A stretch of DNA of 46,553 nt from an uncultured Candidatus Saccharibacteria bacterium (lineage in GTDB: Bacteria; Patescibacteriota; Minisyncoccia; Phycocordibacterales; UBA9973). Numbering within the stretch: position 1 is the stretch's first letter; the number at the start of each line of letters is the position of its first letter. Where the stretch lies: the NCBI GenBank assembly GCA_964426555.1, contig CAYRQJ010000002.1, forward strand, positions 114,837 through 161,389, in the 5' to 3' direction. Under the pieces are notes generated by a model that saw nothing but the letters and a program-made list of their open reading frames with translations, had not been told where the DNA came from and did no database searches. The position numbers were made by a program, and so were the translations under genes. Positions 1 through 46,553 of the stretch are shown here, piece by piece.

Positions 1-477
1 GCGCGGCCCCCCGCGGGGGCCCCCCCCACGACAATTTGCCTGTATTTGGCCCAAATGCCTGCGCATATTCTTCCATCTTTTTATTTGTCTTGTATCTTCA
101 GTCTCTATTCTGCGGCCCATGTAATACCGGCAATACCATTGGAACCAGCCCCGCGGGTCTTCTTTATATATCCAGCCTTTCTTTTTCCATTCAGCCAGTG
201 ACTGTGACGCATTAACGCAGAAATAATTTAAATTTTTATCACGCTTATTCCCCACTGCAAATTTAGCCCGTACGAACCAATCTTTAGGAAATTCTTTTGT
301 ACAGTCACGCATGTATATACCACCAAATATTCCCAATTCCAACATTTGTTTTGGGGTAACATTAGGGCGGAATTCTTTATCAAAATTTTTACCTACGGGT
401 TCAGTTAAAAAATAAACGTACCCTTTTTGCATTTTGTCATTTACGGTAACTTTTTTATTTAACTTTTTCTGCGTCAT
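1..477 (-). CDS. conserved hypothetical protein, N-terminal 159 codons (C-terminus off window)
   Basis: ATG at 475-477 (minus); frame stays open to base 1: MTQKKLNKKVTVNDKMQKGYVYFLTEPVGKNF...KGWIYKEDPRGWFQWYCRYYMGRRIETEDTRQIKRWKNMRRHLGQI. Absent from the ORF track because no stop lies in the window. Family not recognised. Confidence 0.55.
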   Translation of the reverse strand, partial: MTQKKLNKKVTVNDKMQKGYVYFLTEPVGKNFDKEFRPNVTPKQMLELGIFGGIYMRDCTKEFPKDWFVRAKFAVGNKRDKNLNYFCVNASQSLAEWKKKGWIYKEDPRGWFQWYCRYYMGRRIETEDTRQIKRWKNMRRHLGQIQANCRGGGPRGGPR

Positions 478-478
478 T

Positions 479-877
479 TTATCGGTTCAAATAAGTAATA
501 GTTAGTTGTAAAACCGTAGCAAAGCTAACCCATAGTAAATATGGAATTTGGATATAAGTAATCCATTTAGCATGTGGGTATATTGCAACCATTAGCCATA
601 TAATAGTAATTAAGACCAATACAATATCAACAGCAGCTAATAAATTGTTTTTTAATCCAAATTGGAAATAAGTAAACGTAAAATTAAAAATTAAATTTAA
701 AATAAAAGGCAATATTACAACAAAAGGAATTTGTTTTTGGTAAAACATCATAAATGCTTTACCAAAAGATATTGCAATTAAAGCATATAAAAATGTCCAC
801 ACCGGCCCAAACAAATAACTGGGTGGCGACCAAGTAGGTTTAATTAAAGTACTGTACCAGTTGTATGAATTATTCAT
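479..877 (-). CDS. tspO: TspO/MBR family tryptophan-rich sensory protein
   Basis: 132 aa, multi-pass membrane protein; N-terminal WYSTLIKPTWSPPSYLFGPVWTFLY signature of TspO/MBR. Confidence 0.85.
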   Translation of the reverse strand: MNNSYNWYSTLIKPTWSPPSYLFGPVWTFLYALIAISFGKAFMMFYQKQIPFVVILPFILNLIFNFTFTYFQFGLKNNLLAAVDIVLVLITIIWLMVAIYPHAKWITYIQIPYLLWVSFATVLQLTITYLNR

Positions 878-881
878 ATAT

Positions 882-1181
882 CTATTTTACCACAAAAATA
901 ATCTTTATTTCGTCACCGGTAAATATTCCTTCAACCTTCATAAGCTTTTTATTTATACAAAGCAAATATTCCATTTGTTTACTAACCTTTTTATTTATAG
1001 TGTGGGGGAAAAGTGATGTATTCCACACAGTCTTACCCACACGGGCCTGAATTTTTACAAAGCCACGCGTATAAACTGCGCGAATATCTTCTGACAACTT
1101 TTTATCCAGCGTTACAAAATGCCAACCCCCATCCCCTGGCCAGCGCCAAACTTTAGATTTTATAACAAAACTTTTTTTCAT
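882..1181 (-). CDS. DUF1905 domain protein
   Basis: 99 aa; WRWPGDGGWHFVTL...RGFVKIQARVGKTVWNTSLFP pattern typical of DUF1905 proteins. Confidence 0.7.
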   Translation of the reverse strand: MKKSFVIKSKVWRWPGDGGWHFVTLDKKLSEDIRAVYTRGFVKIQARVGKTVWNTSLFPHTINKKVSKQMEYLLCINKKLMKVEGIFTGDEIKIIFVVK

Positions 1182-1183
1182 AT

Positions 1184-1414
1184 TTAATTAGATTCTTTTG
1201 TTTTTATATACAAATACAAATCTTCAACTTTTTCACGGGCCCAAGATGTTTTACGTAAAAAAACTAAACTAGATTTAATACTAGGATTATTAACAAAACA
1301 ATTTATTTTTATATGATTAGATAATTCTTCCCAGCCATAATGTTCCACTAAAAATTCCAATATTGCTGCCAATGTTTTACCGTGTAATGGGTCGTTAGAT
1401 TTAGAATCGGTCAT
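1184..1414 (-). CDS. VF530/DUF2132 family putative DNA-binding protein
   Basis: [24 protein letters not shown]...[25 protein letters not shown] matches the VF530 family. The track start at 1420 is TTG; the first ATG is at 1412-1414. Confidence 0.7.
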
Positions 1415-1437
1415 ATGCAAAAATTATAACATTTGTT

Positions 1438-2379
1438 TTATTTATAGTTAAAAAACAAAGCTTGAATAATTGGTAATATATCAAAATTTGCTTGTTTATT
1501 TATACATTCAGTTTTATTTGGTTCGTCATAATTTAAACATTGTACAGACTGAATAGTAAAATCCAATTTTGCAGTTTTATTACCATATTTTTTTGTATAT
1601 GAATATTCAGTATAAGTACTACCCGCTGCCCCCTGTGCCAAGCTGGTAACACAGTATTCGCTACCTTTAAATGTAACAAGACTAGTTTTACCTGCACCTT
1701 GTGTATTACTGCCACTAGAATTACAAATAAAATTAGAATCTAGCACTGTTACCACTGGTGGCCATTTTAATGGGTGTATATATTTGTCGTTAACACTAAT
1801 AGAATTTATTAAAGTTTTATTATCTGTCTCGCCTTCAAAATTTTTTACCCATTCGCCAATTGTATTATCTTTAGCGTTGTAATATACCCAAACCGATTTA
1901 CCAATGCTTGGTGGTGTGCTCATAGGATCTGTACCTTTTCTTTCAGCAAAATTATACAATGCATGCCCGTCTTGTATCTCAACTGTTTGTGGAGCAATAC
2001 GGTCGCCCAGTAGCATTGTACCAGTTGCAGAATATGCGCCATTATTGTTTATTGCCAAAGCAGCATAATAAAATGTACCACTGCCACCGGGATTATTTAC
2101 CAACAACACTACTGCATCATTATCGCCATCTTTATCTAAATCTCCATAAACAGGTTCTCCAAATACAAACAATGTATTTTTAGAACTTGAATTTTCGGTA
2201 ACTAGTTCAGCTTTACCATTAACTAAATTAAAACTTTGCCCACCAACTACATACGTAATATTTAACGGGTTTGATACTTGTGCCACTGGCACAATATTAT
2301 TTTTAGATCTTATAACCAAAACTACCCCAACTACAACCAATACTGCTATTACACTCCAAACTAGTTTTGTATTTTTCAT
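1438..2379 (-). CDS. membrane-anchored exported protein, unknown function
   Basis: ATG at 2377-2379 gives the signal-anchor MKNTKLVWSVIAVLVVVGVVLVI. Contains the Asp-rich loop DLDKDGDNDAVV. The track start at 2409 adds 10 unlikely residues. Confidence 0.6.
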   Translation of the reverse strand: MKNTKLVWSVIAVLVVVGVVLVIRSKNNIVPVAQVSNPLNITYVVGGQSFNLVNGKAELVTENSSSKNTLFVFGEPVYGDLDKDGDNDAVVLLVNNPGGSGTFYYAALAINNNGAYSATGTMLLGDRIAPQTVEIQDGHALYNFAERKGTDPMSTPPSIGKSVWVYYNAKDNTIGEWVKNFEGETDNKTLINSISVNDKYIHPLKWPPVVTVLDSNFICNSSGSNTQGAGKTSLVTFKGSEYCVTSLAQGAAGSTYTEYSYTKKYGNKTAKLDFTIQSVQCLNYDEPNKTECINKQANFDILPIIQALFFNYK

Positions 2380-2415
2380 AGATACATTATAGCATTTTAA
2401 TTGGAACACTATTGT

Positions 2416-2871
2416 TTAATTAAATTTTTGCACTATATACCAAACTAGCATAGCTAACCCACCCCACCATAAAGTGTCGGAAATTATAAGACTTACAACA
2501 ATTTTATTTTGCAGTGTTTGTGGTAGTAGTTCATTTACCCGGCCTTCGGACTCCATCTTTAATAAAAATGGGCTAACATAAAATGACAAAAATATTCCAT
2601 TCAAAATTAAAACCACTGCAATAATTGCATGGTACATTGGTACACCAGTAAACGGTACATTGCGATAAATTATGAATCCTCCAATAATTGCCAGCACCGT
2701 ACCAGCCCATATCATTGGCTTGGTTACTTTATGGGTACGAATAGTTGCCTGCGTCCAATACACAGATTTACGCCCCAAGAACCCATGAATATCAATAACA
2801 CTAACAGCATCCAAGCCTATAATAAACCCGGCAAGCATTAGAAATAGTCCAATAAAATTTAAAGTAATCAT
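2416..2871 (-). CDS. integral membrane protein, unknown function
   Basis: 151 aa with about 4 hydrophobic helices. Its start overlaps the stop of the upstream Fic-type gene by one base (TAATG). Confidence 0.6.
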   Translation of the reverse strand: MITLNFIGLFLMLAGFIIGLDAVSVIDIHGFLGRKSVYWTQATIRTHKVTKPMIWAGTVLAIIGGFIIYRNVPFTGVPMYHAIIAVVLILNGIFLSFYVSPFLLKMESEGRVNELLPQTLQNKIVVSLIISDTLWWGGLAMLVWYIVQKFN

Positions 2872-3851
2872 TATTTCAACATTTGTGTTACTAGCGCTGT
2901 CATTTGATCCTTTTTGTTTGGATTACTTTCAGCTATTAATAAAGTTAGTGCTGTCAAAGAAGCCGAATTTATATTTCGGAAATTTTTCGCTTTTGCTTTA
3001 CGCAAAAACCAAACAAAAGCAAAAGCCCCACTTCTTTTATTACCATCTACAAATGGGTGATTCTTTACCATAAAGTATAGTAGATGCGCCGCCTTTTCTT
3101 CTACACTTGCGTATACATCTTTACCGCCAAATGATTGCATAACATTACCGACAATACCGGTAACATTGCCAGTATTTCTTTCTTGGGCAAATATATCTGT
3201 TGCCTCATCTTTTTTCAAAAGTTCATTTTTAAAATCAAAAATTGCCCTGGTTAATTCGTCACCAGTTAATTTAATAGATTTTTTAGTCGTACCGATACTT
3301 GTTAATTTTTCTTTATCATATGCATCCAGTGATACCCACGTAGCTGAAAATTCTTTTACTAGATCTAATATTGCTTTTGGGTCCAATGTTACATGTTCAG
3401 GTAGTAGATTTTGAATATCTGCTACTGACTTCATAAAAGCCTCATAATTTTTACCAATCTGCTTGCGGTTTATAGTATAGCCTTTTATTATGTGTTCTTT
3501 TAGTGTTTTGGTAGCCCAAATACGAAACTGTGTAGCAGTTTTGCTATTTACCCTATAGCCAACAGAAAGAACCATATCTAGATTATAGTGACCAATATCA
3601 CGAAATACTTCTCTACTACCTTCTTTTCGAACTATCCGGAAATTCCGGATAGTTGCCTTTTCTGAAAGTTCATTTGTTTTATATATATTATTTATATGCT
3701 CACTAATTGTTCTAACATCAACACTGAAAGCTTCGGCTATCTGTGCCTGTGTAGCCCATAGCGTCTCATGCTTAAAATCCCCACGGAACTCCAGAGCCCC
3801 ATTCTTTGCTTGATAGATTACCAATTCTTTATTTTTTGTAACCTTTTTCAT
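2871..3851 (-). CDS. RhuM-family / Fic-DOC domain protein
   Basis: N-terminal RhuM-like region (LWATQAQIAEAFSVDVRTISEHINNIY). C-terminal Fic core motif HPFVDGNKRSGAFA. Confidence 0.8.
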   Translation of the reverse strand: MKKVTKNKELVIYQAKNGALEFRGDFKHETLWATQAQIAEAFSVDVRTISEHINNIYKTNELSEKATIRNFRIVRKEGSREVFRDIGHYNLDMVLSVGYRVNSKTATQFRIWATKTLKEHIIKGYTINRKQIGKNYEAFMKSVADIQNLLPEHVTLDPKAILDLVKEFSATWVSLDAYDKEKLTSIGTTKKSIKLTGDELTRAIFDFKNELLKKDEATDIFAQERNTGNVTGIVGNVMQSFGGKDVYASVEEKAAHLLYFMVKNHPFVDGNKRSGAFAFVWFLRKAKAKNFRNINSASLTALTLLIAESNPNKKDQMTALVTQMLK

Positions 3852-3949
3852 GAATTAATTATATCCTGTAGTGTAATTAAAAACAAAATTCTACTACGGG
3901 ATTATAACACGAGTTAGATAAATCCTAGATTTTACTATATACTGACAAC

Positions 3950-4186
3950 ATGAATGAAGAAGATGAAGACGTAGTTGTGCAACGTGACGCCAATGGCAAT
4001 ATATTAGCCAATGGTGACAGTATAGTACTAATAAAAGATTTAAAATTAAAAGGTAGTAGCACTGTTATAAAACAAGGCGCTAAAGCTAAAAACATTCGCC
4101 TAACCGACGAACCCGGTGAAATTGAATGCAGTATCGACGGCATGAAAGGCATTGTACTAAAAACCGAATTTATTAAAAAAGCCTAA
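3950..4186 (+). CDS. PhnA/YjdM C-terminal-domain protein
   Basis: 78 aa; DANGNILANGDSIVLIKDLKLKGSSTVIKQGAKAKNIRL...IVLKTEFIKKA is the conserved PhnA C-terminal domain. Confidence 0.8.
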   Translation: MNEEDEDVVVQRDANGNILANGDSIVLIKDLKLKGSSTVIKQGAKAKNIRLTDEPGEIECSIDGMKGIVLKTEFIKKA

Positions 4187-4207
4187 TCTGTTGGATTAGG
4201 TTTTTTA
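4182..4207 (+). terminator. rho-independent terminator after the PhnA-like gene
   Basis: Stem CCTAATC (4182-4188) / GATTAGG (4194-4200), followed by a T-run at 4201-4207. Confidence 0.7.
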
Positions 4208-4257
4208 TTTGACATTTTTATATTTTCATGTTAATTTAAAAAAAATTGTTAACAACT

Positions 4258-4740
4258 ATGAACTTAATTTATTTTAATCAAAAACCAACATCAATAGCGC
4301 CATACGAATTTGGCCAAGATGTAACCCGAGAAAATTTTGTAAATTTTCTAATTCTTAGTTACGCTGTTTCCCGAGGAAACTTTGTAATTCAAAAAGTCTT
4401 CTTTGTAATGTATAAAAGAAAGTTTGGCTTTCCTTGGAAGCATGTCATACAAGACTTTTATGAAAATGGCGGATACGATGCGTTAACCGAAGACGAACAA
4501 CAAATTTTTAAAAAAGCATTCCGCAGTGTTTCTGCTCATATGGAGGAATATATTGAGATAGAAATTGAAGATGAAATACGAGATGAAATCGATGGTTTGG
4601 GTGACCGGCCAGAAAATCAAGGAGAAATTACTTTTAATGCTGCATTAGACTTTTTTAAATTCGAGGAGATAAATTCAATTGCTGAATTTAATGCAACTGC
4701 AAAAGAATTCAATTCAAAATTTGAATCTTCGTTAAACTAA
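4258..4740 (+). CDS. hypothetical acidic protein
   Basis: Open frame with its own downstream terminator. The track start at 4246 is TTG; the first ATG is at 4258. Glu/Asp-rich centre (EEYIEIEIEDEIRDEIDG). No family recognised. Confidence 0.5.
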   Translation: MNLIYFNQKPTSIAPYEFGQDVTRENFVNFLILSYAVSRGNFVIQKVFFVMYKRKFGFPWKHVIQDFYENGGYDALTEDEQQIFKKAFRSVSAHMEEYIEIEIEDEIRDEIDGLGDRPENQGEITFNAALDFFKFEEINSIAEFNATAKEFNSKFESSLN

Positions 4741-4764
4741 ACTTGGAACAACTAGAAAATTAAA

Positions 4765-4788
4765 GCGACACAATTGTCGCTTTTTTAT
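4765..4788 (+). terminator. rho-independent terminator
   Basis: GCGACA-CAAT-TGTCGC hairpin (4765-4780) followed by TTTTTTATTTT. Confidence 0.7.
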
Positions 4789-4805
4789 TTTTATAAAAAT
4801 TATAT

Positions 4806-4836
4806 ATAAAACAAACCCTCGGCTTTGGACCGAGGG
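4806..4836 (-). terminator. rho-independent terminator for the minus-strand transcript coming from tag
   Basis: Minus strand reads CCCTCGG-TCCAAAG-CCGAGGG followed by TTTGTTTT. Confidence 0.65.
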
Positions 4837-4839
4837 CTG

Positions 4840-5005
4840 TAAGGTTTGGAAAATGTTAATAACAAAAGATACTACTTGTAGTTTTTTAGACTTAAAAATG
4901 TTTTCGCTCGCCACTACTTACAATAATTAGTCCCAGGATATTTTCTAAAATACCTGAAATATTGGCACTGTGATACATAGCACTACTTAGATGTTTCAGT
5001 TCATG
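4840..5005 (-). ncRNA. 23S rRNA-like fragment (domain I motifs); rRNA relic or structured RNA
   Basis: Minus strand contains GAACTGAAACATCTAAGTA (4984-5002) and AGTAGTGGCGAGCGAAA (4902-4918). These are two universally conserved 5'-domain 23S rRNA strings, in the correct order. No other rRNA sequence surrounds them. Confidence 0.4.
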
Positions 5006-5200
5006 TTATGAAAGTAAATTCTTGTACCAATAATAAAAAAGTAGTAAATTTTATATTTGAATTTTTATTAACAAATTCCTTGCGTATTGTGGTTACCATA
5101 AATAGGTCACACCACTTACGACTAAACATTACGTCAAAGAACGAAAAAGAAATAAATTCTTAAGGTCAATATAGCAGACACTATACAAAATGTCACTTTT

Positions 5201-5728
5201 TTATTTTTTGTAGTATTTACACCCTTTTACATGTGCTCCGGGTAGCAGACCTATGGACATTAGGAATTCATTTACTATTTCCCCGCCGGTAAATTTAAAT
5301 GTTTTCTTGAACAATTTTACCCACTCTTCTTTATTTAAATTTTTTTGTTTCAAAAGCCATTTATGAAACGAACCAGATTCTTTTTGTAAACCTATTATCA
5401 CATTGGCATTATGTATTGCCGCATCTACCTTTAATCGGTTACGGATTATGCCCGCATCGGCCAGTAGCCGTGCACGGTCAGCATCGCCATACTTTGCTAC
5501 TTTCTTAATATTAAAATTGCTATAAGCTTTTTTAAAATTCTTTTGTTTGTTTAGTATTGTATTCCAGCTTAGCCCGGCTTGATTTATCTCCAGTACTAAT
5601 CTTTCAAATAAATCATTCTCATCATTTATATCTACGCCATAAAACTGATCATGATACACACGATGTACATTATCCAGAGGTAATGTTTTTACATAATCGC
5701 AATAAGATTTTGGTTTTTCTTTTTCCAT
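5201..5728 (-). CDS. tag: DNA-3-methyladenine glycosylase I
   Basis: 175 aa; VYHDQFYGVDINDENDLFERLVLEINQAGLSWNTILNKQKNFKKAY is typical of Tag. Confidence 0.9.
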   Translation of the reverse strand: MEKEKPKSYCDYVKTLPLDNVHRVYHDQFYGVDINDENDLFERLVLEINQAGLSWNTILNKQKNFKKAYSNFNIKKVAKYGDADRARLLADAGIIRNRLKVDAAIHNANVIIGLQKESGSFHKWLLKQKNLNKEEWVKLFKKTFKFTGGEIVNEFLMSIGLLPGAHVKGCKYYKK

Positions 5729-5798
5729 TTTATTTAAAAATATTTAAACATTCGTACATTCTCAAGAATGTTGGAATGAATTATTGGTGTTTATATTA

Positions 5799-6161
5799 TT
5801 ACTGCCCTTCTACGAATTTTAATGATATTGAATTCACACAGTGGCGGGTATTTTTGTCGGTTAGCATTTCGCCCATAAATACGTGGCCCAGGTGGCCACC
5901 ACAGTTGGCGCATGTTATTTCAGTCCTACTGCCATCAGCATCGACAGTCCTTTTTACTGCACCCGCAATTTCCGCATCAAAGCTGGGCCAGCCACAGGTA
6001 GACTCAAACTTGTCTTGCGAGTTATACAGTGGCGCATTGCATTGTTTGCATACATACACACCATGGGCCGTATTATTTACATATTCACCAGTAAAAGGTA
6101 TCTCGGTGCCTTTATCCACTATTATTCTCTTTTCTTCTTCATTTAGATTATTTAGTTGCAT
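5799..6161 (-). CDS. msrB: peptide-methionine (R)-S-oxide reductase MsrB
   Basis: 120 aa; CxxC pairs, CGWPSF and GGHLGHVF motifs. Confidence 0.9.
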
Positions 6162-6164
6162 AGA

Positions 6165-6779
6165 TTAAATGATATTTTTTTCTTCACTTAATCTTTTTCT
6201 TAGTTCATCAAGAGTTTCTTCTCTATATTTCCAGTAAGCAGTACCTTGGACTCCATAATCATACCCAAGAATTTTTTGTGCTGAAGTTGAAAGACTAGTT
6301 TTTTCTCCATTAAACTCAATTGATTTATTATCTAAAACTTTGGCTTTAATATTTTCATCTCTACTAAAAACTAATTCAGTTCCAATAGGAAGATTTACCA
6401 TACCAAAATTAAACTTTTCTCTTATTTCTGAACGGACTTGATCAATTGCTTTTTTATCATCCTTATCCTCTATAAAATCTTTTCTAGGTGTTATGTCTTC
6501 TATTTCTATTAATTTCAAAAGTGATCGTACTCTTTCTGGAGAAATTATAAAAAATTCTCTTTTTGGATTAATCCTATTATCAGCAAACGTTTCATGTATT
6601 TGCTTTTCAGCAAAGAATGAATCTTTTACAGTACAAGCATAGAAACAAGTAAAAGGAAGTGGCACTCCAGTCGCGACACTGAGTTCTTTCATTCTTTGCT
6701 CAATACTGCTATTGGTTCTGCCTATTTTTACATATCCAGGCATTGCTTCGTTTGTTAACACATAGATTATTTCATTCAT
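6165..6779 (-). CDS. T5orf172 / GIY-YIG-superfamily domain protein
   Basis: N-terminus IYVLTNEAMPGYVKIGRTNSSIEQRMKEL is the T5orf172 (MUG113-like) signature. The C-terminal ~90 aa are not recognised. The stop lies only 3 nt from the msrB start. Confidence 0.7.
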   Translation of the reverse strand: MNEIIYVLTNEAMPGYVKIGRTNSSIEQRMKELSVATGVPLPFTCFYACTVKDSFFAEKQIHETFADNRINPKREFFIISPERVRSLLKLIEIEDITPRKDFIEDKDDKKAIDQVRSEIREKFNFGMVNLPIGTELVFSRDENIKAKVLDNKSIEFNGEKTSLSTSAQKILGYDYGVQGTAYWKYREETLDELRKRLSEEKNII

Positions 6780-6803
6780 AAATTTTATTATAACATAAAA
6801 TAT

Positions 6804-6828
6804 AAAAACCCCTTTAATTGGGGTTTTT
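6804..6828. terminator. bidirectional hairpin terminator
   Basis: AAAAACCCC-TTTAATT-GGGGTTTTT. Confidence 0.6.
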
Positions 6829-6927
6829 ATATGAACAAGGTATACTTGCCTGTCGCTTTTTAGGTTACCAGTAAAATTATACTGCCTATAAGCTCTAAAG
6901 TACTATGTAACTTTTGCTCAGTTTGAC

Positions 6928-7050
6928 CTATTTTCTATCTCTTCTTTGACGAAGAGCTGATCCAGCAGCAGTCTTAGAATTTTTTCCAGTACTGTTACTC
7001 CTCAACACTTTTGAAGCAGCCTTACCTGCCTTTTTCGATGTAACTGACAT
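6928..7050 (-). CDS. possible 40-aa basic small protein
   Basis: ATG 7048-7050 to TAG 6928-6930: MSVTSKKAGKAASKVLRSNSTGKNSKTAAGSALRQRRDRK. No SD. Below the track length cutoff. The hairpin at 6804-6828 follows it. Confidence 0.25.
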   Translation of the reverse strand: MSVTSKKAGKAASKVLRSNSTGKNSKTAAGSALRQRRDRK

Positions 7051-7146
7051 ATTTTTAAATATTTGTAGTTTTTTATTGAGACCGACTTTTCTCTACCACT
7101 TACTAAGTGTAACATAAATTTATATTAAAATATGGAATGGGTACAA

Positions 7147-8073
7147 TTATGAGTGCCCTATCTTTGCTTCTGGATATTCTGGGTGAGCTACTTTATATCT
7201 TGCCCAGTTGTGGGCCTCTCTTTTATTTTCTGGTATTCTCCAAATTACATAAGGTTCTTGAAGTTCCAGTCCCATAGTAAAAACCAAAATCTCCTCACAA
7301 AGATTGGATAAATTATTCCAGCCAACATCAACTAATGATAAAATATCTTGATTGTTATATGTTGGGAATATAGGTATTACTTCTCCGTTATCTACAGTAT
7401 GTTTTATTTGTGGAAGTTTATACCCGTTGTGTTCTATATCATCTCTTAATTCTTTATAGTCTCTATACCACCCATCTCTATGAGATTGTATGAATTTATA
7501 TAAGTTTTGAAATCTAGCATCAGCATTACTTAACTTAAATGCTTTCGCTCCTTTTTTAAATTTATTTTCATTATCAGTAAACAAGAAAGACATATTGTAG
7601 CCGAACCACTTATGTTGTAGTCTCAACAGTCCTTCTGTTGCCATTGTGCAACGAATAAAGAAGTCTTTAAAGAACATATTGAGTTCAATGTCGATTGGAT
7701 TATTTATGTTAAGTTGATGCCCTTGGAGAATACCATCATGTTTTTCTTTTATGGCTTTTGTGTGGTCGTGTATGTATTTAAAACAAAATTCTTTTGCAAA
7801 TTTTGCTTCAACTAAATTTTGCAACAAAGAACCATAATCCTCATCGAATTCCCCTCTTTTTTCTCTTGGTACAACAAAATCTCTTATCTCTAGATTTTGA
7901 AACATGAATCTATTGTAGAAATCATCTTCTGGTCCGGCTTTAAGTGGTCCATATAGAACACCAGCTTTTGAATCTTGGTTGTTACTTTTATTTTGTTCGT
8001 CTTTAGACATACAGCATTTTTTATATTTCAATCCGCTTCCGCAAGGACATTTTTCATTTCTATTAATTTTCAT
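7147..8073 (-). CDS. SEC-C motif protein with uncharacterised C-terminal domain
   Basis: N-terminal CPCGSGLKYKKCC (SecA-C-type zinc motif). The remaining ~270 aa are not recognised. Divergent from the LexA-methyltransferase gene. Confidence 0.7.
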   Translation of the reverse strand: MKINRNEKCPCGSGLKYKKCCMSKDEQNKSNNQDSKAGVLYGPLKAGPEDDFYNRFMFQNLEIRDFVVPREKRGEFDEDYGSLLQNLVEAKFAKEFCFKYIHDHTKAIKEKHDGILQGHQLNINNPIDIELNMFFKDFFIRCTMATEGLLRLQHKWFGYNMSFLFTDNENKFKKGAKAFKLSNADARFQNLYKFIQSHRDGWYRDYKELRDDIEHNGYKLPQIKHTVDNGEVIPIFPTYNNQDILSLVDVGWNNLSNLCEEILVFTMGLELQEPYVIWRIPENKREAHNWARYKVAHPEYPEAKIGHS

Positions 8074-8076
8074 AGT

Positions 8077-8087
8077 TGTGGATAACT
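8077..8087. promoter_or_regulatory. DnaA-box-like 11-mer TGTGGATAACT (copy 1 of 3)
   Basis: Contains the perfect DnaA-box 9-mer TGTGGATAA (TTATCCACA on the other strand). Lies in the 80-bp divergent gap 67 nt upstream of the ATG at 8154. A candidate promoter TTTACT(8091-8096)-N18-TATAAT(8115-8120) lies just downstream. Confidence 0.3.
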
Positions 8088-8153
8088 TGCTTTACTTTTC
8101 GGTTTTTGTTCGGTTATAATGTAATTGTAGCAAAAGTAGATTTTTATTGCAAT

Positions 8154-10001
8154 ATGTCAACACTAACAAAAAAACAAAAACAAGTCTTTGATTTTATAAA
8201 CACTTATATAGCCGAAAATGGTATCTCTCCTACTATGGATGAAATTAGAATAAATTTAAAATTAAAAGCAGTTTCTACTATACACGAACATATATTGTCT
8301 TTACAAAAAAAAGGTTTTTTATTTAAAGAAGTAAATTCGACAAGAGGAATTTTACCTAAAAAGGAAATAAAATCTATTATAGAAATTCCAATTCTTGGAA
8401 GAATTAAAGCTGGATATCCTCTTGAAGCAATAGAAGAAAAAGAAGGAACGATTTCTATTATAAATAATAAAATCAATTCACCAAAAGATTATTACGCTCT
8501 TAGGGTAGTTGGAGATTCCATGATAGATGACGGAATTTTTGATGGAGATATTGTGATTATAAAAAAACAGTCAACAGCTGATGATGGACAAACAGTTGTG
8601 GCTATAATTGATGAAAATGAAGCAACTCTAAAAAAAATTTATAGAGAAAAAAATCAATTTAGACTAGAACCAAGAAACCCAAATATGTTGCCTTTTTTTA
8701 GGAAAGAAGTAGAAATTAGAGGTATTGTAATTGAAATTATTAGAAATATTGAAACATCAAATATCTATAATTTAAAAAAATACAACGACTTAAAAAGTTT
8801 TTTTGATAAATTAAATTTCCAAAAAGAACATTTTGTAAATTCCAATGATATTTGTACACCAATGGGATGTGTTGAAGAAATGGTTAATATGATACCTGAA
8901 GATTTCTGGCTAACTAAAGGTTTAAAAATACTTGATCCATGTGCAGGTAATGGTAATTTTCATGCATATATTGCAACAAAAACTAATTTAAATAATTTAT
9001 ACTTCAATGAAATAAATAAAAAAAGAATTAATAATATTAAAAAAATCTTTGGTGATTCTGCAAAGATTACAGATAAGGATTTTTTACTATTTGACGAAAA
9101 AGAAGAATATGATTTAGTTGTAGCGAACCCACCTTATGCTAAATTTACAAATGGAGAAAGAACTGCCAAGAACCATAACTTATCTAGAGATTTTATACTA
9201 AAAGCTCTTAATGTTACAAAAAAAGATGGATATATTTTATTTATTGCGCCAGACAATTGGATGTCTTATGCTGATAATAATAAAATCCCGGAAATTTTAA
9301 GTAAATATCAATTTATTTATTTAAACATACATGGTGCAAAAAAATGGTTTCCTGGAGTTGGATCTTCTTTTACTTGGTTTTTGGTAAAAAAATCCCCAAA
9401 CCTTAAAAAATTTACTATATCTAACCATTATAAAATGCCACAAATTGATCAAGTATTATTAGAAAAAAATACGAAATTTATACCTCTTTATTATTCAAAT
9501 TTAGTTAAATCTATTATAAACAAAACCATAAATTCAGAAAAATTAAAATACAAAATTCAAACATCAAGTAATCTGCATAAATATACAAAAAAAGAATATT
9601 TTTCTAAAACAAAAGATTCAAAATTCAAATACAAAATACACCACACACCAAGTCAAACAATTTGGAGTAAAAGTCCACATATATATCAAAATGGGTGGAA
9701 AGTATTTATTTCTTTAACAAATCAATATAGTACTTTTATTGATGAGTGCGGAATGACACAAAGTATAGCTTTTATAAGATGTTCTTCAAAAAAAGAAGCG
9801 GAGGAAATTTCATTAAAATTAAATAATCCCGTATATTTATTTTTAAATAATATTACTAGATATGGCAATTTTAATAATATTAGAGTTTTGCAAAATTTCC
9901 CAGTGTATACAAATTTTAAATTTACAAAAGAAGAAAAAGATTTGATTAAAAAATTTAATAACCTATATTACAATAAAAATAGAGCGCGCTTATTTAACTA
10001 A
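8154..10001 (+). CDS. LexA repressor (wHTH + S24 autopeptidase) fused to a gamma-class N6-adenine DNA methyltransferase
   Basis: ATG at 8154 (the track start at 8076 is TTG). Residues 1-200 are LexA-like: LTKKQKQVFDFI...GISPTMDEI...HILSLQKKGF, cleavage context LGRIKAGYP (Ala86-Gly87), VVGDSM (Ser122) and EATLKK (Lys160). Residues ~230-615 are MTase-like: motif I ILDPCAGNGNFH and motif IV LVVANPPYA (NPPY codons from 9126). Confidence 0.8.
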   Translation: MSTLTKKQKQVFDFINTYIAENGISPTMDEIRINLKLKAVSTIHEHILSLQKKGFLFKEVNSTRGILPKKEIKSIIEIPILGRIKAGYPLEAIEEKEGTISIINNKINSPKDYYALRVVGDSMIDDGIFDGDIVIIKKQSTADDGQTVVAIIDENEATLKKIYREKNQFRLEPRNPNMLPFFRKEVEIRGIVIEIIRNIETSNIYNLKKYNDLKSFFDKLNFQKEHFVNSNDICTPMGCVEEMVNMIPEDFWLTKGLKILDPCAGNGNFHAYIATKTNLNNLYFNEINKKRINNIKKIFGDSAKITDKDFLLFDEKEEYDLVVANPPYAKFTNGERTAKNHNLSRDFILKALNVTKKDGYILFIAPDNWMSYADNNKIPEILSKYQFIYLNIHGAKKWFPGVGSSFTWFLVKKSPNLKKFTISNHYKMPQIDQVLLEKNTKFIPLYYSNLVKSIINKTINSEKLKYKIQTSSNLHKYTKKEYFSKTKDSKFKYKIHHTPSQTIWSKSPHIYQNGWKVFISLTNQYSTFIDECGMTQSIAFIRCSSKKEAEEISLKLNNPVYLFLNNITRYGNFNNIRVLQNFPVYTNFKFTKEEKDLIKKFNNLYYNKNRARLFN

Positions 10002-10495
10002 GACTGTGTACACATTATTGGTAATTTTTTTTGTTTTTTAAGTGAAGTTAATAATTTTTTTTCAAATCTTTTTGCTGGTAAGGCTATTATTTCTTCTTCT
10101 CCAAAAACATCCATTTTTATTTCTGGTGGGAAAAAACCATAAACTTTCACAATTTCATCAATTTTTAATAAACTTTGTAGCACAAAATAATTAGTAACAG
10201 AACATGTTCCTTTGTCTCTATAGGCTTTTTTACCACAATTATAAGAGCGAATTCTATCCTTAAATGAAGTTGTGGCGCTACCAATTTTTATTACTTCACC
10301 CTCCAAAACAAAAACATAGAGTATCCCTTTTTTATTAACTAAGCTGGTATTTGAATTTGAAATAATTATTTTTTCTTCTTTTTTGAAAGGTACAATATCA
10401 CATACAAACAAAAAGTGTCCTTTATGACTAAAATCTTTAAAATTCATTTGGTCAACAATATCTTTTTTACTAAGAATTATATCAGTTTTATTCAT
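9998..10495 (-). CDS. small GIY-YIG-like protein, candidate nuclease partner of the methyltransferase
   Basis: 165 aa; KKGILYVFVLEGEVIKIGSATTSFKDRIRSY fits GIY...YIG...R spacing, with a later acidic residue in RFEKKLL. Its stop overlaps the MTase stop (convergent). The function call is tentative. Confidence 0.5.
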   Translation of the reverse strand: MNKTDIILSKKDIVDQMNFKDFSHKGHFLFVCDIVPFKKEEKIIISNSNTSLVNKKGILYVFVLEGEVIKIGSATTSFKDRIRSYNCGKKAYRDKGTCSVTNYFVLQSLLKIDEIVKVYGFFPPEIKMDVFGEEEIIALPAKRFEKKLLTSLKKQKKLPIMCTQS

Positions 10496-10561
10496 GTTAT
10501 TAATCTTTAATTATAATAAACCAATCCTACCACAAAACTAGCCCAATGAGTTAACACCCAA

Positions 10562-11425
10562 TTACTCTACCGGACAGGTATTTTTGCCCATGGCTTGGTA
10601 TACAAAACACCAGCTAAAGACGGCTTGAAATACCACTACACCTGAGACAAAGATTAAAATCATGCTCCATGTTGTAAGCATCGCAATTAATAGCAAAGCT
10701 ATACCCACACCGGCGCGAATTAGGCGACCCCTTTTATTTATATTTCTTTGGCCGGTTATACCTGCGGTATTTTTGCCAAACTTTTTAAATACTAATCGCA
10801 ATACAAAACCAAATATAAATGCCAATACATACATGACCAGTATCATCCCCCAGCCAAATGGAGATTTGATAAAACCTATTGGTGAACTACCAAAAAAATC
10901 TTTTTTTAATTTTGGTATTATGGTTAGTGCATTCATTCCTTCTTTTTGGTCGAAGGCTTCAAGCTGGCCAATGGCTAGTGAATATTTACTGTCATTGTTG
11001 GGGCTGGATACTGTAATTTCATAAATACCGGCAGTAGCGCGGGATTTGTATTCGGGACCCATCCAGTATGTGTCGGCGCCAAAAGGTTCGTAAAATTTGG
11101 TCCAGGTATGTGTGGGACCCGCGAGTGTAGCGAGCGGGCCTGTGTCGCCCACTTTTACAACTGTTGCCGATACGTCTTTCTTTTGCCCAGCAATGTCTGG
11201 CACCAGTACGTTTACATACAAATCAAAATCTTTGTCGGAATTTATAACATACACATCGGGTACGCCAGCAAGCTTTGCATAATAAGCTTTAGAAATTTCG
11301 GGACTGGGCACCTGTGTTAAACGGCTTTCGGTAATGCGTGGCTGGTGAGCCAAAGCAAATACAGGTAATATTAAAATACCAAAAGCGATAATTAGGAATT
11401 TATTTATGTGAGTAATTTTTTTCAT
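10562..11425 (-). CDS. exported protein with C-terminal DUF2892 (YgaP-like) membrane domain
   Basis: Signal peptide MKKITHINKFLIIAFGILILPVFALA. The C-terminus RLIRAGVGIALLLIAMLTTW...FSWCFVYQAMGKNTCP is DUF2892-like. Confidence 0.6.
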   Translation of the reverse strand: MKKITHINKFLIIAFGILILPVFALAHQPRITESRLTQVPSPEISKAYYAKLAGVPDVYVINSDKDFDLYVNVLVPDIAGQKKDVSATVVKVGDTGPLATLAGPTHTWTKFYEPFGADTYWMGPEYKSRATAGIYEITVSSPNNDSKYSLAIGQLEAFDQKEGMNALTIIPKLKKDFFGSSPIGFIKSPFGWGMILVMYVLAFIFGFVLRLVFKKFGKNTAGITGQRNINKRGRLIRAGVGIALLLIAMLTTWSMILIFVSGVVVFQAVFSWCFVYQAMGKNTCPVE

Positions 11426-11426
11426 T

Positions 11427-11894
11427 TTAATTTTTTAAATACTTACAAAAGTTTGTTTCATTAAAACTATAACCTTGTTCAATTTGATTTCGATCAATAC
11501 TAAAATATTCTGGCCTGATATATGCGCCCATGTCACCATAATAAGCTATTCCGGCATTGTCGCTAACTCGTATATACGAAATCCGTGGTGGTAATGACGG
11601 AGAATCCTGTTCGTGAACAATTTTTACTTTACCATCACACATATATGTAGTTGTGATTTTAGTGTCTGGGTTTTTAATATCTGGAACTTGAACTTTTTGC
11701 TCATCATATTTTTGTATATCTGTCACATTGTTGTTTTGTATTGGCAGATTTGTATTTTCTATATTCGTTTTAATATAGCTATCGCTAATGGTGTCATTTT
11801 TTAAAGCATTATTATCAAAAGATTTTTTAGCTACAAAATACCCAAACCCTGCAAGAACTAAGATTACTAAAATTATGATTAGAGTTTTTTTCAT
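11427..11894 (-). CDS. membrane-anchored hypothetical protein
   Basis: 155 aa; N-terminal TM MKKTLIIILVILVLAGFGYFV. No family recognised. Confidence 0.55.
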   Translation of the reverse strand: MKKTLIIILVILVLAGFGYFVAKKSFDNNALKNDTISDSYIKTNIENTNLPIQNNNVTDIQKYDEQKVQVPDIKNPDTKITTTYMCDGKVKIVHEQDSPSLPPRISYIRVSDNAGIAYYGDMGAYIRPEYFSIDRNQIEQGYSFNETNFCKYLKN

Positions 11895-11916
11895 AGATTA
11901 ATTATTTAACGAATAT

Positions 11917-12195
11917 TTAGACACCCCATATAGGTCTTGTTGTTAACATATATAAAAACCAAAAAATTATGCTTATAAATATAAAATACTCTAATGCTAA
12001 AAAAACCAAAGCCACTTTATATATTTTTTTATTTTTAGTAAAAAAAACTGTAATAGGAAATATCCCTAAAAGCATGATGTAATAATTTATATACTGATTG
12101 TTCATATTTATAAAATACAAAATAAAACCACCAATTCCTATTAGGCTAATTATTTTTACAAATAAGCTTTTTTTAAACTCTTGATTTGTTCCCAT
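11917..12195 (-). CDS. small integral membrane protein
   Basis: 92 aa with three hydrophobic segments. No family recognised. Confidence 0.45.
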   Translation of the reverse strand: MGTNQEFKKSLFVKIISLIGIGGFILYFINMNNQYINYYIMLLGIFPITVFFTKNKKIYKVALVFLALEYFIFISIIFWFLYMLTTRPIWGV

Positions 12196-12228
12196 ATATC
12201 TTAGTTTACCACAAATCCAAAGGGTTGA

Positions 12229-12459
12229 TTAATTTGATGTTTCGGTAAATTCAGCTTCGCGGACGTGAAATGCTGGTTTTTTAGGGATTATAAATTTACA
12301 AATATAATATGCAAAAGCACATGGAATAATACCAGTAATAATAGTTACAAAAACAAAACCTGTTCGTAGTAAGACTGGGTCAACATTATAGTATTCTCCT
12401 AACCCACCCAAAATTCCGGCAAATATCTTGTTGTTACTGCTTTTATATAAGTGTTTCAT
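12229..12459 (-). CDS. PspC domain protein
   Basis: LYKSSNNKIFAGILGGLGEYYNVDPVLLRTGFV is the PspC domain signature. Confidence 0.8.
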   Translation of the reverse strand: MKHLYKSSNNKIFAGILGGLGEYYNVDPVLLRTGFVFVTIITGIIPCAFAYYICKFIIPKKPAFHVREAEFTETSN

Positions 12460-12587
12460 CCCGATATTAAAATTTATTTATAATTGTTATCATGACCTTT
12501 TATTTTTTACCATTAATTTTTTTATTACTTATTTGTACTAATCATAAATTTAATACGGGACAAGTACATTATTTTATTATAGCATTT

Positions 12588-13421
12588 CTAACTTCTAAAA
12601 TCTTTTAATGCTTTACTAATATCGTTACCATTATTTTTTAAAAGCTTTACGGCGTCAGCATAAGAAAGTTTTGTTTTTTCCATAACAGTACGGATTCCAC
12701 GCTGAACCAGCTTGTCGTTACTTAACTTCATATGGGTCATTTTATTGCCTTCTACACGGCCAATTTTTATCATGGCTGTGGTTGTGATCATGTTTAAAAT
12801 TAGCTTTTGAGCTGTTCCTGATTTCATTCGTGTACTACCAGTAATAAATTCTGGACCAACTATAGTTTCCACAGGATAATTTGAATTTTTAGCAACCACA
12901 CTGTTTTTACTACATACAATACAGCCTGTGGTTATGCCCCGCTGCTGGCATTTTTGCAAAGCCCCCAGTACATACGGAGTGCGCCCGCTGGCAGTAATAC
13001 CAATTACAATATCTTTTTTATTAATTTTGTATTTTGTTAAATCTTTAAAACCAGCCGTTAAACTATCTTCAGCTTTTTCTACTGATGTACGAATAGCACC
13101 ATCTCCGCCAGCAATAAGGCCAACTACCATACCATGTGGCACACCGTATGTAGGTGGGCATTCGCTGGCATCAACTATACCCAGTCTACCGCTGGTACCA
13201 GACCCAACATAAAAAATACGCCCGTTGTTTTGCAAAGCTTCCACACATTTTTCCGCAAGCTTTTTTATTTGAGGTAAAGATTTTTTTACTGAGGTAGCTA
13301 CTGTTTGATCTTCTTTATTTATATTAGTTAAAATTTCAATAACACTCATTTTTTCAATGTTGTTATAGTTAGAATCTTTTTCGGTAGATATTTGAGTTAA
13401 ATCAATTTTACTTTTATTCAT
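12588..13421 (-). CDS. murQ: N-acetylmuramic acid 6-phosphate etherase
   Basis: 277 aa SIS-domain protein; GRIFYVGSGTSGRLGIVDASECPPTYGV and GITASGRTPYV are typical of MurQ. Confidence 0.85.
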   Translation of the reverse strand: MNKSKIDLTQISTEKDSNYNNIEKMSVIEILTNINKEDQTVATSVKKSLPQIKKLAEKCVEALQNNGRIFYVGSGTSGRLGIVDASECPPTYGVPHGMVVGLIAGGDGAIRTSVEKAEDSLTAGFKDLTKYKINKKDIVIGITASGRTPYVLGALQKCQQRGITTGCIVCSKNSVVAKNSNYPVETIVGPEFITGSTRMKSGTAQKLILNMITTTAMIKIGRVEGNKMTHMKLSNDKLVQRGIRTVMEKTKLSYADAVKLLKNNGNDISKALKDFRS

Positions 13422-13427
13422 CTATGT

Positions 13428-13456
13428 ATTATATCCCGCAAACAAATTTTAAACAA
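13428..13456 (-). promoter_or_regulatory. sigma70-type promoter giving a leaderless murQ mRNA
   Basis: Minus strand: TTGTTT (13451-13456), 17 nt, TATAAT (13428-13433), 6 nt, ATG (13421). Confidence 0.45.
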
Positions 13457-13508
13457 AAAAAATAACCCCAATTTCTTAGGGCTATTATGTATAGGTCGGA
13501 CCTATACA

Positions 13509-13519
13509 TGTGGATAACT
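13509..13519. promoter_or_regulatory. DnaA-box-like 11-mer TGTGGATAACT (copy 2 of 3)
   Basis: Identical 11-mer 88 nt upstream of the murQ ATG. Immediately preceded by the hairpin ATGTATAGGTC/GACCTATACAT. Confidence 0.3.
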
Positions 13520-13550
13520 ATTGATTTAATTAGTTTTAAACTATTAGGGG

Positions 13551-14042
13551 TTAGCTTAATGTGATTTTTTCTATAATTACAGGAGATAATGGTTTGTCGC
13601 TATGGTCAGTATCAACATTGTTTATAGCTAATACTACTTCCATTCCAGATGTAACATTACCAAATACAGTATGCTTTGAATCCAAGAAATTATTTGGTGC
13701 AACATTAATAAAAAACTGACTACCGTTGGTATTTGGTCCGGAATTAGCCATGGAAATACTGCCAACATCGTTTTTGTTGTTTGCTGTTATTTCATCAGCA
13801 AATTTATAACCGGGCCCGCCTGTTCCCCACAAATTCTTCATACTATCGTCTTTTGAAAGTGGGTCGCCACCTTGGTTCATAAAGTCTGCAATAACACGGT
13901 GGAATTTTGTACCATCATAAAATCCAGCACTTGCTAATTTAACAAAATTTTCTACTGTATTTGGGGTTTCTTGGTTAAAGTTTATAGTAATATCCCCCAT
14001 ATTTGTATGCAATACTGCATTTGTAATTTTTTCCATACGCAC
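13551..14042 (-). CDS. ppiB: cyclophilin-type peptidyl-prolyl cis-trans isomerase
   Basis: 163 aa; FHRVIADFMNQGGDP and NSGPNTNGSQFFI motifs. Confidence 0.9.
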   Translation of the reverse strand: MRMEKITNAVLHTNMGDITINFNQETPNTVENFVKLASAGFYDGTKFHRVIADFMNQGGDPLSKDDSMKNLWGTGGPGYKFADEITANNKNDVGSISMANSGPNTNGSQFFINVAPNNFLDSKHTVFGNVTSGMEVVLAINNVDTDHSDKPLSPVIIEKITLS

Positions 14043-14066
14043 ATATTAGCATAAAAAATATAATAC

Positions 14067-14097
14067 AAAAAACCTCTCGATAGATGAGAGGTTTTTT
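14067..14097. terminator. bidirectional hairpin terminator
   Basis: AAAAAACCTCTC-GATAGAT-GAGAGGTTTTTT. Confidence 0.65.
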
Positions 14098-14112
14098 GAA
14101 GAAAAAATTAGT

Positions 14113-14793
14113 TTATTTTTTCTTTGGAGCTGATTTTTTTGCAGCAGGTTTAGCTGTAACTTTTTTAGTTTCAACTTTTTTTGCTACTGCTTTTGCTGGA
14201 GCTTTTTTTGCTTCAACTTTTTTTGTTGGGGCAATTGCTTTTGGTTTAGCAACTTTTGCTGGAGCTGATTTAGTAGACTGAGCTTTATCAACAATAGTTT
14301 TTAAAGAATCTTTACTTGCTGGTACTGCTGTAGGAAATGGAGTAGCTTGTATCATTTTAATAACTGCATCCAATTTACTACTGATAGTATCTATTTGTTT
14401 TTTTAATTCAAATATTGCTTTGTCGTCCCCACCACCGGCTGGCTTAGAATAAGCAGGCTTTGAAGAGAAATCTCTAGCTGGACGGTCTGCACGGTCTCCG
14501 CGATCATTTCTGTCGCCACGGTCGTTAGAAAATGACCCATCTCTTTTACTACCAAAACAGTCGTTACAGTATACTGGCTTTTCACCTGTAGGGCGAAAAG
14601 GGACTTCACATCTCTTTCCACATTCACTACATGTTGCTTGGTGCATAGTTACTTCACTACGGCCACCTCCGAAACCTCCACGGTCTCCGCCACGACCACC
14701 ACGGTCGCCGCCAAATTTACTACCGCCACCAAAATTTGATCTAGGACGATCACTGCCGCCACCAAATCTATTGCCTCCTTTAAAATCTTTCAT
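14113..14793 (-). CDS. CxxC-x17-CxxC zinc-ribbon protein with RGG-rich N-terminus and Lys/Ala-rich tail
   Basis: CSECGKRCEVPFRPTGEKPVYCNDC core. N-terminal GGxRxxFGGG repeats. C-terminal AKKAPAKAVAKKVETKKVTAKPAAKK histone-H1-like tail. Confidence 0.75.
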   Translation of the reverse strand: MKDFKGGNRFGGGSDRPRSNFGGGSKFGGDRGGRGGDRGGFGGGRSEVTMHQATCSECGKRCEVPFRPTGEKPVYCNDCFGSKRDGSFSNDRGDRNDRGDRADRPARDFSSKPAYSKPAGGGDDKAIFELKKQIDTISSKLDAVIKMIQATPFPTAVPASKDSLKTIVDKAQSTKSAPAKVAKPKAIAPTKKVEAKKAPAKAVAKKVETKKVTAKPAAKKSAPKKK

Positions 14794-14864
14794 TTAATTA
14801 AAATTATTTATTAGCTAATACGAAACTATGTGCCAATTATGGCATTTTTATTAGAAAAAGTCAA

Positions 14865-15818
14865 CTACTTGTCCCAATTAAAATTATTTCCATAGTGCCC
14901 CCATGTACATGTATCAGTAAATTTTACATTCTTTAAATTTAAAAATTCTCTTATTCCAGATGGAGACAAATCATAATCGGTAATTTCAATAGTCTTTTCT
15001 AGATTATTTTTATCTACTATTACTGCTTGCGCCATTACGGGTTCGGCTTTACCAATAGCATAAGCTAATTTTACAAATACATGCTGTGTATTATATTTTT
15101 GTAAATAGTCTACTGCAATTTTGCGTGCCATATATGCCCCACTACGGTCTACTTTTGTATAATCTTTACCACTGTATGACCCACCACCAATAGAGATTTC
15201 TGGACCATAGTTGTCGACTATTAGTTTGCGTCCTGAAAGACCAGTGTCTGCATCGAACCCGCCCATAGACCACTCTCCAGCGGGATTGATTAAATATTCT
15301 TGCGCTGGGATTATAGTTTTTACCAAATCTAGTAGCTCTGCACTATTTGAATTTTGGAAACTGGCAACTACAGTTTTGACACTGCCGTCGTCATTTATTG
15401 TAACCTGAGTTTTACCATCGTATGGGTACACTGCATAAATCTTGCGACACAAATTACGAGCTAATTCGTATTCCAATGGAACAAAATTGGACGTACTAGA
15501 CGTTGCATAGCCACACATGATGCCTTGGTCTCCGGCGCCACCAGTATCAACCCCACGAGCAATTTCAGGGCTTTGCAAAGCAATATTTGAGATAACTCGA
15601 TAATCTATACCTACAATATTTTGTACAATACTTTCTATGTTTATATTTGCACTACTGGTAACTTCACCATTTATAGTTACAAGATTGTGTCCACCCATTA
15701 CTTCTACAGCAACACGGCTATTCAAGTCTTCGGCTAAATACGCATCTAAAATAGAATCTGCAATATAGTCACAAATTTTATCTGGATGTAGAGGGCTTAC
15801 AAATTCTGCTGTTTTCAT
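14865..15818 (-). CDS. metK: S-adenosylmethionine synthetase
   Basis: Start moved to the ATG at 15816-15818 (MKTAEFVSPLHPDKICDYIADSILD). GAGDQGIMCGYA motif present. The track's 51-codon N-terminal extension runs through the riboswitch. Confidence 0.85.
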   Translation of the reverse strand: MKTAEFVSPLHPDKICDYIADSILDAYLAEDLNSRVAVEVMGGHNLVTINGEVTSSANINIESIVQNIVGIDYRVISNIALQSPEIARGVDTGGAGDQGIMCGYATSSTSNFVPLEYELARNLCRKIYAVYPYDGKTQVTINDDGSVKTVVASFQNSNSAELLDLVKTIIPAQEYLINPAGEWSMGGFDADTGLSGRKLIVDNYGPEISIGGGSYSGKDYTKVDRSGAYMARKIAVDYLQKYNTQHVFVKLAYAIGKAEPVMAQAVIVDKNNLEKTIEITDYDLSPSGIREFLNLKNVKFTDTCTWGHYGNNFNWDK

Positions 15819-15861
15819 ATTATTACTTGAACGAACATTTTTAAAAAATGTTTTAGTTATT

Positions 15862-15997
15862 AAAAAATTCCTCTTAATGAGGAAAGATAGAGAGTACAAT
15901 ATCTTTCCGAAATAACGGTTTGGAATTAGCACCTTTGCAAAAGCCAGGTTGCTGTGGGGTCTATGAGCCAAATCTCTACCACCACTCTTGATACAAT
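15862..15997 (-). promoter_or_regulatory. SAM-I (S-box) riboswitch with terminator, in the metK leader
   Basis: Minus strand: UAUCAAGAGUGGUGGUAGAGAUUUGGCUCAUAGACCCCACAGCAACC...AAGGUGCUAAUUCCAAACCGUUAUUUCGGAAAGAUA matches the SAM-I core. Followed by TTCCTC-ATTAA-GAGGAA plus T6 (15862-15884). Confidence 0.8.
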
Positions 15998-16045
15998 ATT
16001 TAATTGTAATTTTACTATAGCAAAAGAATAGTAAAATTCAAAATT

Positions 16046-16615
16046 TTAAAATTTGCGAATTACAGCACGCACAATAGCGTTGATAAGTAAAAATTGTTTT
16101 GGGTAAATTGGTTTATAATTTTTGTTAGCGGGTTCAAGCCATACCTTGTCACCCTGTTTCTTAAAATATTTCATTGTAAATTCCCCGTCAACATTGGCTA
16201 TAACCATGTCCCCGTCTTTAGCATAGTTTGTTTTTTCTACTATTACCATATCGCCGTCGGCAATGTGGGCTTCTATCATAGAATCTCCATCAACTTCTAA
16301 AATATAAGTATTGTCTTTTTTAGGAGTTAGATAGTCTAATAAATTTAAAGTGTCATTTGCTTCTTCAGCTACGTCTGCTGGGAAACCAGCTTTAATGCTA
16401 CCCAGTAATGGAATATCATTAAAAGATGACTGCGGAACAAGACGACCCAAATGATCTTTAGCAACTATACCCATTTCTATAAGTTTATCTACAACGCGAG
16501 AAACTGCATTCTTGGATTTAAATCCAAACAAATGCATCATCTCGGTATACGTGGGCATTCTTTTTTCCCTACTATAGAATGTATTTAGTTTTTGTTTATA
16601 ATCTTGATTATCCAT
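16046..16615 (-). CDS. lexA: LexA-like repressor (HTH + S24 autopeptidase), stand-alone
   Basis: 189 aa; LLGSIKAGFPADVAEE (Ala-Gly site), EVDGDSMIEAHI (Ser), EFTMKYFK (Lys). N-terminal wHTH-like region. Confidence 0.8.
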   Translation of the reverse strand: MDNQDYKQKLNTFYSREKRMPTYTEMMHLFGFKSKNAVSRVVDKLIEMGIVAKDHLGRLVPQSSFNDIPLLGSIKAGFPADVAEEANDTLNLLDYLTPKKDNTYILEVDGDSMIEAHIADGDMVIVEKTNYAKDGDMVIANVDGEFTMKYFKKQGDKVWLEPANKNYKPIYPKQFLLINAIVRAVIRKF

Positions 16616-16624
16616 TTTTATATT

Positions 16625-16855
16625 TTAGTGTTGGAAAGATGAAGCAGAGAAAAATCGGTTAAACATTGTGCTCTTAATAGAACCTGGTTGTACTTTTTGA
16701 GAACGGAATTTGTGTTGCCAAATCTTTTCTAAAATTATACGGTGGTCACGTGCTTCTTTTACGTACTTTTCACCTATTAAAATTTTGTGGTCGATGATTC
16801 GGTTTAAGATGCGAATCTTCTTTTCTAATTGGCTTAGATATTCTTCGTGTGTCAT
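16625..16855 (-). CDS. hypothetical 76-aa protein co-transcribed with lexA
   Basis: Open frame 9 nt upstream of lexA, behind the SOS-box promoter. No family recognised. Confidence 0.5.
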   Translation of the reverse strand: MTHEEYLSQLEKKIRILNRIIDHKILIGEKYVKEARDHRIILEKIWQHKFRSQKVQPGSIKSTMFNRFFSASSFQH

Positions 16856-16894
16856 ATATTTATATACATTATTTACTAATTTACCGGTATATAT

Positions 16895-16923
16895 ATTATA
16901 TGTGAACGAGCGTACACATGCAA
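16895..16923 (-). promoter_or_regulatory. promoter with embedded LexA (Cheo-type) box
   Basis: Minus strand: TTGCAT (16918-16923), 17 nt, TATAAT (16895-16900). The spacer is the near-palindrome TGTGTACGCTCGTTCACA (16901-18). This is GTAC-N4-GTTC, one mismatch from GAAC-N4-GTTC. Confidence 0.45.
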
Positions 16924-16942
16924 GTATTTTGTAGCAGGGAAG

Positions 16943-16953
16943 TGTGGATAACT
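16943..16953. promoter_or_regulatory. DnaA-box-like 11-mer TGTGGATAACT (copy 3 of 3)
   Basis: Identical 11-mer 88 nt upstream of the ATG at 16855, just upstream of the lexA-operon promoter. Confidence 0.3.
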
Positions 16954-17014
16954 TTTTTAAGCTTTATTTTTAAATAAAAATTATCTAAATTAAATATTTT
17001 TATTTGAAAAATTT

Positions 17015-17536
17015 TTAAAGACTACCATCAAGGTCGACTATTTTAACCATTGGGACTGCTCCGGCAGTACGAAAAATTTTTAATCTCTTCTCACCTATTA
17101 ACACATAGTTGATTCCTTTATATTTTACAATTAATGGAACTTCTACCATTTTGTCTTTTACCATACGATTTAATAAATCTTTTGCATCAGACCCCATTCC
17201 ATTTACAAATTCTTTGAATTTTGTTTCGTCTATAATTTTTTCTAAATTGTGTGATTCGTCGTCTTGTAAAGTTGACCACAATTCATCATTTAATAATTCT
17301 GGTGATACATATTCATTATCAATAAGGTTTTCTAGTTTATAAACAATGTCATTAAAATCTTCATCGTTTCTTTTATGATTTAATTTATTTACAACAAAGC
17401 CTTCTATTTTGTCTACATCGGCAGCAAAAGAAGGCTGTCCCCAATTAGAAAAACTTTTAACTTTGTCTATTGTATTTATATTTTCTGAACCACCTGTCTT
17501 AAAATCAGGAGATCTAAAGCTACCAAATATTCCCAT
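17015..17536 (-). CDS. hypothetical protein
   Basis: 173 aa, acidic. No family recognised. Confidence 0.55.
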   Translation of the reverse strand: MGIFGSFRSPDFKTGGSENINTIDKVKSFSNWGQPSFAADVDKIEGFVVNKLNHKRNDEDFNDIVYKLENLIDNEYVSPELLNDELWSTLQDDESHNLEKIIDETKFKEFVNGMGSDAKDLLNRMVKDKMVEVPLIVKYKGINYVLIGEKRLKIFRTAGAVPMVKIVDLDGSL

Positions 17537-17539
17537 AAT

Positions 17540-18628
17540 TTATTTTATACTTTGGCCTGTTTTTACAACATGCTTTACTAATGTTTGAGTATACCCCATT
17601 TCATTATCATACCAACCCAAAACTTTTACTAAATTACCGTCCACTACGCGTGTTAATGCCAAGTCTGCAATACAAGGAACGCTGGCACCCAATATGTCAG
17701 TAGAAACAATTGGTTTTTCGGTTACTTGGAATAAATCCATCCATTCTTTTGTTCCGGCTGCGTCTTTTAAAATTTGATTTACTTCCGCAGTAGTAGTGTT
17801 ACGAGATGCTACAAATGTAATATCTACAATTGAGCCAGATGGCACAGGTACACGCATAGCAATACCGTCGAATTTACCTTTTAGTTTTGTGTATACTTCG
17901 GCAACAGCAATAGCCGCGCCAGTTGAAGACGGTACAATATTTTGTGCAGCACCACGGCCTTCACGGAAATCTTTTTTACTTGGACCATCTACTAAAGACT
18001 GTGAAGCAGTATATGCATGAGTAGTAGAAAGCATAGCTTTTTCAATACCAATAGTTTTATCTAGTATGGCAATTAGTGGACTAGCACCGTTTGTAGTACA
18101 TGATGCATTACTAGTAACATCACAAGTACCAAATTTTTCTTCATTTACGCCCAGTAAAATTGTTTCGCCAATTATGCTAGTATCTTCACCCATTTTTGCC
18201 GGAGCAGAAATAACAACTTTTTTAGCACCAGCTAAGATGTGCCCGTTGGCTTTGTCGTAAGTTGTAAAAAACCCAGTAGATTCTACAACTACATCAATAT
18301 TTAAATCTTTCCAAGGAAGCTTTGATGGTTCTTTTTCAGCCAAGACTGTAACAACTTCGTTACGTCCATTAGCACCAGTTACGTTTAATGTGCCACCAAT
18401 ACCATTAGCGTTTGCACTGCCAGCTACAGTAAATAGTCTTTCACGGTAAACAGAATCAAATTCTAAAAGATAAGCTAGTGAATCCATGCTACCCAAGTCA
18501 TTCACAGCAACAACATCGATATGTGGGTTGTTCCAAGCAATTCTGTAAAATGCGCGACCAATTCGTCCAAATCCATTAATAGCTACACGCAACTTTTTTT
18601 CTTCTTTCTTAAATATTCCCATATACAA
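17540..18628 (-). CDS. gap: glyceraldehyde-3-phosphate dehydrogenase
   Basis: VAINGFGRIGR and SNASCTTN motifs. The start could be the ATG two codons downstream (18622). Confidence 0.9.
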   Translation of the reverse strand: MYMGIFKKEEKKLRVAINGFGRIGRAFYRIAWNNPHIDVVAVNDLGSMDSLAYLLEFDSVYRERLFTVAGSANANGIGGTLNVTGANGRNEVVTVLAEKEPSKLPWKDLNIDVVVESTGFFTTYDKANGHILAGAKKVVISAPAKMGEDTSIIGETILLGVNEEKFGTCDVTSNASCTTNGASPLIAILDKTIGIEKAMLSTTHAYTASQSLVDGPSKKDFREGRGAAQNIVPSSTGAAIAVAEVYTKLKGKFDGIAMRVPVPSGSIVDITFVASRNTTTAEVNQILKDAAGTKEWMDLFQVTEKPIVSTDILGASVPCIADLALTRVVDGNLVKVLGWYDNEMGYTQTLVKHVVKTGQSIK

Positions 18629-18635
18629 TATTATA

Positions 18636-20072
18636 CTACTTTAGCAAATCTATTAAAACTTCTTTGGCCATTTGAGGGTTTGCAGATCCGCCAGATTCTT
18701 TCATGATTTTACCAACTAGAGACATGATGGCATTTTCTTTACCAGACTTATATGAAGCTACTACATCTGGAGATTCGTCTATCAATTTTTGTGCAAGATT
18801 TTTTAATGCTTCAGGGTCATTTTTTTGTATTATGTTGTTAGCTTCGGCGTATGCACGAGGAGACTGCGGGTCTTTAACCATTACAGCTAAAATATCTTTT
18901 GCTCCACGTGAAGATAATTCCCCACCTACTGTCATGCTAATAAGCTCCGCAAAATCTTCGGGCGTTGGTAGTAATGCATCTACATCGTTTTTCATAATAC
19001 CTGCAAGGTCTGACGTAATATAGTTAGCAATTGTTTGGTAAGCATCTTTGTTTTCAACTTTTGAAACTACTGCTTCAAAGAAATCGCCTATTACAAGATC
19101 TTGAACAAATAATTCAATATCACTGTCTTTAATTCCAAATTCATTTTTATAGCGGTCTCTTTTTTGCCAAGGTAATTCTGGTAAATTATTTTTTACCAAA
19201 TCCAGGTCATACATTGAATGCAAAAATAGTTTTGGTAAATCTGGTTCTGGGAAATAGCGATAATCTTCCGCGTTTTCTTTACTACGCTGTGAGACAGTGA
19301 TTTGTTTGTTTTCGTCCCAACCACGAGTTTCTTTGATTATTTCGTCTTGTTTACCAGCGTCCCATAGTGCAGTCATTCTTTTGATTTCGTATTCGGCAGC
19401 ACGTTTGGCAGCTTGGAAAGAATTGATATTTTTTACTTCTACATATTTTGGCCACATTTTATCAGCATCAGGAGAAATAGAAACATTTACTTCTACACGC
19501 ATTTGACCACGTTCCATATTTGCATCACTGGCTCCCAATGTGCGCAGCAGTAATTGTAATTCTTTTGCAAAACCAACTATTTCTTCGGGATCTTTTATAA
19601 CTGGTTCGGTAACAAGTTCCATTAGTGGTACACCTGCACGGTTGTAGTTTACTAAAGAAAAATTACCCTGATCATGTGAACTGGTTGCTGTATCTTCTTC
19701 TAAATGAATACGAGTGATTTTAATACCACCAAGTTCTCCTCCAGACACAATCGGGTATTTATATTGAGAGATTTGATAAGCTTTGGGAATATCTGGATAA
19801 AAATAATTTTTACGGTCAAATTCGGTAAAGTCTGCAATGTCGGCATTAATAGCCAGCCCAATACGCACCATATGGTCCACAGCGGCGCGGTTTAGTACTG
19901 GCAATGTTCCAGGTTGTGCAGTACATACTGGGCAAATATTTGTATTTGGCTTTGGTTCAGGAACACCATCTGGGAGCGCTGTTACATTTGCACAACTACA
20001 AAAAGCTTTAGAATTTGTCTTTAATTCAGCATGAATTTCTAGCCCAATTGTTACATAGTATTTATTGTCCAT
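18636..20072 (-). CDS. gatB: Asp-tRNA(Asn)/Glu-tRNA(Gln) amidotransferase subunit B
   Basis: 478 aa; IGLEIHAELKT...KAFCSC and C-terminal YqeY-like domain. Confidence 0.9.
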   Translation of the reverse strand: MDNKYYVTIGLEIHAELKTNSKAFCSCANVTALPDGVPEPKPNTNICPVCTAQPGTLPVLNRAAVDHMVRIGLAINADIADFTEFDRKNYFYPDIPKAYQISQYKYPIVSGGELGGIKITRIHLEEDTATSSHDQGNFSLVNYNRAGVPLMELVTEPVIKDPEEIVGFAKELQLLLRTLGASDANMERGQMRVEVNVSISPDADKMWPKYVEVKNINSFQAAKRAAEYEIKRMTALWDAGKQDEIIKETRGWDENKQITVSQRSKENAEDYRYFPEPDLPKLFLHSMYDLDLVKNNLPELPWQKRDRYKNEFGIKDSDIELFVQDLVIGDFFEAVVSKVENKDAYQTIANYITSDLAGIMKNDVDALLPTPEDFAELISMTVGGELSSRGAKDILAVMVKDPQSPRAYAEANNIIQKNDPEALKNLAQKLIDESPDVVASYKSGKENAIMSLVGKIMKESGGSANPQMAKEVLIDLLK

Positions 20073-20093
20073 AAAACGATTATAGCAGAAAAA

Positions 20094-21104
20094 TTATTGT
20101 TCTTCAGCTTGACTATTTGCCAAGGTATTTGATTGTTTTATTTCATTAACTACAGTATCTGCAAGTAGTTTTACTAATTTATCGTCGTATAAAGAAAGCG
20201 GGATTATTGTTTTTTTTGTTTCTTTTTCAAGTAAAGAAATTTTGTCAGACAAATCTTCGGGGTCTACAATATCGGTTTTTGAAATTACAATTATTTCTTT
20301 TTTTCTAGTTAGTTCTGGGTCATAGGCAAATAGTTCTGCGCGGATTTTTTTGTAAGCATCAACTACATCAGCATTGTCGGCTGAAATAATATGTAAAATT
20401 ATATTTGTACGAGAGACATGTTTTAAAAATCTAATTCCTAACCCTTTACCATCACTAGCACCTTCGATAAGTCCTGGAATATCCGCAAAGATAAATCCGT
20501 GGTACACCCCAAGATGCGGGTCAAGTGTTGTAAAATTATAGTCACCTACTTTTGATTTTGCATTTGTAAGAATATTTAAAAGACTGGATTTACCAGCATT
20601 GGGATATCCAACCAAACCAACATCGGCGATCATTTTTAGTTCTACAAAAAATTCACCTTCTTCACCGGGCTTACCCGGAGTAGCTTCCAATGGAGAAACG
20701 TTTAAAGAACTTTTGAAATGTTCATTTCCAAAACCGCCTTTACCGCCACCCAGTATCATAAATCTATCATCATCGTGCAATATTTCAAAAACTTCACCTG
20801 TATTTTCATTTGTAACAACACTACCAACAGGTAAAGAAATTTCTACATCTTTACCATTTTGGCCATGCTTACTACGGCCTTCACCCGGAGATCCATCGCT
20901 GGCAATAAATTTCTTTTGAGCTTTTTTATAAGTTCCAAGAATATTTGTATCTCGACAAGCTTTAATATATACATTACCACCCCAGCCGCCGTCGCCGCCG
21001 TTGGGACCTCCTTTGTCTATAAATTTTTCTTGACGCCAACGAACAACCCCGTCACCACCTTTGCCGGCTTTTGCTATAAATTTTAGTTCGTCTGTTAGTG
21101 CCAT
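20094..21104 (-). CDS. obg: GTPase Obg
   Basis: Gly-rich Obg fold (GGDGGWGGNVY) plus G domain (GYPNAGKSSLL, DIPGLIEGA, SKTD). Confidence 0.9.
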   Translation of the reverse strand: MALTDELKFIAKAGKGGDGVVRWRQEKFIDKGGPNGGDGGWGGNVYIKACRDTNILGTYKKAQKKFIASDGSPGEGRSKHGQNGKDVEISLPVGSVVTNENTGEVFEILHDDDRFMILGGGKGGFGNEHFKSSLNVSPLEATPGKPGEEGEFFVELKMIADVGLVGYPNAGKSSLLNILTNAKSKVGDYNFTTLDPHLGVYHGFIFADIPGLIEGASDGKGLGIRFLKHVSRTNIILHIISADNADVVDAYKKIRAELFAYDPELTRKKEIIVISKTDIVDPEDLSDKISLLEKETKKTIIPLSLYDDKLVKLLADTVVNEIKQSNTLANSQAEEQ

Positions 21105-21111
21105 ATAATTA

Positions 21112-21975
21112 TTAGTTTTCTATTATTTTAGTAATTCCTGGTAATGGGTGAGACAATGCTTCTACTGCAAAACCAGCTGCATTGTGGTGGCCACCACCGC
21201 CATATTTGCCTGCAATTGCAGACACGTCTACGCTACCATCTCCACGCAAAGAGCATTTCCAGCCCCATTTTTCGTAATTAAAGATTAAAGCAAATGGACC
21301 ATGTTTAGAAGACAGTAAATGACCCAAATCGCTGGCTACTATATTATTAGCATTTACAGCATAAATTGTATAGCCTTCAAATTCTACAAGCTCAGCTTTG
21401 TTGGCAAAATATTCAACTTGTCTTTCATGGACACTGCGTAGTAGTGTACCTTGTTCTAATATTTTTAAATACCCATCTTCGGTTTCTAAATCTTTTGCAA
21501 TTTTAGAATATACAGCAAAATCAAAATTTGAAACATGAATATAAGCAATTATTGATTTTGCATCCAGTAGAGAAAATCGATACAAATCACCATCTTCAAT
21601 ATATTCGATTAATTTTGGTATTTTTTCATTTGGGAAAAAATATTCCCAAGCTAAATATGCTGCACTATGGTCGTTGTTAAAAACATGTTCATTTATAGAA
21701 GTTACATTATCGCGAGCAGAAATATGGTGATCAATTATTACTAATTTTTTTGCCTTTTGTTCTAAATCTAATAAAACATCTTTAGGGTAAGAATAATCAA
21801 TAATGTAAACTGTTTTACCGTCTAAATTGACATGGTAATGGTCTCGATCTTCCGCAGGAATATACGACGCACTGTCTCCAAATTTTTGATATGCAACCCA
21901 AGCACCAGCAAATCCATCACTGCATTTTGCGTGATAAATTACTACGATATCTGTTGTTATAATTAAGGAATCCAT
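21112..21975 (-). CDS. DHH/DHHA1 family phosphoesterase
   Basis: IYHAKCSDGFAGAW, IIDHH and GGGGHHNAAGF motifs. Confidence 0.8.
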   Translation of the reverse strand: MDSLIITTDIVVIYHAKCSDGFAGAWVAYQKFGDSASYIPAEDRDHYHVNLDGKTVYIIDYSYPKDVLLDLEQKAKKLVIIDHHISARDNVTSINEHVFNNDHSAAYLAWEYFFPNEKIPKLIEYIEDGDLYRFSLLDAKSIIAYIHVSNFDFAVYSKIAKDLETEDGYLKILEQGTLLRSVHERQVEYFANKAELVEFEGYTIYAVNANNIVASDLGHLLSSKHGPFALIFNYEKWGWKCSLRGDGSVDVSAIAGKYGGGGHHNAAGFAVEALSHPLPGITKIIEN

Positions 21976-22092
21976 CCCGTTAGAAACAGATCGCGATCAA
22001 TTCACGATTTTGTTTTATTATATTTATAATTTTATTTTTATTTAAATTCATATTTCTATTTTTATATTATTGCGATCGCGGTTTCTAACGGG
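21976..22092. repeat. palindromic intergenic element, long copy 1
   Basis: CCCGTTAGAAAC-AGATCGCGATC ... GCGATCGCG-GTTTCTAACGGG; AT-rich interior. Abuts the ATG at 21975. Confidence 0.8.
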
Positions 22093-22100
22093 ACCAATTA

Positions 22101-22442
22101 CTAACTAACCATCCGATTATTAAACCAAGCCAATATAGAAAGTATAATTGCTCCAAAGATTGCAGCTGGTAATGATGATATAACAAAACCAGTAACCAAT
22201 GACCCCAAGAACCACAAAGCAAAAGTATTAAAGATCATAGAAATAATCATTAAAGAAAGAAGATTTACTGGAATATGAAAAGCTTCAGTAACTGGTTTTA
22301 TCATTACATGAACTATAGTAAGAAAACCTGCCACAAGCGCTGCGGTAATTGCATTGTCTATTGTTGCTCCGGTTACAAAATGCGCTAACGCTCCTACGGC
22401 TAGTAAAATTGTAAACCAATGATAAATAAGTTTTAATACCAT
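22101..22442 (-). CDS. phage-holin-family-IV-like small membrane protein
   Basis: 113 aa with 4 TM segments. Resembles the Phage_holin_4_2 family, which is widely present in chromosomes. Confidence 0.6.
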   Translation of the reverse strand: MVLKLIYHWFTILLAVGALAHFVTGATIDNAITAALVAGFLTIVHVMIKPVTEAFHIPVNLLSLMIISMIFNTFALWFLGSLVTGFVISSLPAAIFGAIILSILAWFNNRMVS

Positions 22443-22444
22443 AA

Positions 22445-22903
22445 TTAATTAAATAAATCTTCTACTACACTTTTAATTACAGAGCCGTCTCCACGGTCAC
22501 CTAGTTCTTTTTTAATAGCACCAATAAGAATTCCCATTTTTGATTTATCTTCTATACCCATTTGGATTTTTACTTTTTCGGCAATTATTTTTACTTCTTC
22601 TGCTCCAGCTTGAGCCGGAACGTAAGTAGTTAGAATATTTAACTGAGCAGAATCTTCATTAGCTAAATCCATTCGTCCGGCTGCAGTAAATTGAGAAATT
22701 GAATCTTCGCGTTGTTTTATAATACGACGAATAACCCGAATAGCGTCAGCATCTTCTAAGACATCTTGCGGAGTCTTGCCTGTAGATACTAATTCATTCA
22801 TAAATGCGGTCATAAGACCTCGTATTACTTCTAATTTAACAGTATCTTTGGCCAGCATGGCTTCTTTTAAGGAATTTTTTATAGTTATATGAATGTCGTT
22901 CAT
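22445..22903 (-). CDS. GatB/YqeY domain protein
   Basis: 152 aa; LKEAMLAKDTVKLEVIRGL... is typical of the YqeY family. Confidence 0.85.
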   Translation of the reverse strand: MNDIHITIKNSLKEAMLAKDTVKLEVIRGLMTAFMNELVSTGKTPQDVLEDADAIRVIRRIIKQREDSISQFTAAGRMDLANEDSAQLNILTTYVPAQAGAEEVKIIAEKVKIQMGIEDKSKMGILIGAIKKELGDRGDGSVIKSVVEDLFN

Positions 22904-22907
22904 ATTG

Positions 22908-22933
22908 GTAGTATAGCATGTATGCTATACTAC
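22908..22933. promoter_or_regulatory. 26-bp palindrome in the divergent promoter gap (candidate operator / mirrored -10 boxes)
   Basis: GTAGTATAGCAT-GT-ATGCTATACTAC, with perfect 12-bp arms. The minus-strand TATACT (22910-22915) lies 6 nt before the ATG at 22903. Confidence 0.4.
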
Positions 22934-22941
22934 TGTGTAGT

Positions 22942-23673
22942 ATGAAATACACACATATATTTTTTGATACAGAAACAACAGGCAACACAGACAATGACTA
23001 TTTATGTCAAATTGCTTGGAAAAAAGAAGGTGAAGAAGAAATGACCGATGGGCTATTTTTGCCACCTGTTCCAATGAGTATTGAATCCATGGCGGTATGT
23101 CATGTGACTAATAAAATGCTAGTTGGCAAACCTCCATTTCAAGGCAGTGATTTATGGAATGAATTTAAAAAAATAAATGACGATAAAAGTAATGTATGGA
23201 TAGCGCATAATGCTAAATTTGATATTGGTATGATGAAGCGTGAAAATATAGATGTTACTGAATACATTGATACATTAAAAATTGCCCGATTTGTTGACCG
23301 TAACGGAGAATTACCAAAATACAATTTACAATATTTACGATATTTTTATGAAATTGAAATAGATGCTATAGCCCACGATGCTCGTGGAGATATTTTAGTA
23401 CTAGAAGCAGTGTTTCAATATTTAGCAAAAAAAGTTAGCGAGCTTACTGGCGAAACTGGAGATGATTTAACTAAAAGAATGATTACGATATCGTTTGAGC
23501 CATTCTTGATAAAAACTTTTACATTTGGTAAATATAATGGAAAAAATATTGCAGATGTTGCACACGAAGACCCTGGATATTTAATGTGGCTATTAAAACA
23601 AAAAGAAGAATCAGCTAGTGACACTGAAGAAGACTGGTTATATACATTGCGTTATTATTTAAATATAAAATAA
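22942..23673 (+). CDS. DEDDh 3'-5' exonuclease with C-terminal DUF3820-like domain
   Basis: IFFDTETTGN, AHNAKFD and HDARGD motifs. C-terminus FGKYNGKNIADVAHEDPGYLMWLL. The ATG at 22942 is preferred over 22918, which lies inside the palindrome. Confidence 0.75.
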   Translation: MKYTHIFFDTETTGNTDNDYLCQIAWKKEGEEEMTDGLFLPPVPMSIESMAVCHVTNKMLVGKPPFQGSDLWNEFKKINDDKSNVWIAHNAKFDIGMMKRENIDVTEYIDTLKIARFVDRNGELPKYNLQYLRYFYEIEIDAIAHDARGDILVLEAVFQYLAKKVSELTGETGDDLTKRMITISFEPFLIKTFTFGKYNGKNIADVAHEDPGYLMWLLKQKEESASDTEEDWLYTLRYYLNIK

Positions 23674-23697
23674 ACCCCGCATTACGGGGTTTATTTT
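23672..23697. terminator. bidirectional hairpin terminator
   Basis: AAACCCCG-CATTA-CGGGGTTTATTTT, between convergent genes. Confidence 0.75.
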
Positions 23698-23703
23698 ACG
23701 AAA

Positions 23704-24138
23704 TTAATATCCGCGCCAGTAAGAATACATATTGTTGTTAGTATATCCGCCATATGTTGGATATGCATAATAATCATTGTATCCATAATTATTGTAGTTT
23801 CCGTAACCATAGTTGTTATAGTTTCCGTAACCATAGTTATTGTAATTATTATAACCATAGTTGCTATAACTACCAGAACCATAGTTATTGTAGTTACCGT
23901 AACCGTAGCTATTATTACCGTATCCATAACCGTAGTCGTCGTAACCACCATAACCATAGTCATCATATCCATAACCATAGTCGTCGTAACCACCATAGTT
24001 TGAACTATAAGAACCATAGCCACCACCAAAACCAAGACTTATACTAAACGCATCTGCATTTTTAGTAGCACTAAAGAATGCAATAAATGCAAAACTGGCG
24101 ATAATTAAAGTTTTTACTATATACTTATTCATGACCAT
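23704..24138 (-). CDS. secreted Gly/Tyr/Asn-rich low-complexity repeat protein
   Basis: Signal peptide (..KTLIIASFAFIAFFSATKNADA) followed by about 110 aa of GYG/NNY/DDYGYG repeats. The likely true start is the ATG at 24132 (leaderless). Confidence 0.7.
   Translation of the reverse strand: MVMNKYIVKTLIIASFAFIAFFSATKNADAFSISLGFGGGYGSYSSNYGGYDDYGYGYDDYGYGGYDDYGYGYGNNSYGYGNYNNYGSGSYSNYGYNNYNNYGYGNYNNYGYGNYNNYGYNDYYAYPTYGGYTNNNMYSYWRGY
23760..24020. repeat. degenerate short tandem repeats encoding the GYN-rich region
   Basis: Reiterated units such as GTTTCCGTAACCATAGTT. These produce the spurious overlapping ORFs 23691-24035 and 23754-24047. Confidence 0.6.
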
Positions 24139-24168
24139 ATTATATCACTTTTGTATACTACTTGTCAA
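24139..24168 (-). promoter_or_regulatory. near-consensus promoter, leaderless configuration
   Basis: Minus strand: TTGACA (24163-24168), 18 nt, TATAAT (24139-24144), 6 nt, ATG (24132). Confidence 0.5.
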
Positions 24169-24212
24169 CCCCATAGCGGAGACAAATCTGCTACAGAGCT
24201 GACCCCTATAAA

Positions 24213-25352
24213 CTACTTGTTTTTTATGAATATTCTGACTGCTGCAGAGAAATTTACATGACTAAAGATATATTGAAAATCAATAGCATTTCGGATAAGA
24301 TAACCTAAATAACCCCGAAAATTAACCCCCATAAATGAAGCTATTCCCCATTTGGGACCAACTGGCACAGCATACCCGATCTCTGGAGCTTTATATTCCT
24401 TGCGACGACGATTTAAAATTTTATTATGTAGTGAATGTGCCACAAATTTACCATCATAAATTGCAGTTTGAGCAAGACCAGCACGAATAGTAGATGCGCT
24501 ATCTCCTATTGCAAAAACAGTATCATCAAATGTAGATTCTAAATATTGATTTACTAAAACGCGCCCACGTTTGTCGTAATCTAAATCCAATTCTTTTAAC
24601 AATGGATGCGCAGCAAGACCAGCCGCCCACACAACAGTATGAGAAAGAAATTCGCCAGTATTTGTTTTTAAAATTTGACCATCATAGCTTGTGACTCTGG
24701 TATCTGTATAAACTCCGACTCCAATATTGACCAATCTTTGTTTTATATATTCACGAGCTTCAGTTGGAAGTTGAGCTACTACAGACCCTGAACCTTCTAT
24801 AATAATTACGTGGTTATGTGTGGTTTTTTCATTTGGGTATTCTTTATCAAAAACAGAAGACATTCTGGCAGCCAGTTCTACTCCTGTTGGCCCACCACCA
24901 ATAACTACAATTGGTTCAGTGTGATTACCTTGTTTATGTTTTTCAATAATTCCACGTAAACATGCAATATCATCTTGACTACGAAATTGACACATAAATT
25001 CTCGAACTCCCGGAGTACCGAAATCTTCTAAAACACTGCCCAATGCCAATATTATATAATCGTATTTAATATCAGATCCTTTTACTAGTGATACAGACTT
25101 TGAATCTTTGTTTATAGAAATGGCTTCATCATATATTGTATTTACAGTCTTTGGTACCATATCACTAATTTTAAGCAATGCGGTGTACGTAGATTGTTTG
25201 TCGGTTAATTTATACAGTGCAGGATAATAAATAAAACTTTCTTGTTTGGAAACAAGGGTTACATTAAATATTTTACTGAATTTTGCCAATGTTCTAGCTG
25301 TTTCTACTCCACCAAAACCAGCCCCAATGATAACTACATTTTTCTTTGTCAT
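24213..25352 (-). CDS. ndh: type II NADH dehydrogenase-like FAD/NAD(P) oxidoreductase
   Basis: Start at the ATG 25350-25352 (MTKKNVVIIGAGFGGVE). Second Rossmann motif VVIGGGPTGVE. Confidence 0.8.
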   Translation of the reverse strand: MTKKNVVIIGAGFGGVETARTLAKFSKIFNVTLVSKQESFIYYPALYKLTDKQSTYTALLKISDMVPKTVNTIYDEAISINKDSKSVSLVKGSDIKYDYIILALGSVLEDFGTPGVREFMCQFRSQDDIACLRGIIEKHKQGNHTEPIVVIGGGPTGVELAARMSSVFDKEYPNEKTTHNHVIIIEGSGSVVAQLPTEAREYIKQRLVNIGVGVYTDTRVTSYDGQILKTNTGEFLSHTVVWAAGLAAHPLLKELDLDYDKRGRVLVNQYLESTFDDTVFAIGDSASTIRAGLAQTAIYDGKFVAHSLHNKILNRRRKEYKAPEIGYAVPVGPKWGIASFMGVNFRGYLGYLIRNAIDFQYIFSHVNFSAAVRIFIKNK

Positions 25353-25377
25353 ATAATACCTTTGATTTTTACATTTA

Positions 25378-26817
25378 TTACTCGTCTTGTAAAGAATAGT
25401 CATCGGCATTATTTGTGTCATTATTTTTATTTTTGTGTTTTATATAAAAGATAATTCCAGAACTAAATATAATTACAAAGAACAAACTGCCATATACTAA
25501 ATAATTTTTATTATTATTTGCATTGGCTGCACTGGCAGATAAATTTATGGTTTTTAGATTTTTATTATCATTTATATAATTTTGATTTTCGTTACTATTA
25601 AAATATTCTACAGGTTTTGTATAGTTTGAATTTGTTTTATATATAATTGTATTTGTATTTTGATTTAAATTATTTTGGATACTACTGCTAAATTCTGATA
25701 CAAGATACCCAGTTTCGTGCATTAATTTAATTTCATTTTTGTTATAGTCAGCCAAGGGTAAATTTAATATAATTTCATCATTACCACTAATAAATGTATC
25801 TTCTGGGATTTTAAAATCCTTTATCCCTGTTTTAATAATATAACCACCAATGTTATATTCTCCGTCTTTAGTGTTAGCTAATTTTATTGCTGGTTTTGGG
25901 TTGTCGTAATATTCTTTTAAAACCAAAGGTGAATCTACTATTTTTATTACGAATTTACCAATTGCAACCGGCTCGGCATACCAATTATAGCGAAAAGTTA
26001 AAGACACAGTATAATTTCCGGCATAATTATATTGATGAAAAACATTTTTTAAATAAATATCTTCCATAATATCTCCATCACCAAAATTCCACACAAATCT
26101 CCCGGCAGATATTCTTTCTCCACTGTAACCAAATAAAATGGCTTTGTATTCCACATTTGTCCCAACGGTAGCTAATTTTGGTACAGTAAAATTAAAAATC
26201 ATTTCAGGATCTTTTTGGTAAGGTATATAACCAAGACCGCCAGTATTTTTTGTATTATCTACAATGTTTACTACATCTATAGTTGTGTCTTTTGTATTTG
26301 TATTATTATTTGTATTACCAGAATTTGAATTCAAAGGAGTCGGAGTTTGGGCCGTCCAAGAATTTGTAAACTGCAGTGATTTACCGTCACCATTAGCTCC
26401 AGTTGAAACATCATATGTAATTTCGTAAACAATATTACCGTCAGGGTCTTTTAACGAAAGAGACTCGCCTTTGTCATTGGATAATGAAAAAGACGAGTCG
26501 TATATGTGGGTTTTAGATTGATTAGGATAATCAGTAAGAAAATTATTTGGATTGTCTGCAATAATTGCATATTCACCGTTTGGTAAATCAGTACTACCTT
26601 CAAAATGTGAAATGCTATGAGCAGTACCAGATTCTACAAATTTATATTTTGTTAAATCAATAGTTGACCCGGAATTATTATAAACTTCTATCCATTCATG
26701 AGCGGTGTCAGTTCCTTCGAGATCATACATTATTTCCGTAATACTAACACCAGCAGCACTGACTTTTAACAAAGGCACAAAAAATATTAGCACAAGAAAT
26801 AAATATTTATTTTTCAT
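25378..26817 (-). CDS. lamin-tail-domain protein with PKD-like domain and C-terminal TM anchor
   Basis: Signal peptide. LTD (ITEIMYDLEGTDTAHEWIEVYNNSGSTIDL). WNFGDGD PKD-like motif. C-terminal hydrophobic helix. Confidence 0.75.
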   Translation of the reverse strand: MKNKYLFLVLIFFVPLLKVSAAGVSITEIMYDLEGTDTAHEWIEVYNNSGSTIDLTKYKFVESGTAHSISHFEGSTDLPNGEYAIIADNPNNFLTDYPNQSKTHIYDSSFSLSNDKGESLSLKDPDGNIVYEITYDVSTGANGDGKSLQFTNSWTAQTPTPLNSNSGNTNNNTNTKDTTIDVVNIVDNTKNTGGLGYIPYQKDPEMIFNFTVPKLATVGTNVEYKAILFGYSGERISAGRFVWNFGDGDIMEDIYLKNVFHQYNYAGNYTVSLTFRYNWYAEPVAIGKFVIKIVDSPLVLKEYYDNPKPAIKLANTKDGEYNIGGYIIKTGIKDFKIPEDTFISGNDEIILNLPLADYNKNEIKLMHETGYLVSEFSSSIQNNLNQNTNTIIYKTNSNYTKPVEYFNSNENQNYINDNKNLKTINLSASAANANNNKNYLVYGSLFFVIIFSSGIIFYIKHKNKNNDTNNADDYSLQDE

Positions 26818-27943
26818 ATTGCTTATTTTCGTATAATAATCTTAGAACGATACCAAACAAAGCTAAGTTAATTAATAATGATGTGCCACCTTGGCTCATT
26901 AATGGCAGTGGTACTCCAGTTAGTGGAATTACCCCTACTGTTGAACCAATATTTAAAAATGTTTGAAAGGCAAACAAAGAAAAGAACCCTATTAAATACA
27001 TTCTACCAAATGGATTGTTTAATGTTAACGCCAATTTTATTCCTCGTAGGATAAAAACAAGATAAAGTCCAATAATAACAAAAGAACCAACAAAACCAAC
27101 TTCTTCCCCCACTACTGCAAAAATAGAATCTCCTTGGGGTTCCGGTAGAAAATTAAATTTTTGAATACTTTGTCCGAAACCTTGGCCGATTACGCCACCA
27201 TTCCCAAGACCAATTAAAGACTGGCGAAGCTGATATGATGAGCCGCGTGGGTCATGTTCTGGGTCAAGAAATGTTTTAAAACGGTTTGCAATATATGGTT
27301 TTGTTGAAATCAAAAAAGCAAAAATTAAAATAACAATTCCAATTGACGGTAAAATAAATTTATAAGGTAAACCACAAACAAAAAGAAATGATACTGCTAA
27401 AAGAAAAATTAAGACTACACTTTTTGTGTCTGGTTGTGGTAGTAGTACTGCCGCAGTGGTAAATATAACAATTAAAGCCGGAGCTAATAACTTCATTAGA
27501 TTTGTAGAATTTTGAGCATTATCTTTCTTTAAAAATTTTGAATAAAGAAATGCTAAAAAAATCAACGCCCCAGCTTTTAAAAATTCTGCAGGCTGCAATG
27601 ATATTGGGCCAATGTCTATCCAGCGACGAGCCCCACCATGTGTAAACCCAATTCCTGGAATATAAACTAGTATTGTTAAAAGTAAACCTCCAAGAAAAAT
27701 AAAAGGTGACGCTTTTTGCCAAAAAATACTTTTGACTCGTATAAATACCAACAACGAAATAACCCCTAAAAGAAAACCCAGTATTAATTGTGATTTTACA
27801 ATTCCTGCAAATTTAACTGTATTACTAGCCAATACGCCAAGCGATGCTGATAAGAAAAAAAGTAAACCTAAAATTAGTAAAATAAAAAAAGAATAAACTA
27901 AAACTTTATCGAGCTGTAAAATCTTTTTCATACTAACTGACAA
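26807..27943 (-). CDS. ftsW: FtsW/RodA/SpoVE family peptidoglycan polymerase
   Basis: 378 aa polytopic protein; QPAEFLK and MSQGGTSLL motifs. Confidence 0.85.
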   Translation of the reverse strand: MSVSMKKILQLDKVLVYSFFILLILGLLFFLSASLGVLASNTVKFAGIVKSQLILGFLLGVISLLVFIRVKSIFWQKASPFIFLGGLLLTILVYIPGIGFTHGGARRWIDIGPISLQPAEFLKAGALIFLAFLYSKFLKKDNAQNSTNLMKLLAPALIVIFTTAAVLLPQPDTKSVVLIFLLAVSFLFVCGLPYKFILPSIGIVILIFAFLISTKPYIANRFKTFLDPEHDPRGSSYQLRQSLIGLGNGGVIGQGFGQSIQKFNFLPEPQGDSIFAVVGEEVGFVGSFVIIGLYLVFILRGIKLALTLNNPFGRMYLIGFFSLFAFQTFLNIGSTVGVIPLTGVPLPLMSQGGTSLLINLALFGIVLRLLYENKQYEK

Positions 27944-28988
27944 AAGCTAAAATAGTTCCCAGAATTGAGGTAATGAATCCAATAATCCAAAAACGCATAA
28001 CTACTTGGGTTTTGCTCCAGCCTATGGCTTCAAAATGATGGTGCAATGGTGCCACACGAAATACATTTTTGCCTTTACGGAATTTTTTTGATGCCAACTG
28101 AATAACAACAGAAAGTGATGTAATAAAAAGTGGAAAAACAATAATTGGTAGTAAGATTACTGTGTCTGTAAAAAATGCATAAATGGTAATAAGAGTAGTT
28201 AATGCAAGCATTCCAACTTCGCCCATGTAAAATTGCGCCGGCATAATGTTGTACCAAAGAAAAACTAAGATACTAGCTAAAATTATTACAGCTAAAGCTG
28301 CTAGGTCGTACTGATTACGAAAATATGTAATTACTGCATATGATCCAAAAGTAGAAAGTAGGACTCCTCCGGACAGGCCATCAATCCCGTCAATAACACT
28401 TCCAGAAAAAACACTGAATAATACCAACATAAAGAATGGAATAAATAAATACCCAATATTTAATTCCCCACCCCATGGAATATGCACAGTTGAAATACCT
28501 AGTTTAAAATAAAACCATAAACCAAGAAGTAAACCTAAAAGAATGATAGACCCGGATTTAACAACTCGCATAAAAATAGGATCATCCAATAGCTTACCTT
28601 TACCCCAAATTTGCAAAGAGTCATCAAAAAAACCAACTATCCCAGCAAAAATAAATGCCCCTAATGGAAGTAATGTTTGTGAGCGAGACAAGAAATCTAA
28701 TGATTTAAACGCGGGGATATTTGTAAATTTGGCTAAAATAAAAAGTATTAAAATAGAAGCAACTGTAGTAATAATAATCAAAGCTCCACCAACTCGTGGA
28801 ACACTGGTTTCAAGATCATTACTAATTTTATGAAATTCATTATTTGTTGTATTTTCGTTACGGCTAACTTTACGCCACAATCTTAAACGATAAACTATTC
28901 TACGGAAACTGGGCGCAATACCAAACCCAAAAAAAACTGAAACGATTCCAGCTACAAGTAAACTAGCCATATAATATCCCCCATGCAT
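27933..28988 (-). CDS. mraY: phospho-N-acetylmuramoyl-pentapeptide transferase
   Basis: Polytopic protein; VDGIDGL and APLHHHFE..GWSKTQVVMRFWI motifs. Confidence 0.85.
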   Translation of the reverse strand: MHGGYYMASLLVAGIVSVFFGFGIAPSFRRIVYRLRLWRKVSRNENTTNNEFHKISNDLETSVPRVGGALIIITTVASILILFILAKFTNIPAFKSLDFLSRSQTLLPLGAFIFAGIVGFFDDSLQIWGKGKLLDDPIFMRVVKSGSIILLGLLLGLWFYFKLGISTVHIPWGGELNIGYLFIPFFMLVLFSVFSGSVIDGIDGLSGGVLLSTFGSYAVITYFRNQYDLAALAVIILASILVFLWYNIMPAQFYMGEVGMLALTTLITIYAFFTDTVILLPIIVFPLFITSLSVVIQLASKKFRKGKNVFRVAPLHHHFEAIGWSKTQVVMRFWIIGFITSILGTILAFVS

Positions 28989-28989
28989 A

Positions 28990-29535
28990 TTATTCTATTT
29001 CATTGTTATTATTTTGTAATGCAGTTTTGAAATCGTTAGAAATTTTTTCGTAGTCTGGCATGTCTTCAACTTTACCAAGTCCCATAAAACGTAATGTTTC
29101 AACTGTGGGTACGTATACTGAATCTCGGCCAGATTTACCCGAACGGGCAATAAGACCACGAGACGCTAAACTACGCAGCATATACGAGCTTTGTACTCCA
29201 CGGATATAGTCAATTTGGCTTTTAGAAGCCGACCCAAGATATAAAATACAAGTCAAAGTTTCTAGTGCAGCGCGAGATAATTCGCCTTCTCTTTCACGCA
29301 CGTCACGAGCAATAATAGCATCGCGAACAGACCCTGATACAACAAATTGATAAGAATCATTTTGCGCAAGCAATATTATGGATTTTTCGGGGTTACTGTA
29401 TTCTTGTTTAATTTCGTCTAATACAGTTACTACATCTTCTATTTTTAAATTTAAGATTTCAGAAATTTCTACAGTTGTTAGCGTATCTGCTTCGTAAAAA
29501 AGTATACCTATTATTTTGTCTTTGATTTCATTCAT
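28990..29535 (-). CDS. scpB: segregation and condensation protein B
   Basis: 181 aa; LSRAALETLTCILY...IDYIRGV..SYMLRSLASRGLI. Confidence 0.85.
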   Translation of the reverse strand: MNEIKDKIIGILFYEADTLTTVEISEILNLKIEDVVTVLDEIKQEYSNPEKSIILLAQNDSYQFVVSGSVRDAIIARDVREREGELSRAALETLTCILYLGSASKSQIDYIRGVQSSYMLRSLASRGLIARSGKSGRDSVYVPTVETLRFMGLGKVEDMPDYEKISNDFKTALQNNNNEIE

Positions 29536-29537
29536 AT

Positions 29538-30287
29538 TTATACTGTATTAATTGGCTCACATATTATATCACCATAATTCTGATTTTGCTCTGCATCCAT
29601 TAGACCACCTCGAACTAATTCTAAAACTGCAAGGAAACTAACAATTACAGATACTTTCATTTCTTTAGGAGTCATTTCTTTGAAATATACAGACTGTGCT
29701 AAAGAATTAAAAGATGTAGCCTGTTTTACTGATTTTAAATTATTTGTGATTTTAGTAATCATTTCTTCCAGTGTCATTACACGCAGAATTTGAATTTTGG
29801 GTAATTTTTCTTTATCGACAGGTAGTTTGTTTATGACTTCGTTTGCAATATTTAAAAGATTTTCTATGTTTACATCAGCATGTGGAATAAAACTGACTGT
29901 ATTTATATTTTTTCTTTTAACAAATTCTAAATAAGGTGAAGGTTTTGAATTTAAATAACTATTTGATCCATTGCGAAGCATTTCCAATAATCGTAATCTT
30001 TCTTCTAGATTATTTTTTGCAGAGTCTACTTCTTCGTCTGCAATACTGCTACCGTCCAGCAACATTTTTGATTTTAGTAATACCAATGTTGCAGCAATAG
30101 ACAAAAACAAAGTTACATTGGGTAAATCTTCTCCAATGTGGTCTTGGACATAAGCTACATATTCGTCGGTAACTTCGGCTAACGATACGTCGCTAATATG
30201 CAGTTTTCTTTTTTCTACAAGCGAAAGCAAGACATCAAGCGGTCCTTCAAATTTCTCTGTTTTAACTTGATAAATTGTTTCGTCCAT
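29538..30287 (-). CDS. scpA: segregation and condensation protein A
   Basis: FEGPLDVLLSLVEKRKLHISDVSLAEVTDEY. Confidence 0.85.
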   Translation of the reverse strand: MDETIYQVKTEKFEGPLDVLLSLVEKRKLHISDVSLAEVTDEYVAYVQDHIGEDLPNVTLFLSIAATLVLLKSKMLLDGSSIADEEVDSAKNNLEERLRLLEMLRNGSNSYLNSKPSPYLEFVKRKNINTVSFIPHADVNIENLLNIANEVINKLPVDKEKLPKIQILRVMTLEEMITKITNNLKSVKQATSFNSLAQSVYFKEMTPKEMKVSVIVSFLAVLELVRGGLMDAEQNQNYGDIICEPINTV

Positions 30288-30405
30288 CCCGTTAGAAGCA
30301 GATCGCGATCAAATCACAACCTAATTTACTAATATTTATAATTTTATTTTTATTTAAAAACATATATTCATTAAAATTTCTATTGCGATCGCGGCTTCTA
30401 ACGGG
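30288..30405. repeat. palindromic intergenic element, long copy 2
   Basis: CCCGTTAGAAGC-AGATCGCGATC ... GCGATCGCG-GCTTCTAACGGG. Shares interior blocks with copy 1. Abuts the scpA ATG at 30287. Confidence 0.8.
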
Positions 30406-30414
30406 ATCCATCTT

Positions 30415-31755
30415 CTACTCACTAAGTCTTTTATCGATACGGTTAATGTCTCTTGGGAACAACGTTGCTTCTTTGATATTTGGAATATTTAAGAATCGTG
30501 CAGTTAATCTTTCTAGCCCCATAGCCAGTCCACCATGTGGCGGTAAGCCATATTTAAAAGCTTGAAGATAAAAATCAAATTTTTCTGGATCTAGACCTTT
30601 GAATTTCATTTTTTCTACAAGTTCTTCGTAGCGGTGTTCACGTTGGTTACCACTGAGTAATTCTAAGCCTCGGAATAATAAGTCGTAACATTTTGTACGG
30701 CCAGGAACAGCATCGTCGTCCATTGCGTAAAATGGTCTTTTAGTACGAGGATAGTTTGTGATAAATATAAAATCAGAATTAAATTCTTTCTTTGCGTATT
30801 CACATAGCCAGCGTTCATGCTCAGGTTCTAAATCCGGTTCTTGTGTACAGTCTACGCCGGTAACTTTAGAAATTAATTCCTGAGCTTCAGTTAATTTCAT
30901 AGTTGGAAAAATTTCACCTTGTGGCATTAGCGGGAATTCTGCACCAAGAATTGCAAATTCTGGGCTACATTTTTCTTTTAGTTCGTTTAAAATGTAGCGT
31001 AGTAAATTTGTTTCCAATTTCATAACATCTTCTGGACCATCAATAAATCCCATTTCTAGATCAAGAGATGTGTATTCGTTAAGATGTCTTGTTGTTGCGT
31101 GTTTTTCAGCACGGAAAACGTTGGTAACTGTGTAAGCACGTTCAAATACACCCACCATCATTTGCTTGTACAATTGTGGACTAGTAGCCAAGTACGCTGT
31201 TTTGTCGTAAAAATAATCCAGTTTAAAAGTTTCGGTACCGCCTTCGGCATCGCCACCAACAAGAGCTGGCGCCCGAAATTCGGTAAAATCTTCTTTATTT
31301 AGAAAGTTACGAAAAGATTCTAAAATAGTTGCTTGAACTTTAAAAATTGCATTTTCTCTTTTTCGGCGTAGTGTTAACGGACGATAATCTAAAAGAGTAT
31401 CTAAATTTAATTCTGCATCATTTGAAAAAGGTAATTCTTGAGATTTAGATAATACTGTAATACCAGTAACTTCTAATTCCACATCACCACCAACAATGTT
31501 GGGGTTGATGTTTTTTTCAGGTCTTTTGTTTACTATACCAGTGACACTTAGAACCCATTCAGGACGAATGTCTTTAGCTACGTCTAGTGCTTCTGTATGG
31601 TTTGGTAAGACTACACATTGCAGTATCCCAGACATGTCGCGCAGGTCGAAGAAAACCATTTTGCCTTGGTCACGTCGAATGTTGACCCAACCAGCCATGG
31701 TTACGGTATTCCCAACATTTTCACTTATATTCTTAACTAAAATTCTTCCTTTCAT
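30415..31755 (-). CDS. aspS: aspartate--tRNA ligase, archaeal/type-2 (probably non-discriminating)
   Basis: Start at the ATG 31753-31755 (MKGRILVKNISE). Class IIb motifs FRAEKHATTRHLNEYTSLDLEM and GGLAMGLERL. gatB is present in the window. Confidence 0.8.
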   Translation of the reverse strand: MKGRILVKNISENVGNTVTMAGWVNIRRDQGKMVFFDLRDMSGILQCVVLPNHTEALDVAKDIRPEWVLSVTGIVNKRPEKNINPNIVGGDVELEVTGITVLSKSQELPFSNDAELNLDTLLDYRPLTLRRKRENAIFKVQATILESFRNFLNKEDFTEFRAPALVGGDAEGGTETFKLDYFYDKTAYLATSPQLYKQMMVGVFERAYTVTNVFRAEKHATTRHLNEYTSLDLEMGFIDGPEDVMKLETNLLRYILNELKEKCSPEFAILGAEFPLMPQGEIFPTMKLTEAQELISKVTGVDCTQEPDLEPEHERWLCEYAKKEFNSDFIFITNYPRTKRPFYAMDDDAVPGRTKCYDLLFRGLELLSGNQREHRYEELVEKMKFKGLDPEKFDFYLQAFKYGLPPHGGLAMGLERLTARFLNIPNIKEATLFPRDINRIDKRLSE

Positions 31756-31777
31756 ATAAAGACATATTAACATAAAT

Positions 31778-31821
31778 CCCATTAGAAGTTTAGCTTTATA
31801 TAAAAAACTACTTCTAACGGG
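31778..31821. repeat. mini copy of the palindromic element (arms only)
   Basis: CCCATTAGAAGT-N20-ACTTCTAACGGG. On the minus-strand RNA the single arm mismatch becomes a G-U pair. Confidence 0.65.
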
Positions 31822-31846
31822 ACAGGAAACCCTTTAGCTTTATTAA

Positions 31847-31895
31847 CCGCGTTAGAGGCAGAGATTCTTTATGATTCTCGTTGGCTCTAATGGGG
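31847..31895. repeat. degenerate relative of the palindromic element
   Basis: CCGCGTTAGAGGC ... GCTCTAATGGGG hairpin, 1 nt from the stop of the 31897-32157 gene. Confidence 0.5.
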
Positions 31896-31896
31896 A

Positions 31897-32157
31897 TTAA
31901 TGCATGCTATTGTGAAAAGTTTCAAACAATTTAGATAAAGGTATAACAATTGCGTACAACGGGTAAATAATTACACAAGATAAATAGTACATTAATGGGT
32001 CTTTATCTTTTAACCCTAGATTTATCTTTTGTAGCCACATAAAGAATAATTGCAGTGGTAAATACAATACCCCAAAAAATACATGCAAAACCTTGCGCCC
32101 CGCTGGCACAATTAGAAAAAGTAAAATTATTACAAATACATATATCCAATTTGACAT
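31897..32157 (-). CDS. small integral membrane protein
   Basis: 86 aa with 2-3 hydrophobic helices. No family recognised. Confidence 0.5.
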   Translation of the reverse strand: MSNWIYVFVIILLFLIVPAGRKVLHVFFGVLYLPLQLFFMWLQKINLGLKDKDPLMYYLSCVIIYPLYAIVIPLSKLFETFHNSMH

Positions 32158-32189
32158 AAAAGTATTATAACATAATTAGTTTAAGTAGA

Positions 32190-32777
32190 TTAAATTTCAA
32201 AAACCTTAAATTGACCTTCTTTTAATGTAAGTATGGGTAGATCTTCCTTATAATCTTTTAATTCTTCAATTATCTTATCCCAATCCAAATTGTATTCTTC
32301 CCCATCAAAAAAATTAGACTGCCAATGTGGAATAACTTTTAATGGAACCAAACCAAAGCCATCATCTTTTCTGTTTGATTTTAAAATATGATAATACTTT
32401 GACAAAACTTCTGCTCCAGCCGATGTGCCAGCAATAGTTTTACCTTCTAAATAATTAAGCCATTCTGTATTTTTATTTAAAGCTTCAGATAGTATTTTTG
32501 TAAAACCACCACGAAAAAATATTACATCCGAATTTTTAAATTGTTCTATAAAATTGTCATTGCTTGCAAGCTCTAATTCAAAATCTTTTATATATTGTGT
32601 AAATAATAATTTATCTTTTTTAAAAGTTTCATCCCAGTCTTCTAATGGCCGCGCAAACATACAGTCCAATATTTTAACTGGTTTCTTATCAAAACCTTTT
32701 ACAAGTTCTTCATAAAAAGCCCGACCTCCATCTTCGGTCTTATTTACGTATCCCCCAGCTAAAATATATTTAGTCAT
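32190..32777 (-). CDS. peptidase S51 (dipeptidase E-like) family protein
   Basis: 195 aa; FFRGGFTKIL and IAGTSAGAEV (Ser nucleophile context). Confidence 0.7.
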   Translation of the reverse strand: MTKYILAGGYVNKTEDGGRAFYEELVKGFDKKPVKILDCMFARPLEDWDETFKKDKLLFTQYIKDFELELASNDNFIEQFKNSDVIFFRGGFTKILSEALNKNTEWLNYLEGKTIAGTSAGAEVLSKYYHILKSNRKDDGFGLVPLKVIPHWQSNFFDGEEYNLDWDKIIEELKDYKEDLPILTLKEGQFKVFEI

Positions 32778-32778
32778 A

Positions 32779-33402
32779 TTAATTAAAAATTATTTCTTCT
32801 CCATCACCAAGAAAAGTATACTTATTATCTTCTACTAAAATCCCTTGCCCATCGCGAAGAATTCGTAATGGGTATTTTAATTCTTTCATTTTTTCTTGAA
32901 CTAAATCTTTTTGTTCATCAGTATAGTGCACCTTTAAAACAAAAGGCACACAATTTAATGCTGTAAAATCTGTAACATCAAATCTACTAATAGAATCATC
33001 ACTCCAATCTGAAACCTGTATTGTAGGGCAGGTTAAATATGCCCCTGCGCTTGTTCCAATATAAATTTTACCTTGATATAATAAACCTTTTAAAATTTTA
33101 TCAAACCCAACAGATTTAACTGCTCTTAATAAATAAAAACTATTCCCGCCTTCTACCTGTATTATATTTTTGTCATTTAAAAATTCTCATATTTCATTTT
33201 CTGTTTTATTTTCAATATCAAATTCATTAAGAATATAGCCTTGTTCTTTTATTTGATTTCTTAATTTTTGATTTGCGTCTGTTCTTGCTCCTTTTGATGC
33301 TGTAATTACATAACCAATTTTCATTTGATCTTTTGGTATACCAGTTAAATCATAACCGTATTTAAGTAAAAAACTATTGTCTGAAGATAATATTAATTTC
33401 AT
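32779..33402 (-). pseudogene. peptidase S51 paralogue interrupted by one in-frame TGA (codon 72)
   Basis: The track ORF 33187-33402 ends at TGA (33187-33189). The same frame continues: EFLNDKNIIQVEGGNSFYLL...YIGTSAGAYLTCP... to TAA at 32779-32781. The total of 207 codons is a normal S51 length. Confidence 0.7.
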
Positions 33403-33409
33403 AATATAA

Positions 33410-33886
33410 CTATTTTAAATGTTTATGAATTGTGCTTAAAAAAATATCCGGATTTTTTTGTAATTCATTTCTTAATTCATTTACTGAAAACCATTTTACA
33501 TCTACGACTTCATTTTCTTGTATTTTAAAATCATTAAAACCCACTGGTAATTTTAATAAAAATTCCTGAGAGAAATAACTCCATCGACTCTTAACTAATT
33601 CTTTAGTTCCAGATATTGGCTTAATATTTAAAAGACCCAGTTCTTCTTCTGCTTCTTTAATTATATTTTGTTCATAAGTTTCTCCTTCTTCTACTGTGCC
33701 TGCAACTGCTGGACCCCAACATCCAGGATGGTGAGCTTTAGTAAAAGCACGCTGTGCAAGTAAAATATTATTTTCATCATCTGTAACCCACAAATAAGCA
33801 ACTCTATATAAATCACTATCTAAAACATCAGACCTATCTTTATATTCAATAACATTATCATTCTCGTCAACAATTGGCATTCTCAT
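33410..33886 (-). CDS. NUDIX hydrolase
   Basis: Nudix box GTVEEGETYEQNIIKEAEEELGL. Confidence 0.85.
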   Translation of the reverse strand: MRMPIVDENDNVIEYKDRSDVLDSDLYRVAYLWVTDDENNILLAQRAFTKAHHPGCWGPAVAGTVEEGETYEQNIIKEAEEELGLLNIKPISGTKELVKSRWSYFSQEFLLKLPVGFNDFKIQENEVVDVKWFSVNELRNELQKNPDIFLSTIHKHLK

Positions 33887-33904
33887 AAATTTATTATATC
33901 ATTT

Positions 33905-35668
33905 TTATTCTTCTATAAATCCGCCGGTTTGGTGGTTCCAAAGTTCGGCATAAATTCCATCTTTATCCAACAATTCTTTATGTGTCCCAGATTCTGCGAT
34001 AGAACCATCTTCTATTACTACAATTCTATCCATTTTTTGAATAGTCGAAAGACGATGCGCAATAACAATAGTGGTTTTATTTTTCATTAACTTTACAAAG
34101 GCGCGTTGAATATAATCTTCACTAACACTGTCCAGTGAACTGGTAGCTTCATCCAGTACCAATACAGGCGCATCTTTAAGCATTGCTCGCGCAATTGCTA
34201 CACGCTGTCTTTCTCCGCCAGACAATTTTACTCCACGCTCGCCAACCAACGTGTCGTAACCATTAGGTAGTTTTACTATAAAGTCATGAGCAAAAGCAGA
34301 TTTTGCAACGGATATTATTTCTTCATCTGTTGCATTGGGTTTACTGTAGCTAATATTTTCTTTAATTGTTCTGTGAAATAAAATTGGTTCTTGTGGTACA
34401 TAAGATATTGCAGACCGTAAATCATCCTGTGTAATATTTTTTATGTTTTGACCGTCTATGGTTATGTCTCCATTTTGTGCATCGGCAAATCTTAATAACA
34501 ATTTTGTAATTGTAGATTTACCAGCTCCGGAATGACCAACCAGTCCAATATGTTCCCCAGGTGTAATTTCTAAACTAAAATTATTTATTACATCTAACCC
34601 ATTTTTATAAGCAAAGTCCACGTTAGTAAATGAAACTTTTCCATATTTGATTTTTAATTCTTCTGGACTTTCGGGATCTAAAATATCTGGAACCGTATCA
34701 AAAATATCTACTATTTCTTGCATGTCAGTCAAGGCTTTTACGGCTTTGGTCATAGAACGGCCCAAATTCCACAAAATATCAAATAGATTAAAAGTATACA
34801 GTTGCAAAAGTATTATTGTCCCCACAGTAAGTTGGTCTACATACCACAGTTTAATAGCAAAATAAACCATGAGAATTTGTAGGGTTGCCATCATTACAGC
34901 CTGTATCATATTTTGGAAATTACCCAAATCCCAAGTTTTTGATCTTTTGATTTGTTCATTTTTTGTAATTTCTGCAAAATTTTCTTTTTCAAACTTTGTA
35001 CTACTAAATATTTTTACATTAAACACATTCATAATTACGTCCGACAATCTTCCTGTAACTCCGGAATCGGCTTCTGCTTCTTGTAAATCGTATTTAATTC
35101 TGTATCTTATAAACAATATAGAAACAAAAATATAAATTATAGCCCAAGCTAAAAATAACCACCCCATAGTAGGTAGCTGAATAAATAACATTGTTAAAAT
35201 TCCAACCAAAGTAACTAATACAAAAAATATTTGAAAACTTAAAATATCAAAAAAAGTTTCAAAAGATTTTGTAAATCGTTTTGTTTTTGCAATTAAACTA
35301 CCCGAGAAATTGTTAGAGAAAAAGTTATAAGAATGCTGTAATAGTTTGTTAAATGAAAAATCATACAATCTTTTCATTACACGACTTTCCACATGAGACG
35401 TGGCATAGTCCCCGGTTCGGTAGCCAATATTGTGAATTATTGTTATTACAACTAGATAAACCAATGTAGTCATAGAACTAACTAATACAACATCTTTGGG
35501 TAAACCTGAAGAAAATCCATCTACTAATTCTTTAAATAAATACGGTTTTAATATTGAATCAAAAACAATACCCACGGTATAACCAACAAAAATTAAGATA
35601 AAAGCCAGCCAGCTTTTTTTAACTTGTGGCCATAGGTAAAATAAAATTCTTTTAAAGTTTACGTTCAT
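33905..35668 (-). CDS. ABC exporter, fused permease/ATPase (MsbA-like)
   Basis: 587 aa; 6 TM segments plus GHSGAGKST, LSGGERQRVAIARA and LVLDEATS. Confidence 0.9.
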   Translation of the reverse strand: MNVNFKRILFYLWPQVKKSWLAFILIFVGYTVGIVFDSILKPYLFKELVDGFSSGLPKDVVLVSSMTTLVYLVVITIIHNIGYRTGDYATSHVESRVMKRLYDFSFNKLLQHSYNFFSNNFSGSLIAKTKRFTKSFETFFDILSFQIFFVLVTLVGILTMLFIQLPTMGWLFLAWAIIYIFVSILFIRYRIKYDLQEAEADSGVTGRLSDVIMNVFNVKIFSSTKFEKENFAEITKNEQIKRSKTWDLGNFQNMIQAVMMATLQILMVYFAIKLWYVDQLTVGTIILLQLYTFNLFDILWNLGRSMTKAVKALTDMQEIVDIFDTVPDILDPESPEELKIKYGKVSFTNVDFAYKNGLDVINNFSLEITPGEHIGLVGHSGAGKSTITKLLLRFADAQNGDITIDGQNIKNITQDDLRSAISYVPQEPILFHRTIKENISYSKPNATDEEIISVAKSAFAHDFIVKLPNGYDTLVGERGVKLSGGERQRVAIARAMLKDAPVLVLDEATSSLDSVSEDYIQRAFVKLMKNKTTIVIAHRLSTIQKMDRIVVIEDGSIAESGTHKELLDKDGIYAELWNHQTGGFIEE

Positions 35669-36240
35669 ATATTACTTTTTCTTTTTACACTATAAATAAT
35701 TACTACATTTACTAAAAGTAAATAAATTGGGAAACCATATGAAGCAAAAGTTGTGTCTCTCATTGTAAGAAAAGCAAGTCCAGAATTTATTAACCCACAT
35801 ACATAAGGCGTAATATTTTCAGTGGTTGGATATTTCCAAGATTTTACTATGGTTGGGACACCAGCAAATAAATCAGCAGCAATAGCAAAATATAAACTAA
35901 CAACAGGATCTTTTACTAAAACCCAATATACAATAGCAGCTACAGAAAATAATCCGCAAAGCAAATCAAATGTTGTAATTTTCCAATATGACTTTTTATT
36001 CCAAAAAGACGCAATTACTACCAGTAGTGGTGTAAACCCAGCCATAAATGTAGTAAACACCGAAAGCCCTGCCCCACCCCGATGCATCATAAATACTCCA
36101 ATAAATGGTGCAATAGTCCACAAAATCCAAGATATTCTATTTGGCTTTGTGTTGCCCTTTATTGTGCTTTTAATATAGCCATATGCTCCATATAGCCCGA
36201 TTGGTAAAGTAAGTAATGCAAACTGTTCCGGTAAAATCAT
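35665..36240 (-). CDS. integral membrane protein, unknown function
   Basis: 191 aa with about 6 TM segments. Its TGA stop overlaps the ABC gene ATG (ATGA). Confidence 0.6.
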   Translation of the reverse strand: MILPEQFALLTLPIGLYGAYGYIKSTIKGNTKPNRISWILWTIAPFIGVFMMHRGGAGLSVFTTFMAGFTPLLVVIASFWNKKSYWKITTFDLLCGLFSVAAIVYWVLVKDPVVSLYFAIAADLFAGVPTIVKSWKYPTTENITPYVCGLINSGLAFLTMRDTTFASYGFPIYLLLVNVVIIYSVKRKSNI

Positions 36241-36241
36241 A

Positions 36242-37177
36242 TTAGTTTACTTTATATTTATCGGTACCAGTGTTCAACAAATTTATTATTGAATCTGTGG
36301 CCATATCACTGGCTATTTTATTTGCTTCATAAGTATTATATGCAGTATGGGAATTTGAATTGAACCAATTTTTTAATGGCAAATTTTTAAATCTTTCGTC
36401 CCCAATTTCTCCATCATGTGCGCAAGAAATTCTTCCGGATTCTAATTCAGGATATAGTGCATCAAAATCAATTGCTTTTTCAAAAGAACAATTAACCAAT
36501 AATACCCCATCTTTCATTTTAGAAATATAATCTTTGTTAAAATATTTTTCTCCAGCTTCTTTAGAAGCATGTAGTGTAACAATATCTGAATTTCTTAGTA
36601 ATTCATCTATTTGTACATATTTTAACCCAAGTTCTTTTTCTAAATTTTCTTTTCTAGTTCTGGAAAAATATAATATTTCTTTAACCCCAAATGTATTTAG
36701 AATTCTAGAAACTTTTTCTCCTATATGACCCATGCCTATAATACCGACAGTGGCACCTTGTAATGATTTTGTTGTTTTAAATTTTTCTGTACCTGTTCGT
36801 CCAAGATCAAAAATTTCACGTGTCATTGCAAGCATTAAAGAAATAGTATATTCGGCAACAGCAAAAGAATTAGCTCCAGGACAATTAGCTATAGCAATAT
36901 TTTTTTGTTTAGCTTTTTCGTATCCTGGAATAAAGTTTACCCAGTCTGCCCCAGTAAAACTAATAGCTTCTAAATCCAAAGTTGAATCAATTACGTTTTC
37001 TGTAACTTGCTCTATCCCACCCAAAATATAACCATGTTTACCCTGTAATGCTTTTATTAATTCTTCTTCTGTAGCATTTGGTTTATCTAATCTTTCTATT
37101 TCAAAACCAGCATCTCTTAACTTTTGTTCATGCTCTGGAAAAATAAAAAGTGAATCTGTAATTAAAATAGATTTCAT
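36242..37177 (-). CDS. D-isomer-specific 2-hydroxyacid dehydrogenase family protein
   Basis: NAD-binding motif GIIGMGHIGEKV. Overall PGDH/GyaR-like layout. Confidence 0.8.
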   Translation of the reverse strand: MKSILITDSLFIFPEHEQKLRDAGFEIERLDKPNATEEELIKALQGKHGYILGGIEQVTENVIDSTLDLEAISFTGADWVNFIPGYEKAKQKNIAIANCPGANSFAVAEYTISLMLAMTREIFDLGRTGTEKFKTTKSLQGATVGIIGMGHIGEKVSRILNTFGVKEILYFSRTRKENLEKELGLKYVQIDELLRNSDIVTLHASKEAGEKYFNKDYISKMKDGVLLVNCSFEKAIDFDALYPELESGRISCAHDGEIGDERFKNLPLKNWFNSNSHTAYNTYEANKIASDMATDSIINLLNTGTDKYKVN

Positions 37178-37182
37178 AATGC

Positions 37183-37458
37183 TTACTTACTAAATTTTGT
37201 TAAGACTTTACGGAAGCCGCCTTTTTTATCACCCAGTTCTTTAGCACCTCGGGTAACAGTGGCTACACCTACACCCAGTTTCTCTGCAATGTCGCGTTGG
37301 GCATATCCAGCTTCTAGCATTTTTATAATTTGCCAACGACGAGCTATTTCTTCGTATTCGCCAGTGGTTAAAATATCATCCAAGAAATCGTTCAGCAATG
37401 TTCCACTTGCAGCGACTTTGCGAATCATACTGATTAATTCCTTTTTTTGTTCATCCAT
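37183..37458 (-). CDS. TrpR-family (YerC/YecD-like) DNA-binding protein
   Basis: 91 aa; EYEEIARRWQIIKMLEAGYAQRDIAEKLGVGVATVTRGAKEL is typical of the TrpR/YerC family. Confidence 0.8.
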   Translation of the reverse strand: MDEQKKELISMIRKVAASGTLLNDFLDDILTTGEYEEIARRWQIIKMLEAGYAQRDIAEKLGVGVATVTRGAKELGDKKGGFRKVLTKFSK

Positions 37459-37466
37459 CCTCCTAA

Positions 37467-37505
37467 ACTTTTCACTTATAATAATTTCTTATTTTCGTGA
37501 AAAGT
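37467..37505 (-). promoter_or_regulatory. 9-bp inverted repeat just upstream of the TrpR-like gene (candidate operator or 5' hairpin)
   Basis: Minus strand: ACTTTTCAC-N21-GTGAAAAGT followed by TTAGGAGG-ATG. Confidence 0.3.
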
Positions 37506-37574
37506 ATTTTAATTTATAATCTAATTATCTATCTACTATTTTAAAAAAGTTTTGGCGGATACATTCCATCCCAG

Positions 37575-38546
37575 CTATAGTATTCCTACACGACTACGAA
37601 TTTCTAATAATTTTTCTTGTGCAATTTTATTAGCCTTTTCCGCGCCGGCTTTTAAGATACTGTCTACATATTCTGTGTCGGCGGCAATTTGTTTTCTCTT
37701 TTCACGCAGTGGTGCAATAAATTTCTTTACGCTTTCAGCTAACATCATTTTTGCATCTTTATAACCCAGCCCACCAACACGATATTTTTCGGCTAATTCT
37801 TTTATCTCTTCTTCATTTAAGAATAATTTATGGATATTAAAAACATTTGAAGTCTCTGGATCTTTCTTTTCTTCTGGAGCTAATGAATCTGTAACTACAG
37901 ACATACAAAGTTTTTCTATCTCTGCGTCTTCGGCAAAAAGTGGAATAGTATTACCATAAGATTTTGACATTTTTTGACCATCTAACCCTGGAACTACAGC
38001 AACATCTCCCATTATCATTGGCTCGGGTAATTTAAAAGTCTCACCATACGCATTGTTAAATTTAATAGCAACATCACGTGCAAATTCGATATGCTGTTTT
38101 TGGTCTTGACCTACTGGTACAACATCGGCATCTTGAATTAAAATATCTGCAGCCATCAGCATAGGGTAAGTAAACAAACCTGCAGTTGGTTCGATATTGT
38201 TTGCAACTTTGTCTTTGTAAGAATGTGCACGCATTAAATACGGCACAGTAATAAGACAATTAAAATACCAAGCCAATTCTGTAACTTGCGGAGTATGTGA
38301 TTGTAGGAAAATTGTAACTTTTTGTGGATCTAGTCCAACTGCTAAATAATCTATTACTACATCGCGAGTTAGACGCTCTAACAATGTTTTGTCTTGAACT
38401 GTAGTTACACTATGAAAATTTGCAACGAATATTCGGCAGTCATAATTGTCTTGCATGTCTACAAACTGCTTCATAGCACCAAAATAGTTACCAATATGTA
38501 ATGTTCCAGTAGATTGAATACCGGAAAGTAAAATCTTTTTTGTCAT
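37575..38546 (-). CDS. trpS: tryptophan--tRNA ligase
   Basis: Start at the ATG 38544-38546 (MTKKILLSGIQSTGTLHIGNYFGA). KMSKS motif present. Confidence 0.9.
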   Translation of the reverse strand: MTKKILLSGIQSTGTLHIGNYFGAMKQFVDMQDNYDCRIFVANFHSVTTVQDKTLLERLTRDVVIDYLAVGLDPQKVTIFLQSHTPQVTELAWYFNCLITVPYLMRAHSYKDKVANNIEPTAGLFTYPMLMAADILIQDADVVPVGQDQKQHIEFARDVAIKFNNAYGETFKLPEPMIMGDVAVVPGLDGQKMSKSYGNTIPLFAEDAEIEKLCMSVVTDSLAPEEKKDPETSNVFNIHKLFLNEEEIKELAEKYRVGGLGYKDAKMMLAESVKKFIAPLREKRKQIAADTEYVDSILKAGAEKANKIAQEKLLEIRSRVGIL

Positions 38547-38580
38547 AGCTAAATAGTACACCAAAGCCAGTTTTTGGGCA

Positions 38581-38611
38581 AATAAAAAACCACCTCGTTA
38601 TACAAGGTGGT
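38581..38611 (-). terminator. rho-independent terminator
   Basis: Minus strand: ACCACCT-TGTATAACG-AGGTGGT followed by TTTTTTATT. Confidence 0.75.
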
Positions 38612-38636
38612 CATGATTTTAATAAACCATGAAAAC

Positions 38637-38912
38637 TTAAATTTTTTGTACGAAGTACACGCTGGTTTGGGTATTAACGATAAAGTCTTCACCTCTGCTT
38701 TCAATAACTCCTAATACCGTTGTGGTATTAAAAGATGTATTATTTAAAGCAATTGCTTTATCAACTTTCAGGTCTTCTTTTAAATTCCCATAAGAAGTTG
38801 ACCCAACTTTTACATCGCTTGGTTTAAAAGCCAAGACTTTTGTGATTTTTACCATGGTACCTGTAGGCAAGTACACTTTTGGTGTGATGTTGATTTTTAG
38901 ATTTCCTGACAT
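38637..38912 (-). CDS. hypothetical 91-aa protein
   Basis: Open frame followed by a terminator. Beta-rich composition. No family recognised. Confidence 0.5.
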   Translation of the reverse strand: MSGNLKINITPKVYLPTGTMVKITKVLAFKPSDVKVGSTSYGNLKEDLKVDKAIALNNTSFNTTTVLGVIESRGEDFIVNTQTSVYFVQKI

Positions 38913-39055
38913 AATTAAATATTTTAAATTTTTGTAAATATATTATAGCATTTATATAAGAAAAAGTCAATATTTAATCATTCTCCCACAATATCCCCTT
39001 TTATTCCCCAAAATCAAAGGTTTGTAATGCTTACTAATATGTTATATTAAATTAC

Positions 39056-40489
39056 ATGGCAAAATACGAACCCAAAGACTATAAAAACAAACAAAAAAAA
39101 GAACCTGTAAAAGACAGTATGGGTAACCGTATTCCCCCTCAAAGTCTTGATGCTGAACGTGCCGTATTAGGCTCTATAATGCTTCGTATTGAAGCGTTGC
39201 ATGAAGCAACGAACTTTGTAACATCTGACATGTTTTATGCCAACAAGCACGGTATTATATTTGAAGCCATGCTGACTTTGAACAAAAATGGTGAACCCAT
39301 CGACGTACTAACTGTAACTGAAAAATTGCGCGATTTGGGCCAACTGGACAACGTAGGTGGAGCTTTGTATGTAAGTAGCTTAGTAGAAGGTGTACCCAGT
39401 GCTCAACATGCTAACTACTATGCAGAAACTGTTTATAAAAAATCTATGCTACGGTCTTTAATTCAAGCTGGTAGCGACATTGGTGAATTGGGTTACAGTG
39501 AACCCGAAGATGTAACCGAAGTACTAGACAATGCCGAAAAAAGAGTTTTTGAAGTAACTTCAAAACCTGGTGCACAAAAATTTATTCCAATGAGCGCAAT
39601 GATGGACGAAGCATGGACCCGGTTTGAAAAAATGGCCGACAACGAACACGAACTACGCGGAGTTCCATCGGGCTATAAAGATTTAGACAATTTGCTTTCA
39701 GGTTTTCAAAAATCAGATTTGATAATTCTTGCTGCGCGTCCATCTGTTGGTAAAACAACTTTTGCTATGGACATTGCCCGCCATGTTGCCATAAGAGAAA
39801 ACAAACCAGTAGGAGTATTTTCATTGGAAATGTCGTCTCAACAATTGGTAGATAGAATGCTGGCTGCCGAAGCTAGAATTTCATCTTGGCATTTGCGTAC
39901 AGGTAAACTGCATAACGAAAATGATTTTACAGTATTACAAGAAGCATTATCTCGCATGAGTAAAGCCCCACTATTTATCGACGACTTTGCTGGAAACACA
40001 ATTTCTAGAATGCGGTCTGTTGCGCGAAAATTAAAAGCTGAACATGGTTTGGGATTAATTGTAATAGACTACTTGCAGTTAATTATTACATCAAAAAGTT
40101 ACGACAACATGGTAAACCAAGTTACCGAAATTTCTAGATCTTTAAAACAATTAGCAAAGGAACTGGACGTACCAGTTATTGCACTGTCACAATTGTCCCG
40201 TGCGGTGGAACAGCGTGGTGGTAAACCAAGACTATCTGACTTGCGTGATTCTGGAAGTATCGAACAGGACGCCGATGTGGTTATGTTTATTCACCGTGAA
40301 GATAAAGGCCGTGACGAAAGTGAACGAACAAACATTGCCGAAATTCTTATAGAAAAACACCGTAACGGTCCAACAGGAAGAATTGAACTTTACTTTGATG
40401 ACAAAACAACATCATTTTTGCCAATAGACAAAACTGGTAAAGAAGCAGGATCTGTAAATCCACGCGGTGCTGGACTAGAAGGATTTTAA
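39056..40489 (+). CDS. dnaB: replicative DNA helicase
   Basis: 477 aa; PPQSLDAERAVLGSIM N-terminal domain. Walker A ARPSVGKTTF. IALSQLSR and RDSGSIEQDAD motifs. Confidence 0.9.
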   Translation: MAKYEPKDYKNKQKKEPVKDSMGNRIPPQSLDAERAVLGSIMLRIEALHEATNFVTSDMFYANKHGIIFEAMLTLNKNGEPIDVLTVTEKLRDLGQLDNVGGALYVSSLVEGVPSAQHANYYAETVYKKSMLRSLIQAGSDIGELGYSEPEDVTEVLDNAEKRVFEVTSKPGAQKFIPMSAMMDEAWTRFEKMADNEHELRGVPSGYKDLDNLLSGFQKSDLIILAARPSVGKTTFAMDIARHVAIRENKPVGVFSLEMSSQQLVDRMLAAEARISSWHLRTGKLHNENDFTVLQEALSRMSKAPLFIDDFAGNTISRMRSVARKLKAEHGLGLIVIDYLQLIITSKSYDNMVNQVTEISRSLKQLAKELDVPVIALSQLSRAVEQRGGKPRLSDLRDSGSIEQDADVVMFIHREDKGRDESERTNIAEILIEKHRNGPTGRIELYFDDKTTSFLPIDKTGKEAGSVNPRGAGLEGF

Positions 40490-40500
40490 AATAAAAAATT

Positions 40501-41118
40501 ATGCAAAGCTTAGATGTACTAACAAAAATATTAACAAAATTACCGGGTATTGGCCCACGCCAAGCAAAGCGTTTTGCTTATGCGCTAACACGCCAAAACA
40601 GTATGCTAGCCAACGAACTAACTAATGCATTAAATAGTTTAAAAGGTACAGTTTTTTCTTGCCAGCTGTGTGGTGCTACAAGCGTAGGTGTTAGCGATAT
40701 TTGTGACATTTGCAGTAAAGACAATCGTGACCCAAAAATACTGGCATTAGTTGCTAACCAAGAAGATTATGATTCGTTAATAAATATGGAAAACTATCGT
40801 GGCATGCTGGCCATAATTCCATTTCCAGTAAAGATAGAACAAGTCCAAGACATAGATATAATTAGTAAAAGTTATATTCCAAACACAATTAGTTATTGGA
40901 TAAACAAAGGATTAGAAGAAATAATTTTAGCTTTTCCAATTTCACCCGAAGGTGAAATAATGGAATCAACCACACTGGATTTCTTAGAAAATTTAAAGGA
41001 AGAAACAAAACCGACCATAACCAGCTTGGGTCGTGGAATGTCTTTGGGTTCTAGACTTTCCGAATCTGACGACGAAACCATAAAATACGCTCTGCAAACA
41101 CGCAAACGCGCAATCTAA
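40501..41118 (+). CDS. recR: recombination protein RecR
   Basis: LPGIGPRQAKRFAYAL HhH motif. C4 zinc finger CQLCG...CDIC. Toprim region. Confidence 0.85.
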   Translation: MQSLDVLTKILTKLPGIGPRQAKRFAYALTRQNSMLANELTNALNSLKGTVFSCQLCGATSVGVSDICDICSKDNRDPKILALVANQEDYDSLINMENYRGMLAIIPFPVKIEQVQDIDIISKSYIPNTISYWINKGLEEIILAFPISPEGEIMESTTLDFLENLKEETKPTITSLGRGMSLGSRLSESDDETIKYALQTRKRAI

Positions 41119-41137
41119 AACACAAATCCTCTCCCAG

Positions 41138-41200
41138 CCTCTCCTTTATCAAGGAGAGGTGTAGCAAAATCCCCCTTGATAAAGGGGGTATGGGGGATTT
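41138..41200. terminator. pair of GC-rich hairpins between convergent recR and grpE
   Basis: CCTCTCCTT-TATC-AAGGAGAGG (41138-41159) and CCCCCTT-GATA-AAGGGGG (41171-41188), followed by GGGGGATTTTT. Confidence 0.6.
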
Positions 41201-41761
41201 TTAAAATTTAAATACTACAACTTTTGCTGGGCGTAGAACGCTGTCTTTTGTACGGTAACCTTTTTGACTAACGCTAGAAATTTTTCCGTCCATGTTTTCA
41301 TCTTCTGTTTGTACTGTCTCTACTGCATCATGTAAATTATGGTCTACATCGCTCCCTATATTCGGGTTAATAATTTCTACACCATTGTCTTGCAGAAATT
41401 GAATACCTTGCTGGTAAATATATTCCACTCCCATGCGCCAGTTTGCGTCTACATTATTCCAAGCATCGTTGTTAGCCATTGCCATATCAAAAGTATCTAG
41501 CATTTTTATAACGCCACCTGCTCCACGTTCAAACCCAATAGCACGAGACCGCGCAAGGCGAGATTCTTCGTCTTTTTTGTAGTTTAAAAAGTCAGCTCTT
41601 TCTCTTTGCCAATTTAGTAAATATTCTTCTTTTTCTTCTTTTAGTTTTTCTATTTTGTCTTTAGATTTGGCTAATTTAGATTCACCACTAAGACTGTTCC
41701 CGCCCGAATTTTCTTCGTCGGCTACAAATTCTACATCGTCAAAATTCTCATCTTGTGTCAT
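41201..41761 (-). CDS. grpE: nucleotide exchange factor GrpE
   Basis: 186 aa; acidic N-terminus, coiled coil, WQRERADFLNYKKD and C-terminal beta domain GYR..D.VLRPAKV. Confidence 0.85.
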   Translation of the reverse strand: MTQDENFDDVEFVADEENSGGNSLSGESKLAKSKDKIEKLKEEKEEYLLNWQRERADFLNYKKDEESRLARSRAIGFERGAGGVIKMLDTFDMAMANNDAWNNVDANWRMGVEYIYQQGIQFLQDNGVEIINPNIGSDVDHNLHDAVETVQTEDENMDGKISSVSQKGYRTKDSVLRPAKVVVFKF

Positions 41762-41877
41762 CCCGTTAGAAGCAGGTCGCGATCTATTTTTTATAGAGCG
41801 TTTCCGTACTTGATTAATATACTACTAAATCTGTAATTCGCCCGTTATTGAATACCGTGACCGCGGCTTCTAACGGG
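41762..41877. repeat. palindromic intergenic element, long copy 3
   Basis: CCCGTTAGAAGC-AGGTCGCGATC ... GTGACCGCG-GCTTCTAACGGG. Interior unrelated to copies 1 and 2. Abuts the grpE ATG at 41761. Confidence 0.75.
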
Positions 41878-41971
41878 ACATATACTGCTATTATACTGAT
41901 TTTTGATAAAAAGAAAACCGCCACAACAACCTCTCTCTTATCTCTCCTGACCAGGAGAGAAGATTAAAGAT

Positions 41972-41998
41972 AAAAGCCATGCTTTCGCATGGCTTTTT
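41972..41998. terminator. bidirectional hairpin terminator downstream of rpsI
   Basis: AAAAGCCATGC-TTTC-GCATGGCTTTTT. Confidence 0.75.
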
Positions 41999-42019
41999 GA
42001 ATCTGTCTCTAAAAGATAC

Positions 42020-42424
42020 CTATCTTTTAGACCATTGTGGAGATTTACGAGCTTTCTTAAGACCGAACTTACGTCTTTCTTTAGCACGAGGATCTCTTTT
42101 TAGGAAACCAAGTTTCTTCACTGAAGATTTTAGTTCATCGTTCATTCCTGCTAATATACGAGCTATACCATGACGTACTGCTTCAGCTTGAGCATGAATA
42201 CCACCACCTTTTGTAGTTACAACAATGTCATACTTTTCAGTAGTCTTTGTTTTGTTTATAGGATCGTGGATGATTTTTTGTAAATCTTCTGTTGGGAAAT
42301 AGTCACTACTTTTTTTGTCATTCACTGTGAATGTATTTGTACCATTTTCAAAAACTTTTACAACTGCAGTAGCTGTTTTACGACGTCCAATGGCACGAAT
42401 ATATGTTTTATCTGTTTTAGTCAT
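42020..42424 (-). CDS. rpsI: 30S ribosomal protein S9
   Basis: GGGIHAQAEAVRHGIARIL ... RDPRAKERRKFGLKKARKSPQWSKR. Confidence 0.95.
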   Translation of the reverse strand: MTKTDKTYIRAIGRRKTATAVVKVFENGTNTFTVNDKKSSDYFPTEDLQKIIHDPINKTKTTEKYDIVVTTKGGGIHAQAEAVRHGIARILAGMNDELKSSVKKLGFLKRDPRAKERRKFGLKKARKSPQWSKR

Positions 42425-42425
42425 A

Positions 42426-42797
42426 TTATTCTTTAATCGTTAATTTCTTCATCATTAATGGTCGAAGACGGTTAGACGGTAGCATACCATATACTGCAAG
42501 ACGGATTAATTCAGCGTAACCTTTTTTTTCAATAATGCGAGCATTACTTTTATAAGTTAGACCACCTGGATATCCAGAATATTTTTCATGCATTGTTTCC
42601 AATTTTCTTTTTTCTGTCATTTTGATAGCAGATGCATTGATTACAGTTACAGAATTACCACTGTGAATATGTTTTTCGTAGCCTGGAGTATTTTTACCCA
42701 TTAGCAGTGTTGCCACAGCTGAAGAAAGACGACCCAAGACCATACCAGTGGCATCGATTGTGTGACTTTCTTTTTCTTTAATAAATTTCTTTTCCAT
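42426..42797 (-). CDS. rplM: 50S ribosomal protein L13
   Basis: IDATGMVLGRLSSAVATLLMGK ... YSGYPGG. Confidence 0.95.
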   Translation of the reverse strand: MEKKFIKEKESHTIDATGMVLGRLSSAVATLLMGKNTPGYEKHIHSGNSVTVINASAIKMTEKRKLETMHEKYSGYPGGLTYKSNARIIEKKGYAELIRLAVYGMLPSNRLRPLMMKKLTIKE

Positions 42798-42799
42798 AA

Positions 42800-43153
42800 C
42801 TATACAAATTCTATTCTAGCCATTAAAGCTGCGTCTCCTGTGCGACGAGGTAGTTTGTATATACGAGTATATCCACCTTGTCTTTTTTCATATTTAGGAG
42901 CTAATACATCCATAATTTTTGCAGCTACTGCTTCGTTATTGTCGATTCTAGAAAGAAGTGTACGACGAGCAGCCAATGTGTTCTTTTTGCCAATTGTAAT
43001 TAATTTTTCTACAAAAGGTCTTAATTCTCGTGCTTTTGCATCAGTAGTAGTGATGGCATCATGAGTAAGTAGTGCAACTGTTAATGTTTTTAACAATGCT
43101 CTTCTTTGTGATGCTGGGCGACCGAATTTTCTGTTAGCGTTGTGATGTCTCAT
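42800..43153 (-). CDS. rplQ: 50S ribosomal protein L17
   Basis: MRHHNANRKFGRPASQRRALL ... GGYTRIYKL. Confidence 0.95.
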   Translation of the reverse strand: MRHHNANRKFGRPASQRRALLKTLTVALLTHDAITTTDAKARELRPFVEKLITIGKKNTLAARRTLLSRIDNNEAVAAKIMDVLAPKYEKRQGGYTRIYKLPRRTGDAALMARIEFV

Positions 43154-43154
43154 A

Positions 43155-44141
43155 TTATTCTTTTAGGGTAATTCCAAAGTTACTAAGTATGTTTTTGATT
43201 TCTTGGATCCCCTTTTCTCCAATACCATCAATTTCCAAAAGGTCTTCTTTCTTTTTACGAGCTATACCACCAACTGTACGAATGTTAACATTTTGCAGTG
43301 AAGTAAGAATTCTTGGAGAAAGTCCTAATGTGTCGATTCTTGTTTTTAAAATATCTGTAAATTCACCATCTCCTGATGATTTTACTTCGTCTGTTGAAAC
43401 TGTTTCTTTTTCTTCAATATCTTCAATTTCGATTTTTGCTACATTACGAATTTCGTGATCTAGCATTGCATCTAATTGTTCGATCATAATACGGATTGAA
43501 CGATTTAAAGATTCTTTTGGAGTTATTGAACCATCTGTTTCAATGTTTAAACGAAGACGGTTATAGTTTGTGTTATCTCCAACACGCATGTTTTCTACTT
43601 CGTAAGAAACACGACGAATAGGTGTAAAAATTGCATCAATTGCAATTGTCCCAATTTCTACTTTACCACGTTGATGTTCTTCTTTAGTTACGAAACCAAG
43701 ACCGCGTTCAATACGCATTGTTATTTCCAATTTTCCTGTTTTGTCTGTAATTTCAGCAATGTATAGATCTGGATTTAAAACTTCTACTTGAGAACTAGTT
43801 TTAATATCAGATGCTGTTACTTTTTTATTGCCTTTTATTGACAATGTAATTTCTTGTGATTCATCAGAATGTAATTTAAAACGAAGTTGTTTTAAATTCA
43901 AAATGATACTAATCACATCTTCTCTTACACCATCAATCACAGAAAATTCGTGTTCTGCTCCTTCTATTTTTATAGAAGTAATAGCCGCACCCGGTAGTGA
44001 AGATAAAATGATACGACGCAAAGAGTTACCTAATGTGTGTCCATATCCTGGATACAAATTATCTATTTCAAAGATACCTTTTGTAGGCTCATCTTTGACC
44101 ACTCGGGGCTTTGTCGGTAGAATTATAGAATATTCGTGCAT
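43155..44141 (-). CDS. rpoA: DNA-directed RNA polymerase subunit alpha
   Basis: GYGHTLGNSLRRIILSSLPGAA plus a C-terminal HhH domain. Confidence 0.95.
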   Translation of the reverse strand: MHEYSIILPTKPRVVKDEPTKGIFEIDNLYPGYGHTLGNSLRRIILSSLPGAAITSIKIEGAEHEFSVIDGVREDVISIILNLKQLRFKLHSDESQEITLSIKGNKKVTASDIKTSSQVEVLNPDLYIAEITDKTGKLEITMRIERGLGFVTKEEHQRGKVEIGTIAIDAIFTPIRRVSYEVENMRVGDNTNYNRLRLNIETDGSITPKESLNRSIRIMIEQLDAMLDHEIRNVAKIEIEDIEEKETVSTDEVKSSGDGEFTDILKTRIDTLGLSPRILTSLQNVNIRTVGGIARKKKEDLLEIDGIGEKGIQEIKNILSNFGITLKE

Positions 44142-44173
44142 AATATATATAGAGCTAGAATAATAACTAATAA

Positions 44174-44782
44174 TTAACGACTATAGAACTCGATCACTTT
44201 GTTAAAGTCGAATGCTGTGTCAGGTGTAACTGGTTTCCCTTTTACTTTACAAGACAATGCTTCGATATTAACTGCAAGCCATGATGGAAATGATGTATCT
44301 TTTGTCTTTACTGCTAAATCGGTAAACATAATTGATTTTTGACTACCACCACGTACTGTGATTTCGTCTCCAATATGAATTTCGCGAGATGGAATTGTTG
44401 TTTTAACTCCGTTAACACAGAAATGTCCATGTGACACCATTTGTCTTGACATTCTGCGAGTAGGAGCAAACCCCATGCGAAATACTATATTGTCTAATCT
44501 TGATTCAAGTTGTTCAGCTAATGAAACAGATGGCTTAACACCTTTTGTTTTTGTAGCAACTTTTACATAGTTACTAAATTGTGTTTCAGAAACACCGTAA
44601 GAAAAACGAATTCTTTGTTTTTCGTACATTTGTTCAGCGTAACCTGAAAGTGGTTTTGGACGCTTGCCTCCTTTTTTTACACCACGACGATTAACACTGT
44701 CCGCAAATTTTGCAGTTTGTGTTTTTTCGAAAACATGGGCTCCTAAACGGCGAGCGATTTTATATTTCTTTACTGGTTTCAT
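44174..44782 (-). CDS. rpsD: 30S ribosomal protein S4
   Basis: Start at the ATG 44780-44782 (MKPVKKYKIARRLG). S4 RNA-binding domain RLDNIVFRMGFA. Confidence 0.9.
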   Translation of the reverse strand: MKPVKKYKIARRLGAHVFEKTQTAKFADSVNRRGVKKGGKRPKPLSGYAEQMYEKQRIRFSYGVSETQFSNYVKVATKTKGVKPSVSLAEQLESRLDNIVFRMGFAPTRRMSRQMVSHGHFCVNGVKTTIPSREIHIGDEITVRGGSQKSIMFTDLAVKTKDTSFPSWLAVNIEALSCKVKGKPVTPDTAFDFNKVIEFYSR

Positions 44783-44783
44783 A

Positions 44784-45221
44784 TTATACTCTTCTTGGCT
44801 TCTTAGGCTTTGGACCATTATGTGGTACTGGAGTAGCGTCACGAATTGCACTGATATCAATATCAAAAGCATTTAATGCGCGAATTACTGGTTCACGACC
44901 AGATCCAACACCAACAATAACAACATCGACTTCTTTAATGCCCATAATCTTCGCCTTTTCACCTAATACTTCACCCACTTTTGTAGCTGCAAAAGGTGTA
45001 CCTTTCTTTGCCCCCTTGAAACCAAGAGAACCAGATGATGACCAAAACAGCGTATTACCTTCTTTGTCAGAGATAAGTGCTTTTGTATTATTAAATGTAG
45101 CATTGATATGAAGTGTACCGCTCACAACTTTCTTTTTGGGCACGCGGACAGAAGAAGATGTACGTGGTACACCTTCACCCTGTGATCCTTCATTTTTATT
45201 TTTAATCTTTAACTTTCCCAT
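44784..45221 (-). CDS. rpsK: 30S ribosomal protein S11
   Basis: GTLHINATFNNT ... SSGSLGFKGAKKGTPFAA ... DATPVPHNGPKPKKPRR. Confidence 0.95.
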   Translation of the reverse strand: MGKLKIKNKNEGSQGEGVPRTSSSVRVPKKKVVSGTLHINATFNNTKALISDKEGNTLFWSSSGSLGFKGAKKGTPFAATKVGEVLGEKAKIMGIKEVDVVIVGVGSGREPVIRALNAFDIDISAIRDATPVPHNGPKPKKPRRV

Positions 45222-45286
45222 AGGAATTTTTTTTCAAATTGATAAACTAAGTAGAAATGTATGTTTGTAAACGCAGAATAGTAAAA

Positions 45287-45667
45287 TTACGTCTTAGAAT
45301 CTTTTCGGCGACCACTGGCCATTGTTACGCGCACATTACCACGAACGGTTCGAGAGTTTGTTTTTGATCTCTGACCGCGTACTGGTAGTTTACGCATATG
45401 ACGAATGCCACGGTAACTTTTGATATCTTTAAGACGTTTTACGTTTGCTGAAATTTCACGTTTTAGATTTCCTTCGATCTTCATTGCTTCTATCTCGCGA
45501 CGAATAGCATTTTCTTGATCCATGGAAATATCCCCCGGTTTTGTACCTGGGTCGATGTTTAATTTAGCAAGTACGTTTTGTGCGGTTTTTAAACCAACGC
45601 CAAAAAGAACTGTTAGACCAATTTCTAAACGTTTTTCTTGAGGAACTGTAATACCTAGAATACGCAT
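45287..45667 (-). CDS. rpsM: 30S ribosomal protein S13
   Basis: MRILGITVPQEKRLEIGLTVLFGVG ... YRGIRHMRKLPVRGQRSKTN. Confidence 0.95.
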   Translation of the reverse strand: MRILGITVPQEKRLEIGLTVLFGVGLKTAQNVLAKLNIDPGTKPGDISMDQENAIRREIEAMKIEGNLKREISANVKRLKDIKSYRGIRHMRKLPVRGQRSKTNSRTVRGNVRVTMASGRRKDSKT

Positions 45668-45669
45668 AA

Positions 45670-45786
45670 TTATCCTTGTTTTTGTTTAAACTTTGGGTTC
45701 TTCTTGTTAATAATGTATAGACGGCCACGACGACGAACGAATTTGTCTTCGGGACTTCTCTTCTTAAGTGATGATTTTACTTTCAT
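45670..45786 (-). CDS. rpmJ: 50S ribosomal protein L36
   Basis: 38-codon frame below the track cutoff: [38 protein letters not shown]. Sits in the canonical position between infA and rpsM. Confidence 0.85.
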
Positions 45787-45796
45787 ACTATATTTT

Positions 45797-46012
45797 TTAC
45801 ATTCTGCGAACGATTCTGTTGCGATTGCCAACAGGATCTTCCACCATTTCTACTTTGTCTCCAATGAGAACTTTGATTCGGTGCATGCGCATTTTACCGG
45901 AAAGATAAGCAAGAATTATCTTCTCGTTATCTAAAACGACACGAAACATTACATTAGGTAATGCTTCAACAACCGTTCCTTGAATGAGCGTTTCTTTATC
46001 ATTGTTACTCAT
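45797..46012 (-). CDS. infA: translation initiation factor IF-1
   Basis: Start at the ATG 46010-46012 ([42 protein letters not shown]...), an S1-like fold. Confidence 0.9.
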
Positions 46013-46081
46013 AGTATGACACTGCAAACAGAATAGCAAAGAAACGCTGAAAAGTCAAATATAGATTGGAAAAACTTTTTG

Positions 46082-46154
46082 TGGACCATGCCGGACTTGA
46101 ACCGGCCACCTCGCCCATGCCATGGGCGCACTCTACCAGATGAGCTAATGGCCC
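46082..46154 (-). tRNA. tRNA-Ala (anticodon GGC)
   Basis: Minus strand: GGGCCAT-TA-GCTC..GAGT-G-CGCCC-ATGGCAT-GGGCG-AGGTG-GCCGG-TTCAAGT-CCGGC-ATGGTCC-A. G3:U70 identity pair present. No encoded CCA. It overlaps the spurious ORF 46005-46193. Confidence 0.9.
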
Positions 46155-46269
46155 ATTTTTTTTAAATATAACAAAAATGTATTTAATTTTCAAAATAATT
46201 CTTGCATTTTCTATTTTGTATGATAATATAAAAACACATCAATGATGTACGGTTATTGAAAATTTATAT

Positions 46270-46342
46270 GGGCCCTTAGCTTAGTTGGTAGAGCGCCTCA
46301 TTTGCAATGAGGAGGTCAGCGGTTCGAATCCGCTAGGGTCCA
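46270..46342 (+). tRNA. tRNA-Ala (anticodon UGC)
   Basis: GGGCCCT-TA-GCTT..GAGC-G-CCTCA-TTTGCAA-TGAGG-AGGTC-AGCGG-TTCGAAT-CCGCT-AGGGTCC-A. G3:U70 present. Confidence 0.9.
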
Positions 46343-46350
46343 CAGTCGTT

Positions 46351-46378
46351 AAAAAAACTTAAACTACTTTAAGTTTTT
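46351..46378 (+). terminator. rho-independent terminator after tRNA-Ala(UGC)
   Basis: AAAAAAA-CTTAAA-CTAC-TTTAAG-TTTTT. Confidence 0.65.
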
Positions 46379-46501
46379 AGACTGTGGAAGTCGCAGCGAT
46401 GTTTTTGTTTGAACGATAGTGAAAGGCAAAAACCGCGAGACGGGGTCGCAAGATTTTTCAGTCAAGAAAAATACTTGTGACCACAAAAGAAATTAAATCA
46501 T

Positions 46502-46553
46502 GCGCGGTTAGCTCAGTTGGTAGAGCAACCCGTTTACACCGGGAAGGTCACAG
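46502..46553 (+). tRNA. tRNA-Val (anticodon UAC), 5' part, truncated by the window end
   Basis: GCGCGGT-TA-GCTC-AGTTGGTA-GAGC-A-ACCCG-TTTACAC-CGGGA-AGGTC-ACAG... Confidence 0.8.

What the first reader, a model, noticed from the sequence alone, without database searches (positions are those of the whole stretch)
6165..10495. Compact, more AT-rich accessory block wedged between msrB and a membrane-protein gene
Between the housekeeping msrB (start 6161) and the DUF2892 membrane protein gene (10562) lie five genes unrelated to the surrounding core. They are a T5orf172/GIY-YIG-superfamily protein, a possible 40-aa basic peptide, a SEC-C-motif protein, the LexA-methyltransferase fusion and a small GIY-YIG-like protein. 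By eye the block is more AT-rich than its flanks, with long A/T runs and Lys/Asn/Ile-heavy proteins. It switches strand twice, whereas the rest of the window is almost unidirectional. The left edge is abrupt, with only 3 nt between the T5orf172 stop and the msrB ATG. There is no integrase, transposase, tRNA or direct-repeat boundary. The combination of nuclease-like domains, an MTase and a damage-sensing repressor looks like a defence or R-M-type island of a kind not matched by any named system.
Basis: partly seen in the sequence, partly recalled or inferred. Interest (0 to 1): 0.7.

Follow-up and report, generated by a model that had tools for sequence, protein, structure and literature searches.

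The report
Restriction system with LexA-fused methylase
The AT-rich half of this block is a two-gene restriction-modification system whose protective methylase is fused to a complete DNA-damage sensor (LexA) that appears to control its own promoter; this design is common but apparently undescribed in tiny 'candidate phyla' bacteria, and the other genes in the block are unrelated neighbours.

Summary
All five ORFs exist, but they are not one system. Only 8077-10495 is compositionally foreign (24-27% GC; 46 other genes 34.8±3.4%). That stretch is a Type II R-M pair. The REase is an Hpy188I-family GIY-YIG enzyme (PDB 3oqg, E 6e-40). Its convergent m6A-type methylase carries a full-length LexA at its N-terminus. 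T5orf172 (PADLOC candidate PDC-S57), the SEC-C protein and the 40-aa ORF have host-like composition. None of them accompanies the R-M pair in 122 related loci.

The fusion is real and selected. Six other diverged M.Hpy188I-type fusions each keep the convergent REase. Relatives of this LexA module are fused to at least five unrelated DNA-methylase families across Patescibacteria, usually beside a REase. Ala-Gly, Ser and Lys are invariant in 62 of 62. A direct repeat, TTCGGT-N5-TTCGGT, fills the -35/-10 spacer of the fusion's promoter. It occurs once in the window and at the same place in relatives.

Best model: the methylase represses its own gene, and RecA-stimulated self-cleavage lifts repression after DNA damage, including self-restriction. 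Binding and cleavage are inferred. A separate host-like LexA lies at 16046-16615. I found no description in the searchable literature. I rate it a new variant of a known kind.

The parts
8077..8086 (+). TGTGGATAAC box. Its reverse complement, TTATCCACA, equals the E. coli DnaA-box consensus (my own knowledge). It marks the left edge of the conserved LexA-promoter module.
   Evidence: Alignment with eight LexA-C5-MTase promoters starts to align exactly here, and the box is invariant. The motif is present within 130 nt upstream in 37 of 85 LexA(-MTase) loci: 3.6 per kb against 0.11 per kb elsewhere. Its function is unexplained.
8091..8120 (+). Promoter of the fusion gene: -35 TTTACT (8091-8096), 18-nt spacer, -10 TATAAT (8115-8120).
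   Evidence: Consensus scan, 10 of 12 matches. The same layout is seen in 36 aligned relatives.
8098..8114 (+). Predicted LexA operator: the direct repeat TTCGGT-TTTTG-TTCGGT, filling the -35/-10 spacer.
   Evidence: It is the only exact copy in the window; 7 sites allow up to 2 mismatches against 2.45 expected. The exact motif occurs once each in L002, L003-6 and L008, always at the fusion promoter. It is present with 0-1 mismatch about 33-65 nt (one at -23) upstream of 32 of the 80 GTDB relatives, fused and standalone. With the PWM, 38 of 39 strong sites in 618 kb are at the gene's own promoter. Binding is inferred, not shown.
8154..8753 (+). LexA module of the fusion (residues 1-200): winged-helix DNA-binding domain plus S24 self-cleaving domain. 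Ala86-Gly87 lie at 8409-8414, Ser122 within 8511-8522, and Lys160 within 8625-8636.
   Evidence: TIGR00498 LexA equivalog 176.1 bits (cutoff 110.95). PF01726 E 5e-14 and PF00717 E 2.5e-29. PDB LexA 3k2z E 2.6e-29 over residues 4-198. Ala-Gly, Ser and Lys are invariant in 62 of 62 fused relatives. Coordinates.
8754..10001 (+). Short linker plus an M.Hpy188I-type gamma-class N6-adenine DNA methyltransferase. The DPCAGNG motif is at 8934-8954 and NPPY at 9126-9137. It is in frame with LexA with no stop codon.
   Evidence: PADLOC MTase_II PDLC03273 E 1.9e-163, residues 231-638 of the 641-aa ORF. PF07669 Eco57I. It is 68-74% identical to the MTase part of the six other fusions and about 60-73% identical to more than 100 standalone ~410-aa MTases.
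9998..10495 (-). Hpy188I-family GIY-YIG Type II restriction endonuclease (165 aa). It is convergent with the methylase, and the stop codons overlap by 4 nt (9998-10001).
   Evidence: PDB 3oqg Hpy188I E 6.1e-40, residues 2-164 against 14-179. PADLOC REase_II PDLC03493 E 2.4e-41. A 49-66% identical homologue sits convergently behind all six other fusions. Junction checked. No terminator-like site lies between or inside the two genes.
10496..10561 (-). A 66-nt region upstream of the REase gene, with TATAAT about 17-22 nt before the ATG and TGGTAGGAT further up. It has no LexA box.
   Evidence: Sequence. No PWM site here or at the R promoters of relatives.
7147..8073 (-). SEC-C-motif protein (308 aa), a neighbour and not part of the R-M unit. 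Its start codon lies 4 nt from the module edge. A predicted divergent promoter (8152-8124) would read through the LexA operator.
   Evidence: PF02810 on residues 5-22 only. About 50 homologues, largely from Patescibacteria-named MAGs, none with a functional annotation. AF2 pLDDT 90.6 with no PDB or BFVD fold match. Absent from all other R-M loci. Promoter prediction.
6928..7050 (-). 40-aa Lys/Ser/Ala-rich ORF of uncertain reality, followed by a strong hairpin terminator at 6800-6832.
   Evidence: No family hit, no Rfam hit, no homologue in 122 loci. The terminator has a 13-pair stem.
6165..6779 (-). T5orf172 (GIY-YIG superfamily) protein, matching the single-gene PADLOC defence candidate PDC-S57. 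It is an independent neighbour, 3 nt upstream of msrB.
   Evidence: PF10544 E 1.1e-18. PDC-S57 PDLC05041 E 3.6e-71 over its full length. GC 30.1% is host-like. Its only homologue in 122 loci is a 33%-identical one in L090.
16046..16615 (-). Context outside the finding: a resident standalone LexA (189 aa), second gene after a 76-aa ORF (16625-16855).
   Evidence: TIGR00498 127.5 bits, above the 110.95 cutoff. PDB LexA E 1e-21. 32% identical to the fused LexA module. GC 34.6%. No TTCGGT repeat at its promoter.

Best explanation
Window 8077-10495 is a horizontally acquired two-gene Type II restriction-modification unit of the Hpy188I family. Its likely site is TCNGA with m6A protection. Its methylase carries a complete, cleavage-competent LexA repressor at the N-terminus.

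Shown: the homologies, the in-frame fusion, its recurrence, the conserved cleavage residues, and the conserved direct-repeat site in the promoter spacer.

Inferred mechanism: (1) The LexA-methylase binds TTCGGT-N5-TTCGGT between the -35 and -10 of its own promoter. Methylase level then represses methylase synthesis, a homeostatic 'antitoxin'. This works like the N-terminal HTH of SsoII-type methylases or a C protein. In a naive host with no repressor, the methylase would be made first. (2) DNA damage, including breaks made by the system's own nuclease at under-methylated sites, activates RecA. RecA stimulates LexA self-cleavage at Ala86-Gly87. The DNA-binding domain is detached, the promoter opens, and methylase rises. 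(3) The two genes are convergent, their stop codons overlap and no terminator lies between them. Extra methylase transcription would therefore run antisense through the nuclease gene and could lower it. The net effect would be a damage-triggered 'restriction alleviation' for a Type II system.

The LexA-promoter cassette is a portable module. Across Patescibacteria it is attached to at least five unrelated methylase families.
For: R-M identity: REase against Hpy188I, PDB 3oqg, E 6e-40. PADLOC REase_II and MTase_II. NPPY motif. TCNGA occurs 44 times against 96.9±9.1 expected and is the second most depleted of 16 XYNY'X' palindromes.

Fusion is real and selected: six other clusters of 611-639 aa at 62-65% identity from independent samples. 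Each has the convergent REase, and the flanks differ in every case. The linker varies from about 2 to 35 aa while both domains stay intact.

Generality: at least 49 of the 80 closest LexA-module relatives in GTDB genomes are fusions. All 18 partners tested are DNA methylases: PF00145, PF01555, PF02086, and Eco57I/N6_Mtase/TaqI_C. Of 10 downstream neighbours, 7 hit Type II REase models and 2 are second methylases. 36 of the top 62 representative clusters are at least 400 aa. 120 of 120 top relatives of the LexA-C5 type are full fusions.

Module shuffling: the window's LexA module is 68-73% identical to modules on C5 methylases but 46-55% identical to those on other Hpy188I-type fusions. The NJ tree intermixes partner types. 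The promoter, operator and leader align with the C5-type loci from the TGTGGATAAC box onwards.

Cleavage competence: Ala-Gly, Ser and Lys are invariant in 62 of 62.

Operator. It is shared with standalone LexA genes of the same clade (L046, L049, L056, L078), as expected for LexA autoregulation. PMC7739468 lists Patescibacteria among lineages where LexA evolved to bind a direct repeat, and PMC8565304 gives GTTC-N7-GTTC for Alphaproteobacteria.

Foreign origin: all three parts are 24-27% GC, below every other gene in the window.
Against: There is no experimental evidence for operator binding, RecA-dependent cleavage, methylase induction or antisense repression of the nuclease. The PWM specificity test is partly circular, because the PWM was built from the promoter sites it then recovers. 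Two of the six other Hpy188I-type fusions (L001, L009) lack the exact TTCGGT repeat, so their operators may differ or be absent.

The recognition site is inferred from about 50% identity to Hpy188I. CTNAG is equally depleted, so the TCNGA depletion is not unique. Raising methylase during an SOS response triggered by phage DNA could weaken defence, so the adaptive logic is uncertain. I could not read Sanchez-Osuna et al. 2017 (Environ Microbiol 19:3465), which may already mention such fusions.
Confidence: 0.7

Rival explanations
1. One reading: the five genes 6165-10495 form one co-acquired defence island or multi-gene system that combines nuclease-like proteins, a methylase and a damage sensor.
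For: Three of the five products match defence models (PDC-S57, MTase_II, REase_II). Another candidate, PDC-S23, lies at 2871-3851, so the neighbourhood is defence-rich. The SEC-C start codon lies 4 nt from the LexA module, and its predicted promoter would read through the LexA operator.
Against: T5orf172 and SEC-C have host-like GC. Neither they nor the 40-aa ORF occur next to the R-M pair in any of 122 loci covering 840 kb. A strong terminator at 6800-6832 separates T5orf172 from the upstream genes. The conserved module begins only at 8077. SEC-C homologues sit in unrelated contexts.
Confidence: 0.08
2. The LexA module is only a DNA-binding and dimerising autoregulator, a built-in C-protein analogue. 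It does not respond to RecA or DNA damage in vivo.
For: Autoregulation alone explains the operator position. SsoII-type methylases show that a simple N-terminal HTH is enough for this (references in PMC3874152).
Against: The whole S24 domain is retained, and Ala-Gly, Ser and Lys are invariant in 62 of 62 fusions at 40-73% identity. A pure DNA-binding role should tolerate loss of these residues.
Confidence: 0.17
3. The fusion is an artefact, or an accidental read-through of the resident housekeeping lexA into an R-M cassette inserted downstream. On this view it is the cell's ordinary SOS repressor.
For: NCBI names related 525-aa proteins simply 'transcriptional repressor LexA'. The LexA part scores above the equivalog cutoff.
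Against: Dozens of independent assemblies carry in-frame fusions with variable linkers. The LexA part shares the foreign composition of the R-M genes (26.8% GC, GC3 12%). Its promoter travels with the module. A separate host-composition LexA (127.5 bits) lies at 16046-16615, is only 32% identical, and has a different promoter spacer sequence.
Confidence: 0.03
4. The fusion mainly serves the selfish maintenance of the R-M element or reprograms the host. Possible roles: tethering the methylase to specific sites, acting as a decoy that titrates activated RecA, or cross-repressing host SOS genes. Protecting the chromosome would be secondary.
For: Standalone LexA genes of the same clade use the same box (L046, L049, L056, L078), so cross-talk with host regulons is possible in some hosts. 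The 82-97% identity of C5-type fusions across many CPR lineages suggests very mobile, selfish elements.
Against: In this window the only strong box is at the fusion's own promoter. In relatives, 38 of 39 strong sites are at the gene's own promoter. The resident LexA here is divergent.
Confidence: 0.1

Closest known systems
Hpy188I restriction-modification system of Helicobacter pylori (R.Hpy188I, PDB 3oqg/3or3; site TCNGA from my own knowledge)
   Same: The REase is homologous over its full length (E 6e-40) and keeps the GIY-YIG core motifs. The methylase belongs to the family PADLOC pairs with this class (E 1.9e-163). It is a two-gene unit.
   Different: The methylase here has a 200-aa LexA at its N-terminus and a LexA-type operator in its promoter. 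More than 100 close methylase homologues are standalone ~410-aa proteins. The host is a low-GC Patescibacteria-like organism. The site specificity is untested.
Methylases with an N-terminal autoregulatory HTH (SsoII, Ecl18kI, EcoRII, MspI type; cited in PMC3874152)
   Same: A DNA-binding extension on the methylase is predicted to repress the methylase promoter, so methylase level sets its own synthesis.
   Different: Those carry a short Xre-like HTH on C5 methylases with divergent M/R genes. Here the extension is a full LexA (winged helix plus S24 self-cleaving domain). The genes are convergent, the operator is a direct repeat, and a built-in damage-responsive release step is predicted. No homology between the regulatory parts: Pfam finds PF01726/PF00717, not HTH_3.
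Controller (C) proteins of Type II R-M systems (PvuII, Esp1396I and others; my own knowledge and PMC3874152)
   Same: A dedicated transcription factor carried by the R-M unit times and balances M and R expression.
   Different: There is no separate C gene and no palindromic C-box. The regulator is covalently part of the methylase and belongs to the LexA family.
LexA / SOS repressors and LexA-like repressors of mobile elements (phage CI, SetR of SXT; my own knowledge)
   Same: The same two-domain architecture, Ala-Gly/Ser/Lys self-cleavage machinery, and a box in the gene's own promoter. The direct-repeat box resembles the GTTC-N7-GTTC type (PMC8565304).
   Different: It is fused to an enzyme. 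The only detectable target is the R-M unit's own promoter. It coexists with a separate resident LexA in the same window.
Restriction alleviation of Type I systems (ClpXP degradation of HsdR; PMC4231737, PMC11109961)
   Same: The proposed outcome is the same: the chromosome is temporarily protected from the cell's own nuclease when unmodified sites or DNA damage arise.
   Different: The mechanism there is proteolysis of the restriction subunit. Here it would be transcriptional induction of the methylase, possibly with antisense interference on R, through LexA self-cleavage. No such mechanism has been demonstrated for a Type II system, as far as the papers I could search show.

Membership tests
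Type II R-M system, Hpy188I family | REase homologous to the GIY-YIG enzyme Hpy188I over its full length | tested here: met
   PDB 3oqg E 6.1e-40, residues 2-164 of 165. PADLOC REase_II PDLC03493 E 2.4e-41. GIY/YIG-like, Arg and Glu motifs are present.
Type II R-M system, Hpy188I family | Adjacent cognate DNA methyltransferase with SAM-binding and catalytic NPPY motifs | tested here: met
   PADLOC MTase_II PDLC03273 E 1.9e-163. DPCAGNG and NPPY motifs. The M-R pairing is conserved in all 6 related fusions and in the unfused relative L193.
Type II R-M system, Hpy188I family | Cleavage and methylation at a defined site (TCNGA) | not testable with these tools
   Only indirect evidence: TCNGA is depleted 2.2-fold, z about -5.7, but CTNAG is equally depleted.
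LexA (TIGR00498 equivalog) | N-terminal LexA winged-helix domain plus C-terminal S24 domain, scoring above the curated cutoff | tested here: met
   176.1 bits against a cutoff of 110.95. PF01726 and PF00717. PDB LexA hits cover residues 1-198.
LexA (TIGR00498 equivalog) | Ala-Gly cleavage site and Ser/Lys catalytic dyad | tested here: met
   A86-G87, S122 and K160 are present and invariant in 62 of 62 fused relatives.
LexA (TIGR00498 equivalog) | Binds an operator in its own promoter (autoregulation) | tested here: inconclusive
   A conserved direct repeat lies in the -35/-10 spacer of the window and of relatives. Binding itself cannot be tested here.
LexA (TIGR00498 equivalog) | RecA-stimulated self-cleavage and control of an SOS regulon | not testable with these tools
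   No other strong box in the 46-kb window. The genome outside the window is not available.
LexA (TIGR00498 equivalog) | Standalone protein of about 200 aa | tested here: not met
   615-aa in-frame fusion with a methylase. The window's standalone LexA is a different gene at 16046-16615.
SsoII-type autoregulatory methylase | Short Xre-like HTH at the N-terminus of a C5 methylase, binding the M/R intergenic operator of divergent genes | tested here: not met
   The regulatory part is LexA_DNA_bind plus Peptidase_S24, the methylase here is gamma-class N6A, and the genes are convergent. The resemblance is functional only.
C-protein-controlled R-M | A separate small HTH controller gene and a palindromic C-box upstream of C/R | tested here: not met
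   No such ORF lies between or beside M and R. The R upstream region has no box.
PADLOC candidate PDC-S57 (T5orf172) | Full-length match to the PDC-S57 profile | tested here: met
   PDLC05041 E 3.6e-71, residues 2-199 against profile positions 5-208 of 212. Anti-phage activity was not tested here, and PDC systems are candidates only.
Genomic/defence island acquired as a unit | Compositional shift over the whole block, mobility genes or boundaries, and co-occurrence of members elsewhere | tested here: not met
   The shift covers only 8074-10561. No tRNA, repeat or integrase. No co-occurrence beyond M and R.

The most novel reading that the evidence does not exclude
A portable cassette is the general controller of Type II restriction-modification systems in Patescibacteria and neighbouring candidate phyla. 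The cassette comprises a DnaA-box-like site, a promoter, a direct-repeat operator and a self-cleaving LexA. It has been recombined onto at least five unrelated methylase families. This wires the 'antitoxin' methylase directly to RecA-sensed DNA damage, giving the first transcriptional restriction-alleviation circuit for Type II systems.

A corollary follows. Many proteins annotated 'transcriptional repressor LexA' in these phyla are R-M components, so the inferred Patescibacteria LexA motif and SOS network may partly describe R-M controllers rather than a cellular SOS response.
Probability: 0.4. Interest if true: 0.85.

Novelty: new variant of a known kind. Interest (0 to 1): 0.7.

Why it matters
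R-M systems must keep the methylase ahead of the nuclease, or they kill their host. The known solutions are C proteins, methylase HTH extensions, antisense RNAs and, for Type I only, proteolytic restriction alleviation.

A methylase fused to a cleavage-competent LexA suggests a different and directly testable solution. The damage the nuclease causes would itself induce the antidote.

The design recurs on at least five methylase families and in hundreds of metagenomic clusters from candidate-phyla bacteria. From my own knowledge, these organisms have tiny genomes, few regulators and a heavy reliance on R-M for defence. So this may be a main regulatory strategy there.

There is also a practical annotation issue. 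Databases label these proteins either 'LexA' or 'methyltransferase', never both. That mislabelling can distort both SOS-regulon reconstructions and R-M censuses.

Tried and rejected
1. Synteny test. A metagenome scan with the YgaP-like flank returned 33 loci at 39-72% identity. None shares msrB, tag or any block gene; only L097 shares the 155-aa ORF and pspC. These relatives are too distant to delimit an insertion.

2. Boundaries. No tRNA within 35 kb. Only low-complexity repeats flank the block. No integrase or transposase.

3. RNA elements. No Rfam hit in 5700-10700 at E up to 1.

4. SEC-C protein. The AF2 model is confident (pLDDT 90.6), but Foldseek finds nothing significant in the PDB (best E 0.067, TM at most 0.27) or BFVD (best E 0.02). 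Its contexts vary. Function remains unknown.

5. Annotated phages and plasmids. No record covers more than 30% of the fusion; hits are to the LexA part only. IMG/VR carries only standalone relatives.

6. Unfused intermediate. The closest unfused M-R pair (L193) has an IS-type transposase upstream, not a separate lexA. L194 is a methylase cluster without the REase.

7. Other LexA boxes in the window. The next-best PWM hit (18.1 bits, 28923-28943) lies inside a coding region.

8. Literature. Six keyword searches found no description of LexA-methylase fusions. The one paper most likely to mention them, Sanchez-Osuna 2017, is not held.

9. The TTG start at 8076 was rejected in favour of the ATG at 8154.

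Full report
OBSERVATION.
T5orf172 is confirmed (PF10544, E 1e-18). The SEC-C motif covers residues 5-22 of a 308-aa protein. The fusion carries LexA_DNA_bind, Peptidase_S24 and an Eco57I-type methylase domain in one frame. The 3-nt gap to msrB and the strand pattern are correct. So is the absence of a tRNA and of flanking repeats.

The compositional claim is only half right. Per-gene GC shows that T5orf172 (30.1%) and SEC-C (32.5%) lie within the spread of 46 other genes (34.8±3.4%, minimum 28.3%). The LexA part (26.8%), the methylase part (24.0%) and the small nuclease (26.1%) all fall below every other gene (profile). The foreign segment is therefore about 8077-10560, not 6165-10495.

WHAT THE RIGHT HALF IS.
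The 'small GIY-YIG-like protein' is a full-length homologue of the restriction enzyme Hpy188I (PDB 3oqg, E 6e-40; PADLOC REase_II, E 2.4e-41). The C-terminal 410 residues of the fusion match one PADLOC Type II methylase model at E 1.9e-163. They carry DPCAGNG and NPPY motifs. The two genes are convergent, their stop codons overlap by 4 nt, and no terminator lies between them. This is an ordinary Hpy188I-type R-M pair, apart from the methylase's N-terminus. TCNGA, the Hpy188I site (my own knowledge), occurs 44 times in the window against 96.9±9.1 expected. It is one of only two strongly depleted XYNY'X' palindromes; the other is CTNAG. This is consistent with the assignment but is not proof.

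THE FUSION IS REAL.
Residues 1-200 score 176 bits on NCBI's LexA equivalog model (cutoff 111). They align end to end with solved LexA structures. A search of 5.8 billion proteins found six other fusion clusters of 611-639 aa at 62-65% identity. Of the 113 other listed hits, 112 are standalone methylases of about 400-450 aa and one is 588 aa. I fetched the DNA for all six. Each fusion is followed by a convergent Hpy188I-type nuclease, 49-66% identical. The flanking genes differ in every case. The linker between LexA and methylase varies from about 2 to 35 residues while both domains stay intact. That rules out an assembly or frameshift artefact.

THE OPERATOR.
Upstream of the ATG at 8154 lie a -35 (8091-8096) and a -10 (8115-8120). 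The spacer between them is filled by the direct repeat TTCGGT-TTTTG-TTCGGT (8098-8114). It is the only exact copy in 46.5 kb. The exact pattern occurs once each in L002, L003-6 and L008, always at the fusion promoter.

I scanned GTDB genomes with an alignment of the seven LexA modules. Thirty-two of the 80 loci returned carry the repeat with 0-1 mismatch, about 33-65 nt before the start codon in all but one, and abutting a TATAAT-like -10. They include standalone LexA genes of the same clade, which is the classic signature of LexA autoregulation. A PWM built from these sites finds 39 strong sites in 618 kb of loci. Of these, 38 are at the gene's own promoter and none is at a nuclease promoter; 197 kb of control loci give one site. 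This test is partly circular. The direct-repeat form agrees with the literature. LexA boxes of the GTTC-N7-GTTC type are known (PMC8565304). PMC7739468 cites the Patescibacteria SOS study among cases where LexA evolved to bind a direct repeat.

THE DESIGN IS GENERAL.
The main surprise came from the same scan. At least 49 of the 80 closest relatives of this LexA module are themselves fusions of 443-888 aa. Nearly all come from Patescibacteria MAGs, with a few labelled Omnitrophota or Elusimicrobia.

Pfam identifies the partners as C5 cytosine methylases (20 loci), two N6_N4 architectures, three D12/Dam-like groups, and Eco57I/N6_Mtase/TaqI_C enzymes. An exhaustive search of 1.84 billion representatives with the LexA module alone gave 36 of the top 62 clusters at 400 aa or more. 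Ten of ten tested are again LexA plus a DNA methylase. Nearly every fusion gene abuts a downstream ORF. Of ten representatives of those ORFs, seven hit diverse Type II REase models and two are second methylases. For the C5 type alone, all 120 listed clusters (82-97% identity) are full fusions. Sources label them either 'transcriptional repressor LexA' or 'cytosine methyltransferase'. Ala-Gly, Ser and Lys are invariant in 62 of 62 fused modules.

THE MODULE IS PORTABLE.
The window's LexA module is 68-73% identical to modules on C5 methylases. It is only 46-55% identical to modules on other Hpy188I-type fusions. Its methylase part, by contrast, is 68-74% identical to those same proteins. A rough NJ tree without support values scatters each partner type over several positions and intersperses standalone LexAs.

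At the DNA level, the window aligns with C5-type loci from a TGTGGATAAC box at 8077 through the -35, operator, -10 and leader. Nothing aligns upstream of that box. The left edge of the acquired unit is therefore 8077, 4 nt from the SEC-C start codon.

A SECOND LexA.
The window also encodes a standalone 189-aa LexA at 16046-16615. It scores 127.5 bits, above the cutoff, and has an Ala-Gly site and Ser/Lys motifs. Its GC is host-like. It is only 32% identical to the fused module, and it has no TTCGGT repeat at its promoter. The fused LexA is thus not the cell's only LexA. It appears to have a private operator.

MECHANISM.
Homology, architecture, conservation and site placement are shown. The rest is inferred. 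The LexA-methylase binds its own promoter spacer, so methylase abundance limits methylase synthesis. RecA activated by DNA damage, including self-restriction at under-methylated sites, triggers cleavage at Ala86-Gly87 and derepression. The convergent, terminator-less layout could let increased M transcription interfere with R. The outcome would resemble restriction alleviation, so far known for Type I systems through ClpXP (PMC4231737, PMC11109961).

The main rival is a purely autoregulatory, damage-blind module. It fits poorly with the invariant cleavage residues.

THE REST OF THE BLOCK.
T5orf172 matches the single-gene candidate PDC-S57 over its full length (E 3.6e-71). It has its own short promoter region and lies downstream of a strong terminator at 6800-6832. 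The SEC-C protein belongs to a family of about 50 members, largely from Patescibacteria-named MAGs, with no functional annotation. Its predicted fold is confident but unmatched, and its contexts vary. The 40-aa ORF has no support beyond being open. None of these genes accompanies the R-M pair elsewhere. A RhuM/Fic protein at 2871-3851 matches candidate PDC-S23. The first 10.5 kb is therefore a loose mix of defence-type genes and housekeeping genes (tag, msrB), not a discrete island. The remainder of the window is ordinary chromosome: metK, gap, gatB, an aminoacyl-tRNA synthetase and dnaB.

NOVELTY AND VERDICT.
R-M systems, LexA, and methylases with regulatory N-termini are all known. A full, cleavage-competent LexA fused to R-M methylases, with its operator, spread modularly across methylase families, was not found in six literature searches. 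It was also absent from annotated phage and plasmid records. One relevant paper could not be read. I class it as a new variant of a known kind, with interest 0.7.

Noticed in passing
window 16046-16855 (-): A resident standalone LexA (189 aa; TIGR00498 127.5 bits; AG/Ser/Lys present; host-like GC). It is the second gene after a 76-aa ORF with no family hit. Its promoter has GTGTACGCTCGTTCACA in the -35/-10 spacer, a possible different LexA box, and a TTATCCACA box upstream at 16944-16951.
   Followed up: partly
window 8077-8086; also L010-L066 and others, about -45 to -85 from the start codons: A TGTGGATAAC box (reverse complement = the DnaA-box consensus TTATCCACA) is 32-fold enriched upstream of LexA-methylase genes. 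It is found in 37 of 85 loci, and only one of those is a standalone lexA (L045). It marks the edge of the conserved module. Other window copies lie at 13510 and 16944 (intergenic) and at 6112. It might couple methylase expression to DnaA and replication, but this is unexplained.
   Followed up: partly
window 2871-3851 (-): A RhuM/Fic-domain protein matches PADLOC candidate PDC-S23 at E 9e-111. It is a third defence-type gene within 10 kb, separated from the block by phnA-like, tag and msrB genes.
   Followed up: no
window 7147-8073 (-): The SEC-C-motif protein family has about 50 members, largely from Patescibacteria-named MAGs, and some lack the SEC-C motif. The AF2 model is high-confidence, helical with small beta-hairpins, and has no significant match in the PDB or BFVD. 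About 20 columns are invariant, including His104, His215, Cys259 and Glu260. One homologue lies on a contig with a D5-type primase (L123).
   Followed up: partly
window 8124-8152 (-): A predicted divergent promoter (TTGCAA-N17-TACAAT with an upstream TG) lies inside the conserved leader of the fusion gene. It would drive SEC-C transcription through the LexA operator, so the neighbouring gene might be damage-regulated by accident of position.
   Followed up: no
whole window: CTNAG is as depleted as TCNGA (47 observed against 106.6 expected, z -6.4). This hints at a second restriction pressure of DdeI-like specificity somewhere in this lineage. CGNCG and ACNGT are over-represented.
   Followed up: no
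P0327, P0328, P0371, P0375, P0398, P0400 and others: Public annotation names 525-aa LexA-C5-methylase fusions 'transcriptional repressor LexA'. Others are named 'DNA (cytosine-5)-methyltransferase 1'. This is a systematic labelling problem for SOS and R-M surveys of candidate phyla.
   Followed up: partly
L126-L136 (IMG/VR contigs of 6-9 kb): Standalone LexA genes from the clade that uses the TTCGGT box (65-79% identical to L064, L078, L056) sit on small contigs classified as viral. These may be repressors of Patescibacteria phages or mobile elements.
   Followed up: no
L001 12373-12514; L193 2-478 and 4985-5749: One Hpy188I-type fusion locus ends in what reads as the 3' part of a tRNA gene (GGTTCGATCCC...) just upstream of the REase gene. 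The closest unfused M-R pair lies beside an IS-type transposase and a Prim-Pol/D5 primase gene. Both hint at how these units move.
   Followed up: no
window 6780-7146: An unusually long (367-nt) intergenic stretch for this compact genome. It holds the 40-aa basic ORF and a 13-bp-stem bidirectional-looking terminator (6800-6832). No Rfam match.
   Followed up: partly

What the first reader, a model, noticed from the sequence alone, without database searches (positions are those of the whole stretch)
8154..10001. Complete self-cleaving LexA repressor fused in-frame to an N6-adenine DNA methyltransferase
This is one uninterrupted 615-codon frame.
- Residues 1-200 carry every LexA hallmark at almost E. 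coli-like positions. These are the LexA-type winged HTH (LTKKQKQVFDFINTYIAENGISPTMDEI...STIHEHILSLQKKGFL), the scissile Ala-Gly context (LGRIKAGYP, Ala86-Gly87), the Ser nucleophile (VVGDSM, Ser122) and the general-base Lys (EATLKK, Lys160).
- After a ~50-aa linker the same frame enters a gamma-class amino-methyltransferase. It has motif I ILDPCAGNGNFH, then motif IV LVVANPPYA, then ~290 aa that would be the target-recognition region.
- A separate stand-alone LexA-like gene sits at 16046-16615, so this is an extra, accessory LexA module.
Inference: RecA*-stimulated autocleavage would cut the DNA-binding domain away from the rest of the protein, leaving the S24 domain and the methyltransferase on one fragment. 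That would make methylation, or autoregulation of the adjacent nuclease module, responsive to DNA damage. It would replace the usual C-protein controller of R-M systems with an SOS-type switch. I do not know of a described system with this architecture.
Basis: partly seen in the sequence, partly recalled or inferred. Interest (0 to 1): 0.85.

Follow-up and report, generated by a model that had tools for sequence, protein, structure and literature searches.

The report
LexA-fused methylase of a restriction-modification system
A small mobile restriction-modification (R-M) system in an uncultivated Patescibacteria (CPR) genome makes its protective DNA methylase as one protein with a complete, apparently self-cleaving LexA repressor; this is one example of a widespread, uncharacterised design that probably lets DNA damage raise methylation.

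Summary
8154..10001 is one 615-codon frame. Residues 1-199 are a full LexA: the NCBIfam equivalog model scores above its cut-off, and Ala86-Gly87, Ser122 and Lys160 are present. Residues ~205-615 are a gamma-class N6-adenine methylase.

New findings:
1. The convergent 165-aa gene (9998..10495) is an R.Hpy188I homologue, so this is a mobile, low-G+C Type II R-M module.
2. The fusion recurs in six other lineages, and a split LexA|M|R version exists.
3. At least 47 further protein clusters fuse the same type of LexA to alpha, beta, gamma and C5 DNA methylases. All keep the catalytic residues. 32 of 36 have a tightly convergent neighbour, often a recognised restriction endonuclease.
4. The promoter has an 11-bp-period direct repeat (TTCGGT-N5-TTCGGT, 8098-8114) between -35 and -10. 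Its sequence co-varies with the LexA recognition helix, so it is the protein's own operator.
5. An exact DnaA-box 9-mer (8077-8085) precedes 35 of 49 fused genes.

Best reading: the methylase represses its own gene, and self-cleavage on DNA damage lifts that repression. Cleavage itself is untested. No description was found in the searched literature; public records carry only automatic names.

The parts
8077..8087 (-). DnaA-box-identical element. It reads AGTTATCCACA on the minus strand (TGTGGATAACT on the plus strand), 3 nt upstream of the -35.
   Evidence: Exact 9-mer. It lies within 150 bp upstream of 35/49 fused genes (42/49 allowing one mismatch), against 3/30 stand-alone lexA genes and a background of 0.016 per 150 bp. 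Extended consensus AG-TTATCCACA-g. The protein that binds it is not known.
8091..8120 (+). Promoter of the fused gene: -35 TTTACT (8091-8096), 18-nt spacer, -10 TATAAT (8115-8120).
   Evidence: Best promoter-like site in the region, 10 of 12 matches. The same layout is seen in homologous loci.
8098..8114 (+). Candidate LexA operator: direct repeat TTCGGT-N5-TTCGGT (11-bp period) filling the -35/-10 spacer.
   Evidence: The only exact match in the window; every hit with up to 2 mismatches elsewhere lies inside an ORF. A perfect 7-mer repeat at period 11 occurs in 30/48 fused and 10/29 stand-alone lexA upstream regions. Shuffles give ~0.4, other periods give 0, and control windows give 0.65%. 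The half-site co-varies with the recognition helix.
8154..10001 (+). LexA-methyltransferase fusion gene (615 aa + stop).
8154..8345 (+). LexA winged helix-turn-helix (residues 1-64); recognition helix S41-T-I-H-E-H46.
   Evidence: PF01726. Helix of the E/Q class, which pairs with TCGG-type half-sites in 38/40 cases.
8388..8732 (+). Peptidase S24 domain (residues 79-193). Ala86-Gly87 at 8409-8414, Ser122 at 8517-8519, Lys160 at 8631-8633.
   Evidence: PF00717, 2.2e-29. The residues are invariant in A3 and A4. Aligned to E. coli and T. maritima LexA structures.
8766..10001 (+). Gamma-class N6-adenine DNA methyltransferase (residues ~205-615). Motif I at 8928-8963, NPPY at 9126-9137, C-terminal target-recognition region.
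   Evidence: PADLOC MTase_II 1.8e-163. 60-73% identity to >100 stand-alone ~410-aa methylases. Fold matches CamA, M.TaqI and M.BseCI.
9998..10495 (-). Restriction endonuclease, R.Hpy188I homologue (GIY-YIG, 165 aa). It is convergent and its stop overlaps the methylase stop by 4 bp.
   Evidence: PDB 3OQG, E 6e-40. PADLOC REase_II 2.4e-41. Catalytic Y60, K70, R81, Y85 and E145 are invariant (roles from PMC3045582). Fused to the methylase in P0058.
10476..10503 (-). Promoter-like site for the endonuclease gene (TTAATA-16-TATAAT with TG). No operator repeat or 9-mer box.

Best explanation
The window 8074..10561 holds a horizontally acquired two-gene Type II restriction-modification (R-M) module of the Hpy188I type, with probable target TCNGA. 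Its methylase (M) is made as a single polypeptide with a complete CPR-type LexA at the N-terminus. The endonuclease gene (R) converges on it.

**Proposed mechanism**
1. The LexA part dimerises through its S24 domain. It binds the direct-repeat operator TTCGGT-N5-TTCGGT, which fills the spacer of its own promoter, so the methylase represses its own synthesis. This plays the role that a C-protein, or the N-terminal HTH of SsoII-type methylases, plays in other R-M systems.
2. DNA damage produces RecA-coated single-stranded DNA. That damage includes breaks made by the module's own endonuclease at under-methylated sites.
3. The S24 domain then cuts the protein at Ala86-Gly87, which detaches the DNA-binding domain.
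4. Repression is lost and methylase synthesis rises. The cut product still carries an intact methylase.
5. The two genes converge with overlapping ends and no terminator between them, so stronger methylase transcription should also interfere with endonuclease transcription.

The net effect would be a damage-sensing negative feedback that shifts the balance from restriction to modification. This would be a Type II counterpart of restriction alleviation.

A second input, probably DnaA, acts through the conserved AGTTATCCACA box next to the -35.

**Shown here by computation:** the architecture, conservation of the catalytic residues, the R-M context, the operator and its co-variation with the helix, recurrence across methylase classes, and the convergent layout.

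**Inferred:** operator binding, cleavage, derepression, transcriptional interference and the physiological purpose.
For: **Identity of the parts**
- Full LexA plus methylase.
- R.Hpy188I homologue with an intact active site.
- A methylase-endonuclease fusion (P0058) links the two genes functionally.

**The association is real and selected**
- Six other fused lineages, each with the convergent endonuclease but different flanking genes.
- Split LexA|M|R in a Parcubacteria MAG and split forms for other methylases.
- 47 further fusion clusters: 31 N6_N4_Mtase, 7 Eco57I, 5 D12, 5 N6_Mtase, 3 C5.
- Ala-Gly, Ser and Lys are invariant in all of them. This argues that cleavage, and not merely dimerisation, is under selection.
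- 32/36 fused loci have a convergent neighbour with abutting 3' ends. Pfam hits among 34 of these neighbours include Bsp6I, TaqI, MvaI/BcnI, AlwI, Tsp45I, EcoRV, PabI, BsaWI and HNH endonuclease families.

**Autoregulation**
- The direct repeat at an 11-bp period lies between -35 and -10 and is far above chance.
- Half-site sequence tracks residue 5 of the recognition helix: E/Q/D with TCGG 38/40, F/Y with TTC[TG]A 17/17, K with TTCGC 7/8.
- No other operator copy in a promoter within the window.

**Accessory and mobile**
- G+C 0.24-0.27 against 0.33 in the flanks.
- The housekeeping LexA is the other gene.
- LexA modules 81-85% identical sit on unrelated methylases. The window's LexA is 66-73% identical to LexA parts of C5-methylase fusions, but only 46-55% identical to those of its methylase orthologues.

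**Other**
- No terminator-like site between M and R.
- Self-restriction is known to induce SOS (review PMC3874152).
- TCNGA is depleted in the window, O/E 0.46.
Against: - No experiment: operator binding, self-cleavage and derepression are all inferred.
- recA is not in the window or in any fetched locus, so I could not confirm that this genome has the co-protease.
- The fate of the S24-methylase fragment after cleavage is unknown. If it is degraded, the outcome would be the opposite (see rival 2).
- Raising methylation during phage-induced DNA damage would weaken defence.
- The co-variation counts are not corrected for shared ancestry.
- TCNGA depletion is matched by CTNAG depletion (0.44), so it is weak evidence of specificity.
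- Three of the Hpy188I-type fused loci (L001, L009, and partly L002) lack a clear repeat of the TTCGGT type.
Confidence: 0.6

Rival explanations
1. Establishment timer only. The LexA part works as a fused C-protein. On entry into a new host the methylase promoter is fully on, and convergent transcription holds the endonuclease down. Once the methylase accumulates it shuts off its own promoter and restriction starts. In this view the S24 domain serves only for dimerisation, and cleavage plays no physiological role.
For: Operator within the promoter. Convergent overlapping genes. Precedent in methylases with an N-terminal HTH that repress their own gene (PMC3874152). This timer function is compatible with the main explanation and probably operates as well.
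Against: The Ala-Gly site, Ser and Lys are invariant in all 54 fusion proteins examined, although the LexA modules have diverged to ~45-55% identity. A pure dimerisation role would not preserve the cleavage site and the dyad.
Confidence: 0.15
2. Damage-triggered suicide. Cleavage exposes degradation signals, as in E. coli LexA fragments (my own knowledge). The S24-methylase fragment is then destroyed, methylation lapses, and the stable endonuclease kills the damaged or phage-infected cell, as in abortive infection or post-segregational killing.
For: The system has toxin-antitoxin logic (PMC3874152). The module lies next to a candidate defence gene, PDC-S57. The cleavage machinery is conserved.
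Against: Cleavage also removes repression, so synthesis of new full-length, active methylase should rise. The cleaved product retains the whole methylase domain. No degron can be identified from sequence. Killing the host at every SOS episode would be costly for a chromosomal module.
Confidence: 0.12
3. The fused protein is the cell's main SOS regulator, or an operator-tethered epigenetic writer, and the methylase domain is a secondary addition.
For: Its LexA part scores higher on the LexA equivalog model than the second LexA (176 against 127 bits). It is 53-58% identical to housekeeping LexAs of other CPR lineages.
Against: The second LexA belongs to the conserved housekeeping family of this lineage. 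That gene has its own Cheo-type operator and, in the two orthologous genomes examined, DNA-repair neighbours. No promoter in the window other than its own carries the TTCGGT repeat. The module has foreign base composition. There is no TCNGA site near the operator; the only one in 8000-10600 is at 9534.
Confidence: 0.05
4. Assembly chimera or sequencing frameshift that falsely joins two genes.
For: A split version with a stop codon between LexA and the methylase in the same frame exists (L011).
Against: The same in-frame junction is seen in seven lineages from independent assemblies. One of them (P0006) was read on 11 contigs. Dozens of analogous fusions exist.
Confidence: 0.01

Closest known systems
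Hpy188I restriction-modification system of Helicobacter pylori (R.Hpy188I, GIY-YIG, TCN^GA; M.Hpy188I, gamma-class N6-adenine methylase)
   Same: The endonuclease is a clear homologue (E 6e-40) with all catalytic residues. The methylase part is 58-61% identical to the methylases that sit next to R.Hpy188I homologues in Helicobacter and Campylobacter relatives (PMC2630997, PMC3045582).
   Different: The methylase carries a 200-residue LexA at its N-terminus. The genes are convergent with overlapping ends, whereas in the epsilonproteobacterial loci R follows M on the same strand. The specificity of this copy is untested.
Methylases with an N-terminal DNA-binding region that repress their own gene (type illustrated by Ecl18kI in PMC3874152; SsoII, MspI and EcoRII are cited from my own knowledge)
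   Same: A DNA-binding domain in the same polypeptide as the methylase, with an operator overlapping the methylase promoter; the modification enzyme acts as its own transcriptional controller (PMC3874152).
   Different: Those proteins have a short HTH region with no protease. Here the domain is a full LexA with a self-cleavage site and a Ser-Lys dyad, so repression should be reversible on DNA damage. The genes are convergent rather than divergent. The design is found on alpha, beta, gamma and C5 methylases.
C-protein (controller) R-M systems such as PvuII, AhdI and Esp1396I
   Same: A dedicated transcription factor that times and balances M and R expression. The split form LexA|M|R (L011) looks like a C-M-R arrangement.
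   Different: C-proteins are small Xre-type HTH proteins that bind C-boxes, usually activate the R gene, and have no signal-sensing domain. None is present here.
LexA / SOS response (E. coli LexA Ala84-Gly85, Ser119, Lys156); direct-repeat LexA boxes of Alphaproteobacteria (GTTC-N7-GTTC)
   Same: Same domain order, cleavage site, dyad and spacing. Passes the LexA equivalog model. The operator is a direct repeat with the same 11-bp period as the alphaproteobacterial box; the L008 copy reads exactly GTTC-N7-GTTC (PMC8565304).
   Different: It is fused to an enzyme, encoded on a mobile element, and within this window appears to control only its own promoter.
Restriction alleviation of Type I R-M systems after DNA damage; damage-responsive regulators of defence systems (CapH/CapP, BrxR/CapW-type WYL regulators), cited from my own knowledge
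   Same: The concept is the same: a defence or restriction system whose activity or expression is re-tuned when the host's DNA is damaged.
   Different: The mechanisms differ. Restriction alleviation uses ClpXP degradation of HsdR. CapP is a metalloprotease that cuts a separate repressor. WYL regulators bind a ligand. None is a LexA fused to the methylase.

Membership tests
LexA repressor (TIGR00498; S24 family) | N-terminal LexA-type winged HTH | tested here: met
   PF01726 over residues 1-64, E 4.6e-14. Aligns to residues 1-84 of E. coli LexA structures.
LexA repressor (TIGR00498; S24 family) | S24 domain with Ala-Gly scissile bond, Ser nucleophile and Lys general base at LexA-like spacing | tested here: met
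   PF00717, 2.2e-29. A86-G87, S122 and K160 are invariant in 7 + 47 fusion proteins.
LexA repressor (TIGR00498; S24 family) | Scores above the curated equivalog cut-off | tested here: met
   176.2 bits against a cut-off of 110.95, residues 1-199.
LexA repressor (TIGR00498; S24 family) | Operator in its own promoter (autoregulation) | tested here: met
   By sequence only. Direct repeat 8098-8114 lies in the -35/-10 spacer, is enriched far above chance, and co-varies with the recognition helix.
LexA repressor (TIGR00498; S24 family) | RecA*-stimulated or alkaline self-cleavage | not testable with these tools
   Needs purified protein. recA is not present in the fetched sequence.
LexA repressor (TIGR00498; S24 family) | Stand-alone ~200-aa regulator of a multi-gene SOS regulon | tested here: not met
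   615-aa fusion. No other promoter in the window carries its operator. The housekeeping LexA is a different gene.
Hpy188I-type Type II R-M system | Endonuclease homologous to R.Hpy188I with the GIY-YIG-type active site (Tyr63, Lys73, Arg84, Tyr88, Glu149) | tested here: met
   E 6e-40 to 3OQG. Y60, K70, R81, Y85 and E145 are invariant in 8 homologues. Residue roles from PMC3045582.
Hpy188I-type Type II R-M system | Adjacent gamma-class N6-adenine methylase (motif I before NPPY, C-terminal recognition domain) | tested here: met
   M.Hpy188I is gamma class according to PMC2630997.
Hpy188I-type Type II R-M system | Recognition of TCNGA with N6-methyladenine | tested here: inconclusive
   TCNGA O/E 0.46 in the window, but CTNAG is 0.44. 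Methylation calls from long reads, or an enzyme assay, are needed.
Self-repressing methylases with N-terminal HTH (SsoII/Ecl18kI type) | DNA-binding domain fused N-terminally to the methylase, with an operator overlapping the methylase promoter | tested here: met
Self-repressing methylases with N-terminal HTH (SsoII/Ecl18kI type) | Short simple HTH region on a C5 methylase, with divergent M and R sharing one control region | tested here: not met
   Full LexA with a protease domain, an N6-adenine methylase, and convergent genes. The defining features are taken from PMC3874152 and my own knowledge.
C-protein-controlled R-M system | Separate small Xre-type controller gene with C-boxes | tested here: not met
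   No such ORF in 8074..10561.
DnaA box | Match to the consensus 9-mer TTATCCACA | tested here: met
   Exact at 8077-8085. Exact in 35/49 fused-gene upstream regions. Extended consensus AG-TTATCCACA-g.
DnaA box | Bound by DnaA; the same box clustered at the origin of these organisms | not testable with these tools
   No dnaA or origin region in the window or in the loci fetched up.

The most novel reading that the evidence does not exclude
Patescibacteria (CPR bacteria) carry a large, uncharacterised regulatory class of Type II R-M systems. In this class a portable cassette is fused, or placed directly upstream, of methylases of every class, each opposed by a tightly convergent endonuclease gene. 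The cassette consists of a DnaA box, a direct-repeat operator and a self-cleaving LexA. It would make the modification/restriction balance respond to two chromosome-state signals: RecA-coated single-stranded DNA through LexA cleavage, and replication status through DnaA. That would give Type II systems a built-in sensor for self-restriction. It would be the first SOS-type switch known to be physically built into a modification enzyme.
Probability: 0.45. Interest if true: 0.88.

Novelty: new variant of a known kind. Interest (0 to 1): 0.8.

Why it matters
How a restriction-modification system avoids killing its own host is a long-standing question. The risk is highest when unmethylated sites arise during repair or replication restart. 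The known answers are C-proteins, self-repressing methylases, and, for Type I systems only, proteolytic restriction alleviation.

A methylase that carries a complete LexA suggests a fourth answer. The antidote enzyme itself would sense DNA damage and release its own repression. The design has been assembled repeatedly on unrelated methylases, which argues that it gives a general advantage.

It is directly testable with one purified protein and one 60-bp promoter fragment. It would also give a handle on gene regulation in CPR bacteria, which cannot be cultured. The work yields an operator code for CPR LexA proteins (recognition-helix residue against half-site). It also yields a conserved DnaA-box-like element that links lexA promoters to a second, unknown input.

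Tried and rejected
1. **dnaA/recA probes.** I looked for dnaA or recA in the window and in the loci fetched by then, using tblastn probes written from memory. Nothing was found. The DnaA-box reading could therefore not be checked against an origin, and the presence of RecA could not be confirmed.
2. **Wider regulon.** I searched the window for further copies of the operator, which would have pointed to a wider regulon. There is only the one at the gene's own promoter; six weaker hits (up to 2 mismatches) all lie inside ORFs.
3. **Endonuclease promoter.** I looked for the operator or the 9-mer box upstream of the endonuclease gene in nine loci. None was found.
4. **TCNGA depletion.** I used it as a test of specificity. 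It is present (O/E 0.46) but not specific, because CTNAG is equally depleted.
5. **Literature.** Six searches of the held library found no description of a LexA-methylase fusion or a LexA-controlled R-M system. The one paper on the Patescibacteria SOS network (Sanchez-Osuna et al. 2017, PMID 28618189) is not held. I therefore cannot say whether the direct-repeat LexA box of this group was already reported there.
6. **L010 upstream ORF.** I considered that the ORF upstream of the stand-alone methylase in L010 might be a LexA. By inspection of its translation it looks transposase-like, not LexA.
7. **The 9-mer as a LexA half-site.** I considered that the 9-mer box might be a half-site for the fused LexA. 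I rejected this because the box is invariant while the LexA recognition helices and their repeats vary, and because it occurs as a single copy in either orientation.
8. **Viral contigs.** Only two clear fusions (L101, L103) appear among the top hits, so there is no evidence that the module is mainly phage-borne.
Full report
**1.

The frame 8154..10001 is open for 615 codons.
- Pfam finds LexA_DNA_bind (residues 1-64), Peptidase_S24 (79-193) and the Eco57I-type methylase domain (274-390).
- NCBI's LexA equivalog model scores 176 bits over residues 1-199, against a cut-off of 111.
- Against solved structures, residues 1-198 align end to end with LexA of E. coli and Thermotoga.
- An AlphaFold model is confident (mean pLDDT 88, pTM 0.76). 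It matches LexA structures in its first third. Its remainder matches the gamma-class adenine methylases CamA, M.TaqI and M.BseCI.

Stand-alone methylase homologues and the PADLOC profile already align from residue ~205. The linker is therefore only some 5-10 residues, not ~50.

**2. The locus is a restriction-modification module**

The 165-aa gene that converges on the fusion (9998..10495, stops overlapping by 4 bp) is a homologue of restriction endonuclease R.Hpy188I (E 6e-40 to PDB 3OQG; PADLOC REase_II 2.4e-41).
- The residues that form the Hpy188I active site (Tyr63, Lys73, Arg84, Tyr88, Glu149; PMC3045582) correspond to Y60, K70, R81, Y85 and E145. These are invariant in eight homologues.
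- One database protein (P0058) fuses this methylase to this endonuclease, which independently links the two genes.
- R.Hpy188I cuts TCN^GA, and M.Hpy188I is a gamma-class N-methylase (PMC2630997).
- TCNGA is depleted in the window (44 observed, 96 expected). CTNAG is equally depleted, so this is only weak support for the specificity.
- The whole module has 24-27% G+C against 33% in both flanks.
- It lies next to a candidate defence gene, PDC-S57 at 6165..6779.

**3. The fusion is conserved, not an artefact**

Six other protein clusters (611-639 aa, 62-65% identical over 98-99% of the length) have the same four domains.
- All keep Ala-Gly, Ser and Lys.
- Their contigs come from independent ENA, JGI and Logan assemblies. 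Each has the convergent R.Hpy188I homologue directly downstream, while the flanking genes all differ.
- In a Parcubacteria MAG (L011) the same three genes occur unfused. A 196-aa LexA is followed by a stop, 6 bp, and then a 410-aa methylase in the same frame, with the convergent endonuclease after it.
- In Campylobacter and Helicobacter relatives the methylase has no LexA, and R follows M on the same strand.

**4. It is one member of a large class**

A profile search of 1.84 billion representative proteins returned dozens of 400-890-aa proteins whose first ~200 residues match the LexA part. I examined 47 of them.
- All have both LexA domains, with Ala-Gly, Ser and Lys invariant.
- Their C-terminal parts are DNA methylases of every class: 31 N6_N4_Mtase, 7 Eco57I, 5 D12/Dam, 5 N6_Mtase and 3 C5-cytosine.

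A metagenome scan gave 80 lexA loci of this type, of which about 49 are fused.
- In 32 of 36 complete fused loci the next gene is convergent, with ends overlapping or within ~10 bp.
- Pfam recognises many of these neighbours as Type II endonucleases: Bsp6I x5, TaqI x4, MvaI/BcnI x2, AlwI, Tsp45I, EcoRV, PabI, BsaWI and HNH types.
- Five of 30 'stand-alone' lexA genes are followed directly by a methylase gene on the same strand, i.e. split forms.

The LexA modules are shuffled relative to the methylases.
- The window's LexA part is 66-73% identical to LexA parts fused to C5 methylases, but only 46-55% identical to those of its own methylase orthologues. The methylase parts of those orthologues are 68-73% identical.
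- LexA modules that are 81-85% identical sit on unrelated methylases.

Public records name these proteins only automatically: 'LexA repressor', 'transcriptional repressor LexA', 'DNA adenine methylase' or 'hypothetical protein'. They are mostly assigned to Candidatus Nealsonbacteria or the Patescibacteria group.

**5. The fused LexA is the accessory one**

The second LexA (16046..16615) belongs to a very uniform 188-189-aa family. It is 70-87% identical in more than 100 clusters, on contigs of up to 840 kb. In two orthologous genomes it is followed by repair genes: a DNA glycosylase, an Ogt-like protein, a PIF1 helicase and a Y-family polymerase. It is the housekeeping SOS repressor of this lineage.

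**6. The promoter**

Upstream of the fused gene lie, in order:
- TGTGGATAA (8077-8085)
- a -35 (TTTACT, 8091-8096)
- the direct repeat TTCGGT-N5-TTCGGT (8098-8114)
- TATAAT (8115-8120)

The same order is seen in most fused loci, but the repeat unit differs: TTTCGGT, TTTCTAT, ATCGGGT or TCGTTCT. A subset has ATCGAAA repeats just after the -10.

*The repeat is far above chance.* A perfect 7-mer repeat at an 11-bp period occurs upstream of 30 of 48 fused and 10 of 29 stand-alone lexA genes. Dinucleotide shuffles give about 0.4. Periods of 9, 10, 12 and 13 give none. Control windows give 0.65%.

*The repeat unit tracks the recognition helix.* The fifth residue of the S-T-x-H-X-H helix predicts the unit:
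- E/Q/D with TCGG: 38 of 40
- F/Y with TTC[TG]A: 17 of 17
- K with TTCGC: 7 of 8

These counts are not corrected for shared ancestry. Even so, the pattern is what is expected if the repeat is the LexA operator in this group, and the fused proteins keep one in their own promoters. The period and part of the sequence resemble the alphaproteobacterial LexA box GTTC-N7-GTTC (PMC8565304).

In this window no other promoter carries the repeat, and the endonuclease gene's upstream region has none.

**7. The 9-mer**

TTATCCACA is the consensus DnaA box. That statement, and the resemblance of the extended consensus to the strong boxes of the E. coli origin, rest on my own knowledge.
- It lies within 150 bp upstream of 35 of 49 fused genes (42 of 49 allowing one mismatch), against 3 of 30 stand-alone lexA genes and a background of 0.016 per 150 bp.
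- It occurs in either orientation, next to the -35 or directly abutting the operator. The extended consensus is AG-TTATCCACA-g.
- It stays invariant while the LexA helices and operators vary. It is therefore probably read by a conserved host protein, not by the fusion.
- The window has two more exact copies, both intergenic. One lies upstream of the housekeeping lexA2 operon, where box, -35, Cheo-type palindrome and -10 are conserved in two orthologous genomes.
- I could not test DnaA binding or find an origin region in the data.

**8. Mechanism**

The best-supported reading is as follows.
- The methylase represses its own promoter through its LexA domain.
- DNA damage, including breaks made by its own endonuclease (self-restriction is known to induce SOS; PMC3874152), triggers self-cleavage at Ala86-Gly87.
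- Repression is then lost and methylase synthesis rises.
- No terminator-like site lies between the convergent genes, so read-through should also lower endonuclease expression.

The strict conservation of the cleavage site and dyad in 54 diverged proteins is the main argument that cleavage matters, and that the S24 domain is more than a dimerisation module.

The rival readings are a pure establishment timer, damage-triggered suicide through loss of the methylase, and a role as global SOS regulator. They are weighed in the Rival explanations section. The first is likely to operate in addition to the main mechanism.

**9. Comparison with what is known, and novelty**

Functionally the closest relatives are methylases with an N-terminal HTH that repress their own gene, and C-protein systems (PMC3874152). 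Neither has a signal-sensing protease. In concept it resembles Type I restriction alleviation and the damage-responsive regulators of other defence systems (my own knowledge).

Six searches of the held library found no description of a LexA-methylase fusion or of LexA control of an R-M system. The 2017 paper on the Patescibacteria SOS network is not held, so the direct-repeat box itself may already be known.

I rate this a new variant of a known kind: known parts and a known regulatory logic, joined in a way that adds a damage input and that recurs widely.

Noticed in passing
window 16943-16951, with 16901-16918 and 16895-16900; L099 2206-2214; L100 2207-2215: The housekeeping lexA2 operon consists of a conserved 67-76-aa ORF plus lexA2. 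Its promoter has the same AGTTATCCACA box, followed by a -35, a Cheo-type palindrome (TGTGTACGCTCGTTCACA here; GTGAACGATCGTTCAC in L100) and TATAAT. This layout is conserved in two orthologous genomes.
   Followed up: partly
window 13509-13517 and 13488-13508: A third exact TTATCCACA, intergenic, upstream of the gene 12588..13421 (-). It is immediately followed by a perfect 10-bp inverted repeat, TGTATAGGTC-c-GACCTATACA. All three exact copies in the window are intergenic, where ~0.6 copies would be expected by chance (my estimate from base composition).
   Followed up: no
window 8124-8153; 30 nt before the ATG in 23 of 49 fused loci: GTCAA(T) lies just before the start codon of many LexA-methylase genes (background 0.03 per 30 nt). 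Shine-Dalgarno motifs are rare there: 4/49, against 13/29 for stand-alone lexA. GTCAA is the complement of the -35 core TTGAC. In the window a minus-strand promoter-like site (TTGCAA-17-TACAAT, 8152-8124) overlaps this spot, so it may be a divergent promoter or an unusual leader.
   Followed up: partly
window 6165-6779 (-) and 7147-8073 (-): Directly left of the module lies a T5orf172/MUG113-domain protein that matches the PADLOC candidate defence family PDC-S57 (E 3.6e-71). Next to it is a 308-aa protein with only an N-terminal SEC-C metal-binding motif. Together with the R-M module they look like a small defence island.
   Followed up: partly
P0058 (588 aa) and P0121 (596 aa), database proteins: P0058 has the Hpy188I-type methylase fused at its C-terminus to the R.Hpy188I-like endonuclease, giving a single-chain M-R enzyme. 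P0121 has the same length profile (methylase part over residues 13-417 of 596), but its C-terminal part was not examined.
   Followed up: partly
L012-L017 compared with L010, L011 and all fused loci: Hpy188I-type systems in Campylobacter, Helicobacter and Arcobacteraceae have R downstream of M on the same strand. All CPR versions, with or without LexA, have R convergent with abutting ends.
   Followed up: partly
whole window: CTNAG is as depleted as TCNGA (47 observed, 107 expected, O/E 0.44). This could reflect a second R-M specificity in this genome or general CTAG-type avoidance.
   Followed up: no
L020 and L026; L019 and L021: Pairs of loci share nearly the same promoter and LexA module (81-85% identity) but carry unrelated methylases. 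This suggests recent recombination that swaps the regulatory cassette between R-M systems.
   Followed up: partly
L101 and L103 (IMG/VR contigs): Two predicted viral contigs carry LexA-methylase fusions (beta class) of the type without the 9-mer box, with ATCGAAA-like repeats just after the -10.
   Followed up: partly
window 46081-46154 (-) and 46270-46343 (+): Two divergently oriented tRNA-Ala genes (anticodons GGC and TGC), 115 bp apart.
   Followed up: no

Follow-up and report, generated by a model that had tools for sequence, protein, structure and literature searches.

The question raised by this locus is what the recurrent ~117-nt elements closed by an inverted repeat represent, which are located between the housekeeping genes of a 46,553-nt stretch of DNA (the window, meaning the whole stretch that was analysed). 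An earlier note, made from the letters of this stretch, had described them as REPIN/MITE-like or possibly as a structured RNA. We consider it likely that the window copies derive, as non-autonomous members of MITE type, from a very small mobile element, whose full form is a 278-284-bp unit carrying a GIY-YIG ORF. That they are mobile, non-autonomous members of a cross-phylum family targeting start codons is well supported, and so is the 280-bp GIY-YIG gene as the coding form of the family. We infer that the nuclease is the mobilising enzyme and that translational coupling is the reason why the elements are tolerated.

The window contains five members of the family in 46.5 kb. The three long copies (116-118 nt) and a 44-nt mini copy were recovered exactly as first described, both in coordinates and in sequence, while the closing inverted repeat, given then as 12 bp, is present and one base pair (T...A) longer. 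Read on the minus strand, the units are copy 1 at 21975-22093 (core 21976-22092 plus the terminal T/A pair), copy 2 at 30287-30406 (core 30288-30405), between aspS and scpA, and copy 3 at 41761-41878 (core 41762-41877), at the start of grpE (GrpE, 41761), the repeat being perfect over 13 bp in copies 2 and 3 with the T/A pair included. All genes of the window are on the minus strand, and the end of each long copy coincides exactly with the ATG of the gene that follows: the last minus-strand base of copy 1 (21975) provides the A of the ATG in a DHH/DHHA1-family gene, and that of copy 2 (30287) does the same for scpA. In copies 1 and 2, the element starts 8-9 nt past the stop codon of the upstream gene. 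The flanks of copy 2 show an exact 4-bp target duplication, TGGA (plus-strand tcca at 30407-30410 and 30283-30286); those of copy 1 show an imperfect one (TTGG-T upstream and A-TGGA downstream, with TGG in common), and the imperfect duplication of copy 3 is limited to TG.

The mini copy, a 44-nt hairpin CCCGTTAGAAGT...ACTTCTAATGGG at 31778-31821 on the minus strand (fold z -8.4), is found upstream of aspS, 22 nt from its true start (31755), with no clear target duplication in its flanks. To this set a second, decayed mini copy was added at 31848-31894, also on the minus strand, with the ends CGCGTTAGAGGC...GGCTCTAATGGG, a fold z of -3.2 and TTAAT on both flanks; its GAGGC terminus variant also occurs in the coding elements L159 and L186. 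Elsewhere the family has short members of 24-77 nt as well. The terminal sequence CCCGTTAGAAGC has seven matches at no more than one mismatch in the window, all of them element ends, compared to ~0.2 expected in 2 x 46.5 kb. As had been stated, copies 1 and 2 are homologous inside, with interior blocks in common, and copy 3 has the same ends only: it matches over ~25 nt at each end, including the termini and the second stem (in the variant CGCGGTC/GATCGCG), and its interior is unrelated. One interior block, GCGATCGC, is restricted to the interiors of copies 1 and 2 (two matches versus 0.09 expected). A cyanobacterial HIP1 origin, prompted by this octamer, was discarded, given that it is confined to the elements and that the homologues and the gene content of the window are of the CPR/Patescibacteria type (GatB, Obg, FtsW, MraY, ScpA/B and a short AspRS, with a GC content of ~33%).

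The same positions can be seen without elements in relatives. A direct comparison is possible with L202/L203, a metagenome contig that is syntenic with the window at 86-97% identity. In L202, four of the five members are missing, namely copies 1 and 3 and the two mini copies, and the fifth site has a 7-nt footprint. A 1.2-kb read contig, the only one matched by exact protein, has the same junction as the window. At the DHH site of L202 the holin stop TAG is followed by TA and then by ATGGAAAAT, and at the grpE site TATAATAGCAGT stands directly before ATGACA, with no element at either site; a single CTAATTAAAG is found at the place of mini copy 2. At the scpA site, all that is left in L202 and L203 is TAACGGG, which corresponds to the final 7 nt of the right terminus and is followed immediately by ATGGAC. 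In the more distant L204-L207, the aspS stop is followed by 1-2 nt and ATGGAY, that is, a clean empty scpA site.

Species-representative genomes were scanned with the pattern CCCGTTAGAAR-N80-110-YTTCTAACGGG and further copies were indeed found, at no fewer than 120 loci among the matches listed, with the family termini Y-CCCGTTAGAA...TTCTAACGGG-R. Most of the listed loci belong to Patescibacteria and some to Omnitrophota, Planctomycetota and Deltaproteobacteria; the CPR lineages among the matches listed include Saccharibacteria, Nomura-, Kaiser-, Nealson-, Jorgensen-, Levyi-, Berkel- and Kerfeldbacteria and others. The family is thus centred on streamlined CPR genomes, and the view that such repeats are unexpected in a streamlined genome does not hold. 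As the set of short elements was gathered by a pattern requiring intact 10-nt termini, the conservation of the termini in that set is by construction. Among the matches listed, the base beside CCCG/CGGG is T...A in 79 elements and C...G in 59, and it follows from this pairing that the base is part of the inverted repeat. When it is counted as such, a direct repeat of exactly 4 nt flanks 94 of the 145 listed elements, while 13 have one of 3 nt and four have one of 5 nt. This 4-nt repeat is a target-site duplication, and the elements are inserted DNA.

The insertion sites have a marked relation to start codons. An ATG or GTG directly adjoins exactly one end in 107 of the 145 elements among the matches listed, and the start-codon duplications counted there are TGAA (46), TGGA (11) and TGAG (7). 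The upstream flank reproduces the first 5-6 nt of the gene itself (ATGGAT/ATGGAT, ATGAGT/ATGAGT, ATGTAT/ATGTAT, ATGCGT/ATGCGC and ATGGGT/ATGGGT), and the target, when reconstructed as a logo, reads A98 T100 G100 R R, no other position being conserved. The ATG or GTG in front of the gene is rebuilt from the last base of the element (A or G) and the duplicated TG, and it is because of this that the start codon appears to covary with the base before the left end (AT/AT in 49 cases, AC/GT in 28 and GT/AT in 21). Insertion is preferentially at start codons, in A|TGRR, and further sites include TTGA (in TTGACA -35 boxes), TATG and TAAA. The bias towards start codons may reflect selection after insertion rather than targeting.

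The window subfamily, with the hallmarks of a second stem CGCGRYC/GRYCGCG and a 3' bulge AYCT, has the same orientation relative to the gene in all 25 of its 25 members. Because the termini are symmetric, this fixed orientation is attributed to selection on the expression of the downstream gene. It also bears on a reading of the elements as recombination or switch sites, either integron attC-like sites or a promoter inverted between the repeats. The resemblance of GTTAGAA/TTCTAAC to the attC core motifs GTTRRRY/RYYYAAC speaks for such a reading, as does a sigma-70-like match, TTTAAA-18-TATAAT, in copy 1 (22017-22046, minus strand; 10/12 consensus positions, AT-rich), which faces the downstream gene and lies within the block common to copy 2. 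However, the order of the motifs is reversed relative to attC, since the elements read 5' GTTAG...CTAAC 3' on both strands (GTTAGAA...TTCTAAC versus RYYYAAC...GTTRRRY), and an attC site was discarded for this reason. Moreover, the 25:0 orientation argues against inversion, the setting is one of housekeeping genes and no integrase or invertase is found nearby, so that this explanation is very improbable. The promoter-like match of copies 1 and 2, for its part, is a consensus match in AT-rich sequence and is taken only as a lead.

A translated in-frame insert was also considered and rejected, given that the lengths of the elements spread over all three residues modulo 3, with no multiple-of-three constraint in the short elements, and that most interiors contain stops. 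The Rickettsia palindromic elements are likewise palindromic selfish DNA of ~100-150 bp, which persists in a reduced genome by sparing the host product, but they are placed in frame within coding regions and translated in the host protein, whereas those described here stand at the start codon, with their own stop and a rebuilt start. A phage vector was discarded as well, since the elements are essentially absent from viral contigs: 2.9 million were searched, with no coding-size match and two short ones.

The longer form of the family was recognised from elements holding a GIY-YIG ORF between the termini, namely L095 (6222-6501, 280 bp) and L104 (3889-4164, 276 bp); a third longer pair of termini, in L053, encloses one small nuclease ORF. 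The Pfam GIY-YIG domain PF01541 is matched by the coding-form ORFs with E values of 2e-17 and 4e-16, and the protein, of ~90 residues, consists of the bare catalytic domain; it also has a sub-threshold match to NCBIfam grpIintron_endo. In L095 the ORF starts, as is often the case in the coding form, at the displaced host ATG and crosses the left terminus (ATG AAC|CCC GTT AGA AGT, MNPVRS). It is closed by the TAA of TTC TAA CGGG, within the right terminus, with 4 nt left up to the rebuilt GTG of the host gene. A protein search returned 956 homologues, and start and end motifs were counted in the best 120 of these: 77 of the 120 have an x-PVR[SN] N-terminus encoded by the left terminus, and most of the 120 end in ..DF or ..GF, which corresponds to GAC/GGC TTC before the terminus TAA.

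Metagenome loci were retrieved by protein similarity alone and are unbiased as to termini. The termini are present in 56 of these loci, with element lengths of 278-284 bp, and an exact 4-bp duplication flanks 33 of 49 non-redundant elements (TGAA 12, TTGA 9, inside TTGACA, TATG 4 and TAAA 3). An open frame of at least 80 codons ending at the terminus TAA was found in 43 of 51 coding elements. The short and coding forms also occur together on contigs, with a short element within 2.5 kb in 16 of 80 coding-element loci, and some short subfamilies match a coding type over ~10 additional bases (GCTTCCTAYYTCTAACGGG in L008, L009 and L119 compared to L104 and L053). It had gone unnoticed earlier that the elements adjoin start codons exactly, that a duplicate of the start codon lies upstream, that the orientation to the downstream gene is fixed and that there is a coding form, autonomous in appearance.

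The nearest solved structures are those of the UPF0213 proteins 1ZG2 (E 9e-7) and 1YWL and of the structure-specific endonuclease Slx1 (7WME and 4XLG, E ~2e-3). In 23 sequences no variation is seen at Y12, Y23, G25, R33, H37, E69 and N83, which include the catalytic Y, Y, R, H, E and N. UPF0213/YhbQ and Slx1 share the same minimal GIY-YIG fold, but they are described as cellular repair or uncharacterised proteins and not as cargo bounded by repeats. GIY-YIG homing genes (I-TevI and the Seg proteins) are likewise selfish genes encoding a GIY-YIG nuclease; however, those enzymes have a long DNA-binding domain and one long cognate site, are copied by homologous repair and have neither inverted termini nor a duplication, while here a bare ~90-residue domain is found at many unrelated target genes that share only ATGRR or a similar motif. 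A homing endonuclease gene was rejected, the targets sharing only ~5 nt and both inverted termini and a duplication being present.

The main rival explanation is that the elements are ordinary MITEs moved by a DDE transposase encoded elsewhere (for example an IS1380/piggyBac-like or IS5-like enzyme producing 4-bp duplications), with the GIY-YIG protein as a passenger or as a helper that cuts empty sites. Inverted termini together with a target duplication of fixed length are otherwise the mark of a DDE transposase, IS1380 and piggyBac elements have termini starting with CC(C) and an AT-rich duplication of 4-5 bp, and no GIY-YIG ORF is present within the window. However, IS1380 and piggyBac encode a DDE transposase of ~400-600 residues, and none was found between the termini in the loci fetched here. 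Indeed, terminus pairs flanked by target duplications fall into two size classes only, 100-130 and 270-290 bp, and in ~1.1 Mb of fetched loci no duplication-matched pair encloses more than ~330 bp, longer apparent pairs being neighbouring elements. A DDE insertion sequence (IS1380, IS5) as the element itself was discarded on this basis, and so was a larger parent element, as the lone termini and wide pairs that were searched gave only nested or neighbouring elements. Moreover, the termini are inside the GIY-YIG frame at both ends, with 43 of 51 ORFs intact, and changes in the terminal core are compensated in both arms, which fits a structure better than two protein-binding copies. Mobilisation by a DDE transposase thus appears unlikely, even as the foremost of the alternatives.

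The target duplication and the linked ORF also decide on the REPIN part of the earlier reading. REPIN-like doublets maintained by a RAYT, an IS200-like Y1 transposase, would be hairpin-forming, intergenic, multi-copy and ~100 nt long as are the elements here, and IS200/IS605 and REPIN-RAYT systems are also very small, with hairpin ends and non-autonomous derivatives in intergenic DNA. They differ in their Y1 HUH enzymes, in their subterminal palindromes and, according to published descriptions, in making no target duplication, while a 4-bp duplication is the rule in this family; the linked ORF is GIY-YIG and not Y1, no RAYT-like ORF was seen among the window proteins checked, and the coding form, with its 280 bp, has less than half the length of IS200 (~700 bp). 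Hence we give hardly any credence to a REPIN-like origin. The MITE-like part of the comparison stands, as shown by the inverted termini, target duplications, multiple copies and empty sites.

The closest known systems in behaviour are MITEs of the Correia/ERIC type, that is, Correia/NEMIS of Neisseria, ERIC/IRU, RUP and MITEAba12. They resemble the elements here in their length of ~100-150 bp, their inverted termini, a short duplication of fixed length and their many copies; they are also co-transcribed with genes as long hairpins, and some of them supply promoters. They differ in that they derive from DDE insertion sequences, mostly have TA or longer duplications and are restricted to single lineages, while the termini here are cross-phylum. 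To our knowledge, none of them has been reported to rebuild start codons, to be fixed in orientation or to have a parent with a GIY-YIG protein only. For the strategy of harmless insertion, the Rickettsia palindromic elements are the closest.

The two ends of the elements are tied to each other by their pairing. Positions 11-12 of the termini vary (A/G; C/T) and nonetheless are complementary in 84-96% of cases versus 43-57% expected (84-90% versus 43-49% in 165 MITE-size elements), which bears out the mirrored variation of the stem that had been noticed in the window, and complementarity extends family-wide across terminus positions 1-12. In the 10-nt core of the protein-retrieved set, seven compensated double changes (C1>T, G8>C, G8>A and A10>G) were counted versus two single changes, both of which leave a G.T pair. 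This suggests that pairing of the two ends matters, whether they form a cruciform or, in single-stranded DNA, a hairpin. Since the changes in the termini are compensated and the nearest relatives are UPF0213 and Slx1, with the catalytic residues invariant, the nuclease may recognise the paired ends as a structure and mobilise both forms; its structure specificity would follow from the compensated termini only.

A structured RNA had also been named as a possibility, and the elements could be primarily a structured cis-acting RNA between cistrons, such as a site for RNase III or other processing or an mRNA stabiliser, the DNA repeats being secondary. In agreement with this, the long copies fold far better than shuffled sequences on either strand (z -4.2 to -7.1), the elements would always be co-transcribed with the downstream gene, in a single orientation, the second stem covaries (CGCGATC/GATCGCG versus CGCGGTC/GACCGCG) and the first bases of the start codon are within the terminal stem. 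However, target duplications, empty sites and a coding form point to DNA insertion. Furthermore, the same complementarity is found in the protein-coding long elements, and the sense strand shows no bias of G.U over A.C, so that this comparison is uninformative for RNA versus DNA; with the mirrored variation being equal in coding elements, the covariation is no proof of RNA. At gathering score, the Rfam matches of the window are limited to tRNAs and a SAM riboswitch, and at E<=10 the elements themselves return nothing but noise, from mitochondrial rRNA and plant miRNA families. It is thus quite improbable that the elements are in the first place a structured RNA, with a secondary, co-opted RNA role being possible. 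The earlier statement that no named family fits remains valid, as Rfam has no match at gathering score and the literature searched no description.

The translation signals of the window are compatible with elements inserted at start codons. An SD-like motif was found in only 2 of 60 window genes; many of them show TATAAT, 6-9 nt and then ATG, an arrangement of the leaderless type, and others start within a few bases of the previous stop. A host -10 box TATAAT is located near copy 3, at 41895-41890 on the minus strand. In copy 2 an upstream ORF of 39 codons (30292-30411, minus strand; MDPVRSRDRNRNFNEYMFLNKNKIINISKLGCDLIAICF, then a stop) spans the entire element, starting from ATGGAT, the relic start of scpA, and closing with the TAA of the right repeat, 4 nt before the scpA ATG. 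In copy 1 an upstream ORF of 23 codons (21980-22051, minus strand; MNLNKNKIINIIKQNRELIAICF, then a stop) starts at an internal ATG after TATAAA and 9 nt, and its TAA is separated by 4 nt from the DHH ATG; homologous internal ORFs are present in the subfamily members L033, L066, L097, L101, L110 and L117. The sigma-70-like match and this ORF are conflicting readings of copy 1 and at most one of them would be used. Copy 3 shows no ATG-started ORF ending at the terminus TAA. Overall, an ATG-started ORF of at least 10 codons ending at a TAA 4 nt before the host start was found in 46 of 100 short elements, compared to 19/200 in the two other frames used as a control. The peptides of these short-element ORFs are not conserved, and about half of the short elements, copy 3 included, are without a coupling ORF.

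Taken together with the preferred reading of the elements as MITE-type copies of a GIY-YIG element, a mechanism can be proposed. The family unit consists of 13-14-bp inverted termini, Y-CCCGTTAGAA-R-Y.../...R-Y-TTCTAACGGG-R, with a 4-bp target duplication, and in its complete form of one ~90-residue GIY-YIG ORF of the UPF0213/Slx1 branch spanning from terminus to terminus. Insertion leaves the original ATG of the host and two further bases upstream, to be read into the left terminus as ATG NNY CCC GTT AGA (M-x-P-V-R), and the frame of the element closes at the TAA of the right terminus, the ATG or GTG being rebuilt four bases later. The hosts, with almost no Shine-Dalgarno sites, would start translation at 5'-terminal or stop-adjacent AUGs, and for this reason a ribosome from the old AUG could translate the element, open the terminal stem, which holds the first bases of the start codon, stop at the TAA and then restart on the host gene by termination-reinitiation. 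In this way the element would use the expression signals of the host and do it the least harm. The GIY-YIG nuclease would move the elements, probably through the stem or cruciform of the paired termini, and the ~117-nt gene-less derivatives retain the termini and the second stem in one fixed orientation.

A bolder version of this proposal is that the 278-284-bp form is a self-sufficient transposon, with the ~90-residue GIY-YIG protein as its sole protein, and thus a new enzymatic class of DNA transposon, which recognises its own ends as a stem or cruciform and has evolved to hijack start codons and translational coupling in bacteria devoid of Shine-Dalgarno sites; the 117-nt copies would be its MITEs, some of them recruited by essential genes as adaptors for coupling or as promoters. 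We regard this version as an even call. If the 280-bp form is autonomous, we know of no smaller autonomous mobile element described in cells. Nor are we aware of any GIY-YIG enzyme acting as a transposase; GIY-YIG nucleases cut DNA and, as far as we know, have no joining activity, and insertion would thus need host repair or an additional step. In the literature, as searched with incomplete journal coverage, no element was found that is bounded by repeats, duplicates its target and has a GIY-YIG gene as its only gene, and the rebuilding of a start codon by an inserted element was not described there either.

Such a family would tie a nuclease family with no earlier link of this kind to transposition with inverted repeats and target duplication in a 280-bp unit, and it raises the biochemical question of how a bare GIY-YIG domain excises and inserts DNA. 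The presence of repeats in streamlined genomes would be explained by a near-harmless selfish element that rebuilds the start codon it has split and returns the ribosome to the host gene. GIY-YIG genes are among those inferred to have moved from Patescibacteria to other bacteria (PMC12455944). Unexplained GIY-YIG insertions in the rRNA genes of CPR bacteria have also been noted (PMC11270868), and these insertions and the scattered small ORFs annotated as GIY-YIG nuclease family protein may share one explanation. Insertion polymorphisms between close strains could serve as population markers for uncultured lineages. Furthermore, in CPR bacteria the elements point to the true start codon of a gene and to translation that is leaderless or coupled, which would be an aid to gene calling. 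As they stand, gene callers predict 'MNPVRS...' proteins and can place the start of a host gene wrongly, as in the case of the aspS ORF in the window.

At one host gene (ATGAAATACTTCGA...), the coding element, which carries the GIY-YIG nuclease ORF between the inverted termini, is found at the identical site in the related metagenome contigs L129/L138 and L139/L148. When L129/L138 are compared with L139/L148, the element has T...A as its terminal pair in two contigs and C...G in the other two; given that the last base of the element rebuilds the host start codon together with the duplicated TG, the host start hence switches between ATG and GTG. In the syntenic relative L202, the genome of which is otherwise without the element, a 7-nt remnant of the right terminus (TAACGGG) is observed at the aspS/scpA junction (9992-10000), immediately 5' of the scpA ATG. 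This remnant is either the footprint of an excision or deletion, or evidence of an insertion older than the split between the two lineages.

The longest aspS ORF of the window (30415-31782, minus strand) begins at an ATG that arises within mini copy 1 of the element (31778-31821), in its CCCATT variant, while the true aspS start, as judged against L202, is the ATG at 31755 (MKGRILV...). A SAM riboswitch (RF00162, 58 bits) at 15896-15997 on the minus strand overlaps the 5' end of a 368-aa ORF (14865-15971, called from TTG) and extends just upstream of it; given this overlap, the real start probably lies downstream of the called TTG. Shine-Dalgarno motifs are nearly absent from the window (2 of 60 gene starts) and TATAAT-N6-9-ATG layouts are common among the same 60 starts, which together implies that leaderless and coupled translation would be the norm in the source organism.

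In the subfamily to which the window elements belong, the 3' arm of the second stem reads GAYC-GC-GAYC-TG (21990-22003, 30302-30315 and 41776-41789, as well as 25 related elements). Each of the two Y positions changes in concert with the R in the 5' arm (CGCGRTC). The 4-nt "bulge" AYCT therefore covaries as well, and this may reflect two alternative pairing registers.

Small GIY-YIG ORFs without inverted termini were also seen adjoining tRNA genes in two loci, L002 (4385-4705) and L022 (6522-6824). In L002 the initial 23 nt of the tRNA occur a second time upstream of the ORF, a duplication that points to a further, tRNA-directed mode of insertion in this protein family. In another locus, L092, a terminus pair (5058-5165) encloses a complete tRNA gene, hence the termini can hold cargo besides the nuclease gene.

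Within the low-GC block of the window (24-27% GC), a 641-residue ORF (8076-10001, plus strand) displays LexA DNA-binding, Peptidase_S24 and Eco57I-type methyltransferase domains within a single frame. Its origin is either a fusion of an unusual kind or the joining of two genes by the ORF caller.

Follow-up and report, generated by a model that had tools for sequence, protein, structure and literature searches.

A probable MITE-like palindromic element inserted at start codons in Patescibacteria

Three genes in a 46,553-nt stretch of DNA from an uncultured Candidatus Saccharibacteria bacterium (hereafter the window) begin on the very base that follows a long inverted repeat. This raises the question of what these repeats are and how a gene can outlast an insert that ends on its start codon. 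The 46-kb window contains three long copies of the repeat (116–118 nt, CCCGTTAGAA...TTCTAACGGG) and two short ones. On the minus strand, the long copies abut the ATGs of a DHH-family gene (CTAACGGG/ATGGATTCC, the slash marking the junction), of scpA (CTAACGGG/ATGGACGAA) and of grpE (CTAACGGG/ATGACACAA), the A of the ATG lying at 21975, 30287 and 41761, respectively. These ATGs open the long ORFs 21112-21975, 29538-30287 and 41201-41761; Pfam assigned DHHA1 and GrpE to two of them, and the ScpA identity of ORF 29538-30287 is backed by a separate analysis. The junctions are exact, with zero spacer, as a first-pass annotation of this DNA had reported, and the upstream flanks that it gave for copies 1, 2 and 3 (AATTGGT, AAGATGGAT and TATATGT) are correct. 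The 21-mer arm occurs three times in the window (0 expected from shuffles), and the three cores fold with z-scores of -4.4 to -5.8. The parts of the elements are as follows.

21971..21975, minus strand: closing A of copy 1, which is the first base of the DHH/DHHA1 start codon, followed by TGGA.
21976..22092, minus strand: copy 1 core, 117 nt, 84% identical to copy 2.
22093..22098, minus strand: closing T of copy 1 (22093) and ATTGG, apparently the upstream duplicate after decay (ATGGA would be expected), with loss of the upstream ATG; the empty site reads TTAGTA/ATGGAA in the relatives L121, L123 and L125.
30283..30287, minus strand: closing A of copy 2 (30287), with which the scpA start codon begins, followed by the downstream TGGA (30286-30283).
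30288..30405, minus strand: copy 2 core (CCCGTTAGAAGCCGCGATCGC ... GATCGCGATCTGCTTCTAACGGG), 118 nt, defined by the arm repeat and the fold, with the geometry of subfamily A.
30406..30410, minus strand: closing T of copy 2 (30406) and the upstream TGGA (30410-30407), delimited by the family rule given below.
30411 and 30417-30415, minus strand: the A that completes the retained upstream ATG of copy 2, and the stop codon TAG of aspS.
31778..31821, minus strand: short 44-nt member (CCCGTTAGAAGT...ACTTCTAATGGG) within the T-tract of a terminator ahead of the aspS promoter.
31848..31894, minus strand: degenerate 47-nt member (CCCCATTAGAG...CTCTAACGCGG) with direct TTAAT repeats on either side, which overlap the TAA stop of ORF 31897-32157.
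41757..41761, minus strand: closing A of copy 3, with which the grpE start codon begins, followed by TGAC.
41762..41877, minus strand: copy 3 core, 116 nt.
41878..41895, minus strand: closing T of copy 3 (41878), a shifted ATG (41881-41879), the predicted transcript start A (41883) and the -10 box TATAAT (41895-41890).

The start-codon bases had been described as repeated on both sides of every long element. This is clear for copy 2, the only copy of the window with a clean duplication in the canonical register (TGGA, or ATGGA with the preceding A). The TGG shared by the flanks of copy 1 and the ATG shared by those of copy 3 are out of register and, taken singly, at chance level; we read these flanks as probable decayed duplications (ATGGAT to ATTGGT and ATGACT to ATATGT). 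The 84% identity of copies 1 and 2 suggests amplification within the genome. Neither of the short members is flush with a start codon, the real aspS start (31755) being 22 nt downstream of the 44-nt member.

We searched public genomes for exact matches to the two terminal 10-mers spaced 85–115 nt apart and found the pattern at at least 120 loci, mostly in Patescibacteria. Family members measure 24–135 bp. The conserved 10-mer is nearly invariant across very distant lineages, whereas the interiors differ and fall into several unrelated subfamilies; exact 10-mers are almost never single, nearly all occurring in inverted pairs with flanking duplications. Among the matches listed, an ATG or GTG at offset 0 opens an ORF of at least 60 codons at 82 of 132 elements, and at a further 8 the start codon lies at offset +2. 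The genes downstream are functionally unrelated (DHH, scpA, grpE, an ABC transporter, ftsW, ribosomal proteins, secY). For the copies with a start codon at offset 0, the family rule is upstream A-TGNN-Y / CCCG...CGGG / R-TGNN. The in-register target-site duplication is 4 bp long in 55 of these 82 copies, with 3 bp in 6 others and 5 bp in another 4 (range 2–5 bp), and its two bases outside the start codon match in 59 of the 82 copies (29.9 expected; maximum of 44 in 10,000 shuffles). The interpretation of the flank repeats as a target-site duplication centred on the initiation codon, originally drawn from three copies, is borne out family-wide, as is the association with start codons among the matches listed.

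The closing bases are T/A in 62 copies and C/G in 20. They are complementary in all 82, and with a T before CCCG in the three window copies this agrees with the earlier proposal that the A of the ATG extends the helix. Where C...G closes the element, the upstream flank reads ATGAAC and the rebuilt start codon is GTG, and 14 of these 20 elements have an A at the first upstream flank base (ATGNNC pattern). We assign the closing Y and R to the element rather than to the duplication; the rebuilt start codon is therefore a chimera, with R supplied by the element and TG by the duplication. A TGRR target is preferred (70/82), and other members sit on TAAA at stop codons, on TTGAC at -35 boxes and at GTAAAC sites.

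Syntenic relatives provide empty sites for all three window junctions: the DHH junction is empty in L121, L123 and L125, the scpA junction in L123, L125, L128, L129, L131 and L132, and the grpE junction in L121, L123 and L132. In the metagenome scan for relatives, an ScpA alignment used as query gave matches and a single ScpA protein gave none. Removal of the element and one repeat, which the first-pass annotation expected to restore a normal junction for copy 2, yields the junctions of the relatives, with some imperfect pairs. Copies 1 and 3 have altered upstream duplicates, and in a second filled/empty pair (L130 filled, L129 empty; ~95% identical downstream of the junction and 91% upstream) L130 has two extra bases. 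The reverse case is also observed, as sites at an ABC transporter gene and at an 86-aa ORF are filled in relatives and empty in the window. The scpA start was struck in separate lineages (the window, L130 and, as a remnant, L121). Other copies are retained: copy 3, 65% identical to copies 1 and 2, is 86% identical, AT-rich interior included, to its counterpart at this grpE site in L125, across lineages with ScpA only 66% identical, and this orthologous pair differs by a compensatory GAAG/CTTC to GAGG/CCTC change. Copies at scpB are kept in the orthologous pairs L146/L189 and L179/L188.

The repeats are short and non-coding (no consistent reading frame), have inverted repeats and a target-site duplication, are multicopy and vary in presence between relatives, which are the features expected of MITEs. 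We conclude that the three repeats of the window probably represent a non-autonomous, MITE-like palindromic mobile element with termini Y-CCCGTTAGAA...TTCTAACGGG-R, which makes a duplication of about 4 bp, rebuilds the start codon and is tolerated by hosts that do not rely on Shine-Dalgarno sequences. Insertion, presumably by a transposase acting on these termini, would duplicate about 4 bp of a target A/TGNN, such that the upstream copy retains the old ATGNN and the last base of the element (A or G) forms with the downstream TG an ATG or GTG flush with the element. Since the start codon is rebuilt in this manner, the gene could survive a ~120-base insertion exactly at its start. The location at start codons would reflect the TGRR preference together with the loss of copies that split coding sequences, and a start-codon copy may persist in these streamlined genomes because it can be removed only by precise excision.

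The translation system of the hosts likely matters for this tolerance. A Shine-Dalgarno sequence precedes one of the ~55 genes of the window (GGAGG, flush before ORF 37183-37458), and many of these genes look leaderless. It had been noted that the three element-bearing genes have no Shine-Dalgarno sequence; this is true but not specific to them, as its absence is a genome-wide property and not a consequence of the element. The elements are found at leaderless starts, at ATGA overlaps and in ribosomal-protein operons. A -10 box peaks sharply 6 nt before the upstream copy of the duplication in 20 of the 82 elements, and the region upstream of copy 3 is a leaderless grpE promoter that is uninterrupted in L121. 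About 50 of the 82 start-codon copies are operon-internal without a promoter. ATGA stop/start overlaps are split by 12–14 elements, and the duplication preserves both TGA and RTG, so that the first gene keeps its stop codon and the following gene its start codon. In L092, elements lie between the genes for S5, L15 and SecY. One third of the copies no longer have the upstream ATG. These results suggest that these Patescibacteria run on leaderless and coupled translation and that they tolerate a 20-bp helix ending on a start codon, even within the ribosomal-protein/secY operon. If genes are leaderless or translationally coupled and use no Shine-Dalgarno sequence, nothing upstream must stay adjacent to the ATG.

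The terminal 13 bp of the stem are perfectly paired and are followed by an inner 6-bp helix. Across the family, 98% of the stem cells are paired, against ~40% in slid controls, and 7 pairs show changes on both sides (observed values reached in 0/500 shuffles). The insert is likely co-transcribed and, as it pairs end to end, the RNA helix would juxtapose the upstream duplicate and the rebuilt start codon. The upstream duplicate could serve as the 5'-terminal AUG of a leaderless mRNA or as the TGA of an ATGA overlap, and a ribosome arriving or terminating at the foot of the helix may melt its base and initiate there. Alternatively, the helix might be cut by RNase III, as with the Correia elements of Neisseria. 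A more far-reaching version, which we consider rather unlikely, is that evolution has made the element transparent to translation in bacteria devoid of Shine-Dalgarno sequences: the helix would loop out the 120-nt insert and ribosomes at its foot would transfer across and initiate on the rebuilt RUG, a process equivalent in prokaryotes to ribosome shunting or initiator-tRNA hopping, with the helix perhaps co-opted as a regulator at some loci such as grpE.

Several RNA-level candidates were rejected. In 15 of 57 cases, against 3 of 57 in a control frame, the upstream frame extends as far as the downstream start, which is suggestive but does not make coupling obligatory. In-frame translation of the element is contradicted by lengths that are not multiples of three and by the internal stops met by most upstream frames. 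The stem contains 9 G-U cells and 13 A-C cells; sense-strand wobble pairs are therefore not favoured, and selection on the sense RNA is unsupported. By inspection, the asymmetric CGC/U internal loop has no tandem G-A pairs and is not a K-turn, and an outward promoter or Shine-Dalgarno sequence in the 3' arm would have poor spacing and hexamers in a genome that does not use the latter. The helix is not an intrinsic terminator either, since the ATG and coding sequence follow directly with no T-run; a terminator scan flags only the true S9 terminator (41997-41972). Searches against Rfam 15 at the gathering threshold returned tRNAs and a SAM riboswitch and no match to the element, and a permissive scan of the elements gave generic miRNA-hairpin noise only (E ≥ 0.08).

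The first-pass annotation offered two reasons for the position of the elements, namely that they target start sites or that only insertions keeping an intact ATG survive. Both seem to contribute, given the TGRR preference, the non-start targets and the over-representation of start codons. Active targeting without survivorship, through machinery that recognises ATG-RR in a start context or melted DNA at leaderless promoters, is possible but on balance doubtful. In a flank-independent sample, 9 of 11 copies were at real starts, against ~36% expected from the share of start codons among window ATGRR sites outside coding sequences (binomial P ~ 0.003; some copies are orthologous), and both the repeated strikes at scpA and the sharp -10 spacing point in the same direction. 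However, the many operon-internal copies have no promoter, other members occupy stop codons, -35 boxes and GTAAAC sites, the two short window copies lie away from start codons, and resistance to deletion at start codons could yield the same enrichment. The stem covariation, the orthologous grpE copy with its conserved AT-rich interior and compensatory change, the scpB copies and the fixed orientation of subfamily A could also be explained by a conserved cis-regulatory RNA, such as one that occludes the start codon in the manner of a thermosensor or acts as an RNase III switch, mobility being secondary or ancient. We consider this improbable: the downstream genes are functionally unrelated, copies are gained and lost between close relatives, the interiors form several unrelated subfamilies, Rfam gave no match, and sense-strand wobble pairs are not favoured.

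The orientation of the elements bears on the mechanism of transposition. Subfamily A, to which the window copies belong, has a single orientation relative to the gene (38:0), whereas subfamilies B and C occur in both (about 9:4 and 11:5). The bias of subfamily A would be unexpected from symmetric cut-and-paste and requires additional selection or a strand-specific mechanism. In one such mechanism, an HUH/Y1 enzyme (REP/REPIN-RAYT or IS200/IS605-PATE type) would mobilise the hairpin in single-stranded form and insert it beside a short target motif, the apparent duplication being part of the process. It would account for the 38:0 bias relative to an asymmetric target, for functional units as small as a 24–31-nt hairpin, for the conservation of pairing rather than of sequence alone, for G-U mismatches being as common as A-C ones (the outcome predicted when the duplex or either strand of the DNA matters) and for the lack of a DDE transposase in the window and the element-bearing loci. 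REP/REPIN elements with RAYT also resemble the present family in comprising short extragenic palindromes as well as longer hairpin doublets, in their many copies between operon genes and in the conservation of pairing. Nevertheless, we rejected the REP/REPIN-RAYT and IS200/IS605-derived class and give little credence to this mechanism in general: the flanking 4-mers vary between copies and agree within each copy, which marks a true duplication that IS200/IS605 and REPs do not make; the GTAG-type 5' tetranucleotide and the linked RAYT gene of REPs are not seen here, with no Y1_Tnp match or RAYT gene among the window proteins; and subfamilies B and C are found in both orientations. Finally, the near-invariance of the 10-mer could mark a sequence that serves in DNA uptake or is otherwise recognised by a protein, as the Neisseria DUS is (often in inverted pairs), with the hairpins as by-products. 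The 10-mer matches GCCGTCTGAA at 7 of 10 positions, a likeness that does not amount to a test, and among the protein clusters of the listed element-bearing loci those of type IV pilus genes are the most frequent. This explanation is very improbable, since exact 10-mers nearly always occur as inverted pairs with flanking duplications and since it leaves the duplications and empty sites unexplained.

Compared with known systems, the probable MITE-like element most resembles a few families of small palindromic elements. The Correia elements of Neisseria (CREE/NEMIS) are palindromic MITEs of ~100–150 bp with long terminal inverted repeats and many gene-adjacent copies; they are co-transcribed, and their repeats form a long RNA hairpin. 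We know of no cognate transposase for them. In contrast to the present element, they duplicate TA rather than ~4 bp (TGNN), their specific 26-bp repeat is unrelated in sequence to the CCCGTTAGAA termini, they are not flush with start codons and donate no start-codon base, and they live in hosts that do use Shine-Dalgarno sequences. According to a review (PMC10969869), transcripts that carry a Correia element are cut by RNase III at the repeats. The RPE of Rickettsia are small palindromic mobile elements that survive in or at genes of reduced genomes because insertion keeps the gene functional (PMC10969869). RPE are translated in frame as extra peptide segments, whereas the present element lies outside the frame, exactly at the first base.

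In the piggyBac superfamily and IS1380, the ends begin with CC(C), as in piggyBac TTAA/CCCTAGAAAG, and a T..A-type target of 4–5 bp is duplicated. The ends of the present element, T(G/A)AA/(Y)CCCGTTAGAA, resemble these, a resemblance that constitutes a lead rather than a test. The (Y)CCCG ends and the mostly 4-bp duplication are compatible with such an origin; 2–3-bp duplications also occur. piggyBac is described as excising seamlessly (PMC7351741), and excision of this type would be consistent with the empty grpE site of L121, which is clean. However, no transposase of this kind was found near the elements, and the 24-nt members are far below the usual repeat requirement. Duplications of 2–5 bp and some 24-nt members are likewise unusual for a DDE transposase. 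Integron attC sites were rejected because the order is inverted on both strands (GTTAGAA first, TTCTAAC last), the copies are dispersed at housekeeping genes and the window has no integrase. Bypass and shunt elements (T4 gene 60, the byps of Magnusiomyces mitochondria and the CaMV 35S leader) combine a compact hairpin with matched take-off and landing sequences; in byps, it is the duplication made when a mobile hairpin inserted that gave rise to the matched sequences, and the CaMV shunt has a short upstream ORF whose end lies at the helix foot, with initiation resuming just beyond. The present element differs in that it is located at an initiation codon rather than an internal codon, and the upstream ATG is often missing; the crossing of its helix by ribosomes is hypothetical.

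We searched for the enzyme that might mobilise the element. Pfam and NCBIfam scans of the window ORFs yielded no autonomous partner or transposase, and neither was found in about 1 Mb of element-bearing loci; about 1.8 Mb of retrieved loci contained no autonomous insertion sequence with the same termini. The ORFs in the window and beside element clusters correspond to housekeeping genes and to a small island with Fic/RhuM, T5orf172 and a LexA-methylase ORF. Clustering the 479 ORFs of the 120 listed loci produced no transposase-like multi-copy protein, and long-range terminus pairs with matching duplications or solo-end partners gave no convincing autonomous parent. Copy 2 had no BLAST match in annotated plasmids and phages; two viral-contig matches, GC-rich and with no duplication, were judged unrelated or due to chance. 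Full-text literature searches for both 10-mers retrieved chance primer matches only, searches on CPR with MITE, leaderless or RNA motif retrieved no description of the element, and a 2024 review of prokaryotic MITEs (PMC10969869) does not mention start codons or leaderless genes.

These results indicate that a gene can survive a mobile element sitting on its most sensitive base, as TG(NN) is duplicated and the first base of the start codon is supplied. The family has spread through a radiation otherwise poor in transposons, and it makes testable the question of how a start codon is recognised at the foot of a long helix in the absence of a Shine-Dalgarno sequence. It also affects annotation, since gene callers mis-place starts at element sites. 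The start of L15 is mis-placed in L092, the window aspS reads as 455 aa instead of 446, and GrpE in L121, where the site is empty, is called as 228 aa instead of about 186.

The three long hairpin elements of the window directly abut start codons, as the first-pass annotation had proposed: each ends without spacer before the ATG of a long ORF and, as also proposed, the T ahead of CCCG is able to pair with the A of that ATG at each copy. All three cores start with CCCGTTAGAA and end with TTCTAACGGG, can be aligned end to end and fold as end-to-end hairpins (z = -4.4 to -5.8), and their 21-nt arm occurs three times in the window versus zero times in 100 shuffles. Copies 1 and 2 share 84% identity and copy 3 is 65% identical to both. 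Two short relatives are also present:

22092..21976, minus strand: copy 1 core, 117 nt, flush with the ATG of ORF 21112-21975, no spacer
30405..30288, minus strand: copy 2 core, 118 nt, flush with the ATG of ORF 29538-30287, no spacer
41877..41762, minus strand: copy 3 core, 116 nt, flush with the ATG of ORF 41201-41761, no spacer
31821-31778, minus strand: short relative, 44 nt
31894-31848, minus strand: short relative, 47 nt

Pfam assigned DHHA1 and GrpE to two of the downstream ORFs, and the scpA identity of the third is backed by homologues and syntenic annotation. Both short hairpins are insertions in the stop-codon/terminator region ahead of aspS and are missing in L121 and L123 (L-numbers denote loci or contigs fetched from other genomes). 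ORF or gene calls were misled at the aspS of the window (30415-31782), which starts at an ATG created within a short hairpin (31782) when its homologues start at 31755, and at the grpE of L121 (2642-3328), called as 228 aa with about 186 expected.

This hairpin family is large and is not confined to the window. We scanned one genome per species for the two near-invariant terminal 10-mers 85-115 nt apart and obtained at least 120 loci, whereas a rough estimate gives about 17 chance matches when 596 Gb are scanned with a palindromic pattern of 20 bases. Among the matches listed, Patescibacteria overwhelmingly dominate (Saccharibacteria, Paceibacteria, Kaiser-, Nomura-, Kazan- and Berkelbacteria), with Omnitrophota, Planctomycetota and Desulfobacterota as a minority; the terminal 10-mers are constant and the interiors split into several unrelated subfamilies. 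An unselected sample of 809 kb of Patescibacteria DNA, fetched via ScpA and searched with up to 2 mismatches, contained 11 true members (ten with the exact 10-mer and one with a compensated variant, GAG...CTC). The only two pattern matches in viral contigs (L126 6554-6671 and L127 8692-8809) were rejected as members: both are GC-rich, have no duplicated flanks and appear unrelated to the family. Among the 120 loci listed, the largest protein clusters consist of type IV pilus genes (PilB, PilC, PilM, PilT-like), found at L001 and seven further element-bearing loci, which may merely mirror their commonness in these genomes.

We then characterized the junctions. In gene orientation, the matches listed read N-TGNN-Y upstream, then CCCG...CGGG, then R-TGNN, where Y and R are the closing bases. 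The statistics below refer to the 82 listed copies with an ATG or GTG opening an ORF flush with the element. Y and R were complementary in all of them (T/A in 62, C/G in 20), and the in-register duplication measured 4 bp in 55 copies, 3 bp in six, 5 bp in four and 2 bp in three, being unrecognisable in 14. The flank duplication anticipated for other copies was indeed present: the two duplicated bases outside the start codon matched in 59/82 copies, versus a mean of 29.9 and a maximum of 44 in 10,000 shuffles. Elements closed by C...G are mostly preceded by ATGNNC (14 of the 20 listed have A as the first flank base) and followed by GTG. Based on these flank statistics and on the complementarity of the closing bases, the duplicated sequence is TGNN, the closing bases are part of the element, and the working start codon is therefore a chimera, with its first base supplied by the end of the element and its TG by the duplication. 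Of the three window copies, for which the first-pass annotation proposed a 3-5-bp duplication, only copy 2 has a canonical junction (ATGGA-T ... A-TGGA); the upstream duplicates of copies 1 and 3 are altered (ATTGGT and ATATGT), with the old ATG destroyed or shifted. Listed members away from start codons are located on stop codons (TAAA), -35 boxes (TTGAC), where the downstream duplicate rebuilds TTGACA, or GTAAAC sites. The latter belong to non-Patescibacteria lineages (L002, L038, L051, L058, L096, L111, L118 and others), in which the termini lie between GTAAAC/GTAAAC, i.e., a TAAA duplication. Several copies of Desulfobacterota, Planctomycetota and Omnitrophota coincide with the TAA that terminates a long ORF, and nested or tandem short hairpins occur in these non-Patescibacteria loci. 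L096 carries an additional, unrelated hairpin (CCGCC...GGCGG) flanked by GTTTAC repeats.

Syntenic contigs were reached through ScpA homologues (93% ScpA identity for L121/L122; 61-67% for L123-L125 and L128-L132). Unfilled junctions were found for all three genes: the DHH junction is empty in L121, L123 and L125 (TTAGTA|ATGGAA and similar), the scpA junction in L123, L125, L128, L129, L131 and L132, and the grpE junction in L121 (TATAATAGCAGT|ATGACA), L123 and L132. When aligned, the empty-site ATG always corresponds to the one at the 3' end of the element. The scpA site is empty in L129 and filled in L130, two contigs about 95% identical downstream of the junction and 91% upstream. Conversely, sites empty in the window are filled at an ABC-transporter start (L129 and L130) and at the start of an 86-aa ORF (L132). 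Reconstruction was imperfect in L130, which has two extra bases, and in window copies 1 and 3, which deviate from the predicted duplicate by 2-3 bases. In L121, an 8-nt remnant, TTAACGGG (~9993-10000), identical to the element's 3' end, follows the stop codon of aspS and precedes the ATG of scpA; it looks like an imprecise deletion forced to spare the start codon.

The association with start codons extends to other copies: in the unselected 809-kb sample, 9/11 directly adjoin real starts. The remaining two are orthologous 48-nt members (L179 778-825 and L188 5295-5342) flush with ATT and ATA, respectively, which open an scpB frame of 178-180 codons; scpB may thus use non-AUG initiation at the helix foot in these genomes. 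Whether the element targets starts or only survives there had been posed as an alternative, and both seem to contribute. The duplicated 4-mers were TGAA in 47, TGGA in 12 and TGAG in 11 of the 82 listed copies, and these three occur at roughly half of the window's own gene starts; this excess indicates a sequence preference. The window contains 27 ATGRR sites at start codons, 47 at other intergenic positions and 331 within genes, such that about 36% of copies would be expected at start codons if coding insertions alone were purged (9/11 versus 36%: nominal binomial P about 0.003, with some copies being orthologous). We therefore take the location as preference plus selection. A third factor is likely: sloppy deletions that clear palindromes elsewhere cannot take a copy at a start codon, which would make it persistent.

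The lack of Shine-Dalgarno (SD) sequences at element-bearing genes was confirmed but is not specific to them, since only one of ~55 window genes presents one (GGAGG flush before ORF 37183-37458). Operon-internal genes of the window are preceded by plain AT-rich sequence. Many first genes present TGnTATAAT 6-7 nt ahead of the ATG and therefore look leaderless (all gene starts of the window were considered, for example those of 479-877, 2871-3851, 6165-6779, 12588-13421, 18636-20072 and 31897-32157). A strong -10 box precedes 20 of the 82 listed start-codon copies, and the distance from this box to the A of the upstream duplicate has a sharp maximum at 6 nt, which places the element just inside the transcript. 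About 50 of the 82 lie inside operons. For 12-14 of them, the upstream duplicate contains the stop TGA of the preceding gene: the element split an ATGA overlap, with both signals kept through duplication. Six listed copies have an upstream ORF that has come to terminate at the TAG within the conserved CGTTAG. L092 harbors four copies in 8 kb (326-434, 2265-2343, 5341-5450, 6263-6372), the first two flanking SecY and L15 in a ribosomal-protein operon (S5-L15-SecY), and S5 appears to stop at the TAG within the element's CGTTAG.

Across 42 copies of subfamily A, to which the window elements belong, 98% of cells were paired at the 19 pairs of two helices (36-45% in slid controls), seven pairs had changed on both sides, and the observed covariation values were reached in 0/500 shuffles. 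Conservation also extends to an asymmetric internal loop (5' CGC, 3' U). We found no sense-strand wobble preference in this subfamily (G-U 9 versus A-C 13), and selection could therefore act on DNA or RNA. Orientation relative to the gene is 38:0 in subfamily A, while subfamilies B and C, with different interiors, occur in both orientations (roughly 9:4 and 11:5, as judged by eye and with motif rules). Copy 3 and its counterpart at the grpE start of L125 are 86% identical, with a compensatory pair change, despite a ScpA identity of 66%, which suggests that the grpE copy is either old and conserved or transferred.

The elements insert with a duplication of about 4 bp, regenerate the start codon through their terminal base and persist at gene boundaries of SD-less genomes. 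The insert would be transcribed, beginning at about +6 at leaderless genes, and its end-to-end pairing would bring the upstream duplicate beside the rebuilt RUG. The conserved outer stem would then be melted, and the start codon freed, by a ribosome that loads on the 5' AUG or by one that terminates either at the duplicated UGA or no more than 12 nt from the helix foot. Alternatively, the ~20-bp helix might be cut by RNase III, as reported for Correia-bearing transcripts (PMC10969869). The upstream frame stayed open as far as an overlapping TGA, or a TAA lying 7 nt ahead of the start, in 15/57 listed copies, versus 3/57 in the control frame, so a tie between this frame and the downstream start is suggestive but not general.

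No transposase was found within the window, near element clusters, among the 479 clustered ORFs of the 120 loci listed, or in plasmid or phage collections, and no long-range pairs of element termini enclosing one were found. PiggyBac ends read TTAA|CCCTAGAAAG and excise seamlessly. As a lead, our elements resemble IS1380/piggyBac in ends starting with CC(C) and in a 4-5-bp duplication of a T..A-type target, and a seamless excision would be in line with the clean grpE junction in L121. A single-strand hairpin mechanism stays alive as a rival because the variable duplication length, the 24-nt members and the one-way orientation of subfamily A sit badly with simple DDE transposition. The closest known kind is a bacterial MITE, based on size, inverted repeats, duplication, copy number and polymorphism; functionally, the nearest is the Correia element. 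Membership tests rejected an attC site, a REP/RAYT element, a terminator and any Rfam family. In the literature searched, we found no description of the start-codon-regenerating geometry, of clean ATGA-overlap splitting by a mobile hairpin, of a hairpin element linked to leaderless, SD-less translation or of the spread of this family through Patescibacteria. Both the study of translation initiation and gene calling in these genomes have a clear interest in such elements.

Elsewhere in the window, a SAM riboswitch (58 bits; 15896-15997, minus strand) lies directly upstream of the S-adenosylmethionine synthetase gene (14865-15971), and 24-nt tandem repeats (23747-24019, minus strand) lie within a small ORF without Pfam match (23704-24138). 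A small accessory-gene island spans about 1400-11000, where several ORFs lack a family match and others encode:

2871-3851: Fic/RhuM
6165-6779: T5orf172/GIY-YIG-like protein
7147-8073: SEC-C-motif protein
8076-10001: single long ORF with LexA/S24 and Eco57I-type methylase domains
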